Translations under genes and position numbers: made by a program | The notes under the pieces: model-generated | The model's database searches: none | What the model saw: only the letters and a program-made list of their open reading frames with translations | What the model was told of the DNA's origin: nothing | Shown here: piece by piece, positions 1-64,000 of the stretch | Position numbering within the stretch: the stretch's first letter is position 1 | Layout of the letters: each line of letters starts with the position of its first letter | Assembly (NCBI GenBank): GCA_044341565.1 | Contig: JBIIRM010000005.1 | Location: forward strand, 882-64,881 | Reading direction: 5' to 3' | DNA length: 64,000 nucleotides | From: Minisyncoccia bacterium | Lineage (GTDB): Bacteria; Patescibacteriota; Minisyncoccia; SW-4-49-11

Positions 1-1759
1 ATGTAACCCATGGCCATGATGGGTTGGTCCGTGTAACCGTATCTGTAATTAAAGTATTTGCTTGTGTACTTGTATTAGCCCCAACTGATGTGAATTGCGC
101 TCCTCCAATATTTAGAGATGATATCCCCGCTGGCATTTCTATTTGATGCCCCATAGCCATAGTTGTATATCCTGTTGTAGCATTCTGTGAAGAATACGTC
201 TGAATAAATCGATTATTCACTGGGTCCATTACATTTTGCGTTCCAGTATACTGATGACTAGCTGCACTATTGTTTGTTGCACTACTATTTGAATCATATA
301 ATTTGGAGATACCATCTGCACTTAAAATTTGAACCCTACCAGAAGGCCAAATTGACCATCCTGAAACTGGAATAGCACTAGCTGTTCTCCCTGAAAAATA
401 CAACTTATTATTATAATTAGTAAAATCAATAGTACCAGAATTATTAATCCCCCCACCAGCTAAAGTTCTTCCCCATAACAAATTTAGCCCTGAATCAATT
501 GACCATAATCTTCCATCTCCATCGCCAACTACAAATAATTGTCCAGAGCTATCTATAGTTGCTTTTTTAAAAGTAATATTAGAAGATGCACTATATACAT
601 TAATACTATTGACTGTTGAAATATCTAAGGGGAATTGGGCAACGAATCCTTGATTGCTCGTATATATTCCAACTGCTAAAATTGATGTCCCCGTAAATAC
701 AATATCCTGAATTTGTGTACTTACAGCCTCAGTAAATCCTCGGAAAGCATCAATATTTCCTGTTGAAGAAGCTATTTTAGCAATATATCCATCTCTATCT
801 GATGTAGAGCCATATACATAGAGACTGTCATTAGAAGCATTATATTTCATACCTATTACTCTTCGCCCCCCCCCTGAAGATATATTTCTTAAGAAATTTC
901 TTTGCCATTTAATATTCCCCTGATTATCCAATGCCCAAATCGGGATACTATTACCACCAGTAGCAAAATAAAAGGAAATAAATAGATCATTATTAGCCCC
1001 CACGGCTAACACCGGAGTTACACTTGAAAGACCCAATGAGTCTCCTATACTAGGAGATAAAAATCTACTCCATAAAACAACTCCTGTTGCGTCTCTTCTC
1101 ACAATAGCTAATTGTGCTGCAGTCGAAGGAGATTGATAAAAATGAAACACCTGATATGACCCCCCATCCGAAGTTAAAATAATATTTCCTTGAGCATCAT
1201 AGGAGGCAGATCCTATAGTAGCCGCTGTTGTTAGTCTAGACACCCAAATTTGTGGTATTGGAGGTGTTGGAGGTACTACAGATAAAGGGTTTACTACTAA
1301 TGTCTGAGATAATTCTCCATTTAATGCATTAACACTAATTCTATTATTTGTACTATTCCTTGCCACATAATATCCTGTATTTGATCCTGTTGATTGTGGA
1401 TCTCTTGGCATTCCTGCTATATAGGTTGGAATTAATGGTCTTAAATCTAATTTTCCTGTGCAATCTACACTAGGAGGATCTGTTAATAGATCTGTACTAC
1501 TTTTTCGTCCTGTTGCACATACTTCTTGATAACTATCTGTTATTCCTACAGGATATGACCCTGTGTCTATTAATATTTGTTCTAATCCTTTATTTATAGT
1601 ATTTATATCTATTTTCCTTTGTGCATTCCTTGCTTGTGCTAATTGTCTATTTGGGTTTATAGCTATCAATACTATTGCTGCCAATATCCCTATTACAGCT
1701 ATTACTAACAATATTTCTAACAATGTAAATCCTTTACTTACTCTTATTGTCCTTCTCAT
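1..1759 (-). CDS. Type IV pilin-like (prepilin N-terminal domain) large surface protein; C-terminus runs off the window start (partial).
   Basis: Minus-strand ATG at 1759..1757. Translation reads MRRTIRVSKGFTLLEILLVIAVIGILAAIVLIAINPNRQLAQARNAQRK..., a class III signal with the G-F-T-L-L-E prepilin motif. It is a paralog of the 16479..17588 pilin (shared YPVGIT and YIAGMPRDP motifs). The frame stays open to position 1. The plus-strand ORF 1563..1811 in the track is its antisense artifact. Confidence 0.6.
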   Translation of the reverse strand, partial: MRRTIRVSKGFTLLEILLVIAVIGILAAIVLIAINPNRQLAQARNAQRKIDINTINKGLEQILIDTGSYPVGITDSYQEVCATGRKSSTDLLTDPPSVDCTGKLDLRPLIPTYIAGMPRDPQSTGSNTGYYVARNSTNNRISVNALNGELSQTLVVNPLSVVPPTPPIPQIWVSRLTTAATIGSASYDAQGNIILTSDGGSYQVFHFYQSPSTAAQLAIVRRDATGVVLWSRFLSPSIGDSLGLSSVTPVLAVGANNDLFISFYFATGGNSIPIWALDNQGNIKWQRNFLRNISSGGGRRVIGMKYNASNDSLYVYGSTSDRDGYIAKIASSTGNIDAFRGFTEAVSTQIQDIVFTGTSILAVGIYTSNQGFVAQFPLDISTVNSINVYSASSNITFKKATIDSSGQLFVVGDGDGRLWSIDSGLNLLWGRTLAGGGINNSGTIDFTNYNNKLYFSGRTASAIPVSGWSIWPSGRVQILSADGISKLYDSNSSATNNSAASHQYTGTQNVMDPVNNRFIQTYSSQNATTGYTTMAMGHQIEMPAGISSLNIGGAQFTSVGANTSTQANTLITDTVTRTNPSWPWVT

Positions 1760-1805
1760 TTTTTTATTTTATTATGTTGTTTTTATTATACCATATTCGA
1801 AGATA

Positions 1806-2531
1806 TTATAGATAATCTAAAATTTTATCATACTGTAAGAAGTCTAGTCCACTGAATAAATATCTTGCCATTATTTCTAAACTATTGGTGACAAATAATA
1901 CCCCAATTAATACCAAGAATATTCCACTAATAATTCTAATTATAGGAGTTATATGCTCTATTTTTTGTAATACTTCCCGCCCTTGGGCCAATAATAAAGC
2001 TGTCAGTAAAAATGGTACAGCAAGTCCAATGGAGAATATAAACATCAGAAAAGCACCCTGTAATACTGTCCCATCATTGATAAGAAAAGTAAGTATAGTG
2101 CCTAGTATTGGTCCTATACAAGGGGTCCAGCCAATTCCTAAAAGTACCCCTAATAATACAGAGCTCTGTGCTGTTCCGGCTCTCAATGATTTGATACGAG
2201 GAGTCCAGGTTTTTTGGAATAATGCAAATCGGAATAATCCTATCATTTCTAATCCCCAAATAATAATTATTATTCCAGCGATACGAGAAATAAGTAGTCG
2301 GGTTTCTGCATTTAATAACCCAGCTAAGCTCGTTGCAAAAATTCCTAATGTCACAAATACACCCATAAACCCTAATACAAATAGGGCTCCATTGCGTATA
2401 GTTTGGAATCTATTTAATTTTCCATCCCCGGTTATAAAGCCAATATAGGCCGGTATAAGAGGAAATGTACAAGGAGCAAGAAATGTGAACATACCTGCCA
2501 CAAAACTTGCCCCGATTAATGAACTGGTCAT
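1806..2531 (-). CDS. ccdA: Cytochrome c-type biogenesis / thiol:disulfide transfer membrane protein, CcdA/DsbD family
   Basis: Multi-TM protein with the two conserved Cys motifs (FLAPCTFPLIP and WTPCIGPILG) typical of CcdA/DsbD transmembrane domains. Confidence 0.8.
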   Translation of the reverse strand: MTSSLIGASFVAGMFTFLAPCTFPLIPAYIGFITGDGKLNRFQTIRNGALFVLGFMGVFVTLGIFATSLAGLLNAETRLLISRIAGIIIIIWGLEMIGLFRFALFQKTWTPRIKSLRAGTAQSSVLLGVLLGIGWTPCIGPILGTILTFLINDGTVLQGAFLMFIFSIGLAVPFLLTALLLAQGREVLQKIEHITPIIRIISGIFLVLIGVLFVTNSLEIMARYLFSGLDFLQYDKILDYL

Positions 2532-2537
2532 AGTAAT

Positions 2538-3716
2538 TTATTTGTTTCGATATTCTATTATCAATGCTCCGAGTGAAGTATATACTACTACCAATCCTAT
2601 GATGAACCCTACAATTGGAACCCATGCCAAGAAGGATAATAATACATATATTCCTAATGCAATGAAATATATTTGCCAATCATTTTTTCCAAATTGATAT
2701 GTTCTATGTAACCATTGAGCAGTTACAATACTTGCTATTGCTTGAGAAAATATAATTAATGAAATATAGGCAAATAATGTAAATAGAGCTAATGGAATAC
2801 CAATAATAGTAATTATAAGTAATAGAATCACCATGATTGGTATAAAGAATAATAATGCCCCATATCCAAAAGCTCTGAATCCCTCTTCCCAATTAGAAAC
2901 CCTTTTTACTGATTTTTGAATGAATTTTTTATTGAAATTGAATATGAGAGCAATTACAAGAGCTGCTGAGAGCACCTCCCATACGAGGAATCCCGAGAAG
3001 GCTTTGGCTGCCATACCCTTTTTATCCCCTTTATCTTTTAAGAGCTCAGCATCAAATGTTGCTTTTGCTCCTTCTGCAAGATTTGGTTTGAGATCTAATT
3101 CTTTGGTAAATCCATAGGTTACATTACCTCCAAATCGAGATGATTCACTAATATCTACGGTTTGACTTGCAACAAAAGTTGTTTTACCTCCCAAATTTCC
3201 ATCTAGAGCAAAATCTGCTGTTCTGATATTACTATCTCCTTGTACTTCTCCTGTAATGGTAGTATTCTCAGAAGCTACTTTAATATTCCCCTTTACTGTT
3301 CCATCTAATTTGAGCTGAGATACAAAAGCAATAATATCTCCAGAAATAGTTACATCTTTATCTATAATTAAGGTTTGGGCAAATACAATTACATCTCCTT
3401 TCACATTACCTTTGATAGTAACATTAGAGGCTGCAATTCTGACATCATCCCCAATATCTGTATTAACAGCAACAGAATCTCCTGCCACTATTAAATCTTG
3501 CGAGATAGTAGCGTCAATATCTACTTTCCCTGCTGCAATTACAGCATCGCCCTCTATTGGGCTATCTATTTGTACTGTCTGACCAGCTAAATAAGCATCT
3601 CCCTGAACTTTTTCTTTTGGATTAACAATATCACCAGAATCTAATAATAAAGCAGAAGCTGACTGAGTTCCAAATAGTACTATTATAGCTACCAGTGCAA
3701 TAAGATATTTTTTCAT
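2538..3716 (-). CDS. Secreted/membrane protein with beta-helix-like repeats (bactofilin/DUF4097-like) and a C-terminal 4-TM domain
   Basis: Track ORF is 2538..3791. The likely start is the internal Met at 3716 (MKKYLIALVAIIVLFGTQSASA, a signal peptide). The body has many short V/I-x-G-D repeat units; the C-terminal third is hydrophobic. It lies 7 nt upstream of ccdA on the same strand. Confidence 0.55.
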   Translation of the reverse strand: MKKYLIALVAIIVLFGTQSASALLLDSGDIVNPKEKVQGDAYLAGQTVQIDSPIEGDAVIAAGKVDIDATISQDLIVAGDSVAVNTDIGDDVRIAASNVTIKGNVKGDVIVFAQTLIIDKDVTISGDIIAFVSQLKLDGTVKGNIKVASENTTITGEVQGDSNIRTADFALDGNLGGKTTFVASQTVDISESSRFGGNVTYGFTKELDLKPNLAEGAKATFDAELLKDKGDKKGMAAKAFSGFLVWEVLSAALVIALIFNFNKKFIQKSVKRVSNWEEGFRAFGYGALLFFIPIMVILLLIITIIGIPLALFTLFAYISLIIFSQAIASIVTAQWLHRTYQFGKNDWQIYFIALGIYVLLSFLAWVPIVGFIIGLVVVYTSLGALIIEYRNK

Positions 3717-3809
3717 AGCAGTATTCTTATTAATATATGTATAGTATACACCTTCTAGTAATAATTCCAAAATGGGAGTATAGTATAGCAAGAATTAAGA
3801 TAAAAATAT

Positions 3810-4814
3810 ATGAAATTACTTGCCTTCGAAATCGACGAATCAGAAAAAGTATATTTAGAAAATCATTTACCCGACTCTCTACCCCGAGAATATTATTCAG
3901 ATATATTGAAGCTGGAAGATTTAGAGGAAAAACAAGATACCACACATCTTGCAGTATTCGTATACTCTCAAGTAACTGCCCAAATTCTAGAAAAGCTCCC
4001 AAACTTGAAGGCAATATTCACTATGTCTACAGGATATGATCATATTGATATTGCAGCTGCCCAGGCTCGCGGAATTAGCGTACATTCTGTACCATTTTAT
4101 GGCGAGAATACCGTAGCCGAGCATACTTTTGCTCTAATATTAGCTTTGTCTCGACAAGTTGTACCATCTGTTGCTCGTACTCGTACTTTTGATTTTAATC
4201 CTGCTGGACTAGAAGGATTTGACCTCAAGGGGAAAACTCTCGGGATTATTGGTATGGGACATATTGGGTCTTTTGTCGCTCGTATTGCCAAAGGGTTTAA
4301 TATGAATATTCTTGCCTATGACCCCTTCCCTAAACCGGAACGAGCAACAGAAATTGGATTTACTTATACCAGTCTCGAGGAATTACTCCCTCAATCAGAT
4401 ATTATCACCCTACACACAGCCTATAGACCTGAGACACATCATATTATTAATCAGGAATCTATACAATTATTCAAGAGAGGTTCTTATCTCATTAATACTG
4501 CGCGTGGAGGACTTGTTGAAACATCTGCTATTATTAAAGGACTTGAAGATGGCATTCTGGCTGGAGCGGGTCTTGATGTACTCGAAGAAGAATGTTTTAT
4601 TAAAGAGGAAAAAGAATTATTATCACAGTCTTTCCTCAAAACCTGTGATCTTGCAACAGTGGTACAAGATCATCTCCTTATTCAAGATTCCCGTGTTATT
4701 GTAACCCCTCATAATGCCTTTAATTCTCGTGAGGCACTTGAGAGAATTCTCGAGACAACGGTTACGAATATTAAATCTCAATTAGAGAATAATCTTGTGA
4801 ATCAGATACAATAA
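3810..4814 (+). CDS. D-isomer-specific 2-hydroxyacid dehydrogenase (D-lactate / phosphoglycerate dehydrogenase family), NAD-binding
   Basis: GxGxxG Rossmann motif GIIGMGHIGSFVARIA. Catalytic-domain architecture is typical of the D-2-hydroxyacid dehydrogenase family, with conserved R/E/H positions present. Confidence 0.8.
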   Translation: MKLLAFEIDESEKVYLENHLPDSLPREYYSDILKLEDLEEKQDTTHLAVFVYSQVTAQILEKLPNLKAIFTMSTGYDHIDIAAAQARGISVHSVPFYGENTVAEHTFALILALSRQVVPSVARTRTFDFNPAGLEGFDLKGKTLGIIGMGHIGSFVARIAKGFNMNILAYDPFPKPERATEIGFTYTSLEELLPQSDIITLHTAYRPETHHIINQESIQLFKRGSYLINTARGGLVETSAIIKGLEDGILAGAGLDVLEEECFIKEEKELLSQSFLKTCDLATVVQDHLLIQDSRVIVTPHNAFNSREALERILETTVTNIKSQLENNLVNQIQ

Positions 4815-4841
4815 AAGAGGGGGAAATACCCCTCTTTTATT
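4813..4841. terminator. Bidirectional rho-independent terminator between convergent genes
   Basis: aaaagagggg-gaaata-cccctctttt: a 10-bp stem with A-run and T-run flanks, sitting between the 3' ends of 3810..4814(+) and 4852..5283(-). Confidence 0.7.
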
Positions 4842-4851
4842 GTATGAACTC

Positions 4852-5283
4852 CTATCCTCGATTAAGACTAATTACCTTTTTAGATGAGCTAGATTTTTGC
4901 TCTATACGAATGGTAATAATTCCATCCTTATAATCAGCTTTTACTGAATCTTCATCTATATCTCCCGGTAATTGTACTGATCGACTAAATGATTCCTTGG
5001 AAATTGACTTGAAGTAATAATGTCTGTTCTTATCTTCTTTTTCTTCCTCAGATGATACTTTTCCTTCTACAGTAAGCACTCTATTATCTAAAGTGATTTC
5101 TATATCATCTTCCTTGAATCCTGGGGCTTGTAGTTTTACTACTAACTCTGATCCTTCTTGATACATTTCTATATCATTAAAAGTTTTTGTAAAACTTGGA
5201 AAAGAAGTATCAAACATCTCGTCAAATAGCCTACTTGGACTAAGTTCAAATGTATTTAATGTAGGTAAATTACGAATTCTCAT
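4852..5283 (-). CDS. Small heat-shock protein, Hsp20/alpha-crystallin family
   Basis: Alpha-crystallin domain with the ...DDIEITLDNRVLTVEGK... and ...ADYKDGIITIRI... signature blocks. Confidence 0.85.
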   Translation of the reverse strand: MRIRNLPTLNTFELSPSRLFDEMFDTSFPSFTKTFNDIEMYQEGSELVVKLQAPGFKEDDIEITLDNRVLTVEGKVSSEEEKEDKNRHYYFKSISKESFSRSVQLPGDIDEDSVKADYKDGIITIRIEQKSSSSKKVISLNRG

Positions 5284-5390
5284 ATATGTGATAGTTAATA
5301 CTACTACTATATGGTGTACACCATCTGGAGGTTTTCCTCCTTAATTATATTATAACTCTAAATTTAGCAGTGTCAAGAGTAGACTGCTAA

Positions 5391-5942
5391 TCACTTCACC
5401 ACAATTTCACTTAATATTTTTGCCCATTTAGAATCGAGAAAATGTCCACTATTTGGGATTGTTATTAATTCCCCTCCTAAATCTTTTGCAATATTCTGAG
5501 CCTGTATAAAAGGGATATTAGCATCATCCTCTGAACCCACTACTATTATCTTATCCTGTATATGTTGTTTAACTCGCTCAATATCAATGCTATGCTCAAA
5601 AAAATTAGCATAATTACCATCACGAAATTTTGCATTAGTGGTATTATTATCAAAAGGTCCTATGAGGACAATATTATCTACATGTAATTCTGTTTGCTCC
5701 AGGAATAATAATACTGCTCTCGTACCAAGACTATGTCCTACAAGAGTTAGCGTGTATTGAGCTTCTCTCACTGTCTGCTCTATAATAGGATACCATTCTG
5801 TAAAAACAGGATATTTACCTCCTGGTAAATCAAGAGTTATGGCTTCATTTCCCACTTCTGCTATCAATTGCCGAAATTCTGGATGCCAAATACTTTCACT
5901 ATTATGATTATATCCTGGTATATCTATGACGGTAATTGCCAT
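5391..5942 (-). CDS. Serine hydrolase, YdeN/RBBP9-like alpha/beta-hydrolase
   Basis: About 180 aa with a GHSLG nucleophile elbow (LVGHSLGTRAV) and a C-terminal GH motif, as in the PF06821-type esterases. Confidence 0.55.
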   Translation of the reverse strand: MAITVIDIPGYNHNSESIWHPEFRQLIAEVGNEAITLDLPGGKYPVFTEWYPIIEQTVREAQYTLTLVGHSLGTRAVLLFLEQTELHVDNIVLIGPFDNNTTNAKFRDGNYANFFEHSIDIERVKQHIQDKIIVVGSEDDANIPFIQAQNIAKDLGGELITIPNSGHFLDSKWAKILSEIVVK

Positions 5943-6142
5943 TATTTTTGGAAATAATTAATAATTAATTGTATGAATCCGATAATAGTAATTACTATCC
6001 CTACTCCAATCAAAATAGGAAAAATAATCTGAGCAATAAATTGAGCCACAAAACAAAATACCGCAAGTCCCAAACCTCCCCAGATTAACCATTCTGGCTT
6101 TGTTTGTCCTTGAGTTTTCTTACCTACAACTTTAATTTCCAT
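5942..6142 (-). CDS. Small membrane protein (hypothetical)
   Basis: 66-aa ORF with two hydrophobic helices; immediately follows the hydrolase gene on the same strand. Confidence 0.4.
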   Translation of the reverse strand: MEIKVVGKKTQGQTKPEWLIWGGLGLAVFCFVAQFIAQIIFPILIGVGIVITIIGFIQLIINYFQK

Positions 6143-6185
6143 ATATGATATTCCTTAACCTATACTCATTATAACATATGCTTAT

Positions 6186-6212
6186 AAAACCAAAAACCCC
6201 CACGAGGGGGGC
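6186..6212 (-). terminator. Rho-independent terminator (minus strand)
   Basis: The plus strand reads aaaaaccccc-acgag-gggggg. On the minus strand the GC stem is followed by a tttttggtttt run, downstream of the minus-strand gene 6285..6722. Confidence 0.6.
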
Positions 6213-6284
6213 TTGGTAAAAATATAAAAGAGCTTGAATAGTATAGCGATTTTATATAATTATGTCAAGAATAGGTTTTTATTC

Positions 6285-6722
6285 CTAATATTCCGGTGTG
6301 GTGGTACTTTCGGTTGACTCAGTAATAATATTACTGTTTTTATAATTTATGTAATATGCTAATATCATTACTATTAATGATATTAGCATAAGAAAATGAT
6401 ACAAATAATATGGATAAGGTGAGGTTGAGTATACAAACATCAAGACGTATGCTGCTAATATTTGTATTCCTAGTGATAATAAAATTAGATAAGTATTAGG
6501 CTTTATTGATACTCTTTCAATATCATTATCAATAATAATATGTACAATTGAAATAGATAGTAATATTATCAATGTCCATGGAAGCATATGAACCCAGATA
6601 GAAGCTGCGAAAGGTCCTACAAGAAGAAAAGGATATAAATATATTATTATATTATATACCAATAAAATAATAATCAATGTTGATCTATTCATTCCCTTAC
6701 TTTTGCTAAATGAATTGCTCAT
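6285..6722 (-). CDS. Hypothetical integral membrane protein
   Basis: 145-aa ORF with four predicted TM helices and no recognizable motif. Confidence 0.45.
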   Translation of the reverse strand: MSNSFSKSKGMNRSTLIIILLVYNIIIYLYPFLLVGPFAASIWVHMLPWTLIILLSISIVHIIIDNDIERVSIKPNTYLILLSLGIQILAAYVLMFVYSTSPYPYYLYHFLMLISLIVMILAYYINYKNSNIITESTESTTTPEY

Positions 6723-6757
6723 ATGATATTTTATTTATTAGGTCTAAACGCACTCTA

Positions 6758-7405
6758 TTACTCTTTGGTAATTTTTGCTGAAATAATTTTTACATCTTCA
6801 ACAGGCCTATCTGATGAAGCAGTTGCTACATTTCCAATATTTTCTACAATATCTAGTCCTCCAATTACTTTCCCTGCATTAGTATGTACTCCATCTAGCC
6901 AAGGAGTTGAATCAGCTGTTACAATAAAGAATTGTGAACCATTAGTATCCGGTCCGGAATTAGCTAGAGCAAAACTTCCCTTTACAAGAGGTTCATCATT
7001 GAATTCATCATCATATTTTTCTCCAGCATCTCCAGTTCCATATAAAGCAGATTTGCTTGGGTCTTTGGTATTAGGGTCTCCTCCTTGTATCATAAAATCT
7101 TTTATCACTCGATGGAATATGGTATCATTATATACTCCATTGTTAGCGTATTTAGTAATATATTCTACTGTTTTAGGGGATAAATCTTTGAATAATTCGA
7201 TAGTTATTACTCCTTTGTTGGTGGTGAATTCAAGTATTGGTCGCTCTTTCATAATATCTTCATTTAATTTGGTAATTTGTTGAGTAGTATCGAGACTTGC
7301 TTTGATGGCATCATTTCCTTTTTGACTAAAATCTTGATTAATATACATTCCTACTCCTGCTACTATTAAAAAGATTCCTATTGCAAAATATCCTAATTTT
7401 CTCAT
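6758..7405 (-). CDS. Peptidyl-prolyl cis-trans isomerase, cyclophilin type, with N-terminal membrane anchor
   Basis: Cyclophilin signature blocks HRVIKDFMIQGGDP and SFALANSGPDTNGSQFFIVT. Confidence 0.85.
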   Translation of the reverse strand: MRKLGYFAIGIFLIVAGVGMYINQDFSQKGNDAIKASLDTTQQITKLNEDIMKERPILEFTTNKGVITIELFKDLSPKTVEYITKYANNGVYNDTIFHRVIKDFMIQGGDPNTKDPSKSALYGTGDAGEKYDDEFNDEPLVKGSFALANSGPDTNGSQFFIVTADSTPWLDGVHTNAGKVIGGLDIVENIGNVATASSDRPVEDVKIISAKITKE

Positions 7406-7474
7406 ATCTGTATCTATTATTCATATTGGTATGAATATAGTATATCATAAAAAGTTTTTATCCAAAAAGAATCT

Positions 7475-8146
7475 CTATTTCTCCAAATGAGAATAATCAT
7501 TATACACCCATACTCTCCAACCAGTATAAGGGTATTCTGGACTATATTGTAAAATTGTGAGTCCGGTATTCTCTATCCAATACTGCTCTTGTAATCGAGT
7601 ATATAATTCGGGATTAATACTATCCCCTAAAATCGCTCTAATAATTAATGTATTGAGGAAAAATTGATGAGTGACAACTCCTATATTTTGTTCTGGTCTT
7701 GATTGCAATAATTCTAAAGCCTTATCTGCTCGAGTAATAAGAGTATCATAACTATCTCCATCTTCTACCTGCTCACCTGAATTAAATAAACTATGTTTCC
7801 AAGCTTTTTCTGTAGCTAATACGAGCTCATCACTACGTAATTTTCCAATAATAGAACTTGGTTTTTGTCTCTCTACCAACAAATCTGAATATTCAATATT
7901 ATAGTCCCTATCCTGACTAATAATTTCCGTTGTCTCCCGAGCTCGAGTTAAAGTACTAGATAATAATACATCTAATTCAAATTTAGCTATACGCTTAGCT
8001 AATCTTTGAGACTGCTCTCGCCCTAATTCCGTAAGATACTGTTCAGCTAAATGTATATCTTCATTAATAGAATCAAGATGTTGTATATTACCTTCACTTT
8101 GGCCATGCCGGAAAAAATAAATAGTTTTTTGTGATTTTGATTGCAT
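7475..8146 (-). CDS. Histidine phosphatase (phosphoglycerate mutase-like) family protein
   Basis: N-terminal RHG motif (IYFFRHGQSEGN) of the histidine phosphatase superfamily. Confidence 0.75.
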   Translation of the reverse strand: MQSKSQKTIYFFRHGQSEGNIQHLDSINEDIHLAEQYLTELGREQSQRLAKRIAKFELDVLLSSTLTRARETTEIISQDRDYNIEYSDLLVERQKPSSIIGKLRSDELVLATEKAWKHSLFNSGEQVEDGDSYDTLITRADKALELLQSRPEQNIGVVTHQFFLNTLIIRAILGDSINPELYTRLQEQYWIENTGLTILQYSPEYPYTGWRVWVYNDYSHLEK

Positions 8147-8159
8147 AATAAAAGGTTAG

Positions 8160-8232
8160 TGGACCGTACTGGGATCGAACCAGCGACCTCTTCCATGCCA
8201 TGGAAGCGCGCTACCAACTGCGCCAACGGCCC
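8160..8232 (-). tRNA. tRNA-Ala (anticodon GGC)
   Basis: The reverse complement folds into a canonical cloverleaf: acceptor GGGCCGT with a G3:U70 pair (the Ala identity element), D-stem GCGC, anticodon stem CTTCC/GGAAG, loop ATGGCAT (anticodon GGC), T-loop TTCGATC, discriminator A. CCA is not encoded. Confidence 0.8.
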
Positions 8233-8330
8233 TTTTGTATATTATATCAGTATATAAAGTCTATTACAATATATTGAATTCTACCCAAATATATACTATA
8301 CTACATATACTTAGTAACTAATCTAATCAT

Positions 8331-8711
8331 ATGACTAGTAAAAATGCTTTTGGAATTATTATCATTGGAGTTGGAATAATATGGCTATTGGGTAGTTTTG
8401 GAGTTCCTACTCCAAAACTTGGAGATTGGCTACCTGTCTTATTTATTGCGGCTGGAGTTTGGAAATTATTAGAATCTCAATTCAAATCTATTACTTTTCC
8501 TATTATTCTCATTGGGATTGGAATAGTATTGGGACTGCTTCGATTAAATGTGATTACTTGGGACAAATTCTGGCTTGCTGTAGGGCCTGCTATTGTGATT
8601 TTAATCGGTATTAATATACTTACAAGTAAAAAACAGGATAAGGGGCACAAAGAGGCAAGAGTGGAGTCTAAAGCTACAGAAGCTAAGGCAAATGCTAAAG
8701 ACAAAGAATAA
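8331..8711 (+). CDS. Hypothetical small membrane protein with Lys-rich C-terminal tail
   Basis: 126 aa with three hydrophobic helices, then a charged KEARVESKATEAKANAKDKE tail. Confidence 0.5.
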   Translation: MTSKNAFGIIIIGVGIIWLLGSFGVPTPKLGDWLPVLFIAAGVWKLLESQFKSITFPIILIGIGIVLGLLRLNVITWDKFWLAVGPAIVILIGINILTSKKQDKGHKEARVESKATEAKANAKDKE

Positions 8712-8716
8712 TTCTG

Positions 8717-8755
8717 TTGACATTTTTTTCATTTCAGTTCATACTAAATATATAC
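8717..8755 (+). promoter_or_regulatory. Candidate sigma70-like promoter upstream of the heliorhodopsin gene
   Basis: TTGACA at 8717..8722, then a 17-nt spacer and CATACT/TACTAAAT -10-like hexamers, about 20 nt before the ATG at 8774. Confidence 0.3.
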
Positions 8756-8773
8756 TAAATAAATACTAAATAT

Positions 8774-9610
8774 ATGATTTCTTTCAAATTACACAATGGT
8801 TTTGATCGCCTCAAGATGTATAATGGATTCATGGGAGCTGTACATTTCTTCCAAGCTGGATTAATGTTATATATTTCTAAAGAATCTTTACTGCCTGTAT
8901 TTACCAATTATCTCAAATTTGATGCTACAAATCGTAGCGCTGTACCTATGCCAGTACAAGAAAAGTTATTTGATGTAAATATTGGACCAGCTGTTGCCCT
9001 ATTCTTATTATTATCAGCTATAGCCCATTTTATTACTATTTTACCAAGTGTATATCCTTGGTATATCAAAAATCTCAAGAAACATATTAATGTAATCCGA
9101 TGGTATGAATATGCTTTATCATCATCAATAATGATTGTAATAATAGGATTATTGGTTGGTATTTATGATTTCGCTACTCTCTTATTACTCTTTGGACTTA
9201 ATGCGAGTATGAATCTTTTTGGTCTTGTGATGGAGCAAATCAATCAAGATAGAAAAGAAGTAAATTGGCTTCCATATATATTTGGATGTATTGCCGGTAT
9301 AATCCCTTGGATTGTTATTTTCCTTCATTTCCAAGGAGCTCTTGCTAATGCCGATGTAGATGTGCCAAGTTTTGTATATTGGATTGTATTTTCATTATTT
9401 GCAGTATTTAATATATTTGCAATCAATATGTTCCTTCAATACAAAAAAGTTGGGCCTTGGAAATCATATGTATTTGGAGAAAAAATCTATGTTTTTCTAT
9501 CCCTATTTGCAAAAACATTATTAGCTTGGCAAGTATGGTCAGGAACTCTTAGGGGTCGTGAGAATGATGTATCAGCTGCTATTAACCATATTATTCACTT
9601 AATTTCATAG
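8774..9610 (+). CDS. Heliorhodopsin (7-TM retinal-binding photoreceptor, inverted topology family)
   Basis: 278-aa 7-TM protein with blocks matching the heliorhodopsin family: IRWYEYALSSSIMIVIIG, FGLNASMNLFGL, FGCIAGIIPWIVIF, VPSFVYWIVFSLFAVFNIFAINMFLQYKK, and the helix-7 Lys in SLFAKTLLAWQVWSGTL (the Schiff-base Lys position). Confidence 0.7.
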   Translation: MISFKLHNGFDRLKMYNGFMGAVHFFQAGLMLYISKESLLPVFTNYLKFDATNRSAVPMPVQEKLFDVNIGPAVALFLLLSAIAHFITILPSVYPWYIKNLKKHINVIRWYEYALSSSIMIVIIGLLVGIYDFATLLLLFGLNASMNLFGLVMEQINQDRKEVNWLPYIFGCIAGIIPWIVIFLHFQGALANADVDVPSFVYWIVFSLFAVFNIFAINMFLQYKKVGPWKSYVFGEKIYVFLSLFAKTLLAWQVWSGTLRGRENDVSAAINHIIHLIS

Positions 9611-9632
9611 CGTCAAAGAGAAATTAAGTACT

Positions 9633-9662
9633 AAAAAAGCTCCGATTACTCGGAGCTTTTTT
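9633..9662. terminator. Bidirectional rho-independent terminator
   Basis: aaaaagctccg-attact-cggagctttttt, between the convergent heliorhodopsin(+) and RRM protein(-) genes. Confidence 0.7.
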
Positions 9663-9674
9663 AATATCGAGGAC

Positions 9675-9926
9675 TTATTCTCGAGGCTTAGCAGGTTGAA
9701 TAGAGATTTCTCTTTCTAGAAGAGATGCTCCATCTAACTGTTGAATTGCTTTTTCAGCTTCTTCTTCTGTGGCAAATTCGACGAAACCGTAACCTTTGCT
9801 ACGTCCCTCTTCTTTGTCAAAGATGATTTTTGCTGAGACTACAGTCCCAACAGTCTCAAAAAGAGATTGTAAGTCCTGGTTTGTTGCTTTGTACGCAATA
9901 TTTCGTACAAATAGATTCTTGCTCAT
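9675..9926 (-). CDS. RNA-binding protein, single RRM domain
   Basis: RNP-2 (LFVRNI) and RNP-1 (KGYGFVEF) motifs in an 83-aa protein. Confidence 0.85.
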   Translation of the reverse strand: MSKNLFVRNIAYKATNQDLQSLFETVGTVVSAKIIFDKEEGRSKGYGFVEFATEEEAEKAIQQLDGASLLEREISIQPAKPRE

Positions 9927-10067
9927 AATTTACATTGTTGAAGAAAGATTGCTCTTTCTTGCTAATACTTTATCTCCTGTCGACCTGCCTAAGCCCAGGA
10001 TTAATATCAATATACCATATATGTCAAAATTTGTACAATATTATCCACAATTTAGAGAGTAATATAC

Positions 10068-11012
10068 TTATCCTACCAAGATATCTTGTAAATCTGAAAC
10101 TAAATCAAGAGCCTCTACTTTTGGTCTTTGGAAAGCATTTCTTCCCATAATAGTTCCAAAAGCTCCTCCTTCGCGAATAGCTTTTATCTCATCTTCTAAA
10201 GTTTCAGCATTGGTAAAATCTCCACCTGAATGTATAACAATACGATGTCCATTATAGGCAGCCTTCATAACAAGAGCTATTCTATTTTTGAGAGTTTTAG
10301 TATTAAGATTATCATAAATACCAAGTTTTTTATTAGATTCAAGTCCATATCCCTCAAGTGGAAGCTTTACCTTGATAATATGAGCCCCCAAACTAGCTCC
10401 AAGTGCTACAGCATAAGCAATAATATCTACTGCCCTCTCTTGTCCTTTAATCAATCCCTCTCCTCGAGGATATATCCATAATACGGTAATGAGTCCGGCT
10501 TTTCGGGCATCAACTATTAATTCTTTCGCTTGTTGTTCTATTTGATTACTATGTATTGATCCTGGATAAAGGGTAAACCCTACTGCCTCACATCCTAGTC
10601 TCACAGCATCTCCCACCCAAGAATGAATTGAGGGGCGGGGATTTTTCTCATCTGGTATCATTAAATTATGAGAATTTACTTTGAGAATAGTAGGTACATT
10701 ATGCCGAGCCAATACTTCAAAACCTCGCTCGAGGGAACCCAATGGAGCTGCAAAAGCATTAAATCCCCCATCTACAGCAAATTGTGCTTGCTCTAATGGG
10801 TCATACATAATAGGATTAGGTTCAAAGGCTCTTCCTGGTCCATGTTCAAGGATTTGATCAATAGGAAGTATCATCAATTTACCCGTACCTCCAATTCTTC
10901 CGTGATTCAGGATACGTAATAGATTTTTTTGTTGAGCTGGGGTATTAGTGCTACGATACCAAGAAATAATTTCCTCCATACGAGCTTTATGTTTTGGTTT
11001 TGTGGAAGGCAT
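10068..11012 (-). CDS. Class I fructose-bisphosphate aldolase, DhnA/FbaB (archaeal-type) family
   Basis: About 310 aa in a TIM-barrel aldolase layout, with ILPIDQ...HG and the Schiff-base lysine block IIKVKLP characteristic of the DhnA-type class I FBA / ADH synthase family. Confidence 0.65.
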   Translation of the reverse strand: MPSTKPKHKARMEEIISWYRSTNTPAQQKNLLRILNHGRIGGTGKLMILPIDQILEHGPGRAFEPNPIMYDPLEQAQFAVDGGFNAFAAPLGSLERGFEVLARHNVPTILKVNSHNLMIPDEKNPRPSIHSWVGDAVRLGCEAVGFTLYPGSIHSNQIEQQAKELIVDARKAGLITVLWIYPRGEGLIKGQERAVDIIAYAVALGASLGAHIIKVKLPLEGYGLESNKKLGIYDNLNTKTLKNRIALVMKAAYNGHRIVIHSGGDFTNAETLEDEIKAIREGGAFGTIMGRNAFQRPKVEALDLVSDLQDILVG

Positions 11013-11022
11013 AAAAATAGTT

Positions 11023-11709
11023 TTAGATATGTTCTTTTGATATTACATTATTTTCACTATCTAAATTATATACCAAAATATCTCCAATAGCAAACTCTAC
11101 CCCCTCAATTTCATTATCGGATAAATGGTCGAGATATTTTAATATAACTCTCAAAGTATTACCATGTAGGGATAATATGATTCGCTCATTATCTTGTAAT
11201 GCTGAAATAATATGTCCCTCCAAATAAGGGATTACTCGCTTATAGGCATCATCAAGGCTTTCTGTGCGGGGCAATAATTCTTTAGAGATAGAAATATATT
11301 TAGGATCAAAATAGGCATTACGAGGATCATCTAATTCCAATTCTGCTGGTCTAGTACAATATCCTCGACGATAATTATGTAATTGCTCCCAAGATAATTC
11401 ATCCAAAATATCTACCTTTGATTTACCTTGTAATTTTCCATAATGCCTTTCATTAAGACGCCAGTCTCGAGTTGTTGGGATATTAGTCTGCCCCATTTCC
11501 TCTAAAATAATATCCAATGTTATGATAGCCCGCTTCAAAACAGAGGTGTATGCTCTATTGAATACCAATCCTTTGGTCTTAAGTTTTTGTCCCATTAATC
11601 GAGCCTCCTCCACACCCTGAAGAGTTAAATCAACATCTGTCCAACCTGAGAATAAATTTTGTTTATTCCATAAGCTTTGTCCATGCCTTATTAATACTAA
11701 TTTCTTCAT
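11023..11709 (-). CDS. gpmA: 2,3-bisphosphoglycerate-dependent phosphoglycerate mutase
   Basis: LVLIRHGQSLWNKQNLFSGWTDVDL signature. The likely start is MKKLVLI at 11709 (the track ORF extends to 11742). Its start overlaps the xth stop by 1 nt (TAATG). Confidence 0.85.
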   Translation of the reverse strand: MKKLVLIRHGQSLWNKQNLFSGWTDVDLTLQGVEEARLMGQKLKTKGLVFNRAYTSVLKRAIITLDIILEEMGQTNIPTTRDWRLNERHYGKLQGKSKVDILDELSWEQLHNYRRGYCTRPAELELDDPRNAYFDPKYISISKELLPRTESLDDAYKRVIPYLEGHIISALQDNERIILSLHGNTLRVILKYLDHLSDNEIEGVEFAIGDILVYNLDSENNVISKEHI

Positions 11710-12485
11710 TATTCTATATCTAATTCTAGTACTACTGGACAATGATCAGAACCATATACATCAGATAATATATAGGCGTCTTTTACTTTGTCTTTTAATA
11801 ATTCACTCACAAAAAAATAATCTATTCTCCACCCTACATTGCGGTCTCGAGCTCTAGTCTTCATATCCCACCACGTATATAATTCTGGCTTATCTGTTTT
11901 GAGCCTCAGAGTATCTGCGAACCCATATTCTTGAGTTAAGGTATCAAGCCAAGCTCGCTCTTCTGGTAGGAATCCTGAGGTTTTGAGATTGTCTTTTGGG
12001 CGAGCCAAATCTATTTCGGTATGAGCAGTATTCACGTCTCCCGTAATAATAATTTGCTTTGTGTGATAATCTATTCCTTTCAAGTATTGTAATAAAGCCT
12101 CATAGAATTTGAGTTTATAGCCAAGCCTCTCAACTCCAGAACCACCATTAGGAAAATAAATATTTATCAAAATAAATTTCTCATAAGTTGCAATTTGAAT
12201 TCTCCCCTCTTGATCAAATATATCATCGAGCTGAAATCCTGTTTGTATAGATATTGGCTCGGTTTTGGAATAAATAGCCACCCCACTATATCCCTTACGA
12301 ATACCTGATTCAAAATAAGAATTATACCCTGGAATATACAAAATATCATCAGTTAATTGCTCTCGATGAGATTTGGTCTCTTGCATACACAGAATATCTG
12401 GCTGATATTTTTCTAAGAAGGGCTGGAATAATTCCTTTCTTTGCAATGCCCGCAACCCATTTACATTCCACGATATTAATTTCAT
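11709..12485 (-). CDS. xth: Exodeoxyribonuclease III (AP endonuclease)
   Basis: MKLISWNVNGLRA...DILCMQETK N-terminus and the C-terminal SDHCPV motif of the ExoIII/APE1 family. Confidence 0.9.
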   Translation of the reverse strand: MKLISWNVNGLRALQRKELFQPFLEKYQPDILCMQETKSHREQLTDDILYIPGYNSYFESGIRKGYSGVAIYSKTEPISIQTGFQLDDIFDQEGRIQIATYEKFILINIYFPNGGSGVERLGYKLKFYEALLQYLKGIDYHTKQIIITGDVNTAHTEIDLARPKDNLKTSGFLPEERAWLDTLTQEYGFADTLRLKTDKPELYTWWDMKTRARDRNVGWRIDYFFVSELLKDKVKDAYILSDVYGSDHCPVVLELDIE

Positions 12486-12540
12486 ATAATTTTATGACCT
12501 ATTGATACTATTGTATCATATAAATTAGATATTTAGAATG

Positions 12541-12596
12541 GGAGGGACGGAAGAGGATGTGCGTAAAGACAACCCTACAGTCGCCCAAAACTTTTA
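12541..12596. repeat. GC-rich element forming the left arm of an imperfect inverted repeat that flanks the RHH gene (partner at 13166..13219)
   Basis: gggagggacggaagagg ... cagtcgcccaaaactt is complementary to gggcgactg ... aagtttt ... ggaggctttcgtccctcc on the other side of the 12669..13097 gene. Confidence 0.4.
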
Positions 12597-12668
12597 TTCT
12601 TTGGTCACTAGCTATTGATAATATTAGAGAAATATGTTATATATCAAACGTTTCTATGGAGAATCATT

Positions 12669-13097
12669 ATGAATACTAACTTGGTAGAAATTACTCTTTT
12701 AATGAGACAATCTTTCTTTGAACTTCTAGAGCTTATTGAAGACAAGTATAAATTGACAAGGGCAGAAATAGTCCATATCTCTGTCGGTCTATATTCCAGG
12801 AATAGAATTGAATCAACAAAAAGAAATCGGTTAGCTTCAATAAGGCCTGATAATACTATTGTGAGAGTATATGAAGAAATTCCGAGTAATGACTTAACCG
12901 AATTAACTGAAATTATACTTTATGTACATCAATCTCTTGATAGTGCGCTACAAATACTTGCATATAGTGATAGAAAGACAAGGGCAGAAATAGTCCATGA
13001 ATCTGTACATCTATACGAAAAATATATGGCTGACTTAGCAAAAGGATATAGATTAGCTTCAATAAGGCCTGATAATTCTATTGAAACAATCTATTAA
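12669..13097 (+). CDS. Tandem-duplicated ribbon-helix-helix (RHH, Arc/MetJ/CopG-like) DNA-binding protein (single-chain dimer)
   Basis: Two ~60-aa repeats, each a beta-strand (LVEITLLM / LTEIILYV) followed by two helices ending in (L/K)TRAEIVH(I/E)SV.LY, then a repeated RLASIRPDN(T/S)I tail. The DNA shows an internal 33-nt near-identical repeat (12833..12868 and 13053..13088). The start is taken at MNTNLV (12669) rather than the track ORF start at 12615. Confidence 0.5.
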   Translation: MNTNLVEITLLMRQSFFELLELIEDKYKLTRAEIVHISVGLYSRNRIESTKRNRLASIRPDNTIVRVYEEIPSNDLTELTEIILYVHQSLDSALQILAYSDRKTRAEIVHESVHLYEKYMADLAKGYRLASIRPDNSIETIY

Positions 13098-13107
13098 GAT
13101 GCATACC

Positions 13108-13139
13108 CCCTCGTCTCCGGACGAGGGCTTTTTCTTTTT
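13108..13139 (+). terminator. Rho-independent terminator after the RHH gene
   Basis: ccctcgtc-tccg-gacgaggg: an 8-bp GC stem followed by ctttttcttttt. Confidence 0.7.
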
Positions 13140-13216
13140 CATAAAATCTATTTTTGTTATAAACTCAAATACTATGGGCGACTGAGAGGTCGTGAAGTTT
13201 TGTCTCCCTTTGGAGG
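13129..13216 (+). repeat. Repeat family R1, copy a (second copy at 14481..14569)
   Basis: A shared 30-mer tttttctttttcataaaatctatttttgtt, then actgagaggt[c/g]gtg[a/g]agttttgtctccctttggagg, about 85% identical between the copies. Each copy is followed by distinct GC-rich hairpins. Confidence 0.6.
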
Positions 13217-13295
13217 CTTTCGTCCCTCCTATATTTATTTAGGCGGGGGAGTCCCCGTAGGGGGAGGGTGGATTTGTTTTTAACATATTAAATAA

Positions 13296-13420
13296 TTAAA
13301 ACTCTATCCACCTCCGACCTGACGGCCACCTCCTCCAAAGGAGGACATGATAGAATTAGAACCCTCCGCTACAAAAACAATGTTGGCGGGGTGTCGCCAA
13401 ATCTACGAATGTTATACTAA
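13296..13420 (+). repeat. Repeat family R2, copy 1 (structured leader-like element upstream of a small membrane-protein gene)
   Basis: ttaaaactctatccacc + hairpin tcctcc-aaa-ggagga + cattagaacc.tcc.ctacaaaa + hairpin ggcg-gggtgt-cgcc. Copy 2 at 13892..14030 carries compensatory substitutions in both hairpins (ccccctccgaaggggg, tcggcgggggcgccga). Confidence 0.55.
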
Positions 13421-13466
13421 AAAATCAATTTATGGTATAATCATTGTAGATAATAACTATAAAAGT

Positions 13467-13883
13467 ATGGAATTAAATAAATGGACTTTTTGGTGGATAT
13501 TATTAGTATATTTTGTTGTATCTCTTATTTTATTTATATCAACTTCTACTGGATTGAATCAGTTAGGTTGGCTTTTAATCCCTGGACTTATATATGCTAT
13601 AATTTTGCCAGTAGTATTACTAATAAATGTAAATATTGTTACAAAGGCAATAAAAATATCATGGGTATCTTTAATGCTTTTGTTAATAATTCAATCTATT
13701 ACACTGATTGCAAATTTAATTTATGATAGGTTACTCGAGACTAATGGTTTGGAGTATTGTCAAGGTAGTGAAATTTGTTCTAAGACATATTTACTTGAAA
13801 TATCTATTTGGATATATATTTTAGTATTGATTGCATTTATTATTCAAGTTTATTATAGTGGTTTTAAGAAAGTTTCTGAATAG
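13467..13883 (+). CDS. Small multi-TM membrane protein (hypothetical)
   Basis: MELNKWTFWWILLVYFVV...; 139 aa with four hydrophobic helices. The track ORF starts at 13347 but that extension runs through the conserved non-coding R2 element, so the ATG at 13467 is preferred. Confidence 0.4.
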   Translation: MELNKWTFWWILLVYFVVSLILFISTSTGLNQLGWLLIPGLIYAIILPVVLLINVNIVTKAIKISWVSLMLLLIIQSITLIANLIYDRLLETNGLEYCQGSEICSKTYLLEISIWIYILVLIAFIIQVYYSGFKKVSE

Positions 13884-13891
13884 AAATCTAT

Positions 13892-14030
13892 TTAAAACTC
13901 TATATCCACCCCCGCCTTTCAGGCTTCCCCCTCCGAAGGGGGACAGAATAACATTAGAACCATCCACTACAAAATAAATTTCGGCGGGGGCGCCGACTCT
14001 ACAAAATATTTGTTTCTGAATAAATTTATG
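13892..14030 (+). repeat. Repeat family R2, copy 2
   Basis: See copy 1. It occupies the same position relative to the downstream gene 14065..14367 and includes a TATAAT-like box close to the ATG. Confidence 0.55.
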
Positions 14031-14064
14031 CTATGATTATTTTGGATAATAGTTATAATTCTAT

Positions 14065-14367
14065 ATGATAAAAAACAATTTCAGAGTTTTCTTTGTATTA
14101 GTTATAGTATCTTTATTACCTATAATATTTAACTGGATAATTGTATGTATGTTACTTTTAATTCTTGATAGTTTTTATAATGAATATGTAACTTTTTTGG
14201 GATTAAATAGTCCAAATAAGAAAACCCTAAAATTTATCATGACTTGGGGAATGTCAATTTTAGTACCTTTATTTGCACTATTTATACAGACTTATCTAGA
14301 ATTTGAGCCTATAGTTAGATTGTGTTCATTAGGTTGGTGTGGACTACCATCTTGGGTTAATATATAA
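14065..14367 (+). CDS. Small multi-TM membrane protein (hypothetical)
   Basis: 100 aa and hydrophobic; preceded by R2 copy 2. Confidence 0.4.
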   Translation: MIKNNFRVFFVLVIVSLLPIIFNWIIVCMLLLILDSFYNEYVTFLGLNSPNKKTLKFIMTWGMSILVPLFALFIQTYLEFEPIVRLCSLGWCGLPSWVNI

Positions 14368-14425
14368 CATAATCTTGATAAGGTCGATACCTAGATAATT
14401 AAGTAATCTATATTTCAATTAAAAA

Positions 14426-14569
14426 TTAAAGCTCTATCCACCCCACTGGTTCACCTCCCCAACCCTTGGTCACTCAGGATTTTTTCTTTTTCATAAAATC
14501 TATTTTTGTTGTAAAACCCAACCACTACGAGCAACTGAGAGGTGGTGGAGTTTTGTCTCCCTTTGGAGG
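14426..14569 (+). repeat. R2 partial copy 3 (14426..14442) fused to R1 copy b (14481..14569)
   Basis: ttaaagctctatccacc followed by the R1 30-mer and the actgagagg...ctccctttggagg block. More GC hairpins (ccctcaagagggg, cctgacgg) follow up to the hisS stop. Confidence 0.55.
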
Positions 14570-14640
14570 GAGGGTGTGGACTGAGCTTAGATTCCCCTCA
14601 AGAGGGGTGTCAGGCTTACCTGACGGGGTGGAGGTAATTT

Positions 14641-15957
14641 TTACTCAATCTCCCCCAAATCCTCAAGCAATATAATTTCCTGCTCTCCTGATTTCATATT
14701 TTTGACCAATACTTCACCTGTCTTTGTCTCATCAGCTCCGAAGATTATAGCTTTAGTATAGCCTTTGCGATTAGCATATTGCAAAGCTTTTTTGAAATTG
14801 GTGATTTCTGGATATAGGTCAAAGGCTATTCCCTGTTCATCTCGGAGGGCAATAATTGACTTGATATCATCCTCCACAGTATCCTCATTTAATAAGAATA
14901 CTCCTATTTTGGTATTATCTCCATATTGAATTTCTTTGAACCAATCTTGTTCTCTCAAAATTCCAAATAGACGACTTACTCCAATAGAAGCCCCAAATCC
15001 GGTAATAGGTGTATCAATATAATGTGACACAAGATTATCATATCGCCCTCCTGAACAAATACTTCCGAAAGACTCTAACCCCTCAAGGAAACTCTCGAAT
15101 ACTGTTCCCGTATAATAATCCTGCCCTCTTACTATAGAGATGTCTATAACATAGCTTTTAACGTGAAATAACTCTAAATATTTAACAAATTCTTCAAGCT
15201 CTTGTACTCCTTCTGAAAAAAGAGATCCTGGTTTATTACACTGATTTTCTTTTAGTCTATTAATCACATCTTGATTAGTTCCTCCCCTATTTATGACTGG
15301 TGCTGCTGGTAAAATTGAAAGTATAGCTACTGTTTGTTCATGATTTAATACAATTTCTCTTAATGTTCTTGACCACTCTTTATAGGGAAGTTTAGAAATT
15401 TTATCTAAATGCCGAAGCACGGCTGATTTATTTTCAACCTTATATTCTTCCAATAATCCCGCAAGAATTTTACGATTACTGATTTTAAATGTAATAGCTG
15501 GTAATTCTAATATATCAACAGTATTCTGAATTACTGATAATATCTCAGCCTCAGCCAATCTACTATTATTACCCAATATATCAATATCAGCCTGATATAA
15601 TTCTCTATATCGACCCTTTTGTGGTTTTTCAGCTCGCCAGGATTTGCCAATTTGATATATTTTTGCGGGTAATACCATATTACGATTATGCTCAGCTATG
15701 TAGCGAGCTAATGGTACAGTCAAATCAAAGCGTAAACTCAAATCCCTATCTCCTTTTTGAAAACGATATATTTCTTTATCTAATTCTCCCCCAGCCTTAG
15801 CGAGAATAACCTCCGAATATCCAATAGAAGCAGTCTCTATAGGGGTGAATCCCGCATGTTCATATTCTTCTCGAATAGTATCTAATATATGATTAAATTT
15901 CACCTGCTCTTCAGGAGTATATTCAATAAATCCAGATGGTAATTGGAATTTTGGCAT
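14641..15957 (-). CDS. hisS: Histidine--tRNA ligase
   Basis: Class II aaRS motifs plus the HisRS-specific N-terminal block (FQLPSGFIEYTPEE...ETASIGYSEVILAKAGGELDKEIYRFQ) and a C-terminal anticodon-binding domain. Confidence 0.9.
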   Translation of the reverse strand: MPKFQLPSGFIEYTPEEQVKFNHILDTIREEYEHAGFTPIETASIGYSEVILAKAGGELDKEIYRFQKGDRDLSLRFDLTVPLARYIAEHNRNMVLPAKIYQIGKSWRAEKPQKGRYRELYQADIDILGNNSRLAEAEILSVIQNTVDILELPAITFKISNRKILAGLLEEYKVENKSAVLRHLDKISKLPYKEWSRTLREIVLNHEQTVAILSILPAAPVINRGGTNQDVINRLKENQCNKPGSLFSEGVQELEEFVKYLELFHVKSYVIDISIVRGQDYYTGTVFESFLEGLESFGSICSGGRYDNLVSHYIDTPITGFGASIGVSRLFGILREQDWFKEIQYGDNTKIGVFLLNEDTVEDDIKSIIALRDEQGIAFDLYPEITNFKKALQYANRKGYTKAIIFGADETKTGEVLVKNMKSGEQEIILLEDLGEIE

Positions 15958-15968
15958 AATGCATTACT

Positions 15969-16424
15969 CTAAGACAATACTTCTAATACTTGCTCGGCAT
16001 GCTTCAAAGGATTAACCTTTTTAAAATGTTGTATAAGCTTACCATCCTCATCGATAAGGAATGTATCTCGCTGTATACCCATATATTTTTTCCCAAACAT
16101 TGACTTCTCTTTCCAAACTCCATATTCCTCTACTACTTTTTTATCTGTATCGGCTAAAAGAGGGAAGTTGAGATTATGTTTTTCTACGAATTTCTTATGG
16201 GACTTTACATCATCAACACTTACTCCGAGCACCACAATCCCCTTTGCTTCAAGATCATTCATAGAATCACGCATACCCTCTGCCTGAACCGTGCATCCAG
16301 GAGTCATATCTTTTGGATAAAAGTATAATACTACCTTTTTACCCCGATATTGTGACAACGTATGAGACTTCCCATCTTGATCTTGTAGCGTAAAATCTGG
16401 TGCTAATTCTCCAACTGTAGGCAT
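15969..16424 (-). CDS. bcp: Thioredoxin-dependent thiol peroxidase (peroxiredoxin Bcp)
   Basis: YFYPKDMTPGCT peroxidatic-Cys motif. Confidence 0.9.
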   Translation of the reverse strand: MPTVGELAPDFTLQDQDGKSHTLSQYRGKKVVLYFYPKDMTPGCTVQAEGMRDSMNDLEAKGIVVLGVSVDDVKSHKKFVEKHNLNFPLLADTDKKVVEEYGVWKEKSMFGKKYMGIQRDTFLIDEDGKLIQHFKKVNPLKHAEQVLEVLS

Positions 16425-16478
16425 ATATATATTCTTAAACTATTATATATACTAGCATATTATTAGTATCAATACAAT

Positions 16479-17588
16479 CTAAAAAGCCGAGGTAGGTGGA
16501 GTGAAATTTGCTGTATAACGAGCAATACCTTTTGTAATTCTCAATTCATCAATATAGATACCAGCAGGAGCTGACCACCCCGTTCCAGACCAAGGACTCA
16601 ATCCAATCAGTAAAGGATCAGTAGTTATAACCGTAGGAGTTGCATTAACAGTTGTTTGCAAGATACCATTTAAATAGAATCTATGTGTATCACCTGATCT
16701 ACAGATAGCTACATGATACCACGTATTAGGTGACGGGGTAGGCTGTCCTACATCAGCCCCCGTAAATGTAGTCCCCGATGAGTTGGTAGGATAATATCTC
16801 AGATCGTTCCCACCGTAGTACATAAGTGCAAACTCTGTGTTAATATAGGGATTACCCTTGGTAACAACCATCCCCCCAGAAGATCCAGTTGTCAGGTACA
16901 TAAATAGCTCAATTGTATAATCAACATTTCCAATTTGTAGCGCTGTACTACTTGGTATGGATAAATAGGAATTACTATTTGGAATATATCCACTAGCCCC
17001 ACCAAATCTACTTTGGGTCGTACTAGTTTGCATACCATTAAATGCTGTAGATATATGTGCATTATTACTTCTATCAGTAAAGGTTGTACCTCCATTTGCC
17101 CCATCAAAATTAAATAGCAAAGAAACATTCTCAAAATAAGGATCACTTGGTCCTGTACTGGTTACAACATTCCCCCCACTTCCACTTATTGCTATTGTTG
17201 ATCCTAATTCTGCTTCTGATGCTCTTACTCTTACTCTACTATCTACTATTCCTATCTTATAACTTATTCCACTTGGATCTTCTGGTATACCTGCTACATA
17301 ATCTGGTACCAATACTCCTAGATTTACACATCCTGTCGTATTATTATTTATACATATATCTTGCTCTGTCTCTGTTATACCTACTGGATATCCTTGATTA
17401 TCTATTAGATATTGTTCTAATGCTTTATATAGCGTATTTACTTCTGATCTTCTCTCTGCATTCCTTGCTTGGGCTAATTGTTTATTTGGGTTTATGGCTA
17501 TCAATACTATTGCTGCCAATATCCCTATTGCAGCTATTACCAGAAGTACCTCTAATAATGTAAAACCTTTTTGTTTTTCTCCTCTCAT
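16479..17588 (-). CDS. Type IV pilin-like protein with C-terminal LamG/concanavalin-A-like lectin domain
   Basis: N-terminus KGFTLLEVLLVIAAIGILAAIVLIAINP (prepilin cleavage/methylation motif). The C-terminal ~200 aa has the LamG_3-like pattern (TFTDRSNNAHI...WYHVAICRSGDTHRFYLNG...IYIDELRITKG). The plus-strand ORF 17147..17563 is an antisense artifact. Confidence 0.75.
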   Translation of the reverse strand: MRGEKQKGFTLLEVLLVIAAIGILAAIVLIAINPNKQLAQARNAERRSEVNTLYKALEQYLIDNQGYPVGITETEQDICINNNTTGCVNLGVLVPDYVAGIPEDPSGISYKIGIVDSRVRVRASEAELGSTIAISGSGGNVVTSTGPSDPYFENVSLLFNFDGANGGTTFTDRSNNAHISTAFNGMQTSTTQSRFGGASGYIPNSNSYLSIPSSTALQIGNVDYTIELFMYLTTGSSGGMVVTKGNPYINTEFALMYYGGNDLRYYPTNSSGTTFTGADVGQPTPSPNTWYHVAICRSGDTHRFYLNGILQTTVNATPTVITTDPLLIGLSPWSGTGWSAPAGIYIDELRITKGIARYTANFTPPTSAF

Positions 17589-17619
17589 AAGAGTTGTTTT
17601 TATTTATAATTATATTTTT

Positions 17620-17652
17620 ATGATATCACAAAATTATTTTTTGTGATATCAT
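17620..17652. promoter_or_regulatory. Perfect 14-bp inverted repeat (atgatatcacaaaa-ttatt-ttttgtgatatcat) 32 nt upstream of the pilin-LamG start codon; candidate operator
   Basis: An exact palindrome in the pilin promoter region. The stem is AT-rich and is not followed by a T-run on the strand of the upstream gene, so an operator role is favoured over a terminator. Confidence 0.45.
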
Positions 17653-17655
17653 ATT

Positions 17656-18159
17656 TTATTTTATTAATTCTTTTTTACATCTTCGATAATCAGGACAATA
17701 TTGAGCAACAATATTCCAAAATCTCACAGAATGATTCATCTCTACCAAATGAGCAAGCTCATGTATTACCACATAATCCATCAATTCAGACTCCAGAAAC
17801 ATAAGCCGATAAGAAAAATTGAGATTACGCTTACTGGAACAACTACCCCAACGAGTAGTAGTATGCCGTATGCTCAAGCGATTATAGCTAAGCCCCATCA
17901 CCTCTGACCAATATACTACTCTAGCGGTAATAATAATTCTCGCCCTATCCCTATGTTCTTTGTAATGTTGCTCAGTATATATATTCTTAGGAATAGTGGC
18001 TAATTTTTCTCGTATCCAATCCCGCTTAGACTCTACAAATTGCTTGGCAATATATTGGGGCACTCTTGGGGGAATAGTGACAATAACTTCACGATTCGCA
18101 TTGATACGAATACTCACTCGTTTTGTTTTATTGGATTTTTTAATCGTATATGCTACCAT
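17656..18159 (-). CDS. YgjP/DUF45-family (SprT-like) zinc metallohydrolase
   Basis: HEXXH motif in DYVVIHELAHLVEMNHSVRFWNIV, and a WGSCS block upstream, as in DUF45/M48-like proteins. Confidence 0.75.
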   Translation of the reverse strand: MVAYTIKKSNKTKRVSIRINANREVIVTIPPRVPQYIAKQFVESKRDWIREKLATIPKNIYTEQHYKEHRDRARIIITARVVYWSEVMGLSYNRLSIRHTTTRWGSCSSKRNLNFSYRLMFLESELMDYVVIHELAHLVEMNHSVRFWNIVAQYCPDYRRCKKELIK

Positions 18160-18189
18160 ATATTTAGTATATCATGTATCTATATTCTT

Positions 18190-18714
18190 ATGAGTGAATC
18201 ATTTGAAAAAATGTTAACAGGTGGACACCCAAACTCACTGGGACGAACATTAGAGGTGGTAGAATTAATACTTCAAGATAAAAAAAGAGTAGCTGAATTA
18301 TTAGACACCTATTCATCATCAGATGAAGTAGTAAGACTGCGTATTTCTAATGCCCTAAAACGCATATGCAAAGAACATCCAGACTGGATATATCCATACA
18401 CCGATATATTACTCTCAAAAATTGCTAAAATTAATCAAGCATCCACCCAATGGACTTTAGCTACCCTATTTCGATTATTATCATCCTCCTTAACTACCGA
18501 TCAAAAAGACCTTGCCATACAACATCTCAAACATAATCTGGATACTCATAGTGATTGGATTGTAATCAATACCACTATGGAAACATTATTCACTTGGGGC
18601 AAAGATAATCCCCCATTAGCTGAATGGCTTATTCCAAGACTTAAAAAATTCCAACAAGATACCCATAAATCAATATCCGGAAGGGCAACTAAATACCTTA
18701 TAGCCTTATCTTGA
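18190..18714 (+). CDS. HEAT-repeat protein, possibly DNA alkylation repair (AlkD-like) family
   Basis: Helical repeat composition. Start taken at MSESFEKML (18190) to avoid the overlap with the minus-strand gene implied by the track ORF start at 18040. The product call is weak. Confidence 0.4.
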   Translation: MSESFEKMLTGGHPNSLGRTLEVVELILQDKKRVAELLDTYSSSDEVVRLRISNALKRICKEHPDWIYPYTDILLSKIAKINQASTQWTLATLFRLLSSSLTTDQKDLAIQHLKHNLDTHSDWIVINTTMETLFTWGKDNPPLAEWLIPRLKKFQQDTHKSISGRATKYLIALS

Positions 18715-18762
18715 CTATATCTCTCTTATTCGGTACAATATACAAGTACCTTGCAAATCTAA

Positions 18763-18900
18763 TTCCGCGATAGCTTTTACCTCAAAACTGTCCCTTCTCG
18801 CAAAGAAGCCAGAGAATTAGAAAAAAAGTTAAAATCAGGACAAGGAAAAGAATATCTCAAATCAATTATGATTAAGAAATTCAATCTAAATTCTGACTAG
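18763..18900 (+). pseudogene. Truncated remnant of a small GIY-YIG-family nuclease gene (C-terminal ~40 codons only), fused to a duplicate of the tRNA-Asn 5' end
   Basis: The frame reads ...SRKEARELEKKLKSGQGKEYLKSIMIKKFNLNSD*. This matches the characteristic C-terminus of ~90-aa GIY-YIG proteins, but there is no N-terminal GIY/YIG block and no start codon. A 16-nt exact copy of the tRNA-Asn 5' end (taattccgcgatagct, 18760..18775 vs 18903..18918) sits at its 5' edge. Confidence 0.35.
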
Positions 18901-18905
18901 ATAAT

Positions 18906-18980
18906 TCCGCGATAGCTCAGCGGTAGAGCAGTCGGCTGTTAACCGATTGGTCGTAGGTTCGAATCCTACTCGCGGAGCCA
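18906..18980 (+). tRNA. tRNA-Asn (anticodon GTT), CCA encoded
   Basis: Cloverleaf TCCGCGA-TA-GCTC-AGCGGTA-GAGC-A-GTCGG-CTGTTAA-CCGAT-TGGTC-GTAGG-TTCGAAT-CCTAC-TCGCGGA-G-CCA. Confidence 0.85.
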
Positions 18981-19100
18981 AACAAGATAAAGCCAGGGTA
19001 ATTCCTATCTTGAGTTAATTTTTGTATATCTAAAGGGAGAGACTGCAATGTCTCTTGAGTAATAGAATCCCAATCTAGCGGTAATAGTTTCATACTATTA

Positions 19101-20405
19101 TTATATATACTTCTGAGCCTCTTCCCATTCCTCCTCAGATAAATTCCCTTTGATTCCTAGCGCTTTTATAGGTGAGGAAATAAATCTTTGCATCAATGCT
19201 ATCAATTCATTATAGGAAGTTGTCCTAATATTATTATAATAGTCATCGGGAGTATATATAATCCCCTCAGGATATTGTAATAAAGATCCATAAAACTCAT
19301 TCAAGGCATAAATACTAGAATAATATTGCTTAGAAGCACTTATTTGTGCTATTTTGAATCTTTCAATATCTTCTATTGTAATATATTGCGTAAAGTTATG
19401 TAATACGGTATTAATTATCTGTAGTGATTCAATAAGAGACTCTTTATTTATAGTATATGTTATTGCAATATTATAAGAACCTCCATAGTCATAATAATCA
19501 GTATTAACCCAATATATTAACCCCCTTTTCACTCTGAGTTCCTGTAATAAAATTGATGTCCAGAAATTTCCTAATGCTGTACGTAATAAAGCAAGTGAAG
19601 CACAATCTTTATAGTAAAAAGACCCTTGAAGTCCATAATTAAATACACCTTTTATATTGTCTTCTGAAGAATTGAGTACTATATTTGTAGAAGATACATT
19701 TTCTATTAGTGTGTTAGTAGACAAGGAATGAGAAATGCCATCTTCCTCTAAGATTATTGCCGAGATATCAGGAGAGATAATAACTAAATGAGCCTTATCT
19801 TTGGTATAATGCAATTGTGCATACTGGATATATTGCTCATACGAAATATTGTCTAAATCTCCAAATACATCTTGTGCTAAAGCTGATCCAAAGAAAAGAT
19901 TATCAAATGTACGTCGTTCTATATCAGTTTCTGAATCTTGTTTTTCTTGAGCAATGATTTTCTTTTCTTTATCAAATATCTCTTGAGATACTGATTCTTG
20001 ATCAAAATTTTTCAATAATAATTGAAGAGACGATATTAGATGAGCTGGATCTTGTATATGAGAATAATTGGTTAAATATGCTGCTGTGTAAGCACTAGCA
20101 CTAATACCATACTCTTCTAAAGTTTTTGCCTTAGTATATTCATCATCTCCTCCTGCCCAAAGATGTTCAAAAAAATGAGATAACCCTTGAGCATTAGCAT
20201 CATCAAGTGCATATCCTCGTGCAAACCAAAGAGATGCAGAAGACATAATTTGTTGCTTATCTTCTATTACTGTTGTCTTTATTCCTTGATATATCCCCTG
20301 TTTAATATTGGACATAATAATGTTGTTTAAACTATACTCAGTATATATAAAATAATGAGGGAAGGCAACTTGTACCTTCCCTGTTTGGAACATGGAGCTA
20401 AACAA
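19101..20405 (-). CDS. M16-family (pitrilysin/insulinase-like) zinc peptidase
   Basis: Inverted zinc motif HxxEH in GLSHFFEHLWAGG, with the overall M16 N-domain layout. The true start may be the internal Met (MSNIKQG, ~20315). Confidence 0.65.
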   Translation of the reverse strand: MFSSMFQTGKVQVAFPHYFIYTEYSLNNIIMSNIKQGIYQGIKTTVIEDKQQIMSSASLWFARGYALDDANAQGLSHFFEHLWAGGDDEYTKAKTLEEYGISASAYTAAYLTNYSHIQDPAHLISSLQLLLKNFDQESVSQEIFDKEKKIIAQEKQDSETDIERRTFDNLFFGSALAQDVFGDLDNISYEQYIQYAQLHYTKDKAHLVIISPDISAIILEEDGISHSLSTNTLIENVSSTNIVLNSSEDNIKGVFNYGLQGSFYYKDCASLALLRTALGNFWTSILLQELRVKRGLIYWVNTDYYDYGGSYNIAITYTINKESLIESLQIINTVLHNFTQYITIEDIERFKIAQISASKQYYSSIYALNEFYGSLLQYPEGIIYTPDDYYNNIRTTSYNELIALMQRFISSPIKALGIKGNLSEEEWEEAQKYI

Positions 20406-20418
20406 CTAATGTTGAGGC

Positions 20419-20517
20419 TTACTTGCCACCACCACCAGGTCGAGTAGGAGCGGGACCGCCGCCGCCAGTACCTTTCGTTCCACTTCCAGGGTTACCATGA
20501 CGATTGTTGTTGCCCAT
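20419..20517 (-). CDS. Glycine-rich micro-ORF 2 (32 aa: MGNNNRHGNPGSGTKGTGGGGPAPTRPGGGGK)
   Basis: ATG preceded by cggagaattacctca (GGAG about 11 nt upstream), an upstream context nearly identical to that of micro-ORF 1. GC-rich. The alternative reading is the 100-aa track ORF 20419..20721 in the same frame. Confidence 0.3.
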   Translation of the reverse strand: MGNNNRHGNPGSGTKGTGGGGPAPTRPGGGGK

Positions 20518-20569
20518 TGAGGTAATTCTCCGAAGTACTAAATGGATTAGACCTTGATACAGTGAGGGA

Positions 20570-20659
20570 TCATTTCCCCCGGGTACCCGAGCCACCACCA
20601 TGTCCACCGCCATTGCCGGTGCCGCCACCGGTTTTGGTTCCACCTGTTTGAGCTGCCAT
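20570..20659 (-). CDS. Glycine-rich micro-ORF 1 (29 aa: MAAQTGGTKTGGGTGNGGGHGGGSGTRGK)
   Basis: First ATG downstream of the predicted promoter, preceded by cggagattcatttca (GGAG). It has its own TGA stop and is in a different frame from the 100-aa track ORF. Confidence 0.3.
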   Translation of the reverse strand: MAAQTGGTKTGGGTGNGGGHGGGSGTRGK

Positions 20660-20705
20660 TGAAATGAATCTCCGAGCGAGGGTGTAATGAGACGGAAATG
20701 TCTCG

Positions 20706-20752
20706 CAATAAAATCTATCATGATTATTAATATTTGTCAATAGTTGTCAATT
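20706..20752 (-). promoter_or_regulatory. Strong sigma70-like promoter (two phased TTGACA boxes) driving the glycine-rich micro-ORFs and M16 peptidase
   Basis: The minus strand reads ATTGACAActATTGACAAatattaataatcatgaTAGATT. TTGACA has a 17-nt spacer to TAGATT; the second TTGACA has 17 nt to ATAATC. Confidence 0.45.
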
Positions 20753-20794
20753 ATATTAATTCTTCCTGAAAACCTCCTAGATTACCCACTCAAA

Positions 20795-20824
20795 GGTTCG
20801 AACATTGTCCAACTCGCGGAGCCA
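20795..20824 (+). repeat. Degenerate direct repeat of the tRNA-Asn 3' end (att-like remnant)
   Basis: ggttcgaa-cattgtcca-actcgcggagcca versus tRNA-Asn ggttcgaa-tcct-actcgcggagcca: exact matches of 8 and 13 nt, 1.8 kb downstream of the tRNA. A weaker third copy lies at 23282..23310 (tctaactcccgaagcc). Confidence 0.55.
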
Positions 20825-20895
20825 ACTCCCCTTAAACAGCTTAATCGTAATATTCTCAATTAATGCTATACTATATGTATATTTAACTCTATTAT

Positions 20896-22443
20896 ATGAA
20901 AGTTAGTAGAAAAATCTTTTTCATAGCCCCAGGGATTATATTGTTATGTGTAGTGATATTAAGTGGGTATATAATAATGAATAGTAATACTCAATCAGCT
21001 ACCTCTCCTAATACACCACCCTACTTAACGGAAGTAAGGGATTATACATTACATAATACTATTTCATTTATAAAACCAATTGATTATACAAAATACCAGG
21101 ATAATCAGGAAGATCTAGATATTGCTATGCAAAAAACCTATCTCGAGGGAGGAATAACTTTTGATGAATTTTTAGAACTGAATAGTATGGTAAATTTAAT
21201 AGATAATAATCTTAAAGATATAGAAGCAAATCTATATTACAACTCAGAAACTGTGCTATCTGGAGTTATTTTGAGCTCTAATAAAGAAGATTTTTATACA
21301 AATGCACGCCAAAAACTACAAGAGTTGAATATTAATTCCCCAGATCTCACCTCTCTCAAAATCACTGAGATATATTTTCGGACCACCTCTCAAGATTCTA
21401 GAGCTTTAGAGTTAGCTTATTTATTCAATATCAACACTGATGTTGAATTTAATAAAAATCTTAAAATAAAACTAGATAATGCTATTAACTCTAATAATTA
21501 CTCCGATTTAGAAAATACAGGATTAAATATATCTAGCCCTTATAATACCGATAATTATGGACTCAAAAGATTAAAAAGGGAGAATGAAGAAAAGACTAAG
21601 AGATTAGCACAAATTGAGTCCTGTATACTTGATTTATATATTCAAGAAGCCAATTTAAAGATTAGATTAAATCAACCTACATGGAGCACCAAAAAAGACC
21701 AATATACAGAAACTATATCTAATCTAAGTAATAAAATTGGATCAATAAACTCACAAGGAGAAAGGACTATAATAGGATGTGAACAATATCATTTCCACAA
21801 TATCCAAATCAGATTCACAAAACCACTCTCTATTAGTGATATTCAAGAGATTGAGAATACCTTACCATTAATTTATCCCAAAAAATATATAGCGGAATTA
21901 GATCCAGACTATAGGACTAACACTACTAGTGCAGAAATAGACATATTAAATGCTCAATTTGATGACTATGGACCTGAAGACTATACTTATCGTGATATAG
22001 ATTTAATAACCACCACATCTACTGAAACTTCACAGTTATTTGCTTTATTTAATCCTGGGAAAAATTGGGAAGATATGAAAAATAATTATTATCAAAATCG
22101 TACATACTTAAATATCCCTAAAGATAGTGTCGAGAAATATAGAAATGACCAGGATACAATCTATTACTTTACTAACAACCCTCAGTATACTAATTTAAGT
22201 ACTCAGTATATTGATGGTGTTACTCTCTTTACCACAACCCTAGACGATCCATATCTATGCTTACAACAATTATTAACATCAGATAACCACTCATCTTGTA
22301 GTGTATTCTCTTTAAATCAAAGCCAGAAAAAGCTCTTACAATCCTACATAAAATTGATTGAAATTACCCCTGTAACACCACATACCCACACAGACTTATA
22401 TAAATTTGAGGTAAGCCCAACTTCTTCTTTTTGGGTAAAGTAA
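20896..22443 (+). CDS. Hypothetical secreted/membrane-anchored protein (515 aa)
   Basis: N-terminal TM/signal anchor, then an Asn/Thr/Tyr-rich body with no recognizable domain. Confidence 0.5.
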   Translation: MKVSRKIFFIAPGIILLCVVILSGYIIMNSNTQSATSPNTPPYLTEVRDYTLHNTISFIKPIDYTKYQDNQEDLDIAMQKTYLEGGITFDEFLELNSMVNLIDNNLKDIEANLYYNSETVLSGVILSSNKEDFYTNARQKLQELNINSPDLTSLKITEIYFRTTSQDSRALELAYLFNINTDVEFNKNLKIKLDNAINSNNYSDLENTGLNISSPYNTDNYGLKRLKRENEEKTKRLAQIESCILDLYIQEANLKIRLNQPTWSTKKDQYTETISNLSNKIGSINSQGERTIIGCEQYHFHNIQIRFTKPLSISDIQEIENTLPLIYPKKYIAELDPDYRTNTTSAEIDILNAQFDDYGPEDYTYRDIDLITTTSTETSQLFALFNPGKNWEDMKNNYYQNRTYLNIPKDSVEKYRNDQDTIYYFTNNPQYTNLSTQYIDGVTLFTTTLDDPYLCLQQLLTSDNHSSCSVFSLNQSQKKLLQSYIKLIEITPVTPHTHTDLYKFEVSPTSSFWVK

Positions 22444-22455
22444 TCTCAAGACTAG

Positions 22456-22698
22456 CTACCTCATCAAAAGCCAAATGTCTATTGAGGTAATAATTATTGC
22501 AGTAATTATGGCAAGTGCGACTATACTAGATCCAATATCTTTAATTCTTTTGATATGAATATTCCACTTAGGTTCCATAAAATCACAAATTAACTCTATG
22601 GTAGTATTAATCAATTCTAAAATAATAATTGAAATACCAAATAATATCGTTTGCTTTATTAATTCCCAACTTTCCAAAAAAACTTCTAGTCCAACCAA
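22456..22698 (-). CDS. Small membrane protein (hypothetical)
   Basis: 80 aa with two hydrophobic helices. Confidence 0.35.
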   Translation of the reverse strand: MVGLEVFLESWELIKQTILFGISIIILELINTTIELICDFMEPKWNIHIKRIKDIGSSIVALAIITAIIITSIDIWLLMR

Positions 22699-22786
22699 TA
22701 CCAGAGTAGTAATAATTGTTTGTATGATTAGGTTATTATCTCTAGAGAAAGCATATGATAAGCCTTCAACTCATAATTGATATTTT

Positions 22787-23110
22787 TTAAGCAGTTTCAT
22801 AGGGTAGATTATCTTTTACCCAATGCATCATCCCGACAGCACTATTGATTACATAAAAACCTTGTTTCTCCATAAGTAAAGAAGCTATTTGAGAGCGTCC
22901 ACCACTTTTACAGTAGATAATATAGGTTTTCGATGGATCTAATCTTTTTATTTCCTGAACAATATCAGACCTACTAATATCAAAATTTACCGCTCCCGCT
23001 ATATGCCCTTGATTAAACTCCTCTGAAGTCCGAACATCAAGTAATATTTCATTCTCTTGTAAATTGTGAGATTTAAATTGTAACTCTTGGGTTGTAGATA
23101 TTATATTCAT
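22787..23110 (-). CDS. Rhodanese-domain sulfurtransferase (single domain)
   Basis: LLDVRTSEEFNQGHIAGAVNFD...YIIYCKSGGRSQ, with the active-site Cys loop CKSGGR. Confidence 0.85.
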   Translation of the reverse strand: MNIISTTQELQFKSHNLQENEILLDVRTSEEFNQGHIAGAVNFDISRSDIVQEIKRLDPSKTYIIYCKSGGRSQIASLLMEKQGFYVINSAVGMMHWVKDNLPYETA

Positions 23111-23362
23111 GCTATTATAGTAAGCTAGACATATACTTTACTACATATATCTATCCATTTCAATTTGTAATCACTTCTCTCTTTTCAAATTTATATACTT
23201 GTTAGCCATATAATACTTTAGTAGAGAACGTGTATTCTACTATACTAAAGTAAAAGTGGATTAAGCACTGCTGTCTACCACTCAAACATCGTCTAACTCC
23301 CGAAGCCTAGATGATGTGTGCAACGTATTAATACAAATCTAATTACCAAATTATTGTATTTA

Positions 23363-24091
23363 TCATCTATTTATCCAGGCGAAAATTCTGTTCAATTCCG
23401 ATATAATATCTTTATCTAATATTTTTCCATGAGCCATTATAATTCTTTTTGGATTTAAAACTTTAACCCGATCAATTGATTTTTTTAATAATTGATGATT
23501 ACCCCCAAATAATGCTCTTTGGTCTTTAGTTGTACCTCCATTTGGATGCAAAGCCCCACCTATATATGCTAAAGCTCGGAAAAATGGATTTATTTTCTTT
23601 GCTTCAAAATTCTCTATAATATCAGTTACAATCCAGGATTGACTAGGAAAATGAAAAAAAGTATACTCAGTCATAAATCGATTACCATACATAGGCAGAA
23701 TTTCTAAATCTGGAAAATAATCCTGCTTTAAATCCTTTAATTCCTTATTCCACCTTATATCTTGACCAGCTTTTTTACTCCGTCTTCGTACTCCATCACT
23801 GGCAAAAGTAACTGCTTCTGGATATGCTTTTTGGAAATCATATATATACCAATAGTGAATTTTATTTGGAGATATTAAATACTTTACATTTCCTAACTCA
23901 TCTAATTCTTGCTTCAAAGCACTCGTTAAACTAATTGGAGAGTGGATGAAAAGGTCATTATTAGAAAATCTTATTACTACCATTCTCGTAGTAAATGGCA
24001 TTCCATAAAAATATATTATAGGACCATCTACAATCCATAGATTTTCACTAATTAATTTTAACGTATGTATTGGTTGATACAAATTATCCAT
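23363..24091 (-). CDS. DUF4336-like protein (hypothetical)
   Basis: Pattern LWIVDGP...TTRMVVIRF.NNDLFIHSPI.LT..L..EL..LG.VKYLISPNK.HY resembles the DUF4336 family. Confidence 0.45.
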   Translation of the reverse strand: MDNLYQPIHTLKLISENLWIVDGPIIYFYGMPFTTRMVVIRFSNNDLFIHSPISLTSALKQELDELGNVKYLISPNKIHYWYIYDFQKAYPEAVTFASDGVRRRSKKAGQDIRWNKELKDLKQDYFPDLEILPMYGNRFMTEYTFFHFPSQSWIVTDIIENFEAKKINPFFRALAYIGGALHPNGGTTKDQRALFGGNHQLLKKSIDRVKVLNPKRIIMAHGKILDKDIISELNRIFAWINR

Positions 24092-24330
24092 ATTATTTTT
24101 ATGATTCTATTGTAATTATACACATTTATATATATTTTATCTACTTATAAAATTTATCTCCTCTCAAAACTATAGTGAGCCCCCTTTAGGGTAATTAGTA
24201 CTCTCTACCTCTCATTTTTATTATTGATTTTGAGAGAGTATGATGAGAAAAACGTAAGAATAAAGAATCCCCCCACTTAGGTGAGAGGATTGTTGGAATT
24301 AGAGTTTACTTATCTTTCGTAGAGATTAAC

Positions 24331-25302
24331 TCAGTGATTTGCCTTTGCTAATAAAGCCTGTTTACTAGGAATCCGTAGCTGATAAGCCCAACCAAGACGC
24401 TCCAGAAATCGTATGAAGTAGTAGGTAGGGTCTGGTAATGTCACTACCTTGTTACCCTGTAGGGTAAAGCCTTGTCTTGCTGAGTATTCGAAGCTATGGT
24501 GTAGATTATGCCAACCTTCGCCAAGAGTGATAATAGCCACCCAAGGGTTGTTACGACTACCATCGCGGGTAATGAATGGCTGATCACCTACTAAGTGGGC
24601 CACAGAGTTTACCGTAGCAACACCGTGGAACAAAAGAGTAGTACTCAGACAAAATGCACCCAACCATTCTATACCACCGATATGCCAGGAGATCCAAGCT
24701 AATGCCAAAGCTGGCACTATATGTAGTCTATCGATCAAACGTAATACAGGATCAGACTCTATATCAGCTGGTAGGGTACTAGGATGAAATCCAGGTGAAA
24801 GTATCCAACCTATCTGAGAATGCCAAAAACCATGCAGTCGATTTCTATACATCAGAGGGCTATGAGGATCATCCAAGGTATCAACATGACGATGATGAGC
24901 CTTGTGATGAGCCTTCCACCAACTTGGTCCCATCTGGCCTGCTGAGGCTGTTATTATGGATCCGATCCACCATACTAGTCTAGGAGCCTTATAGCTATTG
25001 TGAGTAATCAAGCGATGGTAAATGGCAGTAATTCCAAGCATCCGTACTAGGTATAATACTGTAGCCCAGAGGATGGCGTATAATCCAAGTCTCTCCCGAA
25101 ACAGCAGTAGACAGCCTATATGCGCAACCAGTATGAATACCGGTCCCATACCATGCAAAAACCGAAGGAGATGGGATTGGGAAATAGAATGGGAAGATAC
25201 TGCTGTGGAACTGATAGATTTTGAATTAAACATCAGCATATTCCAGTCTAAACTGGACCATAAGGACATAAACACCTTAGCATACTTATTATGTTTAATC
25301 AA
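24331..25302 (-). CDS. desC: Acyl-CoA/acyl-lipid delta-9 fatty acid desaturase (membrane di-iron, three His boxes)
   Basis: His boxes HRLITH, HKAHHRHVDTLDDPHSP and GEGWHNLHHSF match the stearoyl-CoA/DesC delta-9 desaturase family. The body is ~45% GC against a ~30% background. The AT-rich first ~50 codons suggest the true start may be an internal Met (~25149). Confidence 0.75.
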   Translation of the reverse strand: MIKHNKYAKVFMSLWSSLDWNMLMFNSKSISSTAVSSHSISQSHLLRFLHGMGPVFILVAHIGCLLLFRERLGLYAILWATVLYLVRMLGITAIYHRLITHNSYKAPRLVWWIGSIITASAGQMGPSWWKAHHKAHHRHVDTLDDPHSPLMYRNRLHGFWHSQIGWILSPGFHPSTLPADIESDPVLRLIDRLHIVPALALAWISWHIGGIEWLGAFCLSTTLLFHGVATVNSVAHLVGDQPFITRDGSRNNPWVAIITLGEGWHNLHHSFEYSARQGFTLQGNKVVTLPDPTYYFIRFLERLGWAYQLRIPSKQALLAKANH

Positions 25303-25349
25303 TATACAGAAATATATCTATTCTAGGATATGATACTTCTATCCTTCAA

Positions 25350-25382
25350 AGAAAAATCCCTCCAGCTGAACCAGAGGGATTG
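25350..25382 (-). terminator. Rho-independent terminator downstream of the ADO gene (minus strand)
   Basis: Plus strand aatccctc-cagctgaacca-gagggatt preceded by gaaaaa, i.e. stem plus T-run on the minus strand. Confidence 0.6.
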
Positions 25383-25401
25383 AATTAGATTGAATTGTAG
25401 A

Positions 25402-26103
25402 TCAGATTAGGGCTGCGGTAGCGAGCTTGGCGATTTCACGGGTGGAGAATCCGATTTTCGTCAAAGCTTCTTGATATGAGATGAGGAAATCCTCAATGAG
25501 GTCTTCCCTGTCCATTTGGAGGACGGCCGCGTCACCGGCTACCTGATCAAGCATAATGCGTACCAATGGGAGATTGTCCCGATTGGCCTGCTCCAACTCC
25601 TTACGAATAGCTTCGAAATTAGACCTAAGCCATTCTTGACCATAATTGAGATGAGCGTATTCATCCTTGACTACTCCCTCGGTGATTTTCCGTGCAAACG
25701 GATCAGCAACTGGGATATAGATGTGATAAGCTGCAATTGCAAAGGCCTCGATGAGAATCGCTTGAATCAGCAAACAGGTGACTACCTTCCTCTCTGTAAA
25801 AGCTTTTTGAAAATTACCATGTAGGGGCAAGAAAAACTCTTTAGCAAAAGGTATATCTGCTTGCACTCCCAAGTTGCGGGCACAGGCAGTGAAACCCTTC
25901 ATATGCCTCAGCTCCATACCCGCAAGGCGGGTAAGCTCTTCAGCCTGATCGGGTAGCAAGCTACCAAGGGAAATGTAATTGTCATAAGCTTCTTGCTCAC
26001 CTTCAATCACAATTGCATTGATGCGACTATAAGCATCTTTGTAATCCCTGGTGGTGAAATCTGGTAGACCTTCCACAAGTGGTTTAGAAGACGTAATTGA
26101 CAT
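25402..26103 (-). CDS. ado: Aldehyde-deformylating oxygenase (cyanobacterial-type fatty aldehyde decarbonylase, ferritin-like di-iron)
   Basis: Very close match throughout to cyanobacterial ADO: [128 protein letters not shown] is clearly elevated relative to flanking genes. Confidence 0.9.
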
Positions 26104-26317
26104 GGTAGATACTGGATAAAATCCAATGGGGCAATCTCATTATACACTTTTTATACCTTTTGTATATAGGTGCATACATCCTATTATCTTAATAATATAC
26201 TATCAATTTCATACTCTCATATATATTAAAATTAGCTTTATAAGCTTTTAAAACCCATATTAAGTATATATAAGTTAAAGGTAAAGTGAGGTCAAGGTGA
26301 AGACTATTTCTGTACCC

Positions 26318-26342
26318 CCTTGTGCAAATAATGTGCACAAGG
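26318..26342. promoter_or_regulatory. 9-bp inverted repeat (ccttgtgca-aataatg-tgcacaagg) in the divergent ado/fasciclin intergenic region; candidate operator
   Basis: Exact 9-bp arms, 39 nt upstream of the fasciclin ATG. Confidence 0.3.
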
Positions 26343-26380
26343 TATACTTAAAAGGTATTAATAACTAATATCGTACCGAT

Positions 26381-27022
26381 ATGAAGACAAAGTCATTGAA
26401 ACACAGTATTGCCCTGTCCCTATTAGCTTTTGCTCTTGTATTAAGTCCTCTTTATGCAAGCGCTGCTACTGATACTATCACTGGTTTGTTAAACAAAACA
26501 AGTGATTTATCTACTCTTAAAACTCTTGTAGGGTTGGCAGAATTAGATGGAGCATTAGATAGCACTTCTTCCCAGTACACTGTATTCGCACCTAAGGACT
26601 CTGCTTTCGCAGCACTTCCTAAAGAAGTTACTGATGCATTAGTAAAGCCAGCTAATAAAACTGTTCTCGCTGGAATTCTAAAATATCATGTAATTCCTAG
26701 CAAAATTCTTTCTACTGATTTAGCTGCAACTCAAACTGTAACTACCTTAAATGGAGATACTTTAGTTGTAAAAAAAGCTGATGGTAAAGTTACTATCACT
26801 GACAAAGTAGGTACTATTTCTACTGTAACTACTGCTGATGTAGAAGCTACAAATGGAGTTGTTCATATTGTAGACAAAGTTCTTCTTGACAAAGCATATG
26901 ACTTTTCTACCCCAACAAAATTACAAAGCACAGGTATTAACTTAGTTATTCCTGCAATTGTAAGTGGTATATTAATTCTAGGTGCAATCTTTATCTATAC
27001 GAGAAAATCTTCAAAGATCTAA
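26381..27022 (+). CDS. Fasciclin (FAS1) domain surface protein with signal peptide and C-terminal TM anchor
   Basis: FAS1 blocks TVFAPKDSAFAALP, LKYHVIP and VVHIVDKVLL; N-terminal signal and a C-terminal hydrophobic segment. Confidence 0.8.
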   Translation: MKTKSLKHSIALSLLAFALVLSPLYASAATDTITGLLNKTSDLSTLKTLVGLAELDGALDSTSSQYTVFAPKDSAFAALPKEVTDALVKPANKTVLAGILKYHVIPSKILSTDLAATQTVTTLNGDTLVVKKADGKVTITDKVGTISTVTTADVEATNGVVHIVDKVLLDKAYDFSTPTKLQSTGINLVIPAIVSGILILGAIFIYTRKSSKI

Positions 27023-27103
27023 TAGTATATTGTCCTGATTAAAAAGAGGTGTTAGTATTACTATAGCCTCTTTTTAATTTTTCTATCAAGCTTAATCCTA
27101 TTT

Positions 27104-27745
27104 ATGAATAGACATTTTTTGAAAATTTTAAATACATTTTTATTAATACTTATTATTATAAGTGCTGTATATATTATAGGAGCACCATTTTTTCCTCAAT
27201 TAATAAAAGCTGAGAAGACTGAAAATCCTTCTGAGGAAGCTCAAAGCTCAATAGAGATAGTTAATTCACCTACTAATACAGCCCCTATAGCATTACAATC
27301 TCCTGAAGCTAAGCCAAAAGAAAGACCTCCTGCTGATAAGAATAATGCTGATAAAAACTTTAATATCGCTATATCATCTCTTAAATTAAATTCTAAACTT
27401 TTTACGAGTAATACTAATAAGGATTTAGGAAAAGGTATTTGGCATAGAAGTAGTACTGGTAATCCTCTTTCTGGAGGAAATATGGTTATATCTGCTCATA
27501 GATTTCTGTATACTGGGAATAATAACACTTTTTATCGTCTTCCAGACATCAAATTAGATGATACTATAGTGATAACATGGGAAGGGAAACAATATGATTA
27601 TAAGGTAACAAAATTATTTGAAGTTACTCCAGATGCAGTTGAAATTGAAGCTCCCACAGAAGAGCATATATTAACTCTCTATACTTGTATTCCTCTTTGG
27701 ACTAGTGCTAAACGATTTGTGGTACAAGCAGCCCCCCTATTCTAA
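27104..27745 (+). CDS. Sortase family transpeptidase
   Basis: N-terminal TM anchor, with conserved His (ISAHRF), TLYTC catalytic Cys motif and a downstream Arg. Confidence 0.7.
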   Translation: MNRHFLKILNTFLLILIIISAVYIIGAPFFPQLIKAEKTENPSEEAQSSIEIVNSPTNTAPIALQSPEAKPKERPPADKNNADKNFNIAISSLKLNSKLFTSNTNKDLGKGIWHRSSTGNPLSGGNMVISAHRFLYTGNNNTFYRLPDIKLDDTIVITWEGKQYDYKVTKLFEVTPDAVEIEAPTEEHILTLYTCIPLWTSAKRFVVQAAPLF

Positions 27746-27952
27746 TATTTCTCTATTATGACTGAAATTAAAAAAACAATATTATTAAGCTTTATCTTAT
27801 TTGTATTGATAGCTATTATGTTTATTGCACAATACTCACAACTATAATAATTTAAAAGAAAATTAAGGATATATCTGGTATTATAGCTTGACTTTTACCT
27901 CATTTCCTGTTAGTGTTTCAAAGCATACTCTTCGGGGTATCGTTCTTTCACA

Positions 27953-29158
27953 ATGGAGCATTTAACCATGTCTGCTCAGACACGTGTTGAGAGATTTTTT
28001 GATAAGGCAGGAGTTGACCAAACCTTTATTACTGCAACTTCTAATTTTTATAAAGCTTTCAATGGACGGTTCACCCTTGGAATGGGTGAATCTTATATCA
28101 ATGGCAGTTTTGCGATTGGCGATGAGAATCTCATCGCAATGTTCACCAAGATTTTTGCAAGCTTGAATGGATTCTTGCGGGGAGATGATTATGCGGGGTT
28201 TAGCTCACTGGGATTTTATCGGCTGTATCAGCTGATGAATGCCACCCAAATGATCAATTGGCAGTACATTCGTGCAAAGTATTTTGCGGATATTCACTAT
28301 GAGCTACCTCATCAGCTTTTTGTCCAGATGCTTGGCCCCTCTCGGGCTTATAGCTCTGGGTATTGGCCAGAAGGGGTGGAGACTCTAGACCAAGCCCAGG
28401 ATGCCAAGTTTGACTTGATTATCCGCAAGCTTGGCTTAGAAGCTGGCGACACCGTCCTCGACTTCGGTTGTGGGGCGGGTAGTTTTGGCAGATATGCAGG
28501 ATCTCGCGGTATTCGAGTCGTTGGACTCAATATCTGCCAGGAGCAACTCGCTTATGCTCGAGCTCACAATGACCAAGAAGTTACTGCCATTTACCTTGAT
28601 TTTAATTTGGTAACACAAAGTGTTGCTGAGTTACAATCAATTCTCAAACCCTATGGGATTGAGAACTTTGATGCTGTGACCTTTATTGGCTCGATTGAGC
28701 ATGTGGGGTGGAAGAATTATGATTCCCTCTATCGCAAACTCAATCAGCTTATGAATCCTACGGGACGGATTCTCTGCCATGTTATTGGATCCTATATTCC
28801 ATTACCGGTGGCCGATCCCTATATCATGACCAAGATTTTCCCTGACTCGCAGCTTGCTGTGAACAGTGAAATGACAAGGGCAACTGAGAAGGCTGGTTTC
28901 CAGCTAATGGATTGGCATAACCTGGAAACAGGTATTCACTCCTATGCCAAGACACTGAGAGCTTGGCTTAACAACTTCCAAACCAACTGGGAAACTATCA
29001 AGCCCTCTATGCCTCACAAAGATAAGGAAGCCTTTTACAGGGAATGGGTATTCTACCTAATGCTCTGTATTGGAGCCTTCGAGTCTGACTTTGTCAATGT
29101 TGGACACTATGTGTTCCGCAAGACTGCAGACACTCGCCCATTCACTCCAGCCCGCTAA
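27953..29158 (+). CDS. Cyclopropane-fatty-acyl-phospholipid synthase-like SAM-dependent methyltransferase
   Basis: CFAS/mycolic-acid-synthase family layout with SAM motif I VLDFGCGAGSFGRYAG. GC is elevated (up to ~50% in the 3' half). Confidence 0.7.
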   Translation: MEHLTMSAQTRVERFFDKAGVDQTFITATSNFYKAFNGRFTLGMGESYINGSFAIGDENLIAMFTKIFASLNGFLRGDDYAGFSSLGFYRLYQLMNATQMINWQYIRAKYFADIHYELPHQLFVQMLGPSRAYSSGYWPEGVETLDQAQDAKFDLIIRKLGLEAGDTVLDFGCGAGSFGRYAGSRGIRVVGLNICQEQLAYARAHNDQEVTAIYLDFNLVTQSVAELQSILKPYGIENFDAVTFIGSIEHVGWKNYDSLYRKLNQLMNPTGRILCHVIGSYIPLPVADPYIMTKIFPDSQLAVNSEMTRATEKAGFQLMDWHNLETGIHSYAKTLRAWLNNFQTNWETIKPSMPHKDKEAFYREWVFYLMLCIGAFESDFVNVGHYVFRKTADTRPFTPAR

Positions 29159-29171
29159 ATCAATCACTCAT

Positions 29172-29197
29172 AAGGAAGCATTTCGCTTCCTTTTTTA
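29172..29197 (+). terminator. Rho-independent terminator after the methyltransferase gene
   Basis: aaggaagc-atttc-gcttcctt followed by ttttttatt. Confidence 0.65.
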
Positions 29198-29266
29198 TTA
29201 CTCTTGTTATTTTACTCATAATATATTATGATAAAGCCGTTGTGAAAATAATAATATACTAAATAT

Positions 29267-29626
29267 ATGAAAAATTTGGGTATAGAGATTGTAGGAGATC
29301 TCAAAGGTATTGATAAAGAATTTTTAACTCATATTAATAGTGATGAAATTCAGGCTGAGATTTCTCGACTTATTACTCATTATGGATTCAATGAGCTGGG
29401 AAACTATTATCATTCTTTTGAACCAGGTCTTACAGCTGCTGTAGCGCTTGCTGAATCTCATGTTACCTTTCATACTTGGCCGGAATTTGGATATGTAAGC
29501 TTGAATGTTTTTACCTGTAATTATACTAAGGATAATGATGATAATGCTAAAGCTTTATTTGATGATATTGCCTCCCTATTCCGAGCAGAGAATATAGATA
29601 AACAAATTATTTTACGCAATCATTAG
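29267..29626 (+). CDS. speH: S-adenosylmethionine decarboxylase proenzyme (small, SpeH/SpeD class 1)
   Basis: Pyruvoyl self-cleavage motif AESHVTFHTWPE in a 119-aa protein. Confidence 0.85.
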   Translation: MKNLGIEIVGDLKGIDKEFLTHINSDEIQAEISRLITHYGFNELGNYYHSFEPGLTAAVALAESHVTFHTWPEFGYVSLNVFTCNYTKDNDDNAKALFDDIASLFRAENIDKQIILRNH

Positions 29627-29679
29627 AAATAAAAAAGCCCCCGACAAATGCCGGGAGCTGAGTGGAAGGGCAAAAGCCC

Positions 29680-29943
29680 TTATTGTTTGTGAACCTTCCC
29701 AGGTAGTGAAGGGTTGGGGTTGGTCGGATCCACACCCAACAGCGCCGGCCCAGTTAGGGCTGCAAGGCCCACAACCAAAAGACCTAGCAACACCTTCTTG
29801 AAGGGTGAGCGACGATCCTGACGAGGAGGGAGAGGGGGATCGAGAACAACTCGATCCACTTTGAGGTTACCCCCTTTGAGAAAAGGGGGAAGCTCAGGCC
29901 CCACTCGGGCAACATTGAGAAAGGCGGGAAGTTCAGGTGCCAT
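29680..29943 (-). CDS. Hypothetical proline-rich small membrane protein encoded in a GC-rich patch
   Basis: 87-aa ORF (~55% GC) with one TM helix. A minus-strand hairpin plus T-run (29638..29668) lies just downstream. Coding status is uncertain because GC-rich DNA yields long ORFs by chance. Confidence 0.3.
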   Translation of the reverse strand: MAPELPAFLNVARVGPELPPFLKGGNLKVDRVVLDPPLPPRQDRRSPFKKVLLGLLVVGLAALTGPALLGVDPTNPNPSLPGKVHKQ

Positions 29944-30065
29944 TGAATGAACAAAACAATGTATTTCAAAAAAAATTATACCACAAAAACCCTATTTTGT
30001 CAATATACAATAACATTATTTTAACATATGCTTGCGAATTTTACTGGAAAAGGTATACTATCTTT

Positions 30066-31220
30066 ATGAATATATTACCCCCTTTGCGCTATATTAAATC
30101 TTTATTCTCTGCCCGTATAAGCCCATTGATTACGGTACATATTGATGGGGCGGACTTATTACATAATTTGAGAGAATATAGACAAGCCTATCCAGATATA
30201 CAATTTGCACCTGTACTCAAAAGCAATGCCTATGGACATGGACTAATCCCTATTGCTCGTATATTAGATAACGAGAATATTCCTTTTTTGATTGTCGACT
30301 CTTATTATGAGGCTTTGACCCTGCGGCAAAATGATATCAAATCCCCTATTCTAATTATTGGGTATATTGCTCCTGAAATTATCAAAAAATCTCGGATCAA
30401 AAATGTATATTTCACCGTGACAAGTCTAGCCCAATTGCAGAGAATTGATGATATTATTCGCCACCCCATATCTATACATCTCAAAATCGATACTGGAATG
30501 CATAGACAAGGTTTATTGCCGACTGAAATTCATCAAGCTATTACTATTATTAAAAAGAATTCCTCTATACAATTACAAGGTATATGCTCTCATCTGGCTG
30601 ATGCGGATAGCAAGAGACGCAAATATAATAAAGCTCAATTAGAGCAATGGGAGCAAAGTATTCAATTTTTTAAAACGACTTTTCCTAATCTCAAGTATTA
30701 TCATATATCTGCTAGTGCTGGGCTTATACATACGGCTAAATCTCATCATAATCTCGCTCGATTAGGTTTAGGATTATATGGAATTAGTATTATTGAAAAT
30801 AATAAACTCTCATTAAAACCTGCTCTCAAACTCACCTCTATTATTAGTGGGATAAAAGTTATTAAAAAAGGAGATGCCGTTGGATATAATAATACCTTTA
30901 TTGCCAAAAATGATATGTTAATCGCGACTATACCCGCTGGTTATGCTGAGGGAGTCGATCGCAGATTATCTAATATCGGGCAGGTAGAGATAGACGGAAC
31001 TTTATGCCCTATTATTGGGCGAGTAAGTATGAATATTACCACTATTGATATTACACATATACCTAATATTCAAATTGGGGATATAGTGACTCTTATCAGC
31101 AATGACAATTCCTCCCCTATTTCTGCCAATGCTATCGCTAAAATATGCGATACTATTCCCTATGAAATTCTGATACATATTCCAGGGTATTTGCACCGAG
31201 AGATCATTAAAATAAAATAA
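30066..31220 (+). CDS. alr: Alanine racemase
   Basis: PLP-lysine motif PVLKSNAYGHGL and the C-terminal domain. Start taken at MNILPPLRY (30066) rather than the track ORF start at 29937. Confidence 0.85.
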   Translation: MNILPPLRYIKSLFSARISPLITVHIDGADLLHNLREYRQAYPDIQFAPVLKSNAYGHGLIPIARILDNENIPFLIVDSYYEALTLRQNDIKSPILIIGYIAPEIIKKSRIKNVYFTVTSLAQLQRIDDIIRHPISIHLKIDTGMHRQGLLPTEIHQAITIIKKNSSIQLQGICSHLADADSKRRKYNKAQLEQWEQSIQFFKTTFPNLKYYHISASAGLIHTAKSHHNLARLGLGLYGISIIENNKLSLKPALKLTSIISGIKVIKKGDAVGYNNTFIAKNDMLIATIPAGYAEGVDRRLSNIGQVEIDGTLCPIIGRVSMNITTIDITHIPNIQIGDIVTLISNDNSSPISANAIAKICDTIPYEILIHIPGYLHREIIKIK

Positions 31221-31475
31221 TATTGAAATTGCATATAGGATATGATAAAGTAAAAAGGAATTTGAACTTTAGGTATGACCACACCTCCCTCAGGCTATGT
31301 ACATCTTACCGATGTTCCCCATACTGAATTGAGCTCCCGACTTAACTCTTGGGAAACCGCATTACCAGGGACACCAAGATCCGATGGGACAACCCCCATT
31401 TTTGTCCAGGATTCAGAATTCACTCAATGGAAGTCTCTGCAATGCGACTCCACCCGCTAACCACAATACCACCCA

Positions 31476-31510
31476 AAGCCCCGCCAATGATGGGGCTTTT
31501 CCACATTTTT
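31476..31510 (+). terminator. Candidate rho-independent terminator closing a GC-elevated intergenic transcript
   Basis: aagcccc-gccaatgat-ggggctt followed by ttccacattttt. Confidence 0.4.
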
Positions 31511-31533
31511 AGGGCAATACTTTTCCCCTTCTC

Positions 31534-32514
31534 TTAGTTTGCAATATATTTTTTATTAATATTAACTGAGGCATACCCAAGTCCAATAAATACAAATCCC
31601 AGAAAAACAAGTGATATTGGCCAACCAAGTGAATCTGCAAAATACTCCCCTGTAATATACGAAATATGAGCAATAAGGAAAAGAGTACTTATAATAAGAA
31701 TACTACGACTTTTCAGATATACCGATAGGGCGACACCTCCAAGCACAATAATAAAGTAGAATAGTTGCCACAAGCCCGAATCAAAAACTTGTAAAAATGC
31801 AGCGCCAAGAAATCCAATAATACCAAAGAAATGAAGTATTCCAATAAGTGGTTTATTCCAGCCATCACGAAAAGCATATGCTAATAACAAGTAACTTAGA
31901 CCTATTATCATAGTTATATATTCATATACATTTTGATAGCTATAGTATTGTTGGTCCAAAATAGCTCCTACAGCAAAATATACAGAGGCTGTACCATTTA
32001 CTATTGCAAAAAGAGTCAAGACAGGACTTTTATGTACAGAGTTTAGGGATAGATAGGCTATAAAAATAACTCCAAATGTAATCGCAACAGGCCATAAGGA
32101 AACCGCCTCATTACTTAATTCTGAAAGTGTAACAAGTGCCCCACCGGGAATTAATAACCCCCCAATGGCATGAAAGGCATTTCCTATATTATCATTTGGT
32201 TTATTCTTGAGTAAGGTTGAACCGATAGCAGTAATTAATATTCCAAGACCTAAAGTTACTACTATGCGTCCAAAAGATCCAATATCATCCCAAATTTGAG
32301 AAACAAAAATAATAATACCGATAATCACAATAGCTGCTCCCAGAACATAAAGCATTTTTGTTATAGAAAAAGAAGTGAATTTATTGGCTTTTTCTGGTGC
32401 ATCTATACGTTGTGATGTAGGGATAAGATTAAAACGAGTTGTTATTTCTTCAGGACCTATTTCTCCTGCACTTAATTTACGAGAAAGCTCTTGTAATAAT
32501 TCTTCTTTATTCAT
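31534..32514 (-). CDS. Hypothetical polytopic membrane protein
   Basis: 326 aa with about 9 TM helices after a soluble N-terminal segment. Confidence 0.5.
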   Translation of the reverse strand: MNKEELLQELSRKLSAGEIGPEEITTRFNLIPTSQRIDAPEKANKFTSFSITKMLYVLGAAIVIIGIIIFVSQIWDDIGSFGRIVVTLGLGILITAIGSTLLKNKPNDNIGNAFHAIGGLLIPGGALVTLSELSNEAVSLWPVAITFGVIFIAYLSLNSVHKSPVLTLFAIVNGTASVYFAVGAILDQQYYSYQNVYEYITMIIGLSYLLLAYAFRDGWNKPLIGILHFFGIIGFLGAAFLQVFDSGLWQLFYFIIVLGGVALSVYLKSRSILIISTLFLIAHISYITGEYFADSLGWPISLVFLGFVFIGLGYASVNINKKYIAN

Positions 32515-32536
32515 AAAAGCAAATAAGTATTAATAA

Positions 32537-33121
32537 TTAATTTCTTCCAGGTAATACCCAGCCGATAAACTGGAAATTATCTCGAGAATAATACTGGTCA
32601 GGATTATTTATAAGGTTTAATTTTTCTCTACTATTTCCTTTTGTAAGATAATATCCATAAGAGGAAGAGTTTCCACCAAAAATAAAGAAGCTACTGCCTC
32701 CACTATAGTTACCCGTGACAGCAACCCCATCAGGTGATGATAAAAAATTATTTAGTGTAAGAGTCTGAGCTTCTTCAAAGGTTATTTCTCTACTTTCATT
32801 TTTTTCTGTATCATGTAAGAAGATTCGAACAGTATAATTTTCATTAATATCTAGTATTTTATCATTATCTGAATCTAAGGTTGAATCTATATTATTGATA
32901 ATCATTTTATTATTTACAACAGAGTAACGTTTTTGGGGGTAATTATTACAATTATATTGATCATAACTACTTATCCCATCAGTACATATTGTATAGACAA
33001 AATTATATTTAGTTGATAAAAAAAGTGACGGAAGATAGATGCTCAAAGCCACTCCAACTATTAATAAAATTGGTAATGTAAAAGCAAGTAGTATTACGAT
33101 ATTCTGTTTTATAAATTTCAT
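32537..33121 (-). CDS. Hypothetical secreted protein with N-terminal TM anchor
   Basis: Start taken at MKFIKQNIVILLAF (33121); the track ORF extends to 33178. Confidence 0.45.
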   Translation of the reverse strand: MKFIKQNIVILLAFTLPILLIVGVALSIYLPSLFLSTKYNFVYTICTDGISSYDQYNCNNYPQKRYSVVNNKMIINNIDSTLDSDNDKILDINENYTVRIFLHDTEKNESREITFEEAQTLTLNNFLSSPDGVAVTGNYSGGSSFFIFGGNSSSYGYYLTKGNSREKLNLINNPDQYYSRDNFQFIGWVLPGRN

Positions 33122-33194
33122 ATCTTTATTATATACTATATATATTACAATAATATCATAGTATATAAATGATAACAATATAAGGAGAAGCTAA

Positions 33195-33872
33195 TTAAGA
33201 CAATACTTCTAATAATTTTTGTTCGCTGAGTTTACGATATCCTCCTTCTGGGATATCGTTTAATTCTATATGTCCAATGCGTATTCTCAGTAAATCTAAT
33301 ACATTATATCTCAGAGCCCTCGCCATACGCCGTATTTGCCTATTCTTGCCCTCAGTTAGGGTTATCTTGATTGTGTCATTACTCATACGCTTGATTCGAC
33401 AGGGTTTGGTATGATAGCCGGTATCAATTTTGACCCCTTCTCTTAATTTTTCTATATCAGCTTGAGAAATAGGGCGATTCAATGTCACTATATAATCTTT
33501 TTCCATTTGAACTTTTGGCTCTAGGAGCTTTTTGGTAATACGCCCATCATTGGTAAGTATAATGAGTCCTCGAGAATCTTTATCTAATCTTCCAACTGGG
33601 AAGACATCATCTCCAAAATCGGTAATATCTTGTATAGATTTTTCTCCTTCTTGGGGGCTGTGGGATACGATTCCAACTGGCTTATGATAGGCATAATATT
33701 TGTATTGCTTCTCATATCCTATTATTTCTACTTTATCCCCTTCTTTGATATCTACACCAAGTTCAGCGACAATATCATTGACGAAAACTTTTCCCTCTTG
33801 AATTAATCTATCTGCCTCACGCCGAGAACAAATATCTTGATCGGCTAAATACTTATTAATTCGCATATACAC
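33195..33872 (-). CDS. Pseudouridine synthase, RsuA/RluB family (S4 domain + catalytic domain)
   Basis: N-terminal S4 domain (MRINKYLADQDICSRREADRLI) and the catalytic Asp motif GRLDKDSRGLIILTNDG. Confidence 0.85.
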   Translation of the reverse strand: MYMRINKYLADQDICSRREADRLIQEGKVFVNDIVAELGVDIKEGDKVEIIGYEKQYKYYAYHKPVGIVSHSPQEGEKSIQDITDFGDDVFPVGRLDKDSRGLIILTNDGRITKKLLEPKVQMEKDYIVTLNRPISQADIEKLREGVKIDTGYHTKPCRIKRMSNDTIKITLTEGKNRQIRRMARALRYNVLDLLRIRIGHIELNDIPEGGYRKLSEQKLLEVLS

Positions 33873-33960
33873 TCTTATTATATGCCCTATACTAACATGC
33901 TTTTGAAATTTACGGAATAGTATGATAGATTATATATAGTACTAAATAAATATACATACT

Positions 33961-34794
33961 ATGCAAATTGAGCCTGGTACTTCTCCAAAACATCGCTATG
34001 AATTAATCAAAGCTACTCTTCTTGTTATTGTTGGTGCTCTTATTACTATTACGATAGTATATGGAGTACCCTATTTCTCTCCTAAGGAAGTAGCCGATCC
34101 TATTGAGCCTGTTGTTTCAGTTCCTGAAGTAAAGCCAACTCCTGTTGTAGAAAATACTACCATTCCTACCACTCCTGAAGCACCTACAGAGAAGGTTTAT
34201 ACTCAGGAAGAACTTAATACTATTTTTGAGATAGATAAGAAAAAAGCTGGTACTAAACTCTTTTATTCTCCTACATTAGGTGTTGGGTTTACGTATGCTC
34301 CTCTAGAAGAAGATCCAAAGTCAAGAGTATTATCTATTAAGGAAAAAACCTCCAAGATTGCTATCGTTGACCAATATTCAGGGCAACTAGGAGATAAGGT
34401 TTTCGAATACGCAAATATAGAAGTATTTACAAAAGATCCTAAAGATAATCTCGAGCAAGCTATTAGTAAAGAATTTTTGAAAGGTGTTGATTCTAAAAAA
34501 TGTTTTGCTAAGAAATATACTGATGGAGATTCATCTGGAAAACAGTTCGAAGGATACATATATGCTGAGATATCTTATGCTCCTACTCCTGGATCAGATG
34601 CTGTCATAAATAATGGTATTGAAAATTGTCCAAAGAAAGTACAAACCTATGCTACAACAAATGCAGTTCAATTCTTTTTAGAAGATCCCAAAATACCGTC
34701 TAAGTATGTATTCCTACGTCTTGGGCAAGAAGCTTTCGCTTCCTCGGGGACTGGAAATGACCTCTGGGAAAGGTCTCTAAGAATATTAAAGTAA
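33961..34794 (+). CDS. Hypothetical secreted protein (N-terminal TM anchor)
   Basis: 277 aa, with a Pro/Thr-rich linker after the anchor. Confidence 0.5.
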   Translation: MQIEPGTSPKHRYELIKATLLVIVGALITITIVYGVPYFSPKEVADPIEPVVSVPEVKPTPVVENTTIPTTPEAPTEKVYTQEELNTIFEIDKKKAGTKLFYSPTLGVGFTYAPLEEDPKSRVLSIKEKTSKIAIVDQYSGQLGDKVFEYANIEVFTKDPKDNLEQAISKEFLKGVDSKKCFAKKYTDGDSSGKQFEGYIYAEISYAPTPGSDAVINNGIENCPKKVQTYATTNAVQFFLEDPKIPSKYVFLRLGQEAFASSGTGNDLWERSLRILK

Positions 34795-34806
34795 ATCTTA
34801 GCTACT

Positions 34807-34838
34807 AAAAAAGGGAGCTGCCACTCCCTTTTTTGTTT
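34807..34838. terminator. Bidirectional rho-independent terminator
   Basis: aaaaaagggag-ctgcca-ctcccttttttgtttt, between convergent genes. Confidence 0.7.
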
Positions 34839-34859
34839 TATCTTAGAAAATATCACTCC

Positions 34860-36623
34860 CTAACTTCTCCCCTCTTGGTTTTGTATCAGATTGAGAGCTG
34901 TGTCAAAATCTTCAGCTGGAGTTAACATTCCCCCACTAATAAAGAATATTTGATCTGCTTTTTTGATAGTATTAAGTCTATGGGCGATAATAACTTTGGT
35001 AGTTGTATCTGGTAATTGAGATAATATTGATTGAAGATTTTGCTCAGTTACCGTATCTATATTGGCTGTGGCCTCATCGAGAATAAGGAGTTCTGGTTCT
35101 CGGAGGAGAGTACGAATAAAGGAAATAATTTGTTTTTGCCCAATACTAATACCATTATTCTCTATAATAGTCTCTATACCATTATCAAAAGTATCCATAA
35201 GCTCAGTCAAATTATGAGATTTGAGTTTGTCTAATAATTCCTCATCACTACTATTGAGCAATTCACTATTACCATATCTAAGATTATCTCCTATTGTACC
35301 AGTGAATAGGAATGGCTCTTGGAGAATAAATCCAATACTATTGGTTCGCTCTTCTTCAGTATAACTTCTAATATCTCTATTTTTGAGCTCTATAATACCT
35401 TGTTGAGGATCATATAATCTTGCCATTAATGAGGCTGTGGTACTTTTACCTCCTCCAGTTGGTCCGACTAAAGCATAGGTTTTTCCTTTTTCTAAAACAA
35501 AGCTCATATTATGAATAATCATATCTTCATCATATCCGAAAGATATATCTTTGAATGCTAATAATTCATTTGATTTGTTTTCACTATTATCATTCGCTTC
35601 TTCTATAATAAGATTAGATTCAAGTGAGATAATTTCTCTTACTCGAGTCCAAGCTGCCAGAGCCCCTTGAAGACTTCCTACAATAGAACCTAATATTCTT
35701 AATGGCTCAAAGAATTTCTGAGCATAGGCGAGAAATCCAATTAATAATCCTATAGTGATTGATCCTGCTAAAATAAATCGAATACCTACTATTAATAGAA
35801 TTATTTGCGCTATATTAGCAGTAAAATTATATAATGGTGCTATACCATCATTTAATATATTAGCTTTTATTTTAGACTTATATACTCGCTCACTAATATT
35901 GGTAAAATGATCTTTAAAATAATCTTGTATTTGAAAGGCTACCAAAGCATTAAAATTGGTTAATCCTTCTTGTATTTCAGATGATAAGGCCCCCTGATCT
36001 ACCAGGCTTCCTTTATTAATTCCTTCAATATACGGGGTTGCAATCCGGGTAATGATAATAATACCAGTGGTAAGCAAAAGTACTATACTAGCTAATTGCC
36101 AATTAAGATATAGCATAATAGCTGCGATTCCAATCAAGGAGAAAAACAGTGAAGTGAATCGTAATATACCCTCAGATAAAAATTGATTAATTTTATTGGT
36201 ATCATTATTAATACGAGAAATCAAATCCCCCGCTTTATTACGATTAAAGAAATCAATAGGTAAACTTTGTAGAGATGAGAATACTGTTCCTCTGAGTCGA
36301 AATAATACTCTTTGGGAAACATATCCCATAATTCTTGCCTGTCCATATGCTGCAATTGCTGATATGATAAATAATAATACCAATCCCCCAGACATTATAC
36401 CTAGAGTTTGTATATCTTTATTAGCAATAGGACCATCTATAGCTCTGGTTATAATATAAGGTGTAGCAACACTGGTTCCAATATTGATGAGTACGGTAAA
36501 TACAATGATAACCATATTCCAGCCCTCTCCTATGAAAAGGGGTTTAATGGTTCTCCAAGTATCTGCCAGTGTTGATGGTATTTTGCTTTCAGTGGAATTG
36601 AGTAAATTATATTGGTTCGACAT
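34860..36623 (-). CDS. ABC exporter permease/ATPase fusion (half-transporter), degenerate signature motif
   Basis: 6-TM domain plus NBD. Walker A GPTGGGKST, Walker B LILDEAT, but the signature is ISIGQ instead of LSGGQ. The likely start is the internal Met (track ORF extends to 36650). Confidence 0.8.
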   Translation of the reverse strand: MSNQYNLLNSTESKIPSTLADTWRTIKPLFIGEGWNMVIIVFTVLINIGTSVATPYIITRAIDGPIANKDIQTLGIMSGGLVLLFIISAIAAYGQARIMGYVSQRVLFRLRGTVFSSLQSLPIDFFNRNKAGDLISRINNDTNKINQFLSEGILRFTSLFFSLIGIAAIMLYLNWQLASIVLLLTTGIIIITRIATPYIEGINKGSLVDQGALSSEIQEGLTNFNALVAFQIQDYFKDHFTNISERVYKSKIKANILNDGIAPLYNFTANIAQIILLIVGIRFILAGSITIGLLIGFLAYAQKFFEPLRILGSIVGSLQGALAAWTRVREIISLESNLIIEEANDNSENKSNELLAFKDISFGYDEDMIIHNMSFVLEKGKTYALVGPTGGGKSTTASLMARLYDPQQGIIELKNRDIRSYTEEERTNSIGFILQEPFLFTGTIGDNLRYGNSELLNSSDEELLDKLKSHNLTELMDTFDNGIETIIENNGISIGQKQIISFIRTLLREPELLILDEATANIDTVTEQNLQSILSQLPDTTTKVIIAHRLNTIKKADQIFFISGGMLTPAEDFDTALNLIQNQEGRS

Positions 36624-36625
36624 AT

Positions 36626-38353
36626 TTATGTGGTTTGTTGACTTTGCCAAATTTGTCTATATTCAATAGAGGACTTCAATAATTCTGTATGTGTACCTGT
36701 AGCAAGAAGTTCCCCTTCCATAATCACAATGATTTGATCATAATCTTGAATTGGTTCAATTTTTTGAGTAATGGATATAAGAGTAATATCTGGATAATTG
36801 GTAAACAATGAAGCAATTATTTCTTTTTCTGTCTTTAGGTCTACTCTTGCTGTAAAATCATCCAATAAGAGTATTTTTGGACTTCTTACAAGGGCGCGAG
36901 CTAGCATTATACGTTGTTTTTGTCCTCCTGAGAGATTGGTTCCACGCTCACTGATTTGCGTCGCAAGCTTATTAGGAAGATTCTCTATAATTTCAGAAAC
37001 ATTGGTAGTATTTAATGCCTTTTGTAGTTCTTCTTCTGATATACTTTGGTTAAATACAATATTATCAGTAAGCGAAGAATTAAACAAAATACTTTCTTGA
37101 AATACTAATCCCATAGTTTTAAATATATATTTAGGATCCCATTGATTAAGCGGAATATCATCTATTAAAATCTGTCCTCCACTTGGCTGAATAAGACCTG
37201 TGAGAAGAGATAATATGAGGCTTTTACCGGATCCTGTTGGTCCAATTATAGCATTTTTGGTTTGAGAATTAATCGCAAATGAAATATCTTTTAATAATGA
37301 CTTTCCATCAATTTCATAACATACCTTATCAAACACAATATTTCCTTTTACTTCTTGGCGGATTAAGGTTGACTCATCAATAGCTGGGCCTTCGGGAGCT
37401 TGTAATACCTCTTGTATACGAGATAATGATACAAGTCCGCGAGATATAAAGCTACTTACAAATCCCAGTATAAAAATTGGAGTAATCAAAAGATTAAAAT
37501 AGGAAATAAAGGCACTAAATTCTCCCAGAGTTAAATCTACTACCATTACCTGCCTCCCTCCAAACCAAATAATAGATATAATAGCAAAATTTGAAACTAA
37601 ATTAATAGCAGGAATAAGGCTTGCAAACAAATTGGTGATTTTAAATCCAATATCACGCCCTTTTGTATTTACCTCATCAAATTTACCATTTTCATAACTT
37701 TGAGCATTTAATACTCGAATTAGCATAGCCCCAATAACACTTTCATTAATAACTTTATTAATATTACCAAGAATTTCCTGCGCCGCACGGAATAATGAAG
37801 AGATATTCTTAAAAATAAAAACAAATACTCCAATAATAAGTGGTAGTGAGAGTATTGCAATAAAGGCTAATTTTACATTAATACTAAATATTAAAATAAC
37901 ACTTCCAATCAATATAATAATAGCTGAGAATACACTAGCAAATCCCTGGGAAATAATATCTTTAACCTGCTCAGTATCTGATGTAATATTGGTGAATAAA
38001 TCAGAAGATTCACGCTTATTTACAAAACTAATTGGTTGAGATACTATTTTTCGAATTAAATCTGCTCGTAAATCTTTAGCTACTCTCTCTGAGACATATA
38101 CACTAATTATGATTTGTAGGAGAGTAAGAATTAATACCCCGACAGCAATTCCTGCCAAAAGCCATAAATCTCCGGTAATATTATAATTAGCTCCATTTTT
38201 ACTAAAATTATCAATACTAGCTCCTAATATACGTGGAATTAGAAGAGTAGCCCCATTAGATAAAAATAAGAATATAATTAATACTATTGTCCAACCTATA
38301 TATGGCTTGAGAAAAGTAAAATCAATTTTTGGCTTTTGGGGAGCTTGTTTCAT
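36626..38353 (-). CDS. ABC exporter permease/ATPase fusion (half-transporter), canonical motifs; likely heterodimer partner of 34860..36623
   Basis: Walker A GPTGSGKS, signature LSGGQKQRI, Walker B LLLDDFT. Confidence 0.85.
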   Translation of the reverse strand: MKQAPQKPKIDFTFLKPYIGWTIVLIIFLFLSNGATLLIPRILGASIDNFSKNGANYNITGDLWLLAGIAVGVLILTLLQIIISVYVSERVAKDLRADLIRKIVSQPISFVNKRESSDLFTNITSDTEQVKDIISQGFASVFSAIIILIGSVILIFSINVKLAFIAILSLPLIIGVFVFIFKNISSLFRAAQEILGNINKVINESVIGAMLIRVLNAQSYENGKFDEVNTKGRDIGFKITNLFASLIPAINLVSNFAIISIIWFGGRQVMVVDLTLGEFSAFISYFNLLITPIFILGFVSSFISRGLVSLSRIQEVLQAPEGPAIDESTLIRQEVKGNIVFDKVCYEIDGKSLLKDISFAINSQTKNAIIGPTGSGKSLILSLLTGLIQPSGGQILIDDIPLNQWDPKYIFKTMGLVFQESILFNSSLTDNIVFNQSISEEELQKALNTTNVSEIIENLPNKLATQISERGTNLSGGQKQRIMLARALVRSPKILLLDDFTARVDLKTEKEIIASLFTNYPDITLISITQKIEPIQDYDQIIVIMEGELLATGTHTELLKSSIEYRQIWQSQQTT

Positions 38354-38391
38354 CTATTTAGTATACGCCTATTGTGGTTAAAAATCAAAAA

Positions 38392-40047
38392 CTAACTTCT
38401 ATCAATAAATTCTTCTCTTGAGCTGGCATCTGGTTTTGTAATAGTATTAGGGATAAGTGCTGATAATAATGGTTCACTTTCAGCCCCAAGACGTGCTAAT
38501 TCATAGGCTAAATAGCGATAATTAATATGCCCTCCTGGTCGCACTCGAAGTTGTGTCATATAGCTGATTTCTTTTGGAGAGGCATGAAAAATACTGATAA
38601 AAATATGTCCAAAGGGTAATAATTGCGTCCAGAGATATTGAGGAAACCATGTATATTCACGAGTAAGTGCAACAAAGTCCTGCAATTTGACATAATACCC
38701 TTGTAAATCCTTCTCAAATTCCTCGCGAATAGAGGTGAATACAGGGTTATCAGTGAGATATAATGGTAAGGTATAGCCATTATATAATGATGCCTCATAA
38801 TTCTCAGTGCTAAGAGTTGGAATATATCGTCCCCATGCACGATGACGATTCAAATCTCTAAGCTCGGAATTAGAGCTCATCAGTACAAAGCTATGAGTAT
38901 TTACCCGAAACAAATTACCCATTTGCTTATGATGATTAAAGTCTTTGAATAGTATTTGAGATATAGTTTTTTCCTGCTCTTCTGTGAGTGTTTCAGTCCA
39001 ATCTAGTACTGATTTAACACTTGCATTTGGATATAGGGTAAGAATATTCTGAAAGAGAATTTTAATCCCTGTACTTAAATTAATATCTAATAATTCAACA
39101 TTGAGATTATGATAGCCAATAGTTTCTGATATCTCTAAATATTGCTCTATTTTTAATTCCTCATTAAGATATGTTTTAAGTTCACTAAGATTATTGCGTG
39201 TAATGGTATCTGCCTGAGTATGACGAATTAAATCAGGAGCTTCTGCAGTATAGTTAATTTCCTTTGCATAGGCTTCATCTGGCGCAAATAATACTTCTAA
39301 TTGCTCAGCTAAATATACTAATTCTTGTTCTGCAGAGGCTTTAAACACAGAGATTAATCGAGCCCATTCCCGAGCTGAGGTAATATAGGCAAGAGAAGTT
39401 TTATTCATAAGCCCTGAGGGGAGAAAATATCGGGTAGAGTCAAATACCCGAGCTGTAAGAGCTCCCGTCTCTGATTTATTATTCTCATCAATACCATAGC
39501 CTTTAATATAGGTACTGGTTAATTCAGCCTGCCAATATTTATATTTATCAAGAGCATATTGTTGTAAATCTAAGAGAGATTCATTCACCTTATCATAATT
39601 CTCTGCATCAGAATTAATACCGAGACTATTGAGTCCAAGTGGTTTACTATTCCCAAAATCTTGATATCGAGTTGAGCGCTGTTGCCCACCTCCTACACTG
39701 GTTTCATTAAAGAAAATTGTAGAATAATGATCGGGAATTTGCTCAATATAGGCAAATAGTTGAGCCATATCAGCTACTGAAGAATGGCCATAATTACGAA
39801 ATATATTGGCTAATTTTTCATTGGCATTACTTCCTGCAGCTTGAATTTCTTGGAATAATTCCTCTGCAGATAATGCTGAGCGAGAAAATCTTGCTCCAGC
39901 AAAAGCCATAATAGAGGCTGTTTGCTTACCCGCATTCGGAAGAGCGGTTCTGACAGTGTATCCTGTGCGAGTATCAGTCACTGAGACAATAACTAAATCG
40001 GTTTTATCTGGGTCTGAGACCGTGAATGTAAAATGCTCATATGCCAT
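38392..40047 (-). CDS. Hypothetical large protein (550 aa) immediately downstream of dcd; weak ThyX-like RHR motif
   Basis: Start taken at MAYEHFTF (40047), 1 nt after the dcd stop. Contains ...SELRDLNRHRAWGRY..., reminiscent of the ThyX RHR-x-RY signature but with different spacing. No confident family assignment. Confidence 0.45.
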   Translation of the reverse strand: MAYEHFTFTVSDPDKTDLVIVSVTDTRTGYTVRTALPNAGKQTASIMAFAGARFSRSALSAEELFQEIQAAGSNANEKLANIFRNYGHSSVADMAQLFAYIEQIPDHYSTIFFNETSVGGGQQRSTRYQDFGNSKPLGLNSLGINSDAENYDKVNESLLDLQQYALDKYKYWQAELTSTYIKGYGIDENNKSETGALTARVFDSTRYFLPSGLMNKTSLAYITSAREWARLISVFKASAEQELVYLAEQLEVLFAPDEAYAKEINYTAEAPDLIRHTQADTITRNNLSELKTYLNEELKIEQYLEISETIGYHNLNVELLDINLSTGIKILFQNILTLYPNASVKSVLDWTETLTEEQEKTISQILFKDFNHHKQMGNLFRVNTHSFVLMSSNSELRDLNRHRAWGRYIPTLSTENYEASLYNGYTLPLYLTDNPVFTSIREEFEKDLQGYYVKLQDFVALTREYTWFPQYLWTQLLPFGHIFISIFHASPKEISYMTQLRVRPGGHINYRYLAYELARLGAESEPLLSALIPNTITKPDASSREEFIDRS

Positions 40048-40048
40048 A

Positions 40049-40627
40049 TTATTCTTCTTTATTTTCAAAATTTTTATGCATATCACTTGCTTGTACTCCT
40101 CTTGAGTCATAATATTTACTTCCTAGAGAGGCTGATCCATAAGGATTTTGGGCAGGATTTTTGAGCTCATAAAAAGCAATTTGAGCAATTTTCATTTCTG
40201 GATAAAGCCGAATTGGTACCGTATTGGTATTTACAAATTCAAGAGTGGCATTGAGTTTATTCCCGGGGTCAATAAATCCAGCTGTGGTATGTACTATTAA
40301 TCCGTATCGAGCAAGAGAACTTTTTCCCATAATTTGACAGGCATATTTCTCATTACATCCAAAATAATCTTTGGTTACCCCTAATACAAATTGACCTGGA
40401 TGAATTACAAAATACTCTTCCTTATCTGTTAATATAACTTTTTCCATAAATTCATGTACTGATTTCTTGGGGTCAATATATTCAAATTTGTGACTATTAA
40501 AAATCATAAATTCATATCCAAGTAAAACATCATAGCTAGCAGGTTGAAGTCGAGCTTCATCAAAATCATTAATGATAATATCCCCTAATTCGATTCCCTT
40601 CTTCATATCGACATCAGATAATTGCAT
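40049..40627 (-). CDS. dcd: dCTP deaminase
   Basis: GKSSLARYGLIVHTTAGFIDPG matches the Dcd/dUTPase-fold catalytic block. 192 aa. Confidence 0.85.
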   Translation of the reverse strand: MQLSDVDMKKGIELGDIIINDFDEARLQPASYDVLLGYEFMIFNSHKFEYIDPKKSVHEFMEKVILTDKEEYFVIHPGQFVLGVTKDYFGCNEKYACQIMGKSSLARYGLIVHTTAGFIDPGNKLNATLEFVNTNTVPIRLYPEMKIAQIAFYELKNPAQNPYGSASLGSKYYDSRGVQASDMHKNFENKEE

Positions 40628-40638
40628 AATGAGATAAA

Positions 40639-41568
40639 TTAAACCTTTAGATACCGATTAATAGCAATAAGAGTACTCCCTACTCCCAAAGCAATTCCGA
40701 CAGCCAATTGCACCCCAATAATTACAAAAGCATTGCTCAGCACATAACTACTTGGTGATTGAGCTCCATCTACAAAGGCGGTAATTGGACCCGAAATAGC
40801 AAGCACCACAATAAAGAGTATTAGAAAGCTAATAAATGTTCCAAATATTCCAAATAATATTCCTTCCACAAAAAATGGCCCCTTAATTTGAGCATCACTA
40901 GCTCCAACCAAACGCATAATTTCAATTTCTTGCCGATAAGAATATAATGTAAGCCGAATAGTATTATAGGTAATTAATACTGCAATAGTAGCAAGTACAA
41001 TGATTACACTAATTCCCACATTGCGAGTGACACTAATAATTTTATTTAATTTATCAATAATTTCTTTTGAGGTTGATTTTTGGAAATCAGTTTCTTGAAT
41101 AACAGTCTCCTTATATTGAGATTCTAGGAGATTATTATTAATTTTCTCATAAAATTTACTATCCTCGGCTTGTATTGCCAAGGTTACCGGGAGAGGATTA
41201 GTGTCTAACACCTGTAATGATTGTAAAATAGAAGGATTGTCCTGATAGGTTTCTTTGAACTTATCTAAAGCTTCTTCTTTGGTTACCAAATCAATTTCTC
41301 TTACCCCCTCAATACCTTTTACATAATTTTGGAACTCATCTATTTGAGTTTGTTCTATCCCATCTTTTAGGTATATACTTATATTTACTTTATTTTGTAC
41401 ACTAGTCAAAGCATCACTACTAATTTGATTAATTACCATAAAAAATCCCAGTCCAAATAGAGTGAGCACCATAATACTAGTTGTAGCAATAGATAAGAAT
41501 AAATTACGTCCAAAATTTTGAAATCCGTATGTAATGCTGCGTATGATATTAGTAAAGAATGAGTCCAT
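40639..41568 (-). CDS. ftsX: Cell division permease FtsX
   Basis: 4-TM FtsX layout with a large extracellular loop after TM1; lies directly downstream of ftsE. Confidence 0.8.
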   Translation of the reverse strand: MDSFFTNIIRSITYGFQNFGRNLFLSIATTSIMVLTLFGLGFFMVINQISSDALTSVQNKVNISIYLKDGIEQTQIDEFQNYVKGIEGVREIDLVTKEEALDKFKETYQDNPSILQSLQVLDTNPLPVTLAIQAEDSKFYEKINNNLLESQYKETVIQETDFQKSTSKEIIDKLNKIISVTRNVGISVIIVLATIAVLITYNTIRLTLYSYRQEIEIMRLVGASDAQIKGPFFVEGILFGIFGTFISFLILFIVVLAISGPITAFVDGAQSPSSYVLSNAFVIIGVQLAVGIALGVGSTLIAINRYLKV

Positions 41569-41583
41569 AAATTTTATATTGAT

Positions 41584-42270
41584 TTAGATAATATATTTTC
41601 CGTCTAGGCTATCACGAATAATTTTACCTTTATCGAGGCTAATAACACGCTTATTAATACTATTTACCACTTCTTTATTATGTGTTGCAAAAATAATAGT
41701 AGTTTTTAATTGTTCATTAATTTTGAGTAGTAAATTCACAATATCCCAGCTATTAAATACATCGAGATTTCCTGTTGGTTCATCTGCTAATAATACAGCC
41801 GGCTCATTGATAAGAGCCCTCGCTATCGCTATTCTTTGTCTTTCTCCTCCTGATAATTGATTAGGGAATTTATTAGCCTTAGCTCCCATACCTACAATAT
41901 TCAAAAATCGTGGAACTTTGCGACCAATTTCAACACTATCTTTACCTAGAATTTCCATCGCAAAAGCAATATTTTCAAAAGCAGTTTTTTGGGCTAATAA
42001 TTTAAAATCTTGAAAAATAATACCGAGAGAACGTCTATGTTTTGGCAAATCTTTATATCTCAAATCATTAATACGGGTTTTTCCTAAATACACCTCTCCT
42101 TTATCTGGTCTCTGCTCACCTGTAATCAGTTTCATCAGAGTGGACTTACCAGCACCACTTTGCCCAACAAGTACTACAAATTCTCCATCTTCTATCTTGA
42201 GATTAATATTTTCAATTGCAAAGGCTTCCTCTTCGCCATATTTTTTGGTTACATTTTTGAATAAAATCAT
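41584..42270 (-). CDS. ftsE: Cell division ATP-binding protein FtsE
   Basis: Walker A GQSGAGKST, signature LSGGERQRIAIARAL, Walker B VLLADEPTGNLD. Confidence 0.9.
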   Translation of the reverse strand: MILFKNVTKKYGEEEAFAIENINLKIEDGEFVVLVGQSGAGKSTLMKLITGEQRPDKGEVYLGKTRINDLRYKDLPKHRRSLGIIFQDFKLLAQKTAFENIAFAMEILGKDSVEIGRKVPRFLNIVGMGAKANKFPNQLSGGERQRIAIARALINEPAVLLADEPTGNLDVFNSWDIVNLLLKINEQLKTTIIFATHNKEVVNSINKRVISLDKGKIIRDSLDGKYII

Positions 42271-42285
42271 AGAATCTATTAATCT

Positions 42286-43359
42286 TTATTTAGCTATAAG
42301 TACTGATGTAATAATTTCCTCTAAATTCCCCGCCAAAACTCCATCTACATCTGTTGTTTCAAATCCACTACGCTGATCTTTTACTAATTTATAGGGATTC
42401 AATACATATGATCGAATATGATTTCCCCATGAAATAGATATATCTTCGGTATAGTCGGCTTGCTCTTGTTTTCTCTCAGCTTGTTTTAATTCCCATAATT
42501 TAGCTTTGAGAATACTCATTGCCAAGGCTTTATTTTGCAATTGAGAGCGTTCAGTTTGAATTGCTACCACAATATTAGTAGGCATATGCGTTATACGAAC
42601 AGCGGAATCGGTGGTATTAACACTTTGCCCGCCTGCCCCTTGAGAACGATATACATCAATTTTGAGATCACCCGGGCTAATAACAATATCCTGTGAGTGA
42701 ATATCTTCCATTTCTGGCAAGGCTTGCACCATTACAAATGATGTATGCCGGAGGCCCGCTGCATTAAATGGAGATACTCGCACCAGACGATGAACTCCTC
42801 GCTCTTGGCGAAAAATTCCATATGCATATTGACCTTTTATTTGTAGCAAGGAGCGTTTAATTCCAGCCTCTTGGCCTTGTATATATTCTATCACATTCAC
42901 TTCAAAATTTCGAGACTTTGCATATGAAATATACATTTTTGTTATCATTTCAGCAAAATCTTGCGCATCAACCCCTCCCGCTCCGGCTTGTATAAAGACT
43001 AAAGCATTACCAGTATCATACTCAGAATCAAAGAATAAGCTTCTCCAATATTCATTAACAAGATTATTTAGACCTTGTAATTCTTCCTCATATTCAGAAT
43101 TGATTTCTGATATGAGCTGCTCTATAAATTCTATGTTTTCTGGAATATTTTTGATATCTTGTATCTTTTTTTGAGTCTGAGACAAATATTTGAGGATATT
43201 CTGAGCCTCATCTGGATTATCCCATAATTGAGGGTTTTCTGATTTCTGCGTATATTCCTGCAAGTCTTTTTGTAAGTCCTCAAGTTGTATTCCGAGTTCA
43301 ACCTGCTTCCACTTCTCTTTTATTTCACCCAAAAGATTATAGGCTCGCTCCTGAGTCAT
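42286..43359 (-). CDS. prfB: Peptide chain release factor 2
   Basis: GGQ motif (SQGAGGQSVNTTDSAVRITHMPT) and the SPF tripeptide (RVSPFNA) specific to RF2. The frame is uninterrupted, with no programmed +1 frameshift site. Confidence 0.9.
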   Translation of the reverse strand: MTQERAYNLLGEIKEKWKQVELGIQLEDLQKDLQEYTQKSENPQLWDNPDEAQNILKYLSQTQKKIQDIKNIPENIEFIEQLISEINSEYEEELQGLNNLVNEYWRSLFFDSEYDTGNALVFIQAGAGGVDAQDFAEMITKMYISYAKSRNFEVNVIEYIQGQEAGIKRSLLQIKGQYAYGIFRQERGVHRLVRVSPFNAAGLRHTSFVMVQALPEMEDIHSQDIVISPGDLKIDVYRSQGAGGQSVNTTDSAVRITHMPTNIVVAIQTERSQLQNKALAMSILKAKLWELKQAERKQEQADYTEDISISWGNHIRSYVLNPYKLVKDQRSGFETTDVDGVLAGNLEEIITSVLIAK

Positions 43360-43362
43360 TAT

Positions 43363-43602
43363 TTATTTCTTTAAAACACTAGAAAGATGAGGAATTACCC
43401 TACGTGCAAGATGGGTGTCAGCATTAGTATATAAATTATTTTCAATATTGCGACTATATCGACTTAAACTCTCCTCAGTAACAGGCTTATACCTCCCTCC
43501 CATAATATTATAAATAGCATCATGAACTACCTTTTCATCAGGATGTCCCCTATGTATACCCGCACTTTTAGTAACCTCTTTAGCATAATCTTCTGCAATC
43601 AT
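43363..43602 (-). CDS. Hypothetical small protein
   Basis: 79-aa ORF 6 nt downstream of the preceding small ORF; possibly co-transcribed. Confidence 0.4.
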   Translation of the reverse strand: MIAEDYAKEVTKSAGIHRGHPDEKVVHDAIYNIMGGRYKPVTEESLSRYSRNIENNLYTNADTHLARRVIPHLSSVLKK

Positions 43603-43608
43603 AATATT

Positions 43609-43884
43609 TTATGTTAATTCCTCTTCAATTGCTTTAGCAAGTATTTCTATATCTTGCTCTGATATAATATCTTTTTTATTCTCAAGTAGATGAGCCTTTA
43701 TCTCATTCCATTCTTCTAGAGACACCAAATCTCTATCCTTACCATAGCGATCAAAAGCATCATCAAATACTGCTTTTATATATTCTTTTTTCTGATCACT
43801 ACTAGGTCCAGATGAAAAAAAACCACCACCCTCAAAATAGACTCTTTTTAATATTTCCTCAAATCGATACTTAGATAAATACAT
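43609..43884 (-). CDS. Hypothetical small protein
   Basis: 91-aa charged protein. Confidence 0.4.
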   Translation of the reverse strand: MYLSKYRFEEILKRVYFEGGGFFSSGPSSDQKKEYIKAVFDDAFDRYGKDRDLVSLEEWNEIKAHLLENKKDIISEQDIEILAKAIEEELT

Positions 43885-43981
43885 ATACTAACCCTTTATA
43901 CTCTTATAGTAACATAGATTTAGTGAAATTATAAGTATCTATAAGATAAATACTTATAATTATCTTGAGTTTAATATAATA

Positions 43982-44482
43982 TTATACAGATTTAATTTTT
44001 GATTTTTTGACAATAATTCCATATTCCTCTCTCAGCTCACCTATAGTTCTCTGCATAAAGGCCTCAGTTTCTAATACAGGCCATTTTTTCTTCATTCTCA
44101 AAGAAAGATATAGGCAATATGGGATATACCAAATATGTAAAGTCATGGTGGAAAAAACCTTCCAAAATCCAAGTTTTTTCAGAATATCAAATGGTTCTTT
44201 ACTAATTTCATTATTAGATACCATGGCATAATACTCTTTTAAAGTAAGATTTACACAAAAAAATGTAGTGATTTCTACCCTAAACTCCCCTTTTAAACTT
44301 GTATCGCAACCAAAAACTATATGCATGATATCATGTGATTTCATAGTTTCTTGTTGCAATTGGGTAGTATAATCATTCCACCGAGTAAATATAGGGTTTA
44401 GCTCATAATGTTGCTCCAAAGCGGACTCAAGAGTTAGGGAATTTATAGCCGAGGTATAAAAATTTTGATATGTATTTTTCAT
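43982..44482 (-). CDS. Hypothetical protein
   Basis: 166-aa ORF with no recognized motif. Confidence 0.45.
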   Translation of the reverse strand: MKNTYQNFYTSAINSLTLESALEQHYELNPIFTRWNDYTTQLQQETMKSHDIMHIVFGCDTSLKGEFRVEITTFFCVNLTLKEYYAMVSNNEISKEPFDILKKLGFWKVFSTMTLHIWYIPYCLYLSLRMKKKWPVLETEAFMQRTIGELREEYGIIVKKSKIKSV

Positions 44483-44555
44483 ATTGAATGAATTTTATAT
44501 TGTTTTTATTCTAATATATATCTTATATTATATCGCAAAAATAGCTATAATTCAA

Positions 44556-45626
44556 TTATACATTGAATTTAAAATGACATATATCCCCATCCTGGATTAT
44601 ATAGGATTTCCCCTCTTGCCTGAGTTTACCTTGTTGCCTGGCACCAGACTCACCCCCACAATCAATAAAATCCTGATAGGATATAATATCTGCCATAATA
44701 AAACCTCTTTCAATATCTGAGTGAATTACTCCACCAGCCTGAGGAGCTAAAGTTCCTCGCTCTACAGTCCAAGCTCTGGTTTCCTGAGGACCCGTGGTCA
44801 AAAATGATATTAAGTTAAGTAAATCATATCCCGCTCGAATCAATACATCAAGCCCACTGATATCTCGGCCAAGCATATTGAGATACTCTTTTTGCTCTTC
44901 CTCTTCCATTAAACTAATTTCTGATTCAATTTTTATTGATAAAGGGATAATAGATTTACCTAAGTTATTTACTAAATCATCATCTAGGGTATATGTCTCA
45001 TCTGTATTTACTACATAAAGCATTGGCTTAGCGGTAAGAAAACTATATGACTTGATAGCGAATAATTCTTCTACCTCTAGCCCAGCATCTCGAATAGCAG
45101 TTCCTGATTCAATTAGGGGCAGAATTTTTTGTAATATTGGCAATACTTCCAGGGATAAAGCATCTTTTGACTTAGCTTTTTTCTCTACTTGTGGGAGAGC
45201 CTTGGTAATCTGGTCTAAATCAGCCAATAATAGTTCGGTATTAATTATATCAGCGTCCTCCAAAGGATGTATTCTATTCTCTACATGCGTAATGTCATCA
45301 TTATGAAAACTTCTAATAACATGACAAATAGCGTCTACTGATCGGATATTTGCTAAAAAGGCATTCCCAAGCCCCTCTCCTTTAGACGCACCTCTTACTA
45401 GCCCTGCAATATCAATAAATTCTATGGTTGTAGGTAAAACTTTGAGAGACCCAGATATATCGGCCAAAGCCTGAAGCCGGCTATCTGGTACGGGAACCGT
45501 ACCAATATTAGGCTCAATAGTACAAAAAGGATAATTCTCGGCTGAGACTTGTTTTTTGGTTAAGGTTTGGAATAAAGTTGATTTTCCAACATTCGGAAGT
45601 CCTACTATTCCAATAGATAATGACAT
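44556..45626 (-). CDS. ychF: Ribosome-binding ATPase YchF (Obg-family GTPase fold)
   Basis: IGIVGLPNVGKSTLFQTLT P-loop, with the YchF N-terminal block and a C-terminal TGS domain. Confidence 0.9.
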   Translation of the reverse strand: MSLSIGIVGLPNVGKSTLFQTLTKKQVSAENYPFCTIEPNIGTVPVPDSRLQALADISGSLKVLPTTIEFIDIAGLVRGASKGEGLGNAFLANIRSVDAICHVIRSFHNDDITHVENRIHPLEDADIINTELLLADLDQITKALPQVEKKAKSKDALSLEVLPILQKILPLIESGTAIRDAGLEVEELFAIKSYSFLTAKPMLYVVNTDETYTLDDDLVNNLGKSIIPLSIKIESEISLMEEEEQKEYLNMLGRDISGLDVLIRAGYDLLNLISFLTTGPQETRAWTVERGTLAPQAGGVIHSDIERGFIMADIISYQDFIDCGGESGARQQGKLRQEGKSYIIQDGDICHFKFNV

Positions 45627-45729
45627 ACTATATATTATTAACTCTTATATAGCCCCCAGTATACTATATATTAAGCTTTTTTACTAGAGATATGATACAA
45701 TATATGTATCTATTTGCTCCTTAACAATT

Positions 45730-46101
45730 GTGACACATTCCTGGATTCCTTCTCTCCCTAAACAGGACTTAGGGGCACCCGATCCCAAAACCATTATCAA
45801 AGAACATCTTTTAGATTTAATCCGTAGGGATTTGACAGAAATCAATACTGATGAGTTTTCATCCATGCTTAAACTCCTTCACATCAATGTTCTCAAGCAA
45901 GTGTTTAATAAATATAGGCTTAGCGAGATTCCGCTGGAGGCAACTGAGTATTCTCGGGTTATATCAGCTCTTCACTATATAAATAATCGACTTCCATCTC
46001 ACTTTGAGGAGTTAGATGGTGACTATAAGGTAATCGATCGGCAATATAGCATTATACAAAGCTATTTAGACTCAATCATACTTCAAATTCCACAACCCTA
46101 A
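45730..46101 (+). CDS. Hypothetical protein
   Basis: 123-aa ORF ending exactly at a strong rho-independent terminator. Confidence 0.45.
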   Translation: MTHSWIPSLPKQDLGAPDPKTIIKEHLLDLIRRDLTEINTDEFSSMLKLLHINVLKQVFNKYRLSEIPLEATEYSRVISALHYINNRLPSHFEELDGDYKVIDRQYSIIQSYLDSIILQIPQP

Positions 46102-46127
46102 ACCCCGCAATCAGGGGTTTTTTCTTT
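46101..46127 (+). terminator. Rho-independent terminator
   Basis: aacccc-gcaatca-ggggtt followed by ttttcttt. Confidence 0.65.
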
Positions 46128-46245
46128 ACTATTGCTAAATATCCAATTTTATGCTATAATAACAACAAACTTCGCAAGTTCTTTCAACTTCACAATGTCT
46201 GAGTATCTACAGACAAATGTCCATTTATTAGTATTGTATAGAATA

Positions 46246-46641
46246 ATGTTATACGAAATCACCTATATCCTAAAGCCTGAGCTTACTGATGAGGAGCAAA
46301 TTGCTATCAATTCCGTAGTATCAGAGCAGATCAAATCCCTTGAGGGAAAGCCCAATGAGACCGAAAGAACATTTTCAGCCGAAAGAGGTGGAACTGATGA
46401 GAATAATCTTCGAAAATTTGCTTATCCAATTAAGCATTATAGACAAGGTTATTATTATACAAACACCTTTGAATTAGACCCAAGCAAACTCAATGAACTT
46501 GAAACATCTTTATCTCGAGAAGCTGCTATGCTACGATTCTTAATCGTAAAAGATTTTGTTGAATTAAGCGAAATTCCAGTAGAAGCTATTGCTGAGAAAG
46601 CAAAAGAAGAAACTCCTACTGAAGCTCCTAAAGTTGAATAA
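46246..46641 (+). CDS. rpsF: 30S ribosomal protein S6
   Basis: MLYEITYILKPELTDEEQ... S6 N-terminal signature. Start at the internal Met of the track ORF. Acidic C-terminal tail. Confidence 0.85.
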   Translation: MLYEITYILKPELTDEEQIAINSVVSEQIKSLEGKPNETERTFSAERGGTDENNLRKFAYPIKHYRQGYYYTNTFELDPSKLNELETSLSREAAMLRFLIVKDFVELSEIPVEAIAEKAKEETPTEAPKVE

Positions 46642-46660
46642 ACATTAATATAATTGCTGT

Positions 46661-47137
46661 ATGTATTTAAATAAAGTCTATCTTATTGGAAATCTTACTC
46701 AAGATCCTGAGTTCAAGGCTTTACCAAGTGGATCATCTGTATCAAGTTTTAGCCTCGCCACCAATCGCACATGGGTTGATAAGCAAGGACAAAAGCAAGA
46801 AACAGCTGAATATCACAATGTAGTAGCTTATGGAAAGCAGGCTGATACTATTAGCCAATATCTCAGAAAAGGTTCTCTTATCCTTGTAGAGGGAAGATTA
46901 CAAACCCGATCATGGGAAGCTCAAGATGGACAAAAAAAATATCGTACAGAAATTATCATTGAGTCATTTCAATTTGGACCAAAAGGATCATCAGGAGCAG
47001 GAGCTGCTTCAAGTCCAGCATCTAGGTCAAGCGCTCCTAAGCCTGCCGCTTCAAAACCAGTCGCTAACATTCAGGAAGAACTTCCTACTGTCAACCTAGA
47101 TGAGGATGAAATCGACTTAGAAGAAATTCCATTTTAA
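46661..47137 (+). CDS. ssb: Single-stranded DNA-binding protein
   Basis: OB-fold block ([35 protein letters not shown]...[12 protein letters not shown]) and the acidic C-terminal tail ending EEIPF. Confidence 0.9.
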
Positions 47138-47151
47138 TTAATTTACCACGT

Positions 47152-47376
47152 ATGAGAACGAACAATAAGAAGAAAGTCCCTAAGGTATGCTATTTCAGCA
47201 CTAATAATGTTGCAATAGACTATAAGGATGCAGTTACCTTGAAGATGTTTTTAACTCCTCAAGCTAAAATCGTAGCATCACGCCGAACAGGAACTCGAGC
47301 AAATCATCAGAGAAATCTGTCCAAGGCTATGAAAAGAGCTCGATTTTTATCAATTATCCCTTATGTAACCAGATAA
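47152..47376 (+). CDS. rpsR: 30S ribosomal protein S18
   Basis: S18 block [26 protein letters not shown]; follows ssb. Confidence 0.85.
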
Positions 47377-47380
47377 ATCT

Positions 47381-47650
47381 ATGCCTATTACACAATCTGC
47401 TATTAAAGCACATCGACAATCTCTCAAGAAAAATGCTGAGAATAATATCGTAAAGAAAAGACTAAAAAACTCTGTAAAGGAGTTTATAGGATATCTTGCA
47501 ACCGATATTACAAAAGCTCAGGAATTTATGCCTAATGTTTATAAGGCAATTGATAAGACTGCTAAGCGAGGAATTTTGAAAAAGAATTCTGCAGCCCGCA
47601 AAAAATCACGTCTTATGACCAAGCTTAATCAAGCATTAGCTGCTAAATAA
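47381..47650 (+). CDS. rpsT: 30S ribosomal protein S20
   Basis: Basic helical protein with the S20-like N-terminus (PITQSAIKAHRQSLKKNAEN). Confidence 0.75.
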   Translation: MPITQSAIKAHRQSLKKNAENNIVKKRLKNSVKEFIGYLATDITKAQEFMPNVYKAIDKTAKRGILKKNSAARKKSRLMTKLNQALAAK

Positions 47651-47661
47651 GTCCCTAAACC

Positions 47662-47695
47662 TAAAAAAGCTCCCGGATTATTTGGGAGCTTTTTA
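47662..47695. terminator. Bidirectional rho-independent terminator
   Basis: aaaaagctccc-ggattattt-gggagcttttt, between rpsT(+) and the convergent minus-strand gene. Confidence 0.7.
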
Positions 47696-47712
47696 GGTTA
47701 TTTTAATTTATA

Positions 47713-48825
47713 TTATGGAGTAATACGCATTGGGATAGCTTCTCCAATAGGGTATTGTTGTATCACCCTTTGAGGTAAGGTTATCACTTCATTGAATGTA
47801 TACCCATAGGAAAATAGTATTGCTGGACCATTAATTGGCCTTAGTTTGCGATTACTAAACCCATATATTTGTGGTGAGTTATCTGCTTTTACTAAAACAC
47901 CTTCTGTGGGGAATCTTATTGATTTACCCATACTATTAAACCCTGTGTTTTCAGTAGGAATACTAGCAAGTTCAGTTGGGGTAACTGCTTTTACTTGCCC
48001 CCAAGATAATCCTAAACTCTCAAATATTTCTGGACTATATATTGGTAGTTTTTTATTATTTTCAGTTACCCATACTGTACCCTCTCCTGATATCAAAACA
48101 CCATCTCGAATAGTAACATCTCCTTTTTCACTTGGATTATATACGGGTGCTACAGGAAGAGATAAATCTACAGTTTCATTCCACTTGAATTGAGATTCAA
48201 ATATAAGGGGAGATGGAACATATCTTCGCTTATCATCATCTACTAAATACATTTTTCCGCTACCTGTTTTGATCACTACTCCATCTGGATAATTAGAGCT
48301 TGTGGTAACTGCTTCTCCGAGTGGATGGAGATTAAGTTCAGCATCAGATACCGGCCTTACATTTTCCCACTTAAATCCTAATCTCAAAAATGCTGCTGGG
48401 GATACTATAGGTCTTCTTAATCCATCTGATATAATATAAGCTCCACCCCTATTAGATAATAATGACCCATCTCTAAAGGTTAATACCGGACCATCTGGAA
48501 TAAAATCTACATCGGCTTGAGATGCTATTATTAATGCTCTCCAATCAAAATTTCGAGATTCAAATAAGGCCGGAGACTCTATAGCTCTTTTTTGAAATTC
48601 ATCTATATAATATACTTTTGGAGATTTATTTGATTTAATAATACTTCCATTAGGAAAAGCATTCCCCGCTCCCTGAGAATAGCTTGGGATAGTAATTGTT
48701 CCCTCCCCATTATTACAGACTGTAAACGCAGGACAGACTTGAACATCTGCATTACTATATGGGGTTAATGTAAAAAATATCCCGATAAACAGTGAGCTTA
48801 ATAATAATTCTTTTTTGAATTTCAT
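47713..48825 (-). CDS. Secreted protein with five tandem ~55-aa repeats (possible cell-wall-binding/adhesin-like)
   Basis: Signal peptide, then repeats of the form R(R/P)I.SP..F.S.GF.W..V..V....L...P.G (five copies). Confidence 0.55.
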   Translation of the reverse strand: MKFKKELLLSSLFIGIFFTLTPYSNADVQVCPAFTVCNNGEGTITIPSYSQGAGNAFPNGSIIKSNKSPKVYYIDEFQKRAIESPALFESRNFDWRALIIASQADVDFIPDGPVLTFRDGSLLSNRGGAYIISDGLRRPIVSPAAFLRLGFKWENVRPVSDAELNLHPLGEAVTTSSNYPDGVVIKTGSGKMYLVDDDKRRYVPSPLIFESQFKWNETVDLSLPVAPVYNPSEKGDVTIRDGVLISGEGTVWVTENNKKLPIYSPEIFESLGLSWGQVKAVTPTELASIPTENTGFNSMGKSIRFPTEGVLVKADNSPQIYGFSNRKLRPINGPAILFSYGYTFNEVITLPQRVIQQYPIGEAIPMRITP

Positions 48826-48858
48826 ATTATTGTATTATATTTTATATACTTATATTAT

Positions 48859-48869
48859 CCCCCCCCCCC
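48859..48869. repeat. Homopolymeric C11 (G11 on the coding strand) tract 34 nt upstream of the start codon of gene 47713..48825
   Basis: cccccccccc c at 48859..48869, lying between -35-like and -10-like (gATAATat) hexamers on the minus strand. Confidence 0.8.
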
Positions 48870-48924
48870 GATTTTGTATAGACTAGTTATCCACAATTTA
48901 AATAGTTTTTATCATATATCTTAA

Positions 48925-49947
48925 CTACATATTCATTTGTAGGACAATCGATTTCAATTTTTCATAAGCATCCTTACCTTGAAATTTAATTTCATAATCC
49001 CCTTGTATTAGATTTAAATATATTTTTTTGAGGTCTTTAGAATTCCAAGATTGAATATTCTGAGCAGTTATTTTGAGTGCATAGGGATGTCCTTTTACAT
49101 AATCAATATATTGTTTTTGGCTTTCTTGAGACATTTTGATAATAAGTGCTGTCTTGATTTGGGATAATAATAGTCCATATACTTTTATCCCTTCTATACC
49201 TTGTTTTTGAAGAAAGTTTAATGTTGCAATATATTTGCCATAATTCCTTGCATATATTGATTCAGCTAAAGAAAATATACTATATGATTGCTCTTGAGGA
49301 AGTATTTTTTTAAGCATTTCAACCGTAATAAGCTTATTTTCATAGTAGTTATATAATGTATTTAAGAGCAATTCTATTGCATATAAATCTATTTGAAAGG
49401 CATTGGCTTTTGATTTTGACCTATTATCTGATTTTTCTTGAGCTAATGTATACTGCACTTTTTGATAAGAAATAAGATATATAATACCATCTCTTTTGAT
49501 ATCTATACCCTGCTCTAAACTCATTTGATGAATATAGGCTATTACTTTTGGTTCTGATAAAAAAGTATATTCCGTGTTTTTTGCTTTTACTTGATCTAGA
49601 GTTTTTGTTAGTGGATGCGTTTTGAGTATACTTACCGTATCATAAAATAATACAATAATATCGGCATTATCTTTGAGTATAGATAAACTTTTTTTGATTG
49701 TGGCATATAAGGCTTTAGGCAGGGAAGCTAATCCTTTAATAATCAGTAATCTTTTTTCAGTGAATAAAGAACTCGTATTGAGACTTTGTTTTAATCGAGA
49801 TAATATCATTTCCGGAGTTTCTGGTAATACAATTTCAGTAAAATCAAAGACTTCTTGTTTTGCCTGTTTCTGAATTCCTAATTCTTGTATAGAATAAAGT
49901 TTTTCTCTTGAACGATAGGTATCTGGTCCAGAAATTGATATAATCAC
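48925..49947 (-). CDS. holA: DNA polymerase III delta subunit (HolA-like)
   Basis: N-terminal pattern MIISISGPDTYRSREKL...SLFTEKRLLIIKG and a length of ~340 aa, typical of HolA. Confidence 0.5.
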   Translation of the reverse strand: MIISISGPDTYRSREKLYSIQELGIQKQAKQEVFDFTEIVLPETPEMILSRLKQSLNTSSLFTEKRLLIIKGLASLPKALYATIKKSLSILKDNADIIVLFYDTVSILKTHPLTKTLDQVKAKNTEYTFLSEPKVIAYIHQMSLEQGIDIKRDGIIYLISYQKVQYTLAQEKSDNRSKSKANAFQIDLYAIELLLNTLYNYYENKLITVEMLKKILPQEQSYSIFSLAESIYARNYGKYIATLNFLQKQGIEGIKVYGLLLSQIKTALIIKMSQESQKQYIDYVKGHPYALKITAQNIQSWNSKDLKKIYLNLIQGDYEIKFQGKDAYEKLKSIVLQMNM

Positions 49948-49966
49948 GATTGTCGCAAGCTAATCA

Positions 49967-51103
49967 CTAATTAAGCTCCCATTTCAAACTTTGATTTGGT
50001 TCGAGAACTTGAATAAAAGTTGATCCCGGAACAAGTGCAATTTCTTCCCCTGCTTCATTATAGAATCTCAAAGTTTCTTTGAAGCCATCTTTTTTCCAAG
50101 TGATAGTCTTTTCTTGACCATTTTGATATATTTTTCCCTCTCCTTTACCATAAAGACTAACCTCATTATATTGTCCCTCAATTTGTCGAGACTCTGCTCT
50201 GATAACAACAATGTTTTTAGGGGTAATATCTGCATTATTATTCCCCCTATCAGTATCTTTTTGTCCAGCCCAATATCGAGTATAACTATTAGTATCTTTA
50301 TTATATTGCCAACGAGTTGCGAATACTCCTCCAAACCCTACATATAAAGTTCCATTTTTTGCATTTGCTTTTTCAGAGTCAATATTTTGATTACTTTGAA
50401 AATTATATCCCTCAAAGTCAGTAGTAAGAGAATAACCTCGAGATTTTGCTAAATCTAGAACTTTTGGTAAGGAAGCAAATCCATTATGAGGGGCTGGGGC
50501 TGTGCTTTTACGGAAAAATGGTCCACTTGATGACATCGCATCAATATCTGATATTTTTCCTAAATCTTCACCAGAATATCTCTTCCCGGTTTTGAGCTCA
50601 TCAAGAGCAAAATGTGATCCTCCCCAATGCACATAAATAGCATCCCAACCTCTAACCAAACTAATATAATCATGTCTAGCACTGCGAATTGAACCAACTT
50701 CTTGTGGTAAATTACATACAAAAACCCCCATTAATCTTGTTACACTACCAGTTATTACAGGCATTTCTACCACAATATCTGCCTGACTAAGACCAGATAA
50801 TGGCCTTGCTACAGCGTCTCCCGCCATCATTACAGCCACAGGTCTTTGTTTATAATTATCACATTGAATACCACTCAGTGGACTCGCATTTGCAATTTTC
50901 TCTTCACTTGGTTTTAATATATTTCCTGCCTCATCAGTTTTTTGATCTTGTGTACCAGCAACTATATCAGAAGAAGTTTCTGCGCTACGTGTAAAGGCAT
51001 ATATTCCTATACCAAAAACTCCCACTATTAGAATTAGAATTCCATATACCGTATATTTTTGTTTGGTAGTTAATGTATTCCAACGCTTAAGAAAAGTTTT
51101 CAT
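49967..51103 (-). CDS. DUF3048 (YerB-like) secreted protein
   Basis: RPVAVMMAGDAVARPLSGLSQADIVVEMPVITGSVTRLMGVF...IRSARHDYISL matches the YerB/DUF3048 pattern; N-terminal TM anchor. Confidence 0.55.
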   Translation of the reverse strand: MKTFLKRWNTLTTKQKYTVYGILILIVGVFGIGIYAFTRSAETSSDIVAGTQDQKTDEAGNILKPSEEKIANASPLSGIQCDNYKQRPVAVMMAGDAVARPLSGLSQADIVVEMPVITGSVTRLMGVFVCNLPQEVGSIRSARHDYISLVRGWDAIYVHWGGSHFALDELKTGKRYSGEDLGKISDIDAMSSSGPFFRKSTAPAPHNGFASLPKVLDLAKSRGYSLTTDFEGYNFQSNQNIDSEKANAKNGTLYVGFGGVFATRWQYNKDTNSYTRYWAGQKDTDRGNNNADITPKNIVVIRAESRQIEGQYNEVSLYGKGEGKIYQNGQEKTITWKKDGFKETLRFYNEAGEEIALVPGSTFIQVLEPNQSLKWELN

Positions 51104-51104
51104 A

Positions 51105-51485
51105 TTATTGTAATAATTGATTAATCTTTGCTACTATTTCAGTGGGGGAATAATGTGCCTTAATAACATAGTCGATTGCACCCAATTTTAAAGCTTTGGT
51201 AATATAATTTTGTTCATTAAGATTACTCATTATTACAATTTTAGAATTAATAGTATCTGGCTTTTTTTTCTTATATTCTTCTAATACTTCAAAGCCCGTC
51301 TTGATCGGAAGCATAATATCCAAAAGCACAATATCATATTCTTGAGCTAATAATTTTTTAAGCCCCTCTTCACCATTTGAAGCCTCGGTTACCTGATATT
51401 TGGAATCACGTAATTTGATACCAACTAATTCTTTGAGGAAAATATCATCCTCTACGAGTAATACTGTTCTCTTATTTTCTGCCAT
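51105..51485 (-). CDS. Single-domain response regulator (CheY-like receiver)
   Basis: Receiver domain with the acidic pocket (LLVEDD), phospho-acceptor Asp (VLLDIMLP) and conserved Lys near the C-terminus. Confidence 0.85.
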   Translation of the reverse strand: MAENKRTVLLVEDDIFLKELVGIKLRDSKYQVTEASNGEEGLKKLLAQEYDIVLLDIMLPIKTGFEVLEEYKKKKPDTINSKIVIMSNLNEQNYITKALKLGAIDYVIKAHYSPTEIVAKINQLLQ

Positions 51486-51589
51486 ATTAATTTATTATAG
51501 ATTAACTTTATTATATCATATATATTTCATTTGGTGAATATATTTTTATGAACATTGCTATCATAATATTTAATGCTATACTAATAGGT

Positions 51590-53623
51590 ATGAAGTTTAA
51601 AATTTCCTCACATTATGAGCCGAAAGGTGATCAACCTCAAGCTATCGACAAATTAAGTCGAGGGCTAGCTGAAGGGCGAGCACATCAAACCTTGCTAGGA
51701 GTAACTGGTTCAGGAAAAACCTTTACTATGGCTCATTTGATTGAAAAAAATCAAAAACCAACTTTAATTATTTCTCATAATAAAACTCTCGCGGCTCAAT
51801 TATATCAAGAATTTCGTGATTTTTTCCCAGAAAATAATGTCCATTACTTTGTATCCTATTATGATTATTATCAACCTGAAAGTTATCTTCCCTCTTCTGA
51901 CACCTATATTGAAAAGGAGTCTATGACCAATGATCAGGTAGAGCGCTTACGGCATGCAGCTACGCAAAGCCTATTATCTAATCCTGATACTATTATTATT
52001 TCCTCCGTATCTTGTATTTATGGTATTGGGTCACCTGAAGATTATGGGAATTTATCGGTAATTATTGAGATAGGCCAAAAAATTCAAAGAGATGATTTTA
52101 TTCGCTCTTTGATTAGTATTCAATATAGCCGTAATGATATTGATTTTAAGCCGGGATGTTTTCGTATTAAGGGAGATGTAATAGAAATTCATGAGCCCGG
52201 AGAAAAGCGTTTAGTAAAAATTAGCTTTTGGGGAGATACTATTGAAACCATTTCATATAATGAATATCAGGATAGTATTTTAGAACAACTTCCCGCCAAA
52301 TATCTCGATAGCTATCGAATATTCCCCGCTACTCATTGGATTTCAACCCGAGCTAAAGTAGATAATATGATTCCTCTTATTAAGGAAGAGATGGCTACAA
52401 GAGTAGATTTTTTTAAAAAGCACAATAAATTAGTAGAGGCTCAGCGTATCGAAGAGAGGGTTAATTATGATGCAGAAATGTTATCTGAGGTCGGTTTCAC
52501 TAAAGGAATTGAGAATTATTCTCGCTATTTAACTGGTAGGGCCCCCGGAGAACCTCCTTATACACTTATTGATTATTTTCTTGAATCAGATAGTGAATTT
52601 CTTACCCTCGTTGATGAGTCTCATATTACCCTACCTCAAATTAGAGGTATGCATAATGGGGACGCTGCTCGCAAAAAAAACCTGATTGATTTTGGGTTTA
52701 GATTACCTTCTGCGGCGGACAATAGGCCTTTAAAATTTTATGAATTTGAGTCTAAAATACCTCGTATTGTGTATGTGTCAGCAACTCCTGGAGAATATGA
52801 GCTCGCTCATTCTACTCATGATATTGTACATTCTATTATTGAGTTACAACAATATAAAGAAAGTCCCGATGGTATTGCAGAACAAATTATTCGCCCTACC
52901 GGACTTTTAGAACCCATTATTGAAATTAGGCCTACAGATAATCAAATTCAAGATATTATTACAGAAATCGGTACTATTATTGCTAAAGATGAGAGAGTAT
53001 TAATATTAACTCTTACTAAAAGAATGGCTGAGGATATCACCGATTATCTCAAAGAACGTGGTATTAAAACTGAATATTTGCATTCTGATATTGATACCCT
53101 AGATAGACCTGAAATTCTTACCAAATTACGCCAAGGGGAATTTGATGTTTTAGTTGGTATTAATTTACTTCGAGAAGGTTTAGATTTACCCGAAGTATCC
53201 CTAGTTGCTATTCTGGATGCAGATAAAGAAGGGTTCTTGCGTAATGAAACCTCTCTTATTCAAACTATTGGAAGAGCCGCCCGACATCAAAATGGTAAAG
53301 TTATTCTATATGCTAATAAAATAACCAGATCTATTGAGAGAGCTATTGCTGAGACAAATCGCCGTCGAGATATTCAAGAAGCTTATAATACTGAGCACGG
53401 TATTACTCCTCAAGGTATTAAAAAAGATATTCGCTCCAGTATTATAAAAGATAAGAAAAAAGAATTATTGGAGCAAAAAATCTCTTCTCTTGACATATCT
53501 GAGCGAGAATTTATGATAGAAGAATTAACAAAGCAAATGAATATTGCAGCTCAAGCATTAGATTTTGAAAAGGCAAAAGATTTACGAGATGAAATAGCTC
53601 TCATTAAAGATTTACAGGAATAA
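51590..53623 (+). CDS. uvrB: Excinuclease ABC subunit B
   Basis: N-terminal FKISSHYEPKGDQPQAI, Walker A GVTGSGKTFT, helicase motifs, and a C-terminal UVR domain (ALDFEKAKDLRDEIALIKD). Start at the internal Met 51590. Confidence 0.95.
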   Translation: MKFKISSHYEPKGDQPQAIDKLSRGLAEGRAHQTLLGVTGSGKTFTMAHLIEKNQKPTLIISHNKTLAAQLYQEFRDFFPENNVHYFVSYYDYYQPESYLPSSDTYIEKESMTNDQVERLRHAATQSLLSNPDTIIISSVSCIYGIGSPEDYGNLSVIIEIGQKIQRDDFIRSLISIQYSRNDIDFKPGCFRIKGDVIEIHEPGEKRLVKISFWGDTIETISYNEYQDSILEQLPAKYLDSYRIFPATHWISTRAKVDNMIPLIKEEMATRVDFFKKHNKLVEAQRIEERVNYDAEMLSEVGFTKGIENYSRYLTGRAPGEPPYTLIDYFLESDSEFLTLVDESHITLPQIRGMHNGDAARKKNLIDFGFRLPSAADNRPLKFYEFESKIPRIVYVSATPGEYELAHSTHDIVHSIIELQQYKESPDGIAEQIIRPTGLLEPIIEIRPTDNQIQDIITEIGTIIAKDERVLILTLTKRMAEDITDYLKERGIKTEYLHSDIDTLDRPEILTKLRQGEFDVLVGINLLREGLDLPEVSLVAILDADKEGFLRNETSLIQTIGRAARHQNGKVILYANKITRSIERAIAETNRRRDIQEAYNTEHGITPQGIKKDIRSSIIKDKKKELLEQKISSLDISEREFMIEELTKQMNIAAQALDFEKAKDLRDEIALIKDLQE

Positions 53624-54754
53624 ACTTAGTATTCCAAAGCTAAAGACCATAATCATACCAATACCTATCCATTTTAAATGTCCCAGGCTATAAGCTGGAT
53701 TAATCTTGCCCACAACTTTTGATCGCCAAAACATTAATACAATTAAAATAGATATTATACTAATTCCTATTCCACCCGCATAGCGAATAATAGTATCAAA
53801 TTCAGCCCAATCTAAGGTAATTATAGCAATAGGAGGTATTACCGTAATAATAGTGGCACTTAATTTTGATATATTTCCAAAAGAAATATAAGAATCTATT
53901 AAAGCAATTCCCATGGTAATAAATGAGGTTATCATGGCTAAAAGTGCAAACACAGTAATAATACCGAGTACCTGTGGTCCCATTTTTTCTCCAAGAGCTA
54001 TAGTGGCGACTTTGGTAATATCTGATCCTGCCACACCTATTACCAATGTGGCAAATATACTATAGACTAAAATTGGTATCAATACCCCGAGTTGTATAGC
54101 TGATTTCATTTGCGCTCTTTGTTTTCCTAATATTTTTTTAACTTGGGGAATAGTAATAAGTCCAAAATATGAGAAGATAATAATTCCATATGGAGCAATG
54201 GTATCAGAAAATGAGGTGATTGGCTGAATAGTAAATTGGCTCCAATCAATACTCTGAGTATATAGAGCTTTTAACCATATAGTGATTACAATAAGGAGCA
54301 TACCTATACCGAATACCAATTCCCATTTACTCACTACTTTTAATCCCTTTATAATCAAATAACTTCCAATGCTAAAAAATATAATTGACCAAGCAAAAGA
54401 ATTCGCTGGAATAATAGCATTAACTATATCTCCTGCAGCTCTGATATAGGCTGTCATAGCTCCATATATTACAATCATTGTTGAAGCTAAGGCTAACAAA
54501 TAGCCCCTTTTACCAAGATATTTTTTGATAAGCTCTGGTACTTGTACAATTCCTTTTGTCCTCAAACTCACTTCACCAAGCATCAAATGTAATATCATCA
54601 TGACAACTCCCAATATCACCAAATATAATATTCCTGGCCAATATCCGGCATAATAAATAGTATAGGGAATGGCAAGTGTCCCGGCTCCAATAATAGTGCC
54701 TGATAATATAGCTACAGCTCTAATAAACTGATATTCTTTTATATTTTTTGTCAT
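53612..54754 (-). CDS. Amino acid permease (aromatic amino acid/HAAAP-like transporter family)
   Basis: 11-TM protein with an N-terminal block (ILSGTIIGAGTLAIPY) resembling the Trp/Tyr permease family. Confidence 0.5.
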   Translation of the reverse strand: MTKNIKEYQFIRAVAILSGTIIGAGTLAIPYTIYYAGYWPGILYLVILGVVMMILHLMLGEVSLRTKGIVQVPELIKKYLGKRGYLLALASTMIVIYGAMTAYIRAAGDIVNAIIPANSFAWSIIFFSIGSYLIIKGLKVVSKWELVFGIGMLLIVITIWLKALYTQSIDWSQFTIQPITSFSDTIAPYGIIIFSYFGLITIPQVKKILGKQRAQMKSAIQLGVLIPILVYSIFATLVIGVAGSDITKVATIALGEKMGPQVLGIITVFALLAMITSFITMGIALIDSYISFGNISKLSATIITVIPPIAIITLDWAEFDTIIRYAGGIGISIISILIVLMFWRSKVVGKINPAYSLGHLKWIGIGMIMVFSFGILSLFL

Positions 54755-54903
54755 TATATTTTATTTATCTTATCTCCAGTATACCACATTACATAAAATG
54801 ACAATATATTAATCCCGCTCTTTTTTATTACATATAGTACTAATGTATACGTCTCCATTAGCTTATTTTATGATATACTATACATACTAAGAAAATTTCC
54901 GCT

Positions 54904-57900
54904 ATGCAAGAATTTGTCCATCTTAATACTCGCTCTCATTACAGCATACTCGAGGCCATTGGTTCCATTGATGCTATTATTGCAAGGGCTCAATTATTAA
55001 AGTTTGATACCATAACCCTTGCCGATAAGGATAATATGTTTGGGGCTATTGAGTTTTATGAAAAAGCAAAAAAAGCTAATATAAAACCAATATTAGGAAT
55101 ATGTCTATCTGTTGGAAGCTTTGATGCAGGAGATAATAAAAGCTATTCCTTAACCCTACTTGCTAAATCCTATCCTGGATATATGAATTTGATTGAGCTT
55201 GCCTCTCTGGTTCGACTTAATGCTCATAAATATGTTTCTTTTGAAGAATTATCCCAATATTCTGATGGTATTATTTGTCTTACTGGTAATTATACAGGGG
55301 AAATTGCCTCTTATCTTATTCATACTCCTTCCAAAGTTTCAGCTTGGATAAAATCTTATAAAGATATTTTTAAAGAAAACCTTTATTTTGAAGTTTTACC
55401 ACTTATCAATACCCCTGACCAATTAAAAGCAAATACCCTATTAACTAAGCTCGGGGTATCTGCTCAAATTCCTCTTGTTCTGACAGCTCAAAGTATGTAT
55501 CTCACTTCTGAGCAAAAAACAGCTCACGATATTATGCTTGCCATTAAGTATAAAACAAATATTCAAAATCCTGATCGTATTAGCTTTGCCTATGAAGATT
55601 ATTCTCTCAAATCAGCCAAGGAAATATATACTTTAGCTCAAGAACTTAATATTCCAGAAGAGGCTATCCTTAATACCAGAACTATTGCTGATGCTTGTAA
55701 TGTAGAAATTCCTCTGTATCAAATTCAACTTCCTGCCTTTGAAGTGCCCCCACTTGAGTCAGGAGAAAAATTGTCAAATGAAAATTATCTTCGGTATCTT
55801 TGTGAAGATGGAATAGTAAAACGCTATCCAGGCAAAGATCAAAAACCTATACGAGAACGCCTCGAATATGAGTTTGATGTTATCAAAACTGCTGGATATA
55901 TTGACTATTTTCTTATTGTATCTGATTTTATTAATTGGGCTAAAAATAATAGCATATTAGTAGGACCGGGTAGAGGTTCTGCGGCTGGAAGTTTGGTTGC
56001 TTATTTACTTGCTATAACCGATCTTGATCCTCTAGAATATCAGCTTTTGTTTGAGCGATTTTTGAATCCTGCCCGTGTATCTATGCCCGATATTGATATT
56101 GATTTTCAGGACAATAAGAGAGAATTAGTATTACAATATGTAGCTCAAAAATATGGTCAAGATCATGTGGCTCAAATTTGTACTTTTGGAACTATGGCAG
56201 CCAAAGCCGCGATTCGAGATACAGGGAGGGCTCTCGGGTATTCTTATGGATTATGTGATTCTATTGCAAAGCTTATCGAACAAAAAACTATTGCTAAATC
56301 TATAGCTAATTCTCGAGAACTCAAAGCTCGCTATGAGCAAGAAGAAAAAGTAACAACTCTTATTGATGCTGCTCAAGAATTAGAAGGGTCGGTGAGGCAC
56401 ACTTCCACACATGCTTGTGCTGTGGTGATATCTCCCAAAAAACTAACATCCTATACTCCCCTACAAATTTCTGAATCTGGAGGAAAAACGTCTATTACTA
56501 CTCAATATGAAATGCATGCGATTGAAGATTTAGGGCTTCTTAAAATGGATTTTTTGGGATTATCTAATCTCTCCACTATTGAATCTACTCTTGAGTTAAT
56601 ACAGTCTCAGACAGGAACTATTATTGATATCAATAATCTTCCTATCAAGGATGCGTTAACCTATAAATTATTCCAAAAAGGACAAACCACTGGGGTATTC
56701 CAATTCGAATCTCAGGGAATGAAAAAAGCTCTTATTGGATTAAAACCATCAGACTTTAATGATCTTATTGCTATGGTTTCCCTGTATAGACCGGGTCCTA
56801 TGGAGCTTATACCAACTTATATAGCTCGTAAACATGGTAAGGAGGAGGTTTCTTATTTACACCCTAATCTGGAGCCTATTTTGAAACCAACTTATGGAAT
56901 TATGATTTACCAAGAGCAGCTGATGCAAGCATCTCAAGCGGTAGCAGGATTTTCGCTACCAGAAGCCGATACTTTACGTAAAGCTGTGGGGAAAAAGATT
57001 AAAGAGTTAATGGATGAACAAAAAACTAATATTATTGAAGGTACTGTTAAACAAGGTATAGAGAGACAAGTTGGAGAAAAATTATGGGAATTAATTGAGC
57101 CTTTTGGAGATTATGGATTCAATAAATCGCATGCCGCTTGTTATGCTTTTATCGCCTATCAGACAGCCTATCTCAAAGCACATTATCCTCTACAATTTAT
57201 GGTAGCTCTCCTCAATAGTGATGCCAAGGATATGACGCGTATCGCTATTGATATTACAGAATCTCGACAATTAGGTCTCAAGATTCAAGCTCCTCATATC
57301 AACAAGAGTAGTGCTCAATTTTCTGGCAGTGATTCTACAATTTTCTATGGTCTTGCGAGTATCAAGAATATGAGTTCCCATTTAGCAGAATATATTGAGC
57401 AAGAGCGAATAAATAATGGTCCCTTTAGCTCTTTAGAGAATTTTTTCAAAAGAATACCTGCAAAAGAATTGAATAAGAAAAATTTAGAAGCCTTAATCAA
57501 AGGGGGAGCTTTAGATGAATTAGAGAAAAGACATACACTTATCACAAATATCGATACTATTAGTGTATATATCAAAAAACTTTCTGATATTAATACCATA
57601 GTCCCAACCAATTCTTTATTTGGAAATACTGCCCCTACTGCACCTGTATTGGATTTAGTAGATAGCCCGATTTCTCCAACAGAACAATTAAATCAAATTT
57701 TAGAATTAGAAAATCATTATCTTGGCTTATGGATTTCAGCTCATCCAATCGATGAGTATAAAACAATTATAGAAGATTTAGCATTTCCAAGTATAAAAGA
57801 GCTCAAAGAATCTAAAAGAAAAACGGGGATGATTTTAGCTGGTATCATCAAAGAGAATAAAATTATTATGACTAAAAGTGGCTCCAAAATGGCATTTGTA

Positions 57901-58425
57901 ACATTAGAAGATTATAATGATAGTATTGAGGCTATTATATTTCCAAGTATTTATGGACCTATATCTGATGCTATTGTCCCCGGTAAAGGTTTTGCTCTCA
58001 AAGGAAAGCGCCAAGATAAAGATGGAAGTTCTCAATTTATTGTATCAGAAGTCAAATCTCTCTCTGATACTGATATAAATACTTGGATTACCACAAAAGA
58101 AAAGAGAGATAATGGTAATTCGGTTGAGGATATTGGAGCTAGTATACCTGAGCCTGATGAGAGTATACCAAATACTATCCCCACAACTCCTGAAGGACAG
58201 GAAATTGTAGGTGTTAATATTATTATCCCCCCACACACCTCTAAAGATTCCTTGGAAAAAGTAAGAGATATATTAAATCGAGAGCCTCGAGGTAATTGTC
58301 CGGTATATCTAGTTGCTAATTATAATACCCCAAATGTACAAATAAAATCCACTAATTTTGTAATTCAATATTCCGAAGAACTTATCTCTAGAATAAAATA
58401 TATTCTCAATAATCAAGAAGATTAA
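54904..58425 (+). CDS. dnaE: DNA polymerase III alpha subunit
   Basis: PHP domain (FVHLNTRSHYSILEA), polymerase core (GRGSAAGSLVAYLLAITDLDP, PDIDIDF), and OB fold. A ~120-aa C-terminal extension follows the OB domain. Confidence 0.95.
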   Translation: MQEFVHLNTRSHYSILEAIGSIDAIIARAQLLKFDTITLADKDNMFGAIEFYEKAKKANIKPILGICLSVGSFDAGDNKSYSLTLLAKSYPGYMNLIELASLVRLNAHKYVSFEELSQYSDGIICLTGNYTGEIASYLIHTPSKVSAWIKSYKDIFKENLYFEVLPLINTPDQLKANTLLTKLGVSAQIPLVLTAQSMYLTSEQKTAHDIMLAIKYKTNIQNPDRISFAYEDYSLKSAKEIYTLAQELNIPEEAILNTRTIADACNVEIPLYQIQLPAFEVPPLESGEKLSNENYLRYLCEDGIVKRYPGKDQKPIRERLEYEFDVIKTAGYIDYFLIVSDFINWAKNNSILVGPGRGSAAGSLVAYLLAITDLDPLEYQLLFERFLNPARVSMPDIDIDFQDNKRELVLQYVAQKYGQDHVAQICTFGTMAAKAAIRDTGRALGYSYGLCDSIAKLIEQKTIAKSIANSRELKARYEQEEKVTTLIDAAQELEGSVRHTSTHACAVVISPKKLTSYTPLQISESGGKTSITTQYEMHAIEDLGLLKMDFLGLSNLSTIESTLELIQSQTGTIIDINNLPIKDALTYKLFQKGQTTGVFQFESQGMKKALIGLKPSDFNDLIAMVSLYRPGPMELIPTYIARKHGKEEVSYLHPNLEPILKPTYGIMIYQEQLMQASQAVAGFSLPEADTLRKAVGKKIKELMDEQKTNIIEGTVKQGIERQVGEKLWELIEPFGDYGFNKSHAACYAFIAYQTAYLKAHYPLQFMVALLNSDAKDMTRIAIDITESRQLGLKIQAPHINKSSAQFSGSDSTIFYGLASIKNMSSHLAEYIEQERINNGPFSSLENFFKRIPAKELNKKNLEALIKGGALDELEKRHTLITNIDTISVYIKKLSDINTIVPTNSLFGNTAPTAPVLDLVDSPISPTEQLNQILELENHYLGLWISAHPIDEYKTIIEDLAFPSIKELKESKRKTGMILAGIIKENKIIMTKSGSKMAFVTLEDYNDSIEAIIFPSIYGPISDAIVPGKGFALKGKRQDKDGSSQFIVSEVKSLSDTDINTWITTKEKRDNGNSVEDIGASIPEPDESIPNTIPTTPEGQEIVGVNIIIPPHTSKDSLEKVRDILNREPRGNCPVYLVANYNTPNVQIKSTNFVIQYSEELISRIKYILNNQED

Positions 58426-58432
58426 TATCCCC

Positions 58433-59065
58433 TCACCTCTCAATAAATGGAAATATTTTTATATCATTAATTGAGGATGTATGTAAATTAACCCCCTTAT
58501 ATAAAGGGAAAAATATATTTTTTACATATTTATTTTTACTCCCGAGTAACCCAATAGATATTTGTCCCCCTATAAATACAAGAGACCATAAAGCCTGGTC
58601 CCAATAGCAATACAAATTTATCAGCTTTATCTTTTTTTGTTGTAATTTTTCTTGTAAATAATCCGGGAATACCGTATTTTGAGGAATATTGCTCTGAATA
58701 AATATAATTTTTTTGACTGAAGAGGGTAATATATGTTTTGTAAGATATTTGAATAACAAAGAACTCCCTGCTGAGTGGCATACAATCACCTCTGGTTGTG
58801 TTAATTTTAATTCTTTTTGTAAGCTATCATATACTTCTTGATTTTCTATTTTTAACATCTCAGCATTATATTGTTTTATACTTGTTTTTACATTAATAGT
58901 TTCCCAAAAATTCAGTTTACGAGACATTTCCCAACGAAATACTTTAGCCTCCCCCGCCTCAATTAAATCATCAAAAGCTCCAAAGCCAGCATTTTCTCCT
59001 TCTGCTGATTTTAAAAAAGAATATTGCAAACCAATACCATATCCATGTATAAGTAAATATTTCAT
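58433..59065 (-). CDS. Alpha/beta-hydrolase-like protein (hypothetical)
   Basis: Nucleophile-elbow-like VCHSAGS, about 210 aa. Confidence 0.4.
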   Translation of the reverse strand: MKYLLIHGYGIGLQYSFLKSAEGENAGFGAFDDLIEAGEAKVFRWEMSRKLNFWETINVKTSIKQYNAEMLKIENQEVYDSLQKELKLTQPEVIVCHSAGSSLLFKYLTKHILPSSVKKIIFIQSNIPQNTVFPDYLQEKLQQKKIKLINLYCYWDQALWSLVFIGGQISIGLLGSKNKYVKNIFFPLYKGVNLHTSSINDIKIFPFIER

Positions 59066-59210
59066 ATGTCTATATTATACATTTTTGAAACCTATTATGC
59101 TATACTATGTATACTTCTCTATTATTTTCATGTCCTCAAATCCTCTGAACACATTACAGACTACTATCTGGCAAACTCTTCTGAAAGACTTCAATGCACT
59201 GTACTCAGAC

Positions 59211-59355
59211 CAACAAACTCCTCCAGAAGTACTGAGGAATCATCCTATACTCCGCCACCCTAACCCAACTCCCCTTACACAAGCAACAAACTCCTCCAGA
59301 AGTGCTGAGAAATCATCCTGTACTTCACCACCCTAACCCAACTCTCCTTACAGAT
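59211..59355. repeat. Two tandem copies of a ~72-nt direct repeat in an intergenic region
   Basis: caacaaactcctccagaagt[a/g]ctgag[g/a]aatcatcct[a/g]tact[c/t]c[g/a]ccaccctaacccaact[c/t][c/t]ccttaca occurs twice back to back (59211..59283 and 59284..59355). Confidence 0.75.
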
Positions 59356-59435
59356 TAGTAGGTGGGAGTTTTTCTTGTTTTGCAAAAAATGTATATTTAG
59401 TCTATAATACTTAAGTCTAAAAATAACTGTTATTT

Positions 59436-60491
59436 GTGTTGGGCCAAGCCCTATTATTTCCCTTATATATGTCTAGAATATCTTCTCTTGGCACACTTCT
59501 TAGTTTGCCTACCCAAATTATATCTTCAAAGGATTCTGTTGAGAATTCTTGTGAGAATTATCGTACTATTGAATGGGGAAAATATTCTCGGTCCTATCAT
59601 AATCTTTTATCCGCTCAATTTACCGCGCTTTTATCTAATCATAGAGGATTTAGTTATATAAATAACTCTATTTATCATAATAATTCTAAAAACTCTCTTA
59701 ACTTAGAGAATTTAGTACAGCAAAGTCTCATTCATCGTCCTAAAATTATATGGCTTCCTTGTATGGACGAGAGAATACAATATCTCACAGCCTCTCATCA
59801 TGCTTTATCTCTTGGAATGCCGGGATGTGAATGTCTTATGTCTTATACCAATAAAGCTACAATGATAGATGATATTATTGATATTTGCAAAGATAGTCCA
59901 AGCATACAAGAAATTATTACTACCTCTCATTCTGACTGTGGAGCTGTTGATTATGCGATAAAAAAATATGATAAGGCCCATATAGTAAGTCGTATTACTC
60001 ATAAATTAAAAAAGAGAGCGGCTCTCATTGATAAAGAGGGAGAAAAATATGCCCTCCATTTTACTCACTTATTAGAAAATGCTCTCCAAGAAAATAATCT
60101 CAATATTTCCGTAAGAACTCATCATTTTCAACAACAAGAATTACATTCCCAAAATCTACATAATGCCTTTGGGGCAATTATTAATTTCAACCCTCTTCTT
60201 AATAGTGCTGAATTAGAGGAAAATCTAGAATTACCGATGTTTAATATTTATGCTGGTGGCCAAAAGCCGACACAAATACTCAAAAATATTGAGTTAGCTT
60301 TACGTATATCTGCAGGGGAGAATGGATTCGGTAATATCTATTTCAATAAAGAGAATCCTTTCATCTTATTCTTCACCCTTAATCAAAACCAATCCCCCGA
60401 TTCAATCAAATTCACTCAATCTATTATCAAAAAATTACAAGAAAAAGACCTCCCACTTGAAGTTGTGTACACTATATTAGAGACAGCCTAA
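59436..60491 (+). CDS. Hypothetical protein with beta-carbonic-anhydrase-like Cys/His/Cys motif arrangement
   Basis: WLPCMDERI followed ~57 residues later by TSHSDCGAV, matching the beta-CA CxDxR ... HxxCG zinc-site spacing. The remainder is unassigned. Confidence 0.4.
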   Translation: MLGQALLFPLYMSRISSLGTLLSLPTQIISSKDSVENSCENYRTIEWGKYSRSYHNLLSAQFTALLSNHRGFSYINNSIYHNNSKNSLNLENLVQQSLIHRPKIIWLPCMDERIQYLTASHHALSLGMPGCECLMSYTNKATMIDDIIDICKDSPSIQEIITTSHSDCGAVDYAIKKYDKAHIVSRITHKLKKRAALIDKEGEKYALHFTHLLENALQENNLNISVRTHHFQQQELHSQNLHNAFGAIINFNPLLNSAELEENLELPMFNIYAGGQKPTQILKNIELALRISAGENGFGNIYFNKENPFILFFTLNQNQSPDSIKFTQSIIKKLQEKDLPLEVVYTILETA

Positions 60492-60554
60492 TTTTTATTT
60501 GACGATATTCTTTAGAATTGTTAATCTAACATATATACATCAAAAAAATATACT

Positions 60555-62390
60555 ATGTTTAGATCACGCAAATCTCTGTTTATCTTTTTAGGATTTGCTA
60601 TTATATTAAGTTTTGCTATAGGATACAGTATTCCAAATAATTTTATTCAATCACCACAAATAAATCCTTCAGATACCATTCCCACAGAATCTTTTTCTGA
60701 GCAAAATCTTCATTATTCCTATCTTAATGATAAAAACTATTTTGAAGAAGCCTTTCAAAATTTACCTCAACCGACAAATTCCAAGAGTGAGGATATAAAA
60801 GGTCTTATTATACCTCATCATCTGGTCGCAAAAAAACTTATTGCTAATGCCTTTAATCAAGTTACATCTGATAAACCTCTTACAGTATTTCTTATTAGTC
60901 CTAATCACTTTAATACTGGTCGAGGGCAAATCATCACATCTCAATATGACTGGAGTACTCCCTATGGTATTATTGAGCCCAATACTCAAATAATTGATAA
61001 GCTGATTGAAATTAATACTACTATAAAAATAGATGAATCTCCATTTACTAATGAACATGGAATATCAAATGAAGTTTCTTTTATCAAAAAAACTCTTCCT
61101 CAGGCTCAAATTGTCCCCCTTATTATTAAAGATACAATATCACAGAATCAAATTAATACTTTTGTTGATAATTTAACTCAAAATCTTCCAGAAAATTATC
61201 TTTTCGTTGCTTCCCTAGACTTTTGTCATAATAAAGGAGTTACCATATGTAATCAAAATGATAAAAAAAGTCTTTCTATTCTCTCCAAATTTGACTATAA
61301 AGACACTAAAAGTGTTGATGTAGACTCTCCAGCAGGATTACAAATACTATTACAAAGTCTCAATAAACTTGGCTATTCTCAATTTAATCTTCTAGAAAAT
61401 ACTAATTCTGTAAATATTATAGGAGAAGCACCTAATGATGAAATGGTCAGTTATATTACAGGATATATCACCAAAAAATCTGAGAGCAAAAAAGTAGATA
61501 TATTATCTTTTGGGGATATGATGCTTGATAGATATATGCGTAATGCCATTAATTCTAGAGGTTTTGATGCTATTTTTGAGAATATGAGAAGTATTATTAA
61601 GGATAAAAATATTGTTTTAGCTAATTTAGAAGGAAGTTTCACCTCTTTTACCCCAAAACCCCTTAATCCTAATAATTTACAATTTACTTTTGACCCTGCT
61701 ATTGTACCTAAATTAAAAGACTTGGGATTTACTCATTTTGGACTTGCTAATAATCATTCTCTTAATTTTGGATTAGCTGGGCTTAATCAAACCAAAGATT
61801 TTCTCAGTAAATCAGATATAGACTATTTTGGAGAACCCAATAATAAAGATGCTATTTCCTTTATTCAATCAGTTAATGATATGAATATTGGACTTATTGG
61901 ATATCATGAATTTAACAATCCTGATACTAATTCTGTAATACAAGAAATCAAATCTCTCAAGGATAAAACTGATTTTATTATCGTATATCCACATTGGGGT
62001 ATTGAATATCAAACTCAATTCTCTAAAGGACAGCAAGTTAAAGCACATCAATTTATTGATGTGGGGGCAGATGCCGTAATTGGAGCTCATCCACATGTTA
62101 TACAACCAATAGAAATATATCAGAATAAACCCATATTCTACTCCTTAGGAAATTTTATATTTGACCAAACATTTTCAAAAAACACCCAACAAGGACTTGC
62201 TATCAATATTACCTTACAAGATAATAATGCTACTTATACATTAACCCCTCTAGAGTCTCGCAATTTAATCCCCTATATTGCAGAAGATAATTCTCGTAAA
62301 ACAATACTCTCAAAGCTTACTGAAAATTCATCTATTCCTGAAAATATAAAACCTCAGTTAGAATTGGGGACAATTAATTTGACCCGATAA
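60555..62390 (+). CDS. Fusion protein: N-terminal Memo-like domain + C-terminal CapA-family (poly-gamma-glutamate synthesis) metallophosphatase domain
   Basis: Signal anchor. The N-terminal half has GLIIPHHLVA...ISPNHF. The C-terminal half has the CapA/PgsA metallophosphatase blocks (DILSFGDMMLDR, GLANNHSLNFG, IGAHPHVIQP, YSLGNFIFDQ). Confidence 0.55.
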   Translation: MFRSRKSLFIFLGFAIILSFAIGYSIPNNFIQSPQINPSDTIPTESFSEQNLHYSYLNDKNYFEEAFQNLPQPTNSKSEDIKGLIIPHHLVAKKLIANAFNQVTSDKPLTVFLISPNHFNTGRGQIITSQYDWSTPYGIIEPNTQIIDKLIEINTTIKIDESPFTNEHGISNEVSFIKKTLPQAQIVPLIIKDTISQNQINTFVDNLTQNLPENYLFVASLDFCHNKGVTICNQNDKKSLSILSKFDYKDTKSVDVDSPAGLQILLQSLNKLGYSQFNLLENTNSVNIIGEAPNDEMVSYITGYITKKSESKKVDILSFGDMMLDRYMRNAINSRGFDAIFENMRSIIKDKNIVLANLEGSFTSFTPKPLNPNNLQFTFDPAIVPKLKDLGFTHFGLANNHSLNFGLAGLNQTKDFLSKSDIDYFGEPNNKDAISFIQSVNDMNIGLIGYHEFNNPDTNSVIQEIKSLKDKTDFIIVYPHWGIEYQTQFSKGQQVKAHQFIDVGADAVIGAHPHVIQPIEIYQNKPIFYSLGNFIFDQTFSKNTQQGLAINITLQDNNATYTLTPLESRNLIPYIAEDNSRKTILSKLTENSSIPENIKPQLELGTINLTR

Positions 62391-62436
62391 GATACTATGT
62401 TACTATTAACATATCATTAATATAAAAACCTATTTT

Positions 62437-64000
62437 ATGGCTGATAATATTGACCCTATCAATACATCCTCAACTCCTGAATCTACTCCAAATCCAATAA
62501 CTCCCCCTATACAAAACCCTAAGAAAAATCCAAAGAAAACACTTCTTATTATTGTATTTGCTCTTCTCTTACTCGGAGCAGCTGGAGCAAGTGGATATTT
62601 TTTATCTCAAAAAATGAATCCTTCTAATCCAGAAACTCCTATTCAGACAGAAGTCACTAATACAAACACCATACCTGAGGCTACAACCCCTGAACCAGCA
62701 ACACCCTTTATATCTTGGATAGAACCTCAAAAAATAGCTTCTCTAGGATTATATCCAACAACAAAAACAGAGGAAGATTTTGATGCAGTGATTGATGAGC
62801 AAGCAACCTATTCTAAGTTAGGAACTATTAATAAAGATGTCTATAAAGGGTATGATATTATTTTAGTCACAGTTGATGGAGGTCTTGGTGGGGGAGGTTC
62901 TAGGTACTTACGGTTTATAAAAAATGAAGATAAAATTGTATTTTTAACTAAATACTCCACGGAAAGATTTGAAAATGATAGATTAATAGATAGTAAATTT
63001 ACTGAAGACAAAACTTTTGCAATATTAGATCTTGATTTTCCAAAAACTATTACAGGAGCTTCTCCTCGACAAATATTAACCAAGACTACGGAAGCCAATG
63101 GTATTAATTATATTCCTTTTGATAAAACTAATTTAACCAAAGCATTTACTGATGCTAAGCTTGGAGATGTATATACTTCTACAAAAAAATCACGAGAATT
63201 TAATCTTGCCAATAAAATTACAAGTGTAAGTGATGTAAACTCAGCTTTTTTTGGAAAAAGTGGATTTTATATTAAATCTCCCGATGGTGGAACAGTAGCT
63301 TATAATCTTGATATTGATTTTATCAAAGATAAAAGTACTCCTGAAATAACATATCTTGATGGAAAGAACAATACCAAGGAATTCCTCTCTACTGATATCG
63401 GTGGTTGTGGTAGCACTAATTTTATATCTGTAGTTGATGATATTAATGTCACAACGGATCTTGAGAAAATTGGAACCAATTCTAAAGGAGATGATATATA
63501 TAAGCTTAAAGATACTAATAATACTCTCCTAAAGAACTTCTATGATAATAATTATTTCCCAGAAGGAAAAAAATTAGCCTATAAAGATTTTGTAGCAAAA
63601 AACCCTCTTATTTTCTGGGTTGATCCCTTTAACCGCATAGTCAAATTTACTGATGTTACCTATATTCCTGCTGCAGAATGTGGAAAGCCTGTTATTTATC
63701 TATATCCAAAAGAGACAACTCAAATAAATGTACAAGTTGAGCCACAAGGAGGATTTACTTATACTGATCCTGTATATCCTGAAGGTGGGTGGAATGTACT
63801 TGCTACTCCTCAAGGTAAATTAACATATCTTCTTGATAATAAGCCTTATCCTTATCTCTTCTGGGAAGGTCGTGGAGGTTTATATGAAAAGCCAAAACAA
63901 GGTTTTGTCGTAAAAAAAGCAGAAGTATATTCTTTCTTACAACAAAAATTAGCTGAATTAGGACTTAATACACAAGAATCAGTAGATTTCCTAGAATTCT
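62437..64000 (+). CDS. Hypothetical secreted protein, partial (runs off window end)
   Basis: MADNIDPINTSSTPESTPNPITPP... followed by a TM anchor; the frame stays open for 521 codons to position 64000. Confidence 0.5.
   Translation, partial: MADNIDPINTSSTPESTPNPITPPIQNPKKNPKKTLLIIVFALLLLGAAGASGYFLSQKMNPSNPETPIQTEVTNTNTIPEATTPEPATPFISWIEPQKIASLGLYPTTKTEEDFDAVIDEQATYSKLGTINKDVYKGYDIILVTVDGGLGGGGSRYLRFIKNEDKIVFLTKYSTERFENDRLIDSKFTEDKTFAILDLDFPKTITGASPRQILTKTTEANGINYIPFDKTNLTKAFTDAKLGDVYTSTKKSREFNLANKITSVSDVNSAFFGKSGFYIKSPDGGTVAYNLDIDFIKDKSTPEITYLDGKNNTKEFLSTDIGGCGSTNFISVVDDINVTTDLEKIGTNSKGDDIYKLKDTNNTLLKNFYDNNYFPEGKKLAYKDFVAKNPLIFWVDPFNRIVKFTDVTYIPAAECGKPVIYLYPKETTQINVQVEPQGGFTYTDPVYPEGGWNVLATPQGKLTYLLDNKPYPYLFWEGRGGLYEKPKQGFVVKKAEVYSFLQQKLAELGLNTQESVDFLEF

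Follow-up and report, generated by a model that had tools for sequence, protein, structure and literature searches.

The minus strand of the 64-kb window, by which we mean the whole stretch of DNA that was analyzed, carries a stand-alone micro-protein gene with strong-expression signals, here in a two-cistron form. Its products are probably free, trans-acting cationic peptides, and from sequence features we put the probability of this reading at about 0.6. The cassette is a new, lineage-restricted micro-protein gene family in a small group of uncultured Paceibacterota, and the family is probably highly expressed, judging by its signals. The cassette comprises a promoter of the sigma-70 type whose −10 is extended, a 5' stem-loop, a Shine-Dalgarno sequence (SD), either one or two ORFs 24-36 codons long and a Rho-independent terminator. 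The features of the locus are as follows.

20785..20825, plus strand: decayed tRNA-Asn copy (3' half), immediately upstream of the promoter of the cassette (repeat 20808-20825 versus 18964-18981, 17/18)
20735..20750, minus strand: −35 region with two overlapping TTGACA boxes (TTGACAactaTTGACA; boxes 20750-20745 and 20740-20735), from motif match and conservation
20728-20723, minus strand: −10 candidate AATAAT (16-nt spacer, 11/12 matches)
20720-20712, minus strand: −10 candidate TAGATT, TG-extended (hexamer 20717-20712; 17-nt spacer, 10/12 matches), in a conserved region
20689..20704, minus strand: 5'-terminal stem-loop of the predicted transcript (GAGAC-loop-GUCUC), five pairs kept in 9/9 sequences
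20670..20673, minus strand: SD GGAG of ORF1, exactly 10 nt ahead of the ATG
20570..20659, minus strand: micro-ORF 1 (ORF1), type A peptide, 29 aa, MAAQTGGTKTGGGTGNGGGHGGGSGTRGK, with a frame-specific substitution pattern
20528..20531, minus strand: SD GGAG of ORF2, exactly 10 nt ahead of the ATG
20419..20517, minus strand: micro-ORF 2 (ORF2), type D peptide, 32 aa, MGNNNRHGNPGSGTKGTGGGGPAPTRPGGGGK, conserved in the orthologous haplotype
20348..20382, minus strand: intrinsic terminator of the micro-ORF transcript, a 10-bp hairpin (20382-20358) with a U-rich tail, from motif and conserved pairing
20340..20368, minus strand: candidate M16 promoter TTGCCT-17-TATACT, kept in all 15 orthologous loci, cassette-free ones included
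19101..20315, minus strand: gene of an M16B zinc peptidase, 404 aa with HFFEH and without a signal peptide, from Pfam match
18906..18980, plus strand: functional tRNA-Asn (GTT), convergent with the M16 gene, from tRNA annotation

The first-pass annotation described two tandem Gly-rich ORFs of about 30 codons with near-identical, GGAG-bearing start contexts. Both ORFs lie where it placed them, and their start contexts share the pattern tcggaga.t.a..tcaATGG. Their Gly content, given there as 50-60%, was computed to be 48% for ORF1 and 41% for ORF2. No other ORF in any of the six frames of the window reaches 30% Gly, and a GGAG or GAGG at positions −20 to −5 preceded both of them (2/2) versus none of the window's 48 long genes. 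With a GC content of up to 59% versus a mean of 34%, the segment ranks among the strongest GC spikes of the window; GGC accounted for 37% of the Gly codons in the micro-ORFs versus 5% genome-wide, and GC3 was 0.41 in the micro-ORFs versus 0.24. The peptides of all types are 24-36 aa long with 33-53% Gly, contain neither Asp nor Glu and at most one of the residues I, L, V, F, Y and W, carry a net charge of +2 to +5, and end in GK; Cys is absent except in one variant. Their ends are short and conserved (M-A/T/G-x-N/Q... and ...R-G/P-(G)n-K) and the middle is variable. Being rich in Gly, Thr, Asn, and Ser, the peptides are probably disordered. ORF2 is a diverged paralogue of ORF1; type D may have joined type A in tandem through duplication or unequal recombination, which would have brought along about 20 nt of 5' leader including the SD.

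For comparison, we used M16 to collect 15 distinct orthologous loci from Candidatus Paceibacterota MAGs and metagenomes. The cassette, with one or two ORFs, was present in nine of them; the six distinct loci lacking it derive from two loss events. The peptides fall into at least four highly divergent types (A-D), the central parts of which cannot be aligned between types. In locus L018, a type-D-like ORF (MANNNGGGGSQGWGNGSSRPRPGK) is the only ORF and occupies the same slot as ORF2. Type A is paired with M16 proteins that are just 57% identical to one another, and type C with M16 proteins 54% identical, while the M16 proteins of L007 (type A) and L018 (type D) share 91% identity. No co-variation of peptide type with M16 was found, either for the whole protein or for its N-terminal part, and identity along the locus is a mosaic. 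The peptide types are shuffled relative to the M16 phylogeny. Nor did the fetched flanks contain any gene co-varying with the peptide as a partner.

The ATG, the SD (GGAG or GAGG) and the stop codon are kept in all nine distinct cassette loci, with ORF lengths of 75, 90, 99, 102, and 111 nt; the SD of ORF1 is common to all orthologues and takes the GAGG form in L019. Within types, codon position 3 held 34 of 42 variable sites (P = 3e-10), and 29 codon columns were synonymous-only versus 7 residue-changing, when the other same-strand frames gave 0-1 synonymous columns. The dN/dS ratio (NG86) of the micro-ORFs within types was 0-0.2. For type A (ORF1), position 3 accounted for 9 of 11 variable sites, and dN/dS was likewise 0-0.2 against L002, L007, and L016, the conservation between the window and L007 being partly due to recent recombination and not to long-term constraint. 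Between L011 and L019, the peptide had a dN of 0.076 and a dS of 0.90, and M16 had a dN of 0.38 and a dS of 1.8. ORF2 is identical in the sole other two-ORF haplotype and, being without variation, gives no substitution test of its own. These patterns, drawn from nine distinct cassette loci of one narrow clade (a small sample), indicate purifying selection on the micro-ORFs at the amino-acid level, across the whole peptide.

The near-consensus minus-strand promoter proposed earlier is present as described, with both TTGACA boxes, the 17-nt spacer, and TAGATT. The overlapping −35 boxes are kept in eight of the nine cassette loci, L019 having TTGATA. Transcription is predicted to start near 20705, a position that we infer from the sequence. 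In L019, one double compensatory change turns a C-G pair of the 5' stem-loop into U-A; the stem-loop also shows wobble changes and may act as an mRNA stabilizer. In the core of the terminator hairpin, no pair was broken over the nine cassette loci, one 5'-most base being deleted in L016; at three positions, Watson-Crick pairs alternate with G.U pairs (A-U/G.U, C-G/U.G), changes that are valid solely for the RNA of this strand. The hairpin is retained also in the cassette-free loci. TTGCCT-17-TATACT, the −35 of which sits within the 3' arm of the terminator, is a candidate promoter for M16 itself. Neither the terminator nor this separate M16 promoter figured in the earlier reading of the locus.

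The next gene on the same strand was said to encode an HxxEH peptidase of the M16 family, and we found both the HFFEH motif and the two Pfam domains (Peptidase_M16, 1e-11; Peptidase_M16_C, 2e-09). With EKKIIAQE about 75 residues past HFFEH, the protein belongs to M16 subfamily B, and the solved structure nearest to it is that of a processing protease of the M16B type, 3HDI; 16 M16 orthologues were found. The tRNA-flanked location was also confirmed: M16 and the micro-ORFs share a 1.84-kb islet with tRNA-Asn at one end and a decayed 3'-half copy of the same tRNA at the other. From this remnant outward, the flanking sequence differs between genomes. Other genes around the locus and in the related loci encode HAD, NUDIX, S9-like hydrolase, MsrA/B, GNAT, and similar proteins. 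An aldehyde decarbonylase neighbor had suggested a cyanobacterial origin, a reading that was dismissed since the related loci are labelled Candidatus Paceibacterota.

Four other explanations of these ORFs have to be weighed. The true gene could be the annotated 100-aa ORF (20721-20419), which is what the gene caller reported (P0001, P0002), or a Pro-rich ORF on the plus strand, antisense to the micro-ORFs. The first-pass annotation had already preferred the micro-ORFs to the 100-aa ORF as coding units, and the comparison bears this out, because the changes are synonymous in the micro-ORF frame, while all seven substitutions between the window and L002 in the ORF1 region alter a residue in the 100-aa frame. 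That frame also shrinks to 8-63 aa in six other loci (L007, L016, L010, L017, L011, and L018). Moreover, its ATG (20721-20719) overlaps the extended −10, and the 100-aa ORF therefore starts upstream of the predicted transcription start, as had been argued. The antisense +1 frame is a closer competitor on substitutions, since GGN is the complement of NCC and the frame consequently mirrors the position-3 bias (28 synonymous versus 11 non-synonymous). It was ruled out solely by in-frame stops in type B and L019 and by the lack of start or promoter signals. This explanation, in either form, is almost certainly wrong. Third-position tests on GGN-rich ORFs thus need an antisense-frame control, and gene callers overlook micro-ORFs of this kind or mis-call a 100-aa hypothetical protein. 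A GC spike with its own promoter and terminator in an AT-rich genome also looks like a small RNA, non-coding or of dual function, in which the ORFs would be incidental. The highly conserved flanking UTR sequences fit that idea, as does the finding that ORF2 and the spacer show 0-1 changes when haplotypes with 7 differences in ORF1 are compared. Against it, Rfam at the gathering threshold, searched with the window and 11 loci, matched tRNAs only and not the cassette, and a permissive search of 20250-20900 returned only a spurious 'prion pseudoknot' on the GGN repeats (18.7 bits versus a cut-off of 39). Folding energies were no better than those of shuffled sequence (z = +0.71 and −0.85), and a structured RNA was rejected on these Rfam and folding results. 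The center cannot be aligned between types, yet frame, start, SD, and stop are retained and the substitutions follow a codon-like pattern, so that an RNA with incidental ORFs is highly improbable. A GC spike in an AT-rich genome can mark a micro-gene of Gly codons and not an RNA.

The micro-ORFs might instead be cis-acting leader peptides, in which translation of the Gly codons or arrest at the GK-stop would control the terminator and hence M16 expression. A promoter, a short ORF with a high share of one amino acid, a hairpin with U-run and a gene follow one another as in the attenuators trpL, hisL, and tnaC, which resemble the cassette also in the conserved C-terminal and stop context, and the hairpin persists where the cassette is lacking. 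However, RNAalifold on nine sequences gave only the terminator and small local hairpins, without a conserved antiterminator; a GCCUC/GAGGC pairing is possible in some loci but is not conserved. The stop codon lies about 36 nt from the terminator stem, beyond the reach of a terminating ribosome, all four Gly codons are used, and purifying selection spans the whole peptide and not merely a codon run. Unlike an attenuated gene, M16 retains a promoter of its own that overlaps the 3' arm of the hairpin, and the number of cistrons varies, with two in some genomes and one in others. Attenuation is accordingly quite unlikely. The remaining proposal, made in the first-pass annotation, is that the peptides are substrates or precursors matured by the dedicated adjacent M16B, RiPP-like or leaderless, to yield secreted antimicrobial or surface peptides. 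M16 enzymes take small unstructured peptides as substrates, and RiPP pathways employ some of these enzymes (PqqF; AlbE/AlbF). The conserved ends of the peptides could be recognition or trimming sites, and sharing of the tRNA-Asn islet also speaks for a link. In 9/9 cases, the cassette immediately precedes M16 on the same strand, with M16 identities down to 49-57%, though the outer flanks differ in almost every cassette locus; this count is subject to bias, since M16 was used to find the loci. On the other side, the conserved terminator and the separate conserved M16 promoter divide the two genes, M16 occurs without the cassette in six distinct loci, and peptide type does not track M16. Thus, the 15 M16 loci gave no sign of co-transcription of peptide and peptidase, and the co-occurrence of the two was not strict. 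No radical-SAM, YcaO, Lan, or ThiF enzyme, second M16 subunit, or exporter was present within about 10 kb on either side in the window or in the fetched flanks, and Pfam scans of the neighbors and of the called genes of related loci revealed no modifying enzyme clustered with the peptide genes. The peptides themselves, almost all free of Cys, show no clear leader/core layout, only short conserved ends around a variable middle, and neither a GG/GA-type nor any other known cleavage motif was recognized in them. Beyond adjacency, nothing in the analysis ties the peptides to M16. The dedicated processing system is not supported, and maturation by M16 is unlikely; if true, it would represent a minimal peptide-peptidase module without other maturation machinery. 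As an enzyme that is probably transcribed separately, M16B would at most be a plausible turnover or trimming enzyme for these peptides of about 3 kDa.

The stand-alone cassette can also be set against known systems. PqqA with PqqF/PqqG and SboA (subtilosin) with AlbE/AlbF likewise combine a tiny peptide gene with a neighboring HxxEH M16B-type peptidase, and the peptides are in the size range that M16 chambers accept. They differ from the cassette in having a modifying enzyme, a second M16 subunit, an exporter, and a clear leader/core architecture; here the two genes are separate transcription units, M16 also occurs without the peptide, and no sequence similarity exists. Gly-rich microcins (McbA of microcin B17; class II MccV and MccE492) are likewise ribosomal peptides, very rich in Gly and encoded at polymorphic, island-like sites. 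McbA, however, needs Cys/Ser and the McbBCD (YcaO-type) enzymes, none of which are found here, and class II microcins have double-glycine leaders, hydrophobic cores, C39-ABC exporters, and immunity genes. The cassette showed no double-glycine leader, C39-peptidase ABC exporter, or immunity candidate, the whole peptides starting with M-A/G-x-N/Q and totaling 24-36 aa. Pherotype loci (comC/CSP of streptococci, agrD/AIP of staphylococci, comX of Bacillus) come close in another respect, in that discrete divergent alleles, each conserved within its type, lie between conserved flanks and recombine out of step with the neighboring genes. Their co-varying export or processing partners and receptors are not visible here, and neither is a leader or signal sequence. 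Shepherins, acanthoscurrins, and the snow-flea antifreeze protein are eukaryotic Gly-rich proteins of cationic or polyglycine-II character that leave the cell by means of signal peptides and in many cases are longer. Our peptides may resemble them in composition (33-53% Gly with Thr, Asn, Ser, His, Lys, and Arg and no acidic residues); they come from a different kingdom, and a PDB search detected no homology.

If the products act in trans as free cationic peptides, their exact sequence would matter. The existence of discrete types then suggests recognition of a partner that itself varies. Possible partners are the host, a competing organism, or a target specific to the strain, by analogy with bacteriocin loci and polymorphic peptide-signal loci. 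Members of the Candidate Phyla Radiation have very small genomes, and little of their biology, above all of their dealings with hosts, is understood. The micro-protein gene has the strongest expression signals in its neighborhood; the peptide that it encodes is more conserved in sequence than the M16 enzyme beside it and comes in discrete, recombining types. The gene is therefore a concrete candidate for a specific interaction molecule in an uncultured lineage. An extracellular role would have no visible route, because no export signal is present. A fuller scheme is possible, though not likely: leaderless, unmodified Gly-rich cationic micro-peptides, forming a class not recognized before, would give, through their allelic types, type-specific recognition between the episymbiotic Paceibacterota and their hosts or between strains, as effector, signal, or antagonist; M16B, inherited along with them, would set their level or trim their conserved ends; and the pair would have travelled as cargo of the tRNA-Asn islet, reshuffled by recombination.

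Pfam and NCBIfam searches with all peptide types, at E values up to 10, gave no match, and the PDB yielded nothing meaningful. HMMER with the 56-aa extended ORF1 against 1.84 billion representatives gave one spurious low-complexity match. Among viral contigs, the 3' end pattern had no match, and the two GC-rich phage contigs that matched the promoter string were unrelated. A literature search that included the peptide motifs themselves found nothing relevant. A word-indexed protein search with the 100-aa ORF and with ORF1 and ORF2 joined retrieved only identical and 88%-identical mis-called ORFs. By scanning metagenome DNA with the back-translated AQTGGTKTGG, we obtained one further copy of a known haplotype and a chance match in a GC-rich rhodanese gene.

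The window is AT-rich (34% GC), but the GC content of 20340-20720 rises to as much as 59%, one of the sharpest peaks in the 64 kb. Here lies what we call the cassette, i.e. a minus-strand promoter, a 5' stem-loop, one or two Gly-rich micro-ORFs and a terminator, upstream of an M16 zinc peptidase gene.

The cassette and its surroundings in the window
20785-20825: decayed copy of the 3' half of tRNA-Asn (17/18 identity over the last 18 nt)
20750-20735, minus strand: two overlapping TTGACA boxes (-35); the -10 candidates on this strand are AATAAT (16-nt spacer, 11/12 matches) and TG-extended TAGATT (17-nt spacer, 10/12 matches)
20704-20689, minus strand: small stem-loop GAGAC-N6-GUCUC near the expected transcription start
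20673-20670, minus strand: GGAG of ORF1, 10 nt ahead of the start
20659-20570, minus strand: ORF1, 29 aa
20531-20528, minus strand: GGAG of ORF2, 10 nt ahead of the start
20517-20419, minus strand: ORF2, 32 aa
20382-20348, minus strand: 10-bp GC-rich hairpin with U-rich tail, 36 nt past ORF2, terminator-like in a signal scan
20368-20340, minus strand: TTGCCT-17-TATACT, putative M16 promoter, overlapping the hairpin 3' arm
20315-19101, minus strand: M16 peptidase, 404 aa, HFFEH, with Pfam M16 and M16_C matches
18906-18980: functional tRNA-Asn

The 52-nt spacer between the two ORFs repeats about 20 nt from the end of the leader, GGAG included. Apart from ORF1 and ORF2, no ORF in any frame of the 64-kb window reaches 30% Gly. 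The first-pass annotation gave both peptide sequences exactly, although its figure of 50-60% Gly was too high (computed values, 48% and 41%). The nearest solved structure to the M16 protein is 3HDI, an M16B 'processing protease'.

A locus identical to that of the window is present in NCBI assembly GCA_041442895.1, where it is annotated as a 100-aa ORF (20721-20419), and gene callers called an 88%-identical version of this ORF elsewhere. Related loci were searched for with the M16 protein as anchor. Scanning genomes yielded three loci, of which two are labelled as Candidatus Paceibacterota MAGs and the third as 'uncultured bacterium', and the protein database gave 16 M16 orthologues, of which the contigs of ten were fetched; including contigs of the 88% haplotype, 15 distinct M16 loci (L numbers) were obtained in total. 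Nine of the 15 carry the cassette at unchanged position and orientation, with two ORFs in the window and L002 (copies L003, L004, and L008) and a single ORF in L007, L016, L010, L017, L011, L019, and L018. It is absent from the remaining six: L005, L012, L013, L014 (copy L015), and L020 have a common junction with divergent msrB/msrA immediately upstream of the hairpin, and L006 has a second, independent junction. The encoded peptides sort into four types.

Peptide types
Type A: MAAQTGGTKTGGGTG[N/K][G/C][G/S]GHGGGSGTRGK; window ORF1, L002, L007, L016
Type B: MAKN[T/S]GGGTKSNSGGRPSQNTGGTGGTNGTRGK; L010, L017
Type C: M[T/L]TQMG[T/P]N[T/Q]GGGTGQGTGGGGTGGGGWGGGSGTRGK; L011, L019
Type D: ORF2 of the window and L002; MANNNGGGGSQGWGNGSSRPRPGK in L018

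Asp and Glu are absent from every type; each peptide contains at most one residue of ILVFYW, is positively charged (net +2 to +5) and terminates in Gly-Lys. Protein, Pfam/NCBIfam, PDB, and literature searches yielded no homologue, family or paper. A cassette-anchored scan, limited to type A, yielded one further copy, of a known haplotype.

Comparison of these loci showed the predicted micro-protein gene to be real, conserved and independently signalled, with two paralogous cistrons in the window, and to occur as discrete types that are under purifying selection and shuffled by recombination. Variation within types A, B, and C is concentrated at codon position 3 of the Gly-rich frame (34 of 42 variable nucleotide sites; binomial P = 3e-10). 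Of the codon columns that vary, 29 contain synonymous changes only and 7 alter the residue; the remaining two same-strand frames have 0-1 synonymous columns. Nei-Gojobori dN/dS within peptide types is 0-0.2. The most telling pair for the predicted translation is L011 and L019, with dN 0.076 and dS 0.90 in the peptide, strongly diverged UTRs, and dN 0.38 and dS 1.8 in M16. Because the antisense +1 frame of GGN-rich sequence reads CCN, an antisense control was needed. This Pro-rich frame inherits the third-position pattern (28 synonymous vs 11 non-synonymous columns), and it is excluded not by substitutions but by in-frame stops in type B and L019 and by the lack of a start or promoter. The 100-aa frame was also rejected as a gene: six other loci retain only 8-63 aa of it, 7/7 differences between the window and L002 in the ORF1 region alter a residue in it, and its start ATG falls within the extended -10. 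The earlier argument against this longer reading was thus borne out by conservation, the synonymous pattern lying in the micro-ORF frame. Support for ORF2 is weaker than that for ORF1, since the one other haplotype with two ORFs has ORF2 unchanged and so offers no substitution test; in L018, the sole cistron is a type-D-like ORF that shares its leader, SD spacing and stop context with ORF2.

The cassette promoter is kept in all cassette loci (TTGATA-17-TAATAT with TG in L019), and the 5' hairpin retains its five pairs in 9/9 sequences, with one double compensatory change. No pair of the terminator hairpin core is broken in 9/9 sequences (L016 lacks the 5'-most base), and Watson-Crick/G.U switches at three positions are meaningful only as RNA of the minus strand. 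In L012 and L020, which have no cassette, the 5' arm has two mismatches and the 3' arm, containing the putative M16 -35, is intact; these two loci, a small sample, fit a role of the hairpin in the micro-ORF transcript and of its 3' arm for M16. GGAG or GAGG at -20 to -5 from the first ATG was found in 0/48 long window genes but in both micro-ORFs and all orthologues, so Shine-Dalgarno sites, as judged from 48 long ORFs in 64 kb, appear to be almost unused in this genome, with the micro-ORFs as exceptions. Their codon use leans to C- and T-ending codons (GGC share of Gly codons, 37% vs 5% genome-wide; GC3, 0.41 vs 0.24), which would fit selection for efficient translation as well as a foreign origin. 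We infer that the cassette is probably highly expressed and that its product would be a disordered cationic peptide that acts in trans and recognizes a variable partner.

The layout resembles a leader-peptide attenuator, through which the cassette would control M16. Three things speak against this: RNAalifold found no conserved alternative pairing, about 36 nt separate the stop codon from the stem, and the whole peptide is under selection. As for a structured RNA, no Rfam family matched the locus, and shuffled versions of the GC-rich segment fold just as well. The only permissive match, 'Prion pseudoknot' at 20588-20615 (minus strand; 18.7 bits vs a cut-off of 39), is spurious, as GGN repeats resemble the prion octarepeat region.

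The first-pass annotation had also proposed M16 as a dedicated protease for the peptides. All cassettes found lie directly upstream of M16 while the outer flanks vary in nearly every locus, and in the window tRNA-Asn and its decayed 3'-half copy bracket both genes, which gives substance to the remark on a tRNA-flanked island. However, the adjacency count is biased because the loci were collected through M16, a terminator and a separate conserved M16 promoter stand in between, and the cassette was lost twice independently with M16 kept. Neither the window nor any flank encodes a RiPP-type enzyme, a second subunit of M16, an exporter or an immunity protein. Peptide type is also out of step with the M16 tree: type A peptides are paired with M16 proteins of only 57% mutual identity and type C peptides with proteins 54% identical, and M16 is 91% identical between L007 (type A) and L018 (type D). 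A dedicated link is thus not supported. Sliding identity between the window and L007 is 80-93% over the cassette and the first ~300 nt of M16 and 50-60% over the remaining M16, which marks the locus as a recombination mosaic.

The M16 mosaic was also seen on comparing window 19101-20315 with L007, L011, and L019. Identity across all clades is 71-95% in the N-terminal ~100 residues, which hold the catalytic HxxEH, and 39-58% in the remainder; dS between the window and L007 is 0.50 in the 5' part versus 1.87, pointing to recombination tracts that take in the cassette. The former terminator of tRNA-Asn is still visible beside the remnant in L010, L011, and L016, and together these traces record an old integration at this tRNA gene. 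The tRNA 5' end is also duplicated exactly over 16 nt (TAATTCCGCGATAGCT; 18760-18775 and 18902-18917), 142 nt upstream of the tRNA, and this second fragment besides the 3' remnant suggests repeated rearrangement there. L016 has a second tRNA-Asn-like 3' end (575-725, minus strand) with a ~110-nt GC-rich insert at the T-loop position, whose multi-branched fold is closed by the T-stem (MFE -56.9 kcal/mol, z = -2.36) and which has no match in Rfam or ARAGORN. Another GC-rich, structured-looking segment, without Rfam match, lies immediately upstream of the cassette promoter in L019 (240-420), the most divergent locus. The 23-nt double -35 pattern (TTGACARCTATTGACAAANNTTA) recurs in two related GC-rich phage contigs of IMG/VR (L021, 9609-9631; L022, 3873-3895) ahead of sequence unrelated to the cassette, and is probably a coincidence or a convergent strong promoter.

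Downstream of M16 on the same strand, most relatives (L010, L011, L014, L016, L017, and L018) have an S9/S15-like alpha/beta hydrolase (~281 aa) and/or a NUDIX protein (276 aa). The window lacks these two genes, with tRNA-Asn immediately after M16, and so carries a shortened version of this gene group. A block at 23363-31220, unusual for a CPR bacterium and raised in GC (48-60% spikes), includes genes for a cyanobacterial-type long-chain aldehyde decarbonylase (Pfam Ald_deCOase, E = 1e-115), a fatty-acid desaturase, DUF4336, a cyclopropane-fatty-acid-synthase-like methyltransferase, a fasciclin protein and a sortase. The decarbonylase gene also neighbours M16 in two independent assemblies besides that of the window (L010, 1-1162; L011, 1-235), so that the block probably reflects true horizontal acquisition of an island rather than contig chimerism. 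Finally, 16479-17588 (minus strand) encodes a protein that joins a type IV pilin-like part, with its N-terminal methylation motif, to a LamG/concanavalin-like domain; fusions of this type are typical of CPR surface appendage proteins.

Follow-up and report, generated by a model that had tools for sequence, protein, structure and literature searches.

The aldehyde-deformylating oxygenase (ADO) turns a fatty aldehyde, with O2 and four electrons, into an alkane and formate, and forms part of the cyanobacterial AAR-ADO alkane pathway, which was reportedly described by Schirmer et al. in 2010. Earlier work treats the ADO as exclusive to cyanobacteria (PMC3903477), and metagenomic studies use it to mark the production of alkanes by these organisms (e.g. 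PMC10176705). The locus considered here raises the question of how an ado gene came to lie in a lake-water bacterium of the CPR/Patescibacteria (Paceibacteria-like), next to genes for a membrane fatty-acid desaturase and a methyltransferase (MT) of the CFA-synthase family, and what it might do there. The answer that we favour, with some reserve and on the grounds of sequence comparison, is that ado and the desaturase gene were captured from picocyanobacteria and stand beside a resident MT in a variable island that would tailor lipids scavenged from a host.

The window, by which we mean the whole 64-kb stretch of CPR/Patescibacteria contig that was analyzed, has a GC content of 34.2%, and not the ~30% that the initial annotation had given for the genome. 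It encodes a sortase, a heliorhodopsin, and a pilin-like protein with N_methyl plus Laminin_G_3 domains, and its nearest genomes carry the labels Paceibacterota, Minisyncoccia, or ‘Ca. Saccharibacteria’. All six ORFs first described for the locus were recovered in place and with the expected domains in a Pfam search (Table 1). The foreign composition that had been ascribed to three of them stands, in that the MT gene (GC3 0.468, robust z 5.8), ado (0.462, 5.6) and the desaturase gene (0.383, 3.8) rank first, second and third among the 56 ORFs of the window, for which the median GC3 is 0.221 (MAD-sd 0.043), and rank third, first and fourth in codon-usage distance. They also form the sole GC-rich islands of at least 800 nt in the window, with a GC content by per-gene count of 44–46% in place of the 42–55% given earlier, while the fasciclin, sortase and speH genes between or beside them are AT-rich, as had been noted (GC3 0.15–0.20).

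Foreign composition of this kind could also arise from an assembly chimera or from cyanobacterial contamination of the CPR bin, an explanation to which we give virtually no credence, as it is contradicted by several observations: the GC-rich and the AT-rich genes are interleaved within single contigs, several datasets yielded this gene order independently of one another (it is identical in three independent assemblies, with homologous loci in five further lineages), the flanks are CPR-specific, and the GC3 of ado and of the desaturase gene lies 20–40 points below that of any cyanobacterial homologue. The composition of these two genes is partly ameliorated.

Table 1. Features of the locus, with positions in the window and the evidence for each
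Feature	Position	Strand	Evidence
DUF4336 protein, AT-rich resident gene left of the island	23363..24091	-	Pfam DUF4336, 5.8e-11
Terminator-like hairpin and T-rich tail after the desaturase gene	24266..24291	-	11-pair stem
desC-type (delta-9 family) membrane fatty-acid desaturase, 312 aa	24331..25269	-	Pfam FA_desaturase, His boxes
Terminator-like hairpin and T-run directly after ado	25355..25381	-	12-pair stem
ado, aldehyde-deformylating oxygenase, 233 aa	25402..26103	-	TIGR04059, Pfam, 2OC5 match; no aar beside it
Promoter-like element 5' of ado, TATACA-16-TATAAT	26139..26166	-	Consensus scan 10/12; -10 within the conserved TGTATAAT block
Fasciclin-domain surface protein	26381..27022	+	Pfam Fasciclin, 6.1e-33; GC3 0.18
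Sortase, paired with the fasciclin gene	27104..27745	+	Pfam Sortase, 1.5e-21; GC3 0.15
CFA-synthase-family SAM methyltransferase (MT), 401 aa	27953..29158	+	Pfam CMAS, 6BQC alignment
Terminator-like hairpin after the MT gene	29172..29192	+	8-pair stem and T-run
speH, S-adenosylmethionine decarboxylase	29267..29626	+	Pfam AdoMet_dc, 5.5e-19

The product of ado scores 390.4 bits against TIGR04059 (cut-off 222.65) and 385 bits against PF11266 (Ald_deCOase; cut-off 28, E = 1.4e-115), matches PDB entry 2OC5 with E = 1.1e-110, and is ~84% identical to a Cyanobium protein. All six di-iron ligands are present (E36, E64, H67, E119, E148 and H151, which we take to be E32, E60, H63, E115, E144 and H147 in SeADO numbering), within the motifs EGEQEA, ELRH, IEAFA and DEYAH. 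The dN/dS of the ADO core is 0.05–0.16 among the CPR lineages (dS up to about 2) and over long distances is as low as in cyanobacteria; by these measures several CPR lineages carry an intact ado that is under purifying selection.

The desaturase likewise falls clearly within its family (70.6 bits against PF00487, FA_desaturase, with a cut-off of 29.7 and E = 2.3e-19), carries the His boxes HRLITH, HKAHH and HNLHH, and matches the SCD1 structures 4ZYO and 4YMK, members of the same superfamily, with E about 1e-23, while its score against the DesA-family (delta-12) model NF049918 is 48.6 bits, below the cut-off of 400. A delta-9, acyl-lipid role is predicted, and the annotation of its relatives as ‘stearoyl-CoA desaturase (delta-9)’ was made by homology only. 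Its start is most likely the ATG at 25269, which every orthologue and gene call uses, rather than the TTG at 25302. Of 96 columns conserved in cyanobacteria it is changed at only 2 (1–2 across the CPR copies), dN/dS is 0.18–0.23, and several CPR lineages likewise keep it intact under purifying selection. In freshwater picocyanobacteria the accessory desC genes vary (PMC9361551). The window desaturase resembles these delta-9 acyl-lipid desaturases in its 78% identity to the Cyanobium-type homologue and its three His boxes, but resides in CPR genomes and is divergent over its N-terminal ~40 residues.

As for their source, the cyanobacterial origin first proposed for both proteins was borne out: the best named matches of each are to Cyanobium, Vulcanococcus and Synechococcus, and in trees both nest among picocyanobacteria. 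The CPR ADOs group with the cyanobacterial P0063 in 214 of 300 bootstraps and have in common with it L163F, found otherwise only in that sequence, and the CPR desaturases are monophyletic in 200 of 200 bootstraps of an NJ tree, sister to P0192, a protein 78% identical to the CPR copy and encoded on the cyanobacterial contig L091 (65% GC). To judge from their atypical composition, their donor-nested phylogeny and their patchy presence in close relatives, the two genes were acquired horizontally from freshwater Cyanobium-type picocyanobacteria, and both are intact in at least 4–5 lineages.

The two genes were, by synteny, drawn from different donor loci. The order in the ado donors is creatininase-ado-aar-accA, with no desaturase gene found near ado, and among the CPR lineages L094 carries ado only and L089 the desaturase gene only. 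The desaturase block, 24263..25326 (~1,064 nt, comprising a short upstream region, the ORF and the hairpin), is common to the window and to the ado-less contig L089, and moves between divergent CPR backbones as a unit of ~1.06 kb. The ado gene would represent a single insertion, its TGTATAAT block and downstream hairpin being common to all CPR lineages: the block is kept in all five of them and absent from cyanobacterial upstream regions, and the window shares ~55 conserved nt 3' of the stop codon with L004, L088 and L094, a stretch that shows no clear homology to the cyanobacterial ado-aar spacer. Each of the three GC-rich genes, to which the initial annotation had ascribed terminators of their own, is followed by one of the terminator-like hairpins of Table 1. 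Both ado and the desaturase gene now carry promoter-like and terminator-like flanks of their own that are not cyanobacterial.

The MT, by contrast, did not follow the cyanobacterial origin that had been proposed for it. None of its homologues is cyanobacterial; its family is a closed one of ~32 sequences, all from CPR, with 59–95% identity and next relatives at no more than 35%. The order rhodanese-MT-speH-alr is kept in L005, L006 and L096, all without ado and the desaturase gene, and the GC3 of the MT gene is raised in every lineage. On this evidence of homology and synteny the MT gene is an older resident of the CPR clade and lies outside the transfer, and therefore the three genes are not one acquired module; that they were taken up together from a cyanobacterium, to which their similar GC and their position within 5 kb might point, is very improbable and is contradicted by the greater age of the MT gene at the locus as well as by the other two genes being unlinked in the donors and separable in CPR. 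The MT scores 179.8 bits against PF02353 (CMAS; cut-off 27, E = 8.7e-53) and aligns over both domains with residues 45–373 of E. coli CFA synthase (6BQC) at E = 1e-38, but at ~30% identity, and falls below the NCBIfam equivalog cut-offs (218 against 400 for NF008686/PRK11705, 154 against 600 for NF053839, 125 against 650 for CfaB). It resembles that enzyme and the CMAS family in its two-domain length, its SAM motif (VLDFGCGAG) and four residues, E249, H276, I278 and Y331, which align with E. coli E239, H266, I268 and Y317 and are invariant in the CPR family, and differs in S135, which replaces C139. These five E. coli residues we take to be the bicarbonate and active-site residues, and they presumably do not separate cyclopropanating from methylating CMAS members. 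In this CPR-specific subfamily, set apart from the wider CMAS family, a cyclopropane, a methylene and a methyl branch are candidate products.

That two genes were captured separately from a single donor clade suggests a close physical association with picocyanobacteria, which are the likely host, or the likely DNA source, of the CPR bacterium, and it has to be noted that the identity of a gene donor does not prove a host relationship. The same history could have run its course without one, if picocyanobacterial environmental DNA was taken up by pilus-mediated competence and the genes served the general homeostasis of the membrane in lake water that is cold and oxic. We regard this as possible but doubtful: the pilin-like protein of the window, the abundance of picocyanobacteria in the same kinds of sample, and the 64 kb without a further long cyanobacteria-like island are in keeping with it, while the repeated draw on the same narrow donor clade argues against it, as does the fact that lipids, the substrates of both enzymes, are something that CPR bacteria must in any case get from another cell. 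A phage vector is without evidence, since none of the phages in the collection searched carried an ADO or a close desaturase. Lipid-handling genes have been reported to enter Patescibacteria by horizontal transfer (PMC12455944), and there, as with cyanophage auxiliary metabolic genes, a dependent organism likewise keeps genes from its associate, but in the present case a cyanobacterium was the donor and an ADO is among the genes transferred; no earlier report of the present finding was found in the literature.

The ado gene arrived without aar. The statement that no aar adjoins it was confirmed at the locus and by tblastn, in which a Cyanobium AAR and AccA gave no match in the window, L001, L003, L004, L005 and L006, nor AAR and creatininase in the window, L003–L006, L088, L089, L093 and L094, and no relic of aar was seen in the window or in eight CPR loci. 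The 64-kb window likewise yielded no fab genes, no aldehyde source, and no ferredoxin, flavodoxin or FNR as electron donor, and the CPR DNA that was scanned for a ferredoxin-like motif gave none. Compared with the cyanobacterial AAR-ADO pathway (2OC5, 6JZU), the window ADO is thus of the same family, with ligands, docking helix and gate kept, but its gene sits in a CPR bacterium, in a locus without aar and accA, with its own promoter-like and terminator-like flanks, among genes for a desaturase, for a fasciclin protein with its sortase and for a CFA-synthase-like MT, and the protein has more changes at conserved sites.

The enzyme aar encodes needs acyl-ACP or acyl-CoA. Since the AAR-docking surface is intact (the equivalents of SeADO E196, E200, D201 and R218 in helices 7 and 8, as well as the gate residue, are invariant in five of five CPR ADOs), aar or another fatty-aldehyde-forming reductase might lie elsewhere in a genome of which the DNA examined is a fraction, so that the CPR bacterium would make alkanes from scavenged fatty acids. 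This is unlikely in view of the empty tblastn searches and of the fact that the acyl-ACP or acyl-CoA required is not expected to be made by CPR. The kept docking residues would nevertheless be needless if the ADO truly works alone, which counts against the explanation we favour; helices 7 and 8, which make up the AAR-docking interface, also form the substrate entrance, and so their conservation may be structural (PMC7089970).

At 162 columns with a conservation of 98% or more among cyanobacteria, the CPR ADOs show 6–11 changes against a cyanobacterial mean of 0.5, and specificity may therefore have shifted, a point against the favoured explanation. R62G and K66R, next to the iron ligands, occur in the sub-clade of the window, L004 and L088, and the EYxH ligand motif itself contains T150A/L. 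These changes, together with the missing partner gene, would fit an ADO recruited to another job, such as the consumption of O2 or peroxide or action on another aldehyde or lipid substrate, in place of making C15/C17 alkanes. There is a slim chance that this is so, as all ligands, the gate residue and ~150 of the 162 conserved columns are kept and dN/dS is low as in cyanobacteria. The functional repurposing and the novel hydrocarbon module put forward in the initial annotation are to be read as hypotheses.

In the favoured reading of captured genes beside a resident MT, the starting point is that CPR scavenge lipids (Probst et al. 2020, cited in PMC12455944); as they make no fatty acids and assemble their membranes from the lipids of a host, such lipids are most likely tailored by these enzymes after uptake. 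The desaturase would introduce cis double bonds in the bound acyl chains, the MT would methylenate or methylate such double bonds, and the ADO, predicted like the desaturase to be an O2-dependent di-iron lipid enzyme, would turn fatty aldehydes, supplied by the host or derived from lipid oxidation, into inert alkanes and formate, with electrons from a generic ferredoxin or flavodoxin. A more tentative proposal is that this lake CPR clade lives on picocyanobacteria and carries out an ADO reaction that needs no AAR, the first outside cyanobacteria, converting host- or oxidation-derived fatty aldehydes into hydrocarbons in a cell unable to make fatty acids. By analogy with the methyl-alkane route of cyanobacteria, the enzymes encoded next to ado may first desaturate and methylate the chains from which these aldehydes arise.

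We know of no host for most freshwater CPR lineages, and two independent captures from Cyanobium-type cells provide a concrete, testable candidate. A further suggestion from these captures is that CPR do not use stolen lipids as they are but alter them by means of O2-dependent enzymes. In ado itself, an ADO has been stably maintained outside cyanobacteria, in another phylum and without its partner gene, and its long evolution without an adjacent aar amounts to a natural experiment on the need of the enzyme for that partner.

The locus is most likely a variable accessory island. Close relatives have lost it or carry it in decay (L097), so that what it does is dispensable, which counts against the favoured reading. 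On its left, the DUF4336 gene is present in L003–L006 and fragmented in L005 and L097; on its right, speH lies 3' of the MT gene in every relative and marks the resident backbone. The fasciclin gene, an AT-rich resident cargo of the island, stands between ado and the MT gene in the window, L093 and L094 (97% identical) and is absent from L003, L004 and L088, a distribution matched by that of the sortase gene, and the C-terminus of the fasciclin protein resembles a sorting signal, with KLQSTG followed by a hydrophobic stretch and RKSSKI.

The comparisons indicate that the ado gene and the desaturase gene were captured from picocyanobacteria and have been retained under selection beside a resident CFA-synthase-family methyltransferase (MT), in an island of variable gene content. 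ORF calling and a domain search of the window recovered all six genes of this island at the places proposed in the initial annotation, each with the expected domain (see the table). The foreign composition claimed for the desaturase, ado and MT stands in kind, with its figures corrected: the window has 34.2% GC and the genes 44–46% each, and their GC3 values (0.38, 0.46 and 0.47, respectively, vs a median of 0.22 for the background of window ORFs; robust z 3.8–5.8) rank third, second and first among 56 ORFs. No other long GC-rich islands occur in the window, and each of the three genes is followed, as had been stated, by its own terminator-like element, a hairpin with a T-run.

Features of the window, in order of position
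Feature	Position	Strand	Remarks
Heliorhodopsin	8774..9610	+	full-length; Pfam PF18761, 2.7e-94
89-nt dispersed repeat	13129..13216 and 14481..14569		89% identical; in GC-rich intergenic regions
GC-rich island	20291..20787	-	up to 57% GC; called as one 100-aa ORF, 20419..20721
Desaturase	24331..25302	-	start most likely ATG at 25269
ado	25402..26103	-
Fasciclin	26381..27022	+	protein ends KLQSTG, hydrophobic segment, RKSSKI
Sortase	27104..27745	+	adjoins fasciclin gene
CMAS-family MT	27953..29158	+
speH	29267..29626	+
GC-rich stretch	29627..30016		up to 59% GC
87-aa ORF	29680..29943	-	behind perfect TTGACA-17-TATAAT consensus with TG extension, 30003..29975
GC-rich intergenic stretch	31221..31564		alr to DUF2157 gene
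572-aa protein	38392..40110	-	unusually long; weak ThyX (Thy1) domain match only
123-aa ORF	45730..46101	+	5' of rpsF and ssb
Tandem duplication, ~73 nt	59211..59279 and 59284..59352		91% identical; 5' of gene at 59436

The genome is, judged from its sequence, that of a CPR/Patescibacteria bacterium. Among 185,579 species genomes, close relatives of the MT occur only in MAGs labelled Paceibacterota, Minisyncoccia or 'Ca. Saccharibacteria'. Besides housekeeping genes, the window has genes for a sortase, a pilin-like protein, a heliorhodopsin and a peroxiredoxin; none for fatty-acid synthesis, respiration or ferredoxin was found in its 64 kb. Chimeric assembly or contamination is ruled out, since three contigs from independent assemblies carry the exact ADO protein within an identical gene order, and homologous loci are present in at least five further lineages. 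The heliorhodopsin is consistent with a photic-zone lifestyle, and the 572-aa protein is widely conserved in related CPR contigs (33-member cluster).

The proposed cyanobacterial origin was borne out for two of the three genes. The desaturase, a desC/SCD-type member, is 67–79% identical to picocyanobacterial proteins, and the CPR copies form a single clade in 200/200 bootstraps, sister to a sequence that adjoins glnN on a 65%-GC contig (trees were built by neighbour joining). The best named matches of ADO, at ~84% identity, are from Cyanobium, Vulcanococcus and freshwater Synechococcus, and the five CPR ADOs group with the cyanobacterial sequence P0063 in 214/300 bootstraps; that P0063 is itself a sixth CPR copy is ruled out by its 66.8%-GC contig and creatininase–ado context. 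Because the donor arrangement, creatininase–ado–aar–accA, has no desaturase nearby, ado came without aar and from a donor locus other than that of the desaturase. No relics of creatininase or aar were found by tblastn in the window or in the related CPR loci L003–L006, L088, L089, L093 and L094. There is no evidence for a phage vector: 50,697 phage records contain no ADO and, as sole desaturase matches, only those in an Acinetobacter phage, at 33% identity.

All CPR copies of ado have in common ~45 nt on the 5' side, holding TGTATAAT, and ~55 nt on the 3' side, holding a hairpin, and no convincing homology of these non-coding flanks to cyanobacterial ones was found, which favours a single putative insertion followed by divergence. 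Two separate acquisitions would be compatible with a dS of ~2 between the window and L094 and with the monophyly of the five CPR copies alone in only 41/300 bootstraps, but this is the less likely course, given that insertion site, flanks and the substitution L163F are all common to the CPR copies; L163F is otherwise confined to P0063, the other 116 cyanobacterial sequences having L. Both captured genes now carry promoter-like and terminator-like flanks of their own, of non-cyanobacterial type. The ado terminator motif as a probe gave 0 matches among metagenome contigs.

The third gene does not share this origin, contrary to what had been proposed. The MT, a CMAS-family member below equivalog level, belongs to a closed CPR family of 59–95% identity, beyond which its relatives (Desulfobacterales, Nitrospira, Pseudomonas and others) are at most 37% identical, and its GC3 is 0.39–0.47 in every CPR lineage, including those without ado and desaturase. 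Its dN/dS is 0.12–0.15. The GC3 range (window, L004, L005, L006, L093 and L094) persists despite near-saturated synonymous sites (dS 1.66, window vs L005), and neighbouring genes have a GC3 of ~0.2; gene-specific synonymous constraint or repeated replacement may be responsible.

Gene content around the MT varies among the loci, which makes the span from the M16 peptidase to MT–speH–alr a presence/absence hot spot. In L005, L006 and L096 the order is rhodanese–MT–speH–alr, with neither ado nor desaturase beside the MT; L094 has ado–fasciclin–sortase–MT–speH–alr and no desaturase, and L093 has the same order up to the end of its contig, within ado. The window reads DUF4336–desaturase–ado–fasciclin–sortase–MT–speH. 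Fasciclin and sortase are missing from L003 and L004 (DUF4336–desaturase–ado–MT–speH) and from the 2.2-kb contig L088 (desaturase–ado and the start of the MT), and in L089 and L090 the desaturase block (window 24263..25326) occurs without ado and adjoins a gene matching the edge of L006. In the close relative L097 (Ga0207935_1000092, 2744..4934), whose downstream genes are 98–100% identical to those of the window, ado and desaturase are absent, the MT is truncated and DUF4336 is fragmented, so that the island is decaying in some populations. The fasciclin–sortase pair (26381..27745) resembles a cargo–sortase pair; in L093 and L094 its identity is 97% and 91–93%, against only 75–85% for the adjacent MT of these loci, suggesting a recent exchange between lineages.

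The captured genes have kept their catalytic residues: ADO has 6/6 iron ligands, and the desaturase has its three His boxes, with 1–2 changes at 96 conserved columns. The dN/dS is 0.18–0.23 for the desaturase and 0.05–0.16 for the ADO core among CPR lineages (dS up to ~2), vs 0.015–0.06 in cyanobacterial pairs. CPR ADOs carry 6–11 changes at the 162 columns with at least 98% conservation in cyanobacteria (cyanobacterial mean 0.5); two ligand-flanking changes, R62G and K66R, originated within the window/L004/L088 sub-clade. GC3 of ado falls from 0.72–0.87 in the donors to 0.63 in L094, 0.51 in L004/L088 and 0.47 in the window, and that of the desaturase from 0.87 to 0.37–0.385 in CPR.

As had been noted, no aar adjoins ado: neither aar nor accA was detectable by tblastn in the window, L001, L003, L004, L005 or L006, and window ORF fragments of at least 40 aa contain no ferredoxin- or rubredoxin-type cysteine motifs. 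Compared with the cyanobacterial alkane pathway, the CPR ADO is a bona fide family member but lacks the pathway-level pairing with aar. Since the AAR-docking residues of ADO, the acidic residues of helix 7 and R218 (PMC7089970), are invariant in all CPR ADOs, aar may lie elsewhere in the genome, or the docking helices may be constrained as the substrate entrance.

CPR bacteria are described, in work by Probst et al. 2020 as cited in PMC12455944, as lacking fatty-acid synthesis and recycling host lipids, and enzymes acting on ready-made lipids would suit such a cell. The desaturase would introduce cis double bonds into bound acyl chains, the MT would modify these bonds, and ADO could dispose of fatty aldehydes, derived from a host or from lipid oxidation, or convert them to alkanes and formate. 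That both captures came from one narrow donor clade suggests that picocyanobacteria are physically associated with this bacterium, with uptake of environmental DNA a live alternative explanation. ADO has been described as unique to cyanobacteria (PMC3903477), metagenomic ADO genes have been assigned to them (PMC10176705), and no report of ADO in CPR was found in the literature searched. At the present locus, enzymes of known families occur in a lineage new to them, separated from their pathway and in a different genomic context.

Several shorter GC-rich stretches were also noted. Rfam gave no support for structured RNAs in them: at the gathering threshold the window yields two tRNAs and nothing else, and permissive scans of 20200..20900 and 29500..31650 gave nothing credible. 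The island at 20291..20787, which encodes two tandem small glycine/proline-rich peptides and shows partial conservation in L004 and L094, has no Pfam, NCBIfam or Rfam match. No family match was obtained for the 87-aa ORF, predicted to contain one hydrophobic helix (90% nucleotide conservation in L004; a weaker homologue, 41% aa, in L096), or for the 123-aa ORF, which ranks fourth in the window by GC3 (0.36) and second by codon-usage distance. The intergenic stretch beside alr, without an Rfam match, is conserved in L093 (87%) and L094 (75%) and may be an undescribed RNA or small gene.
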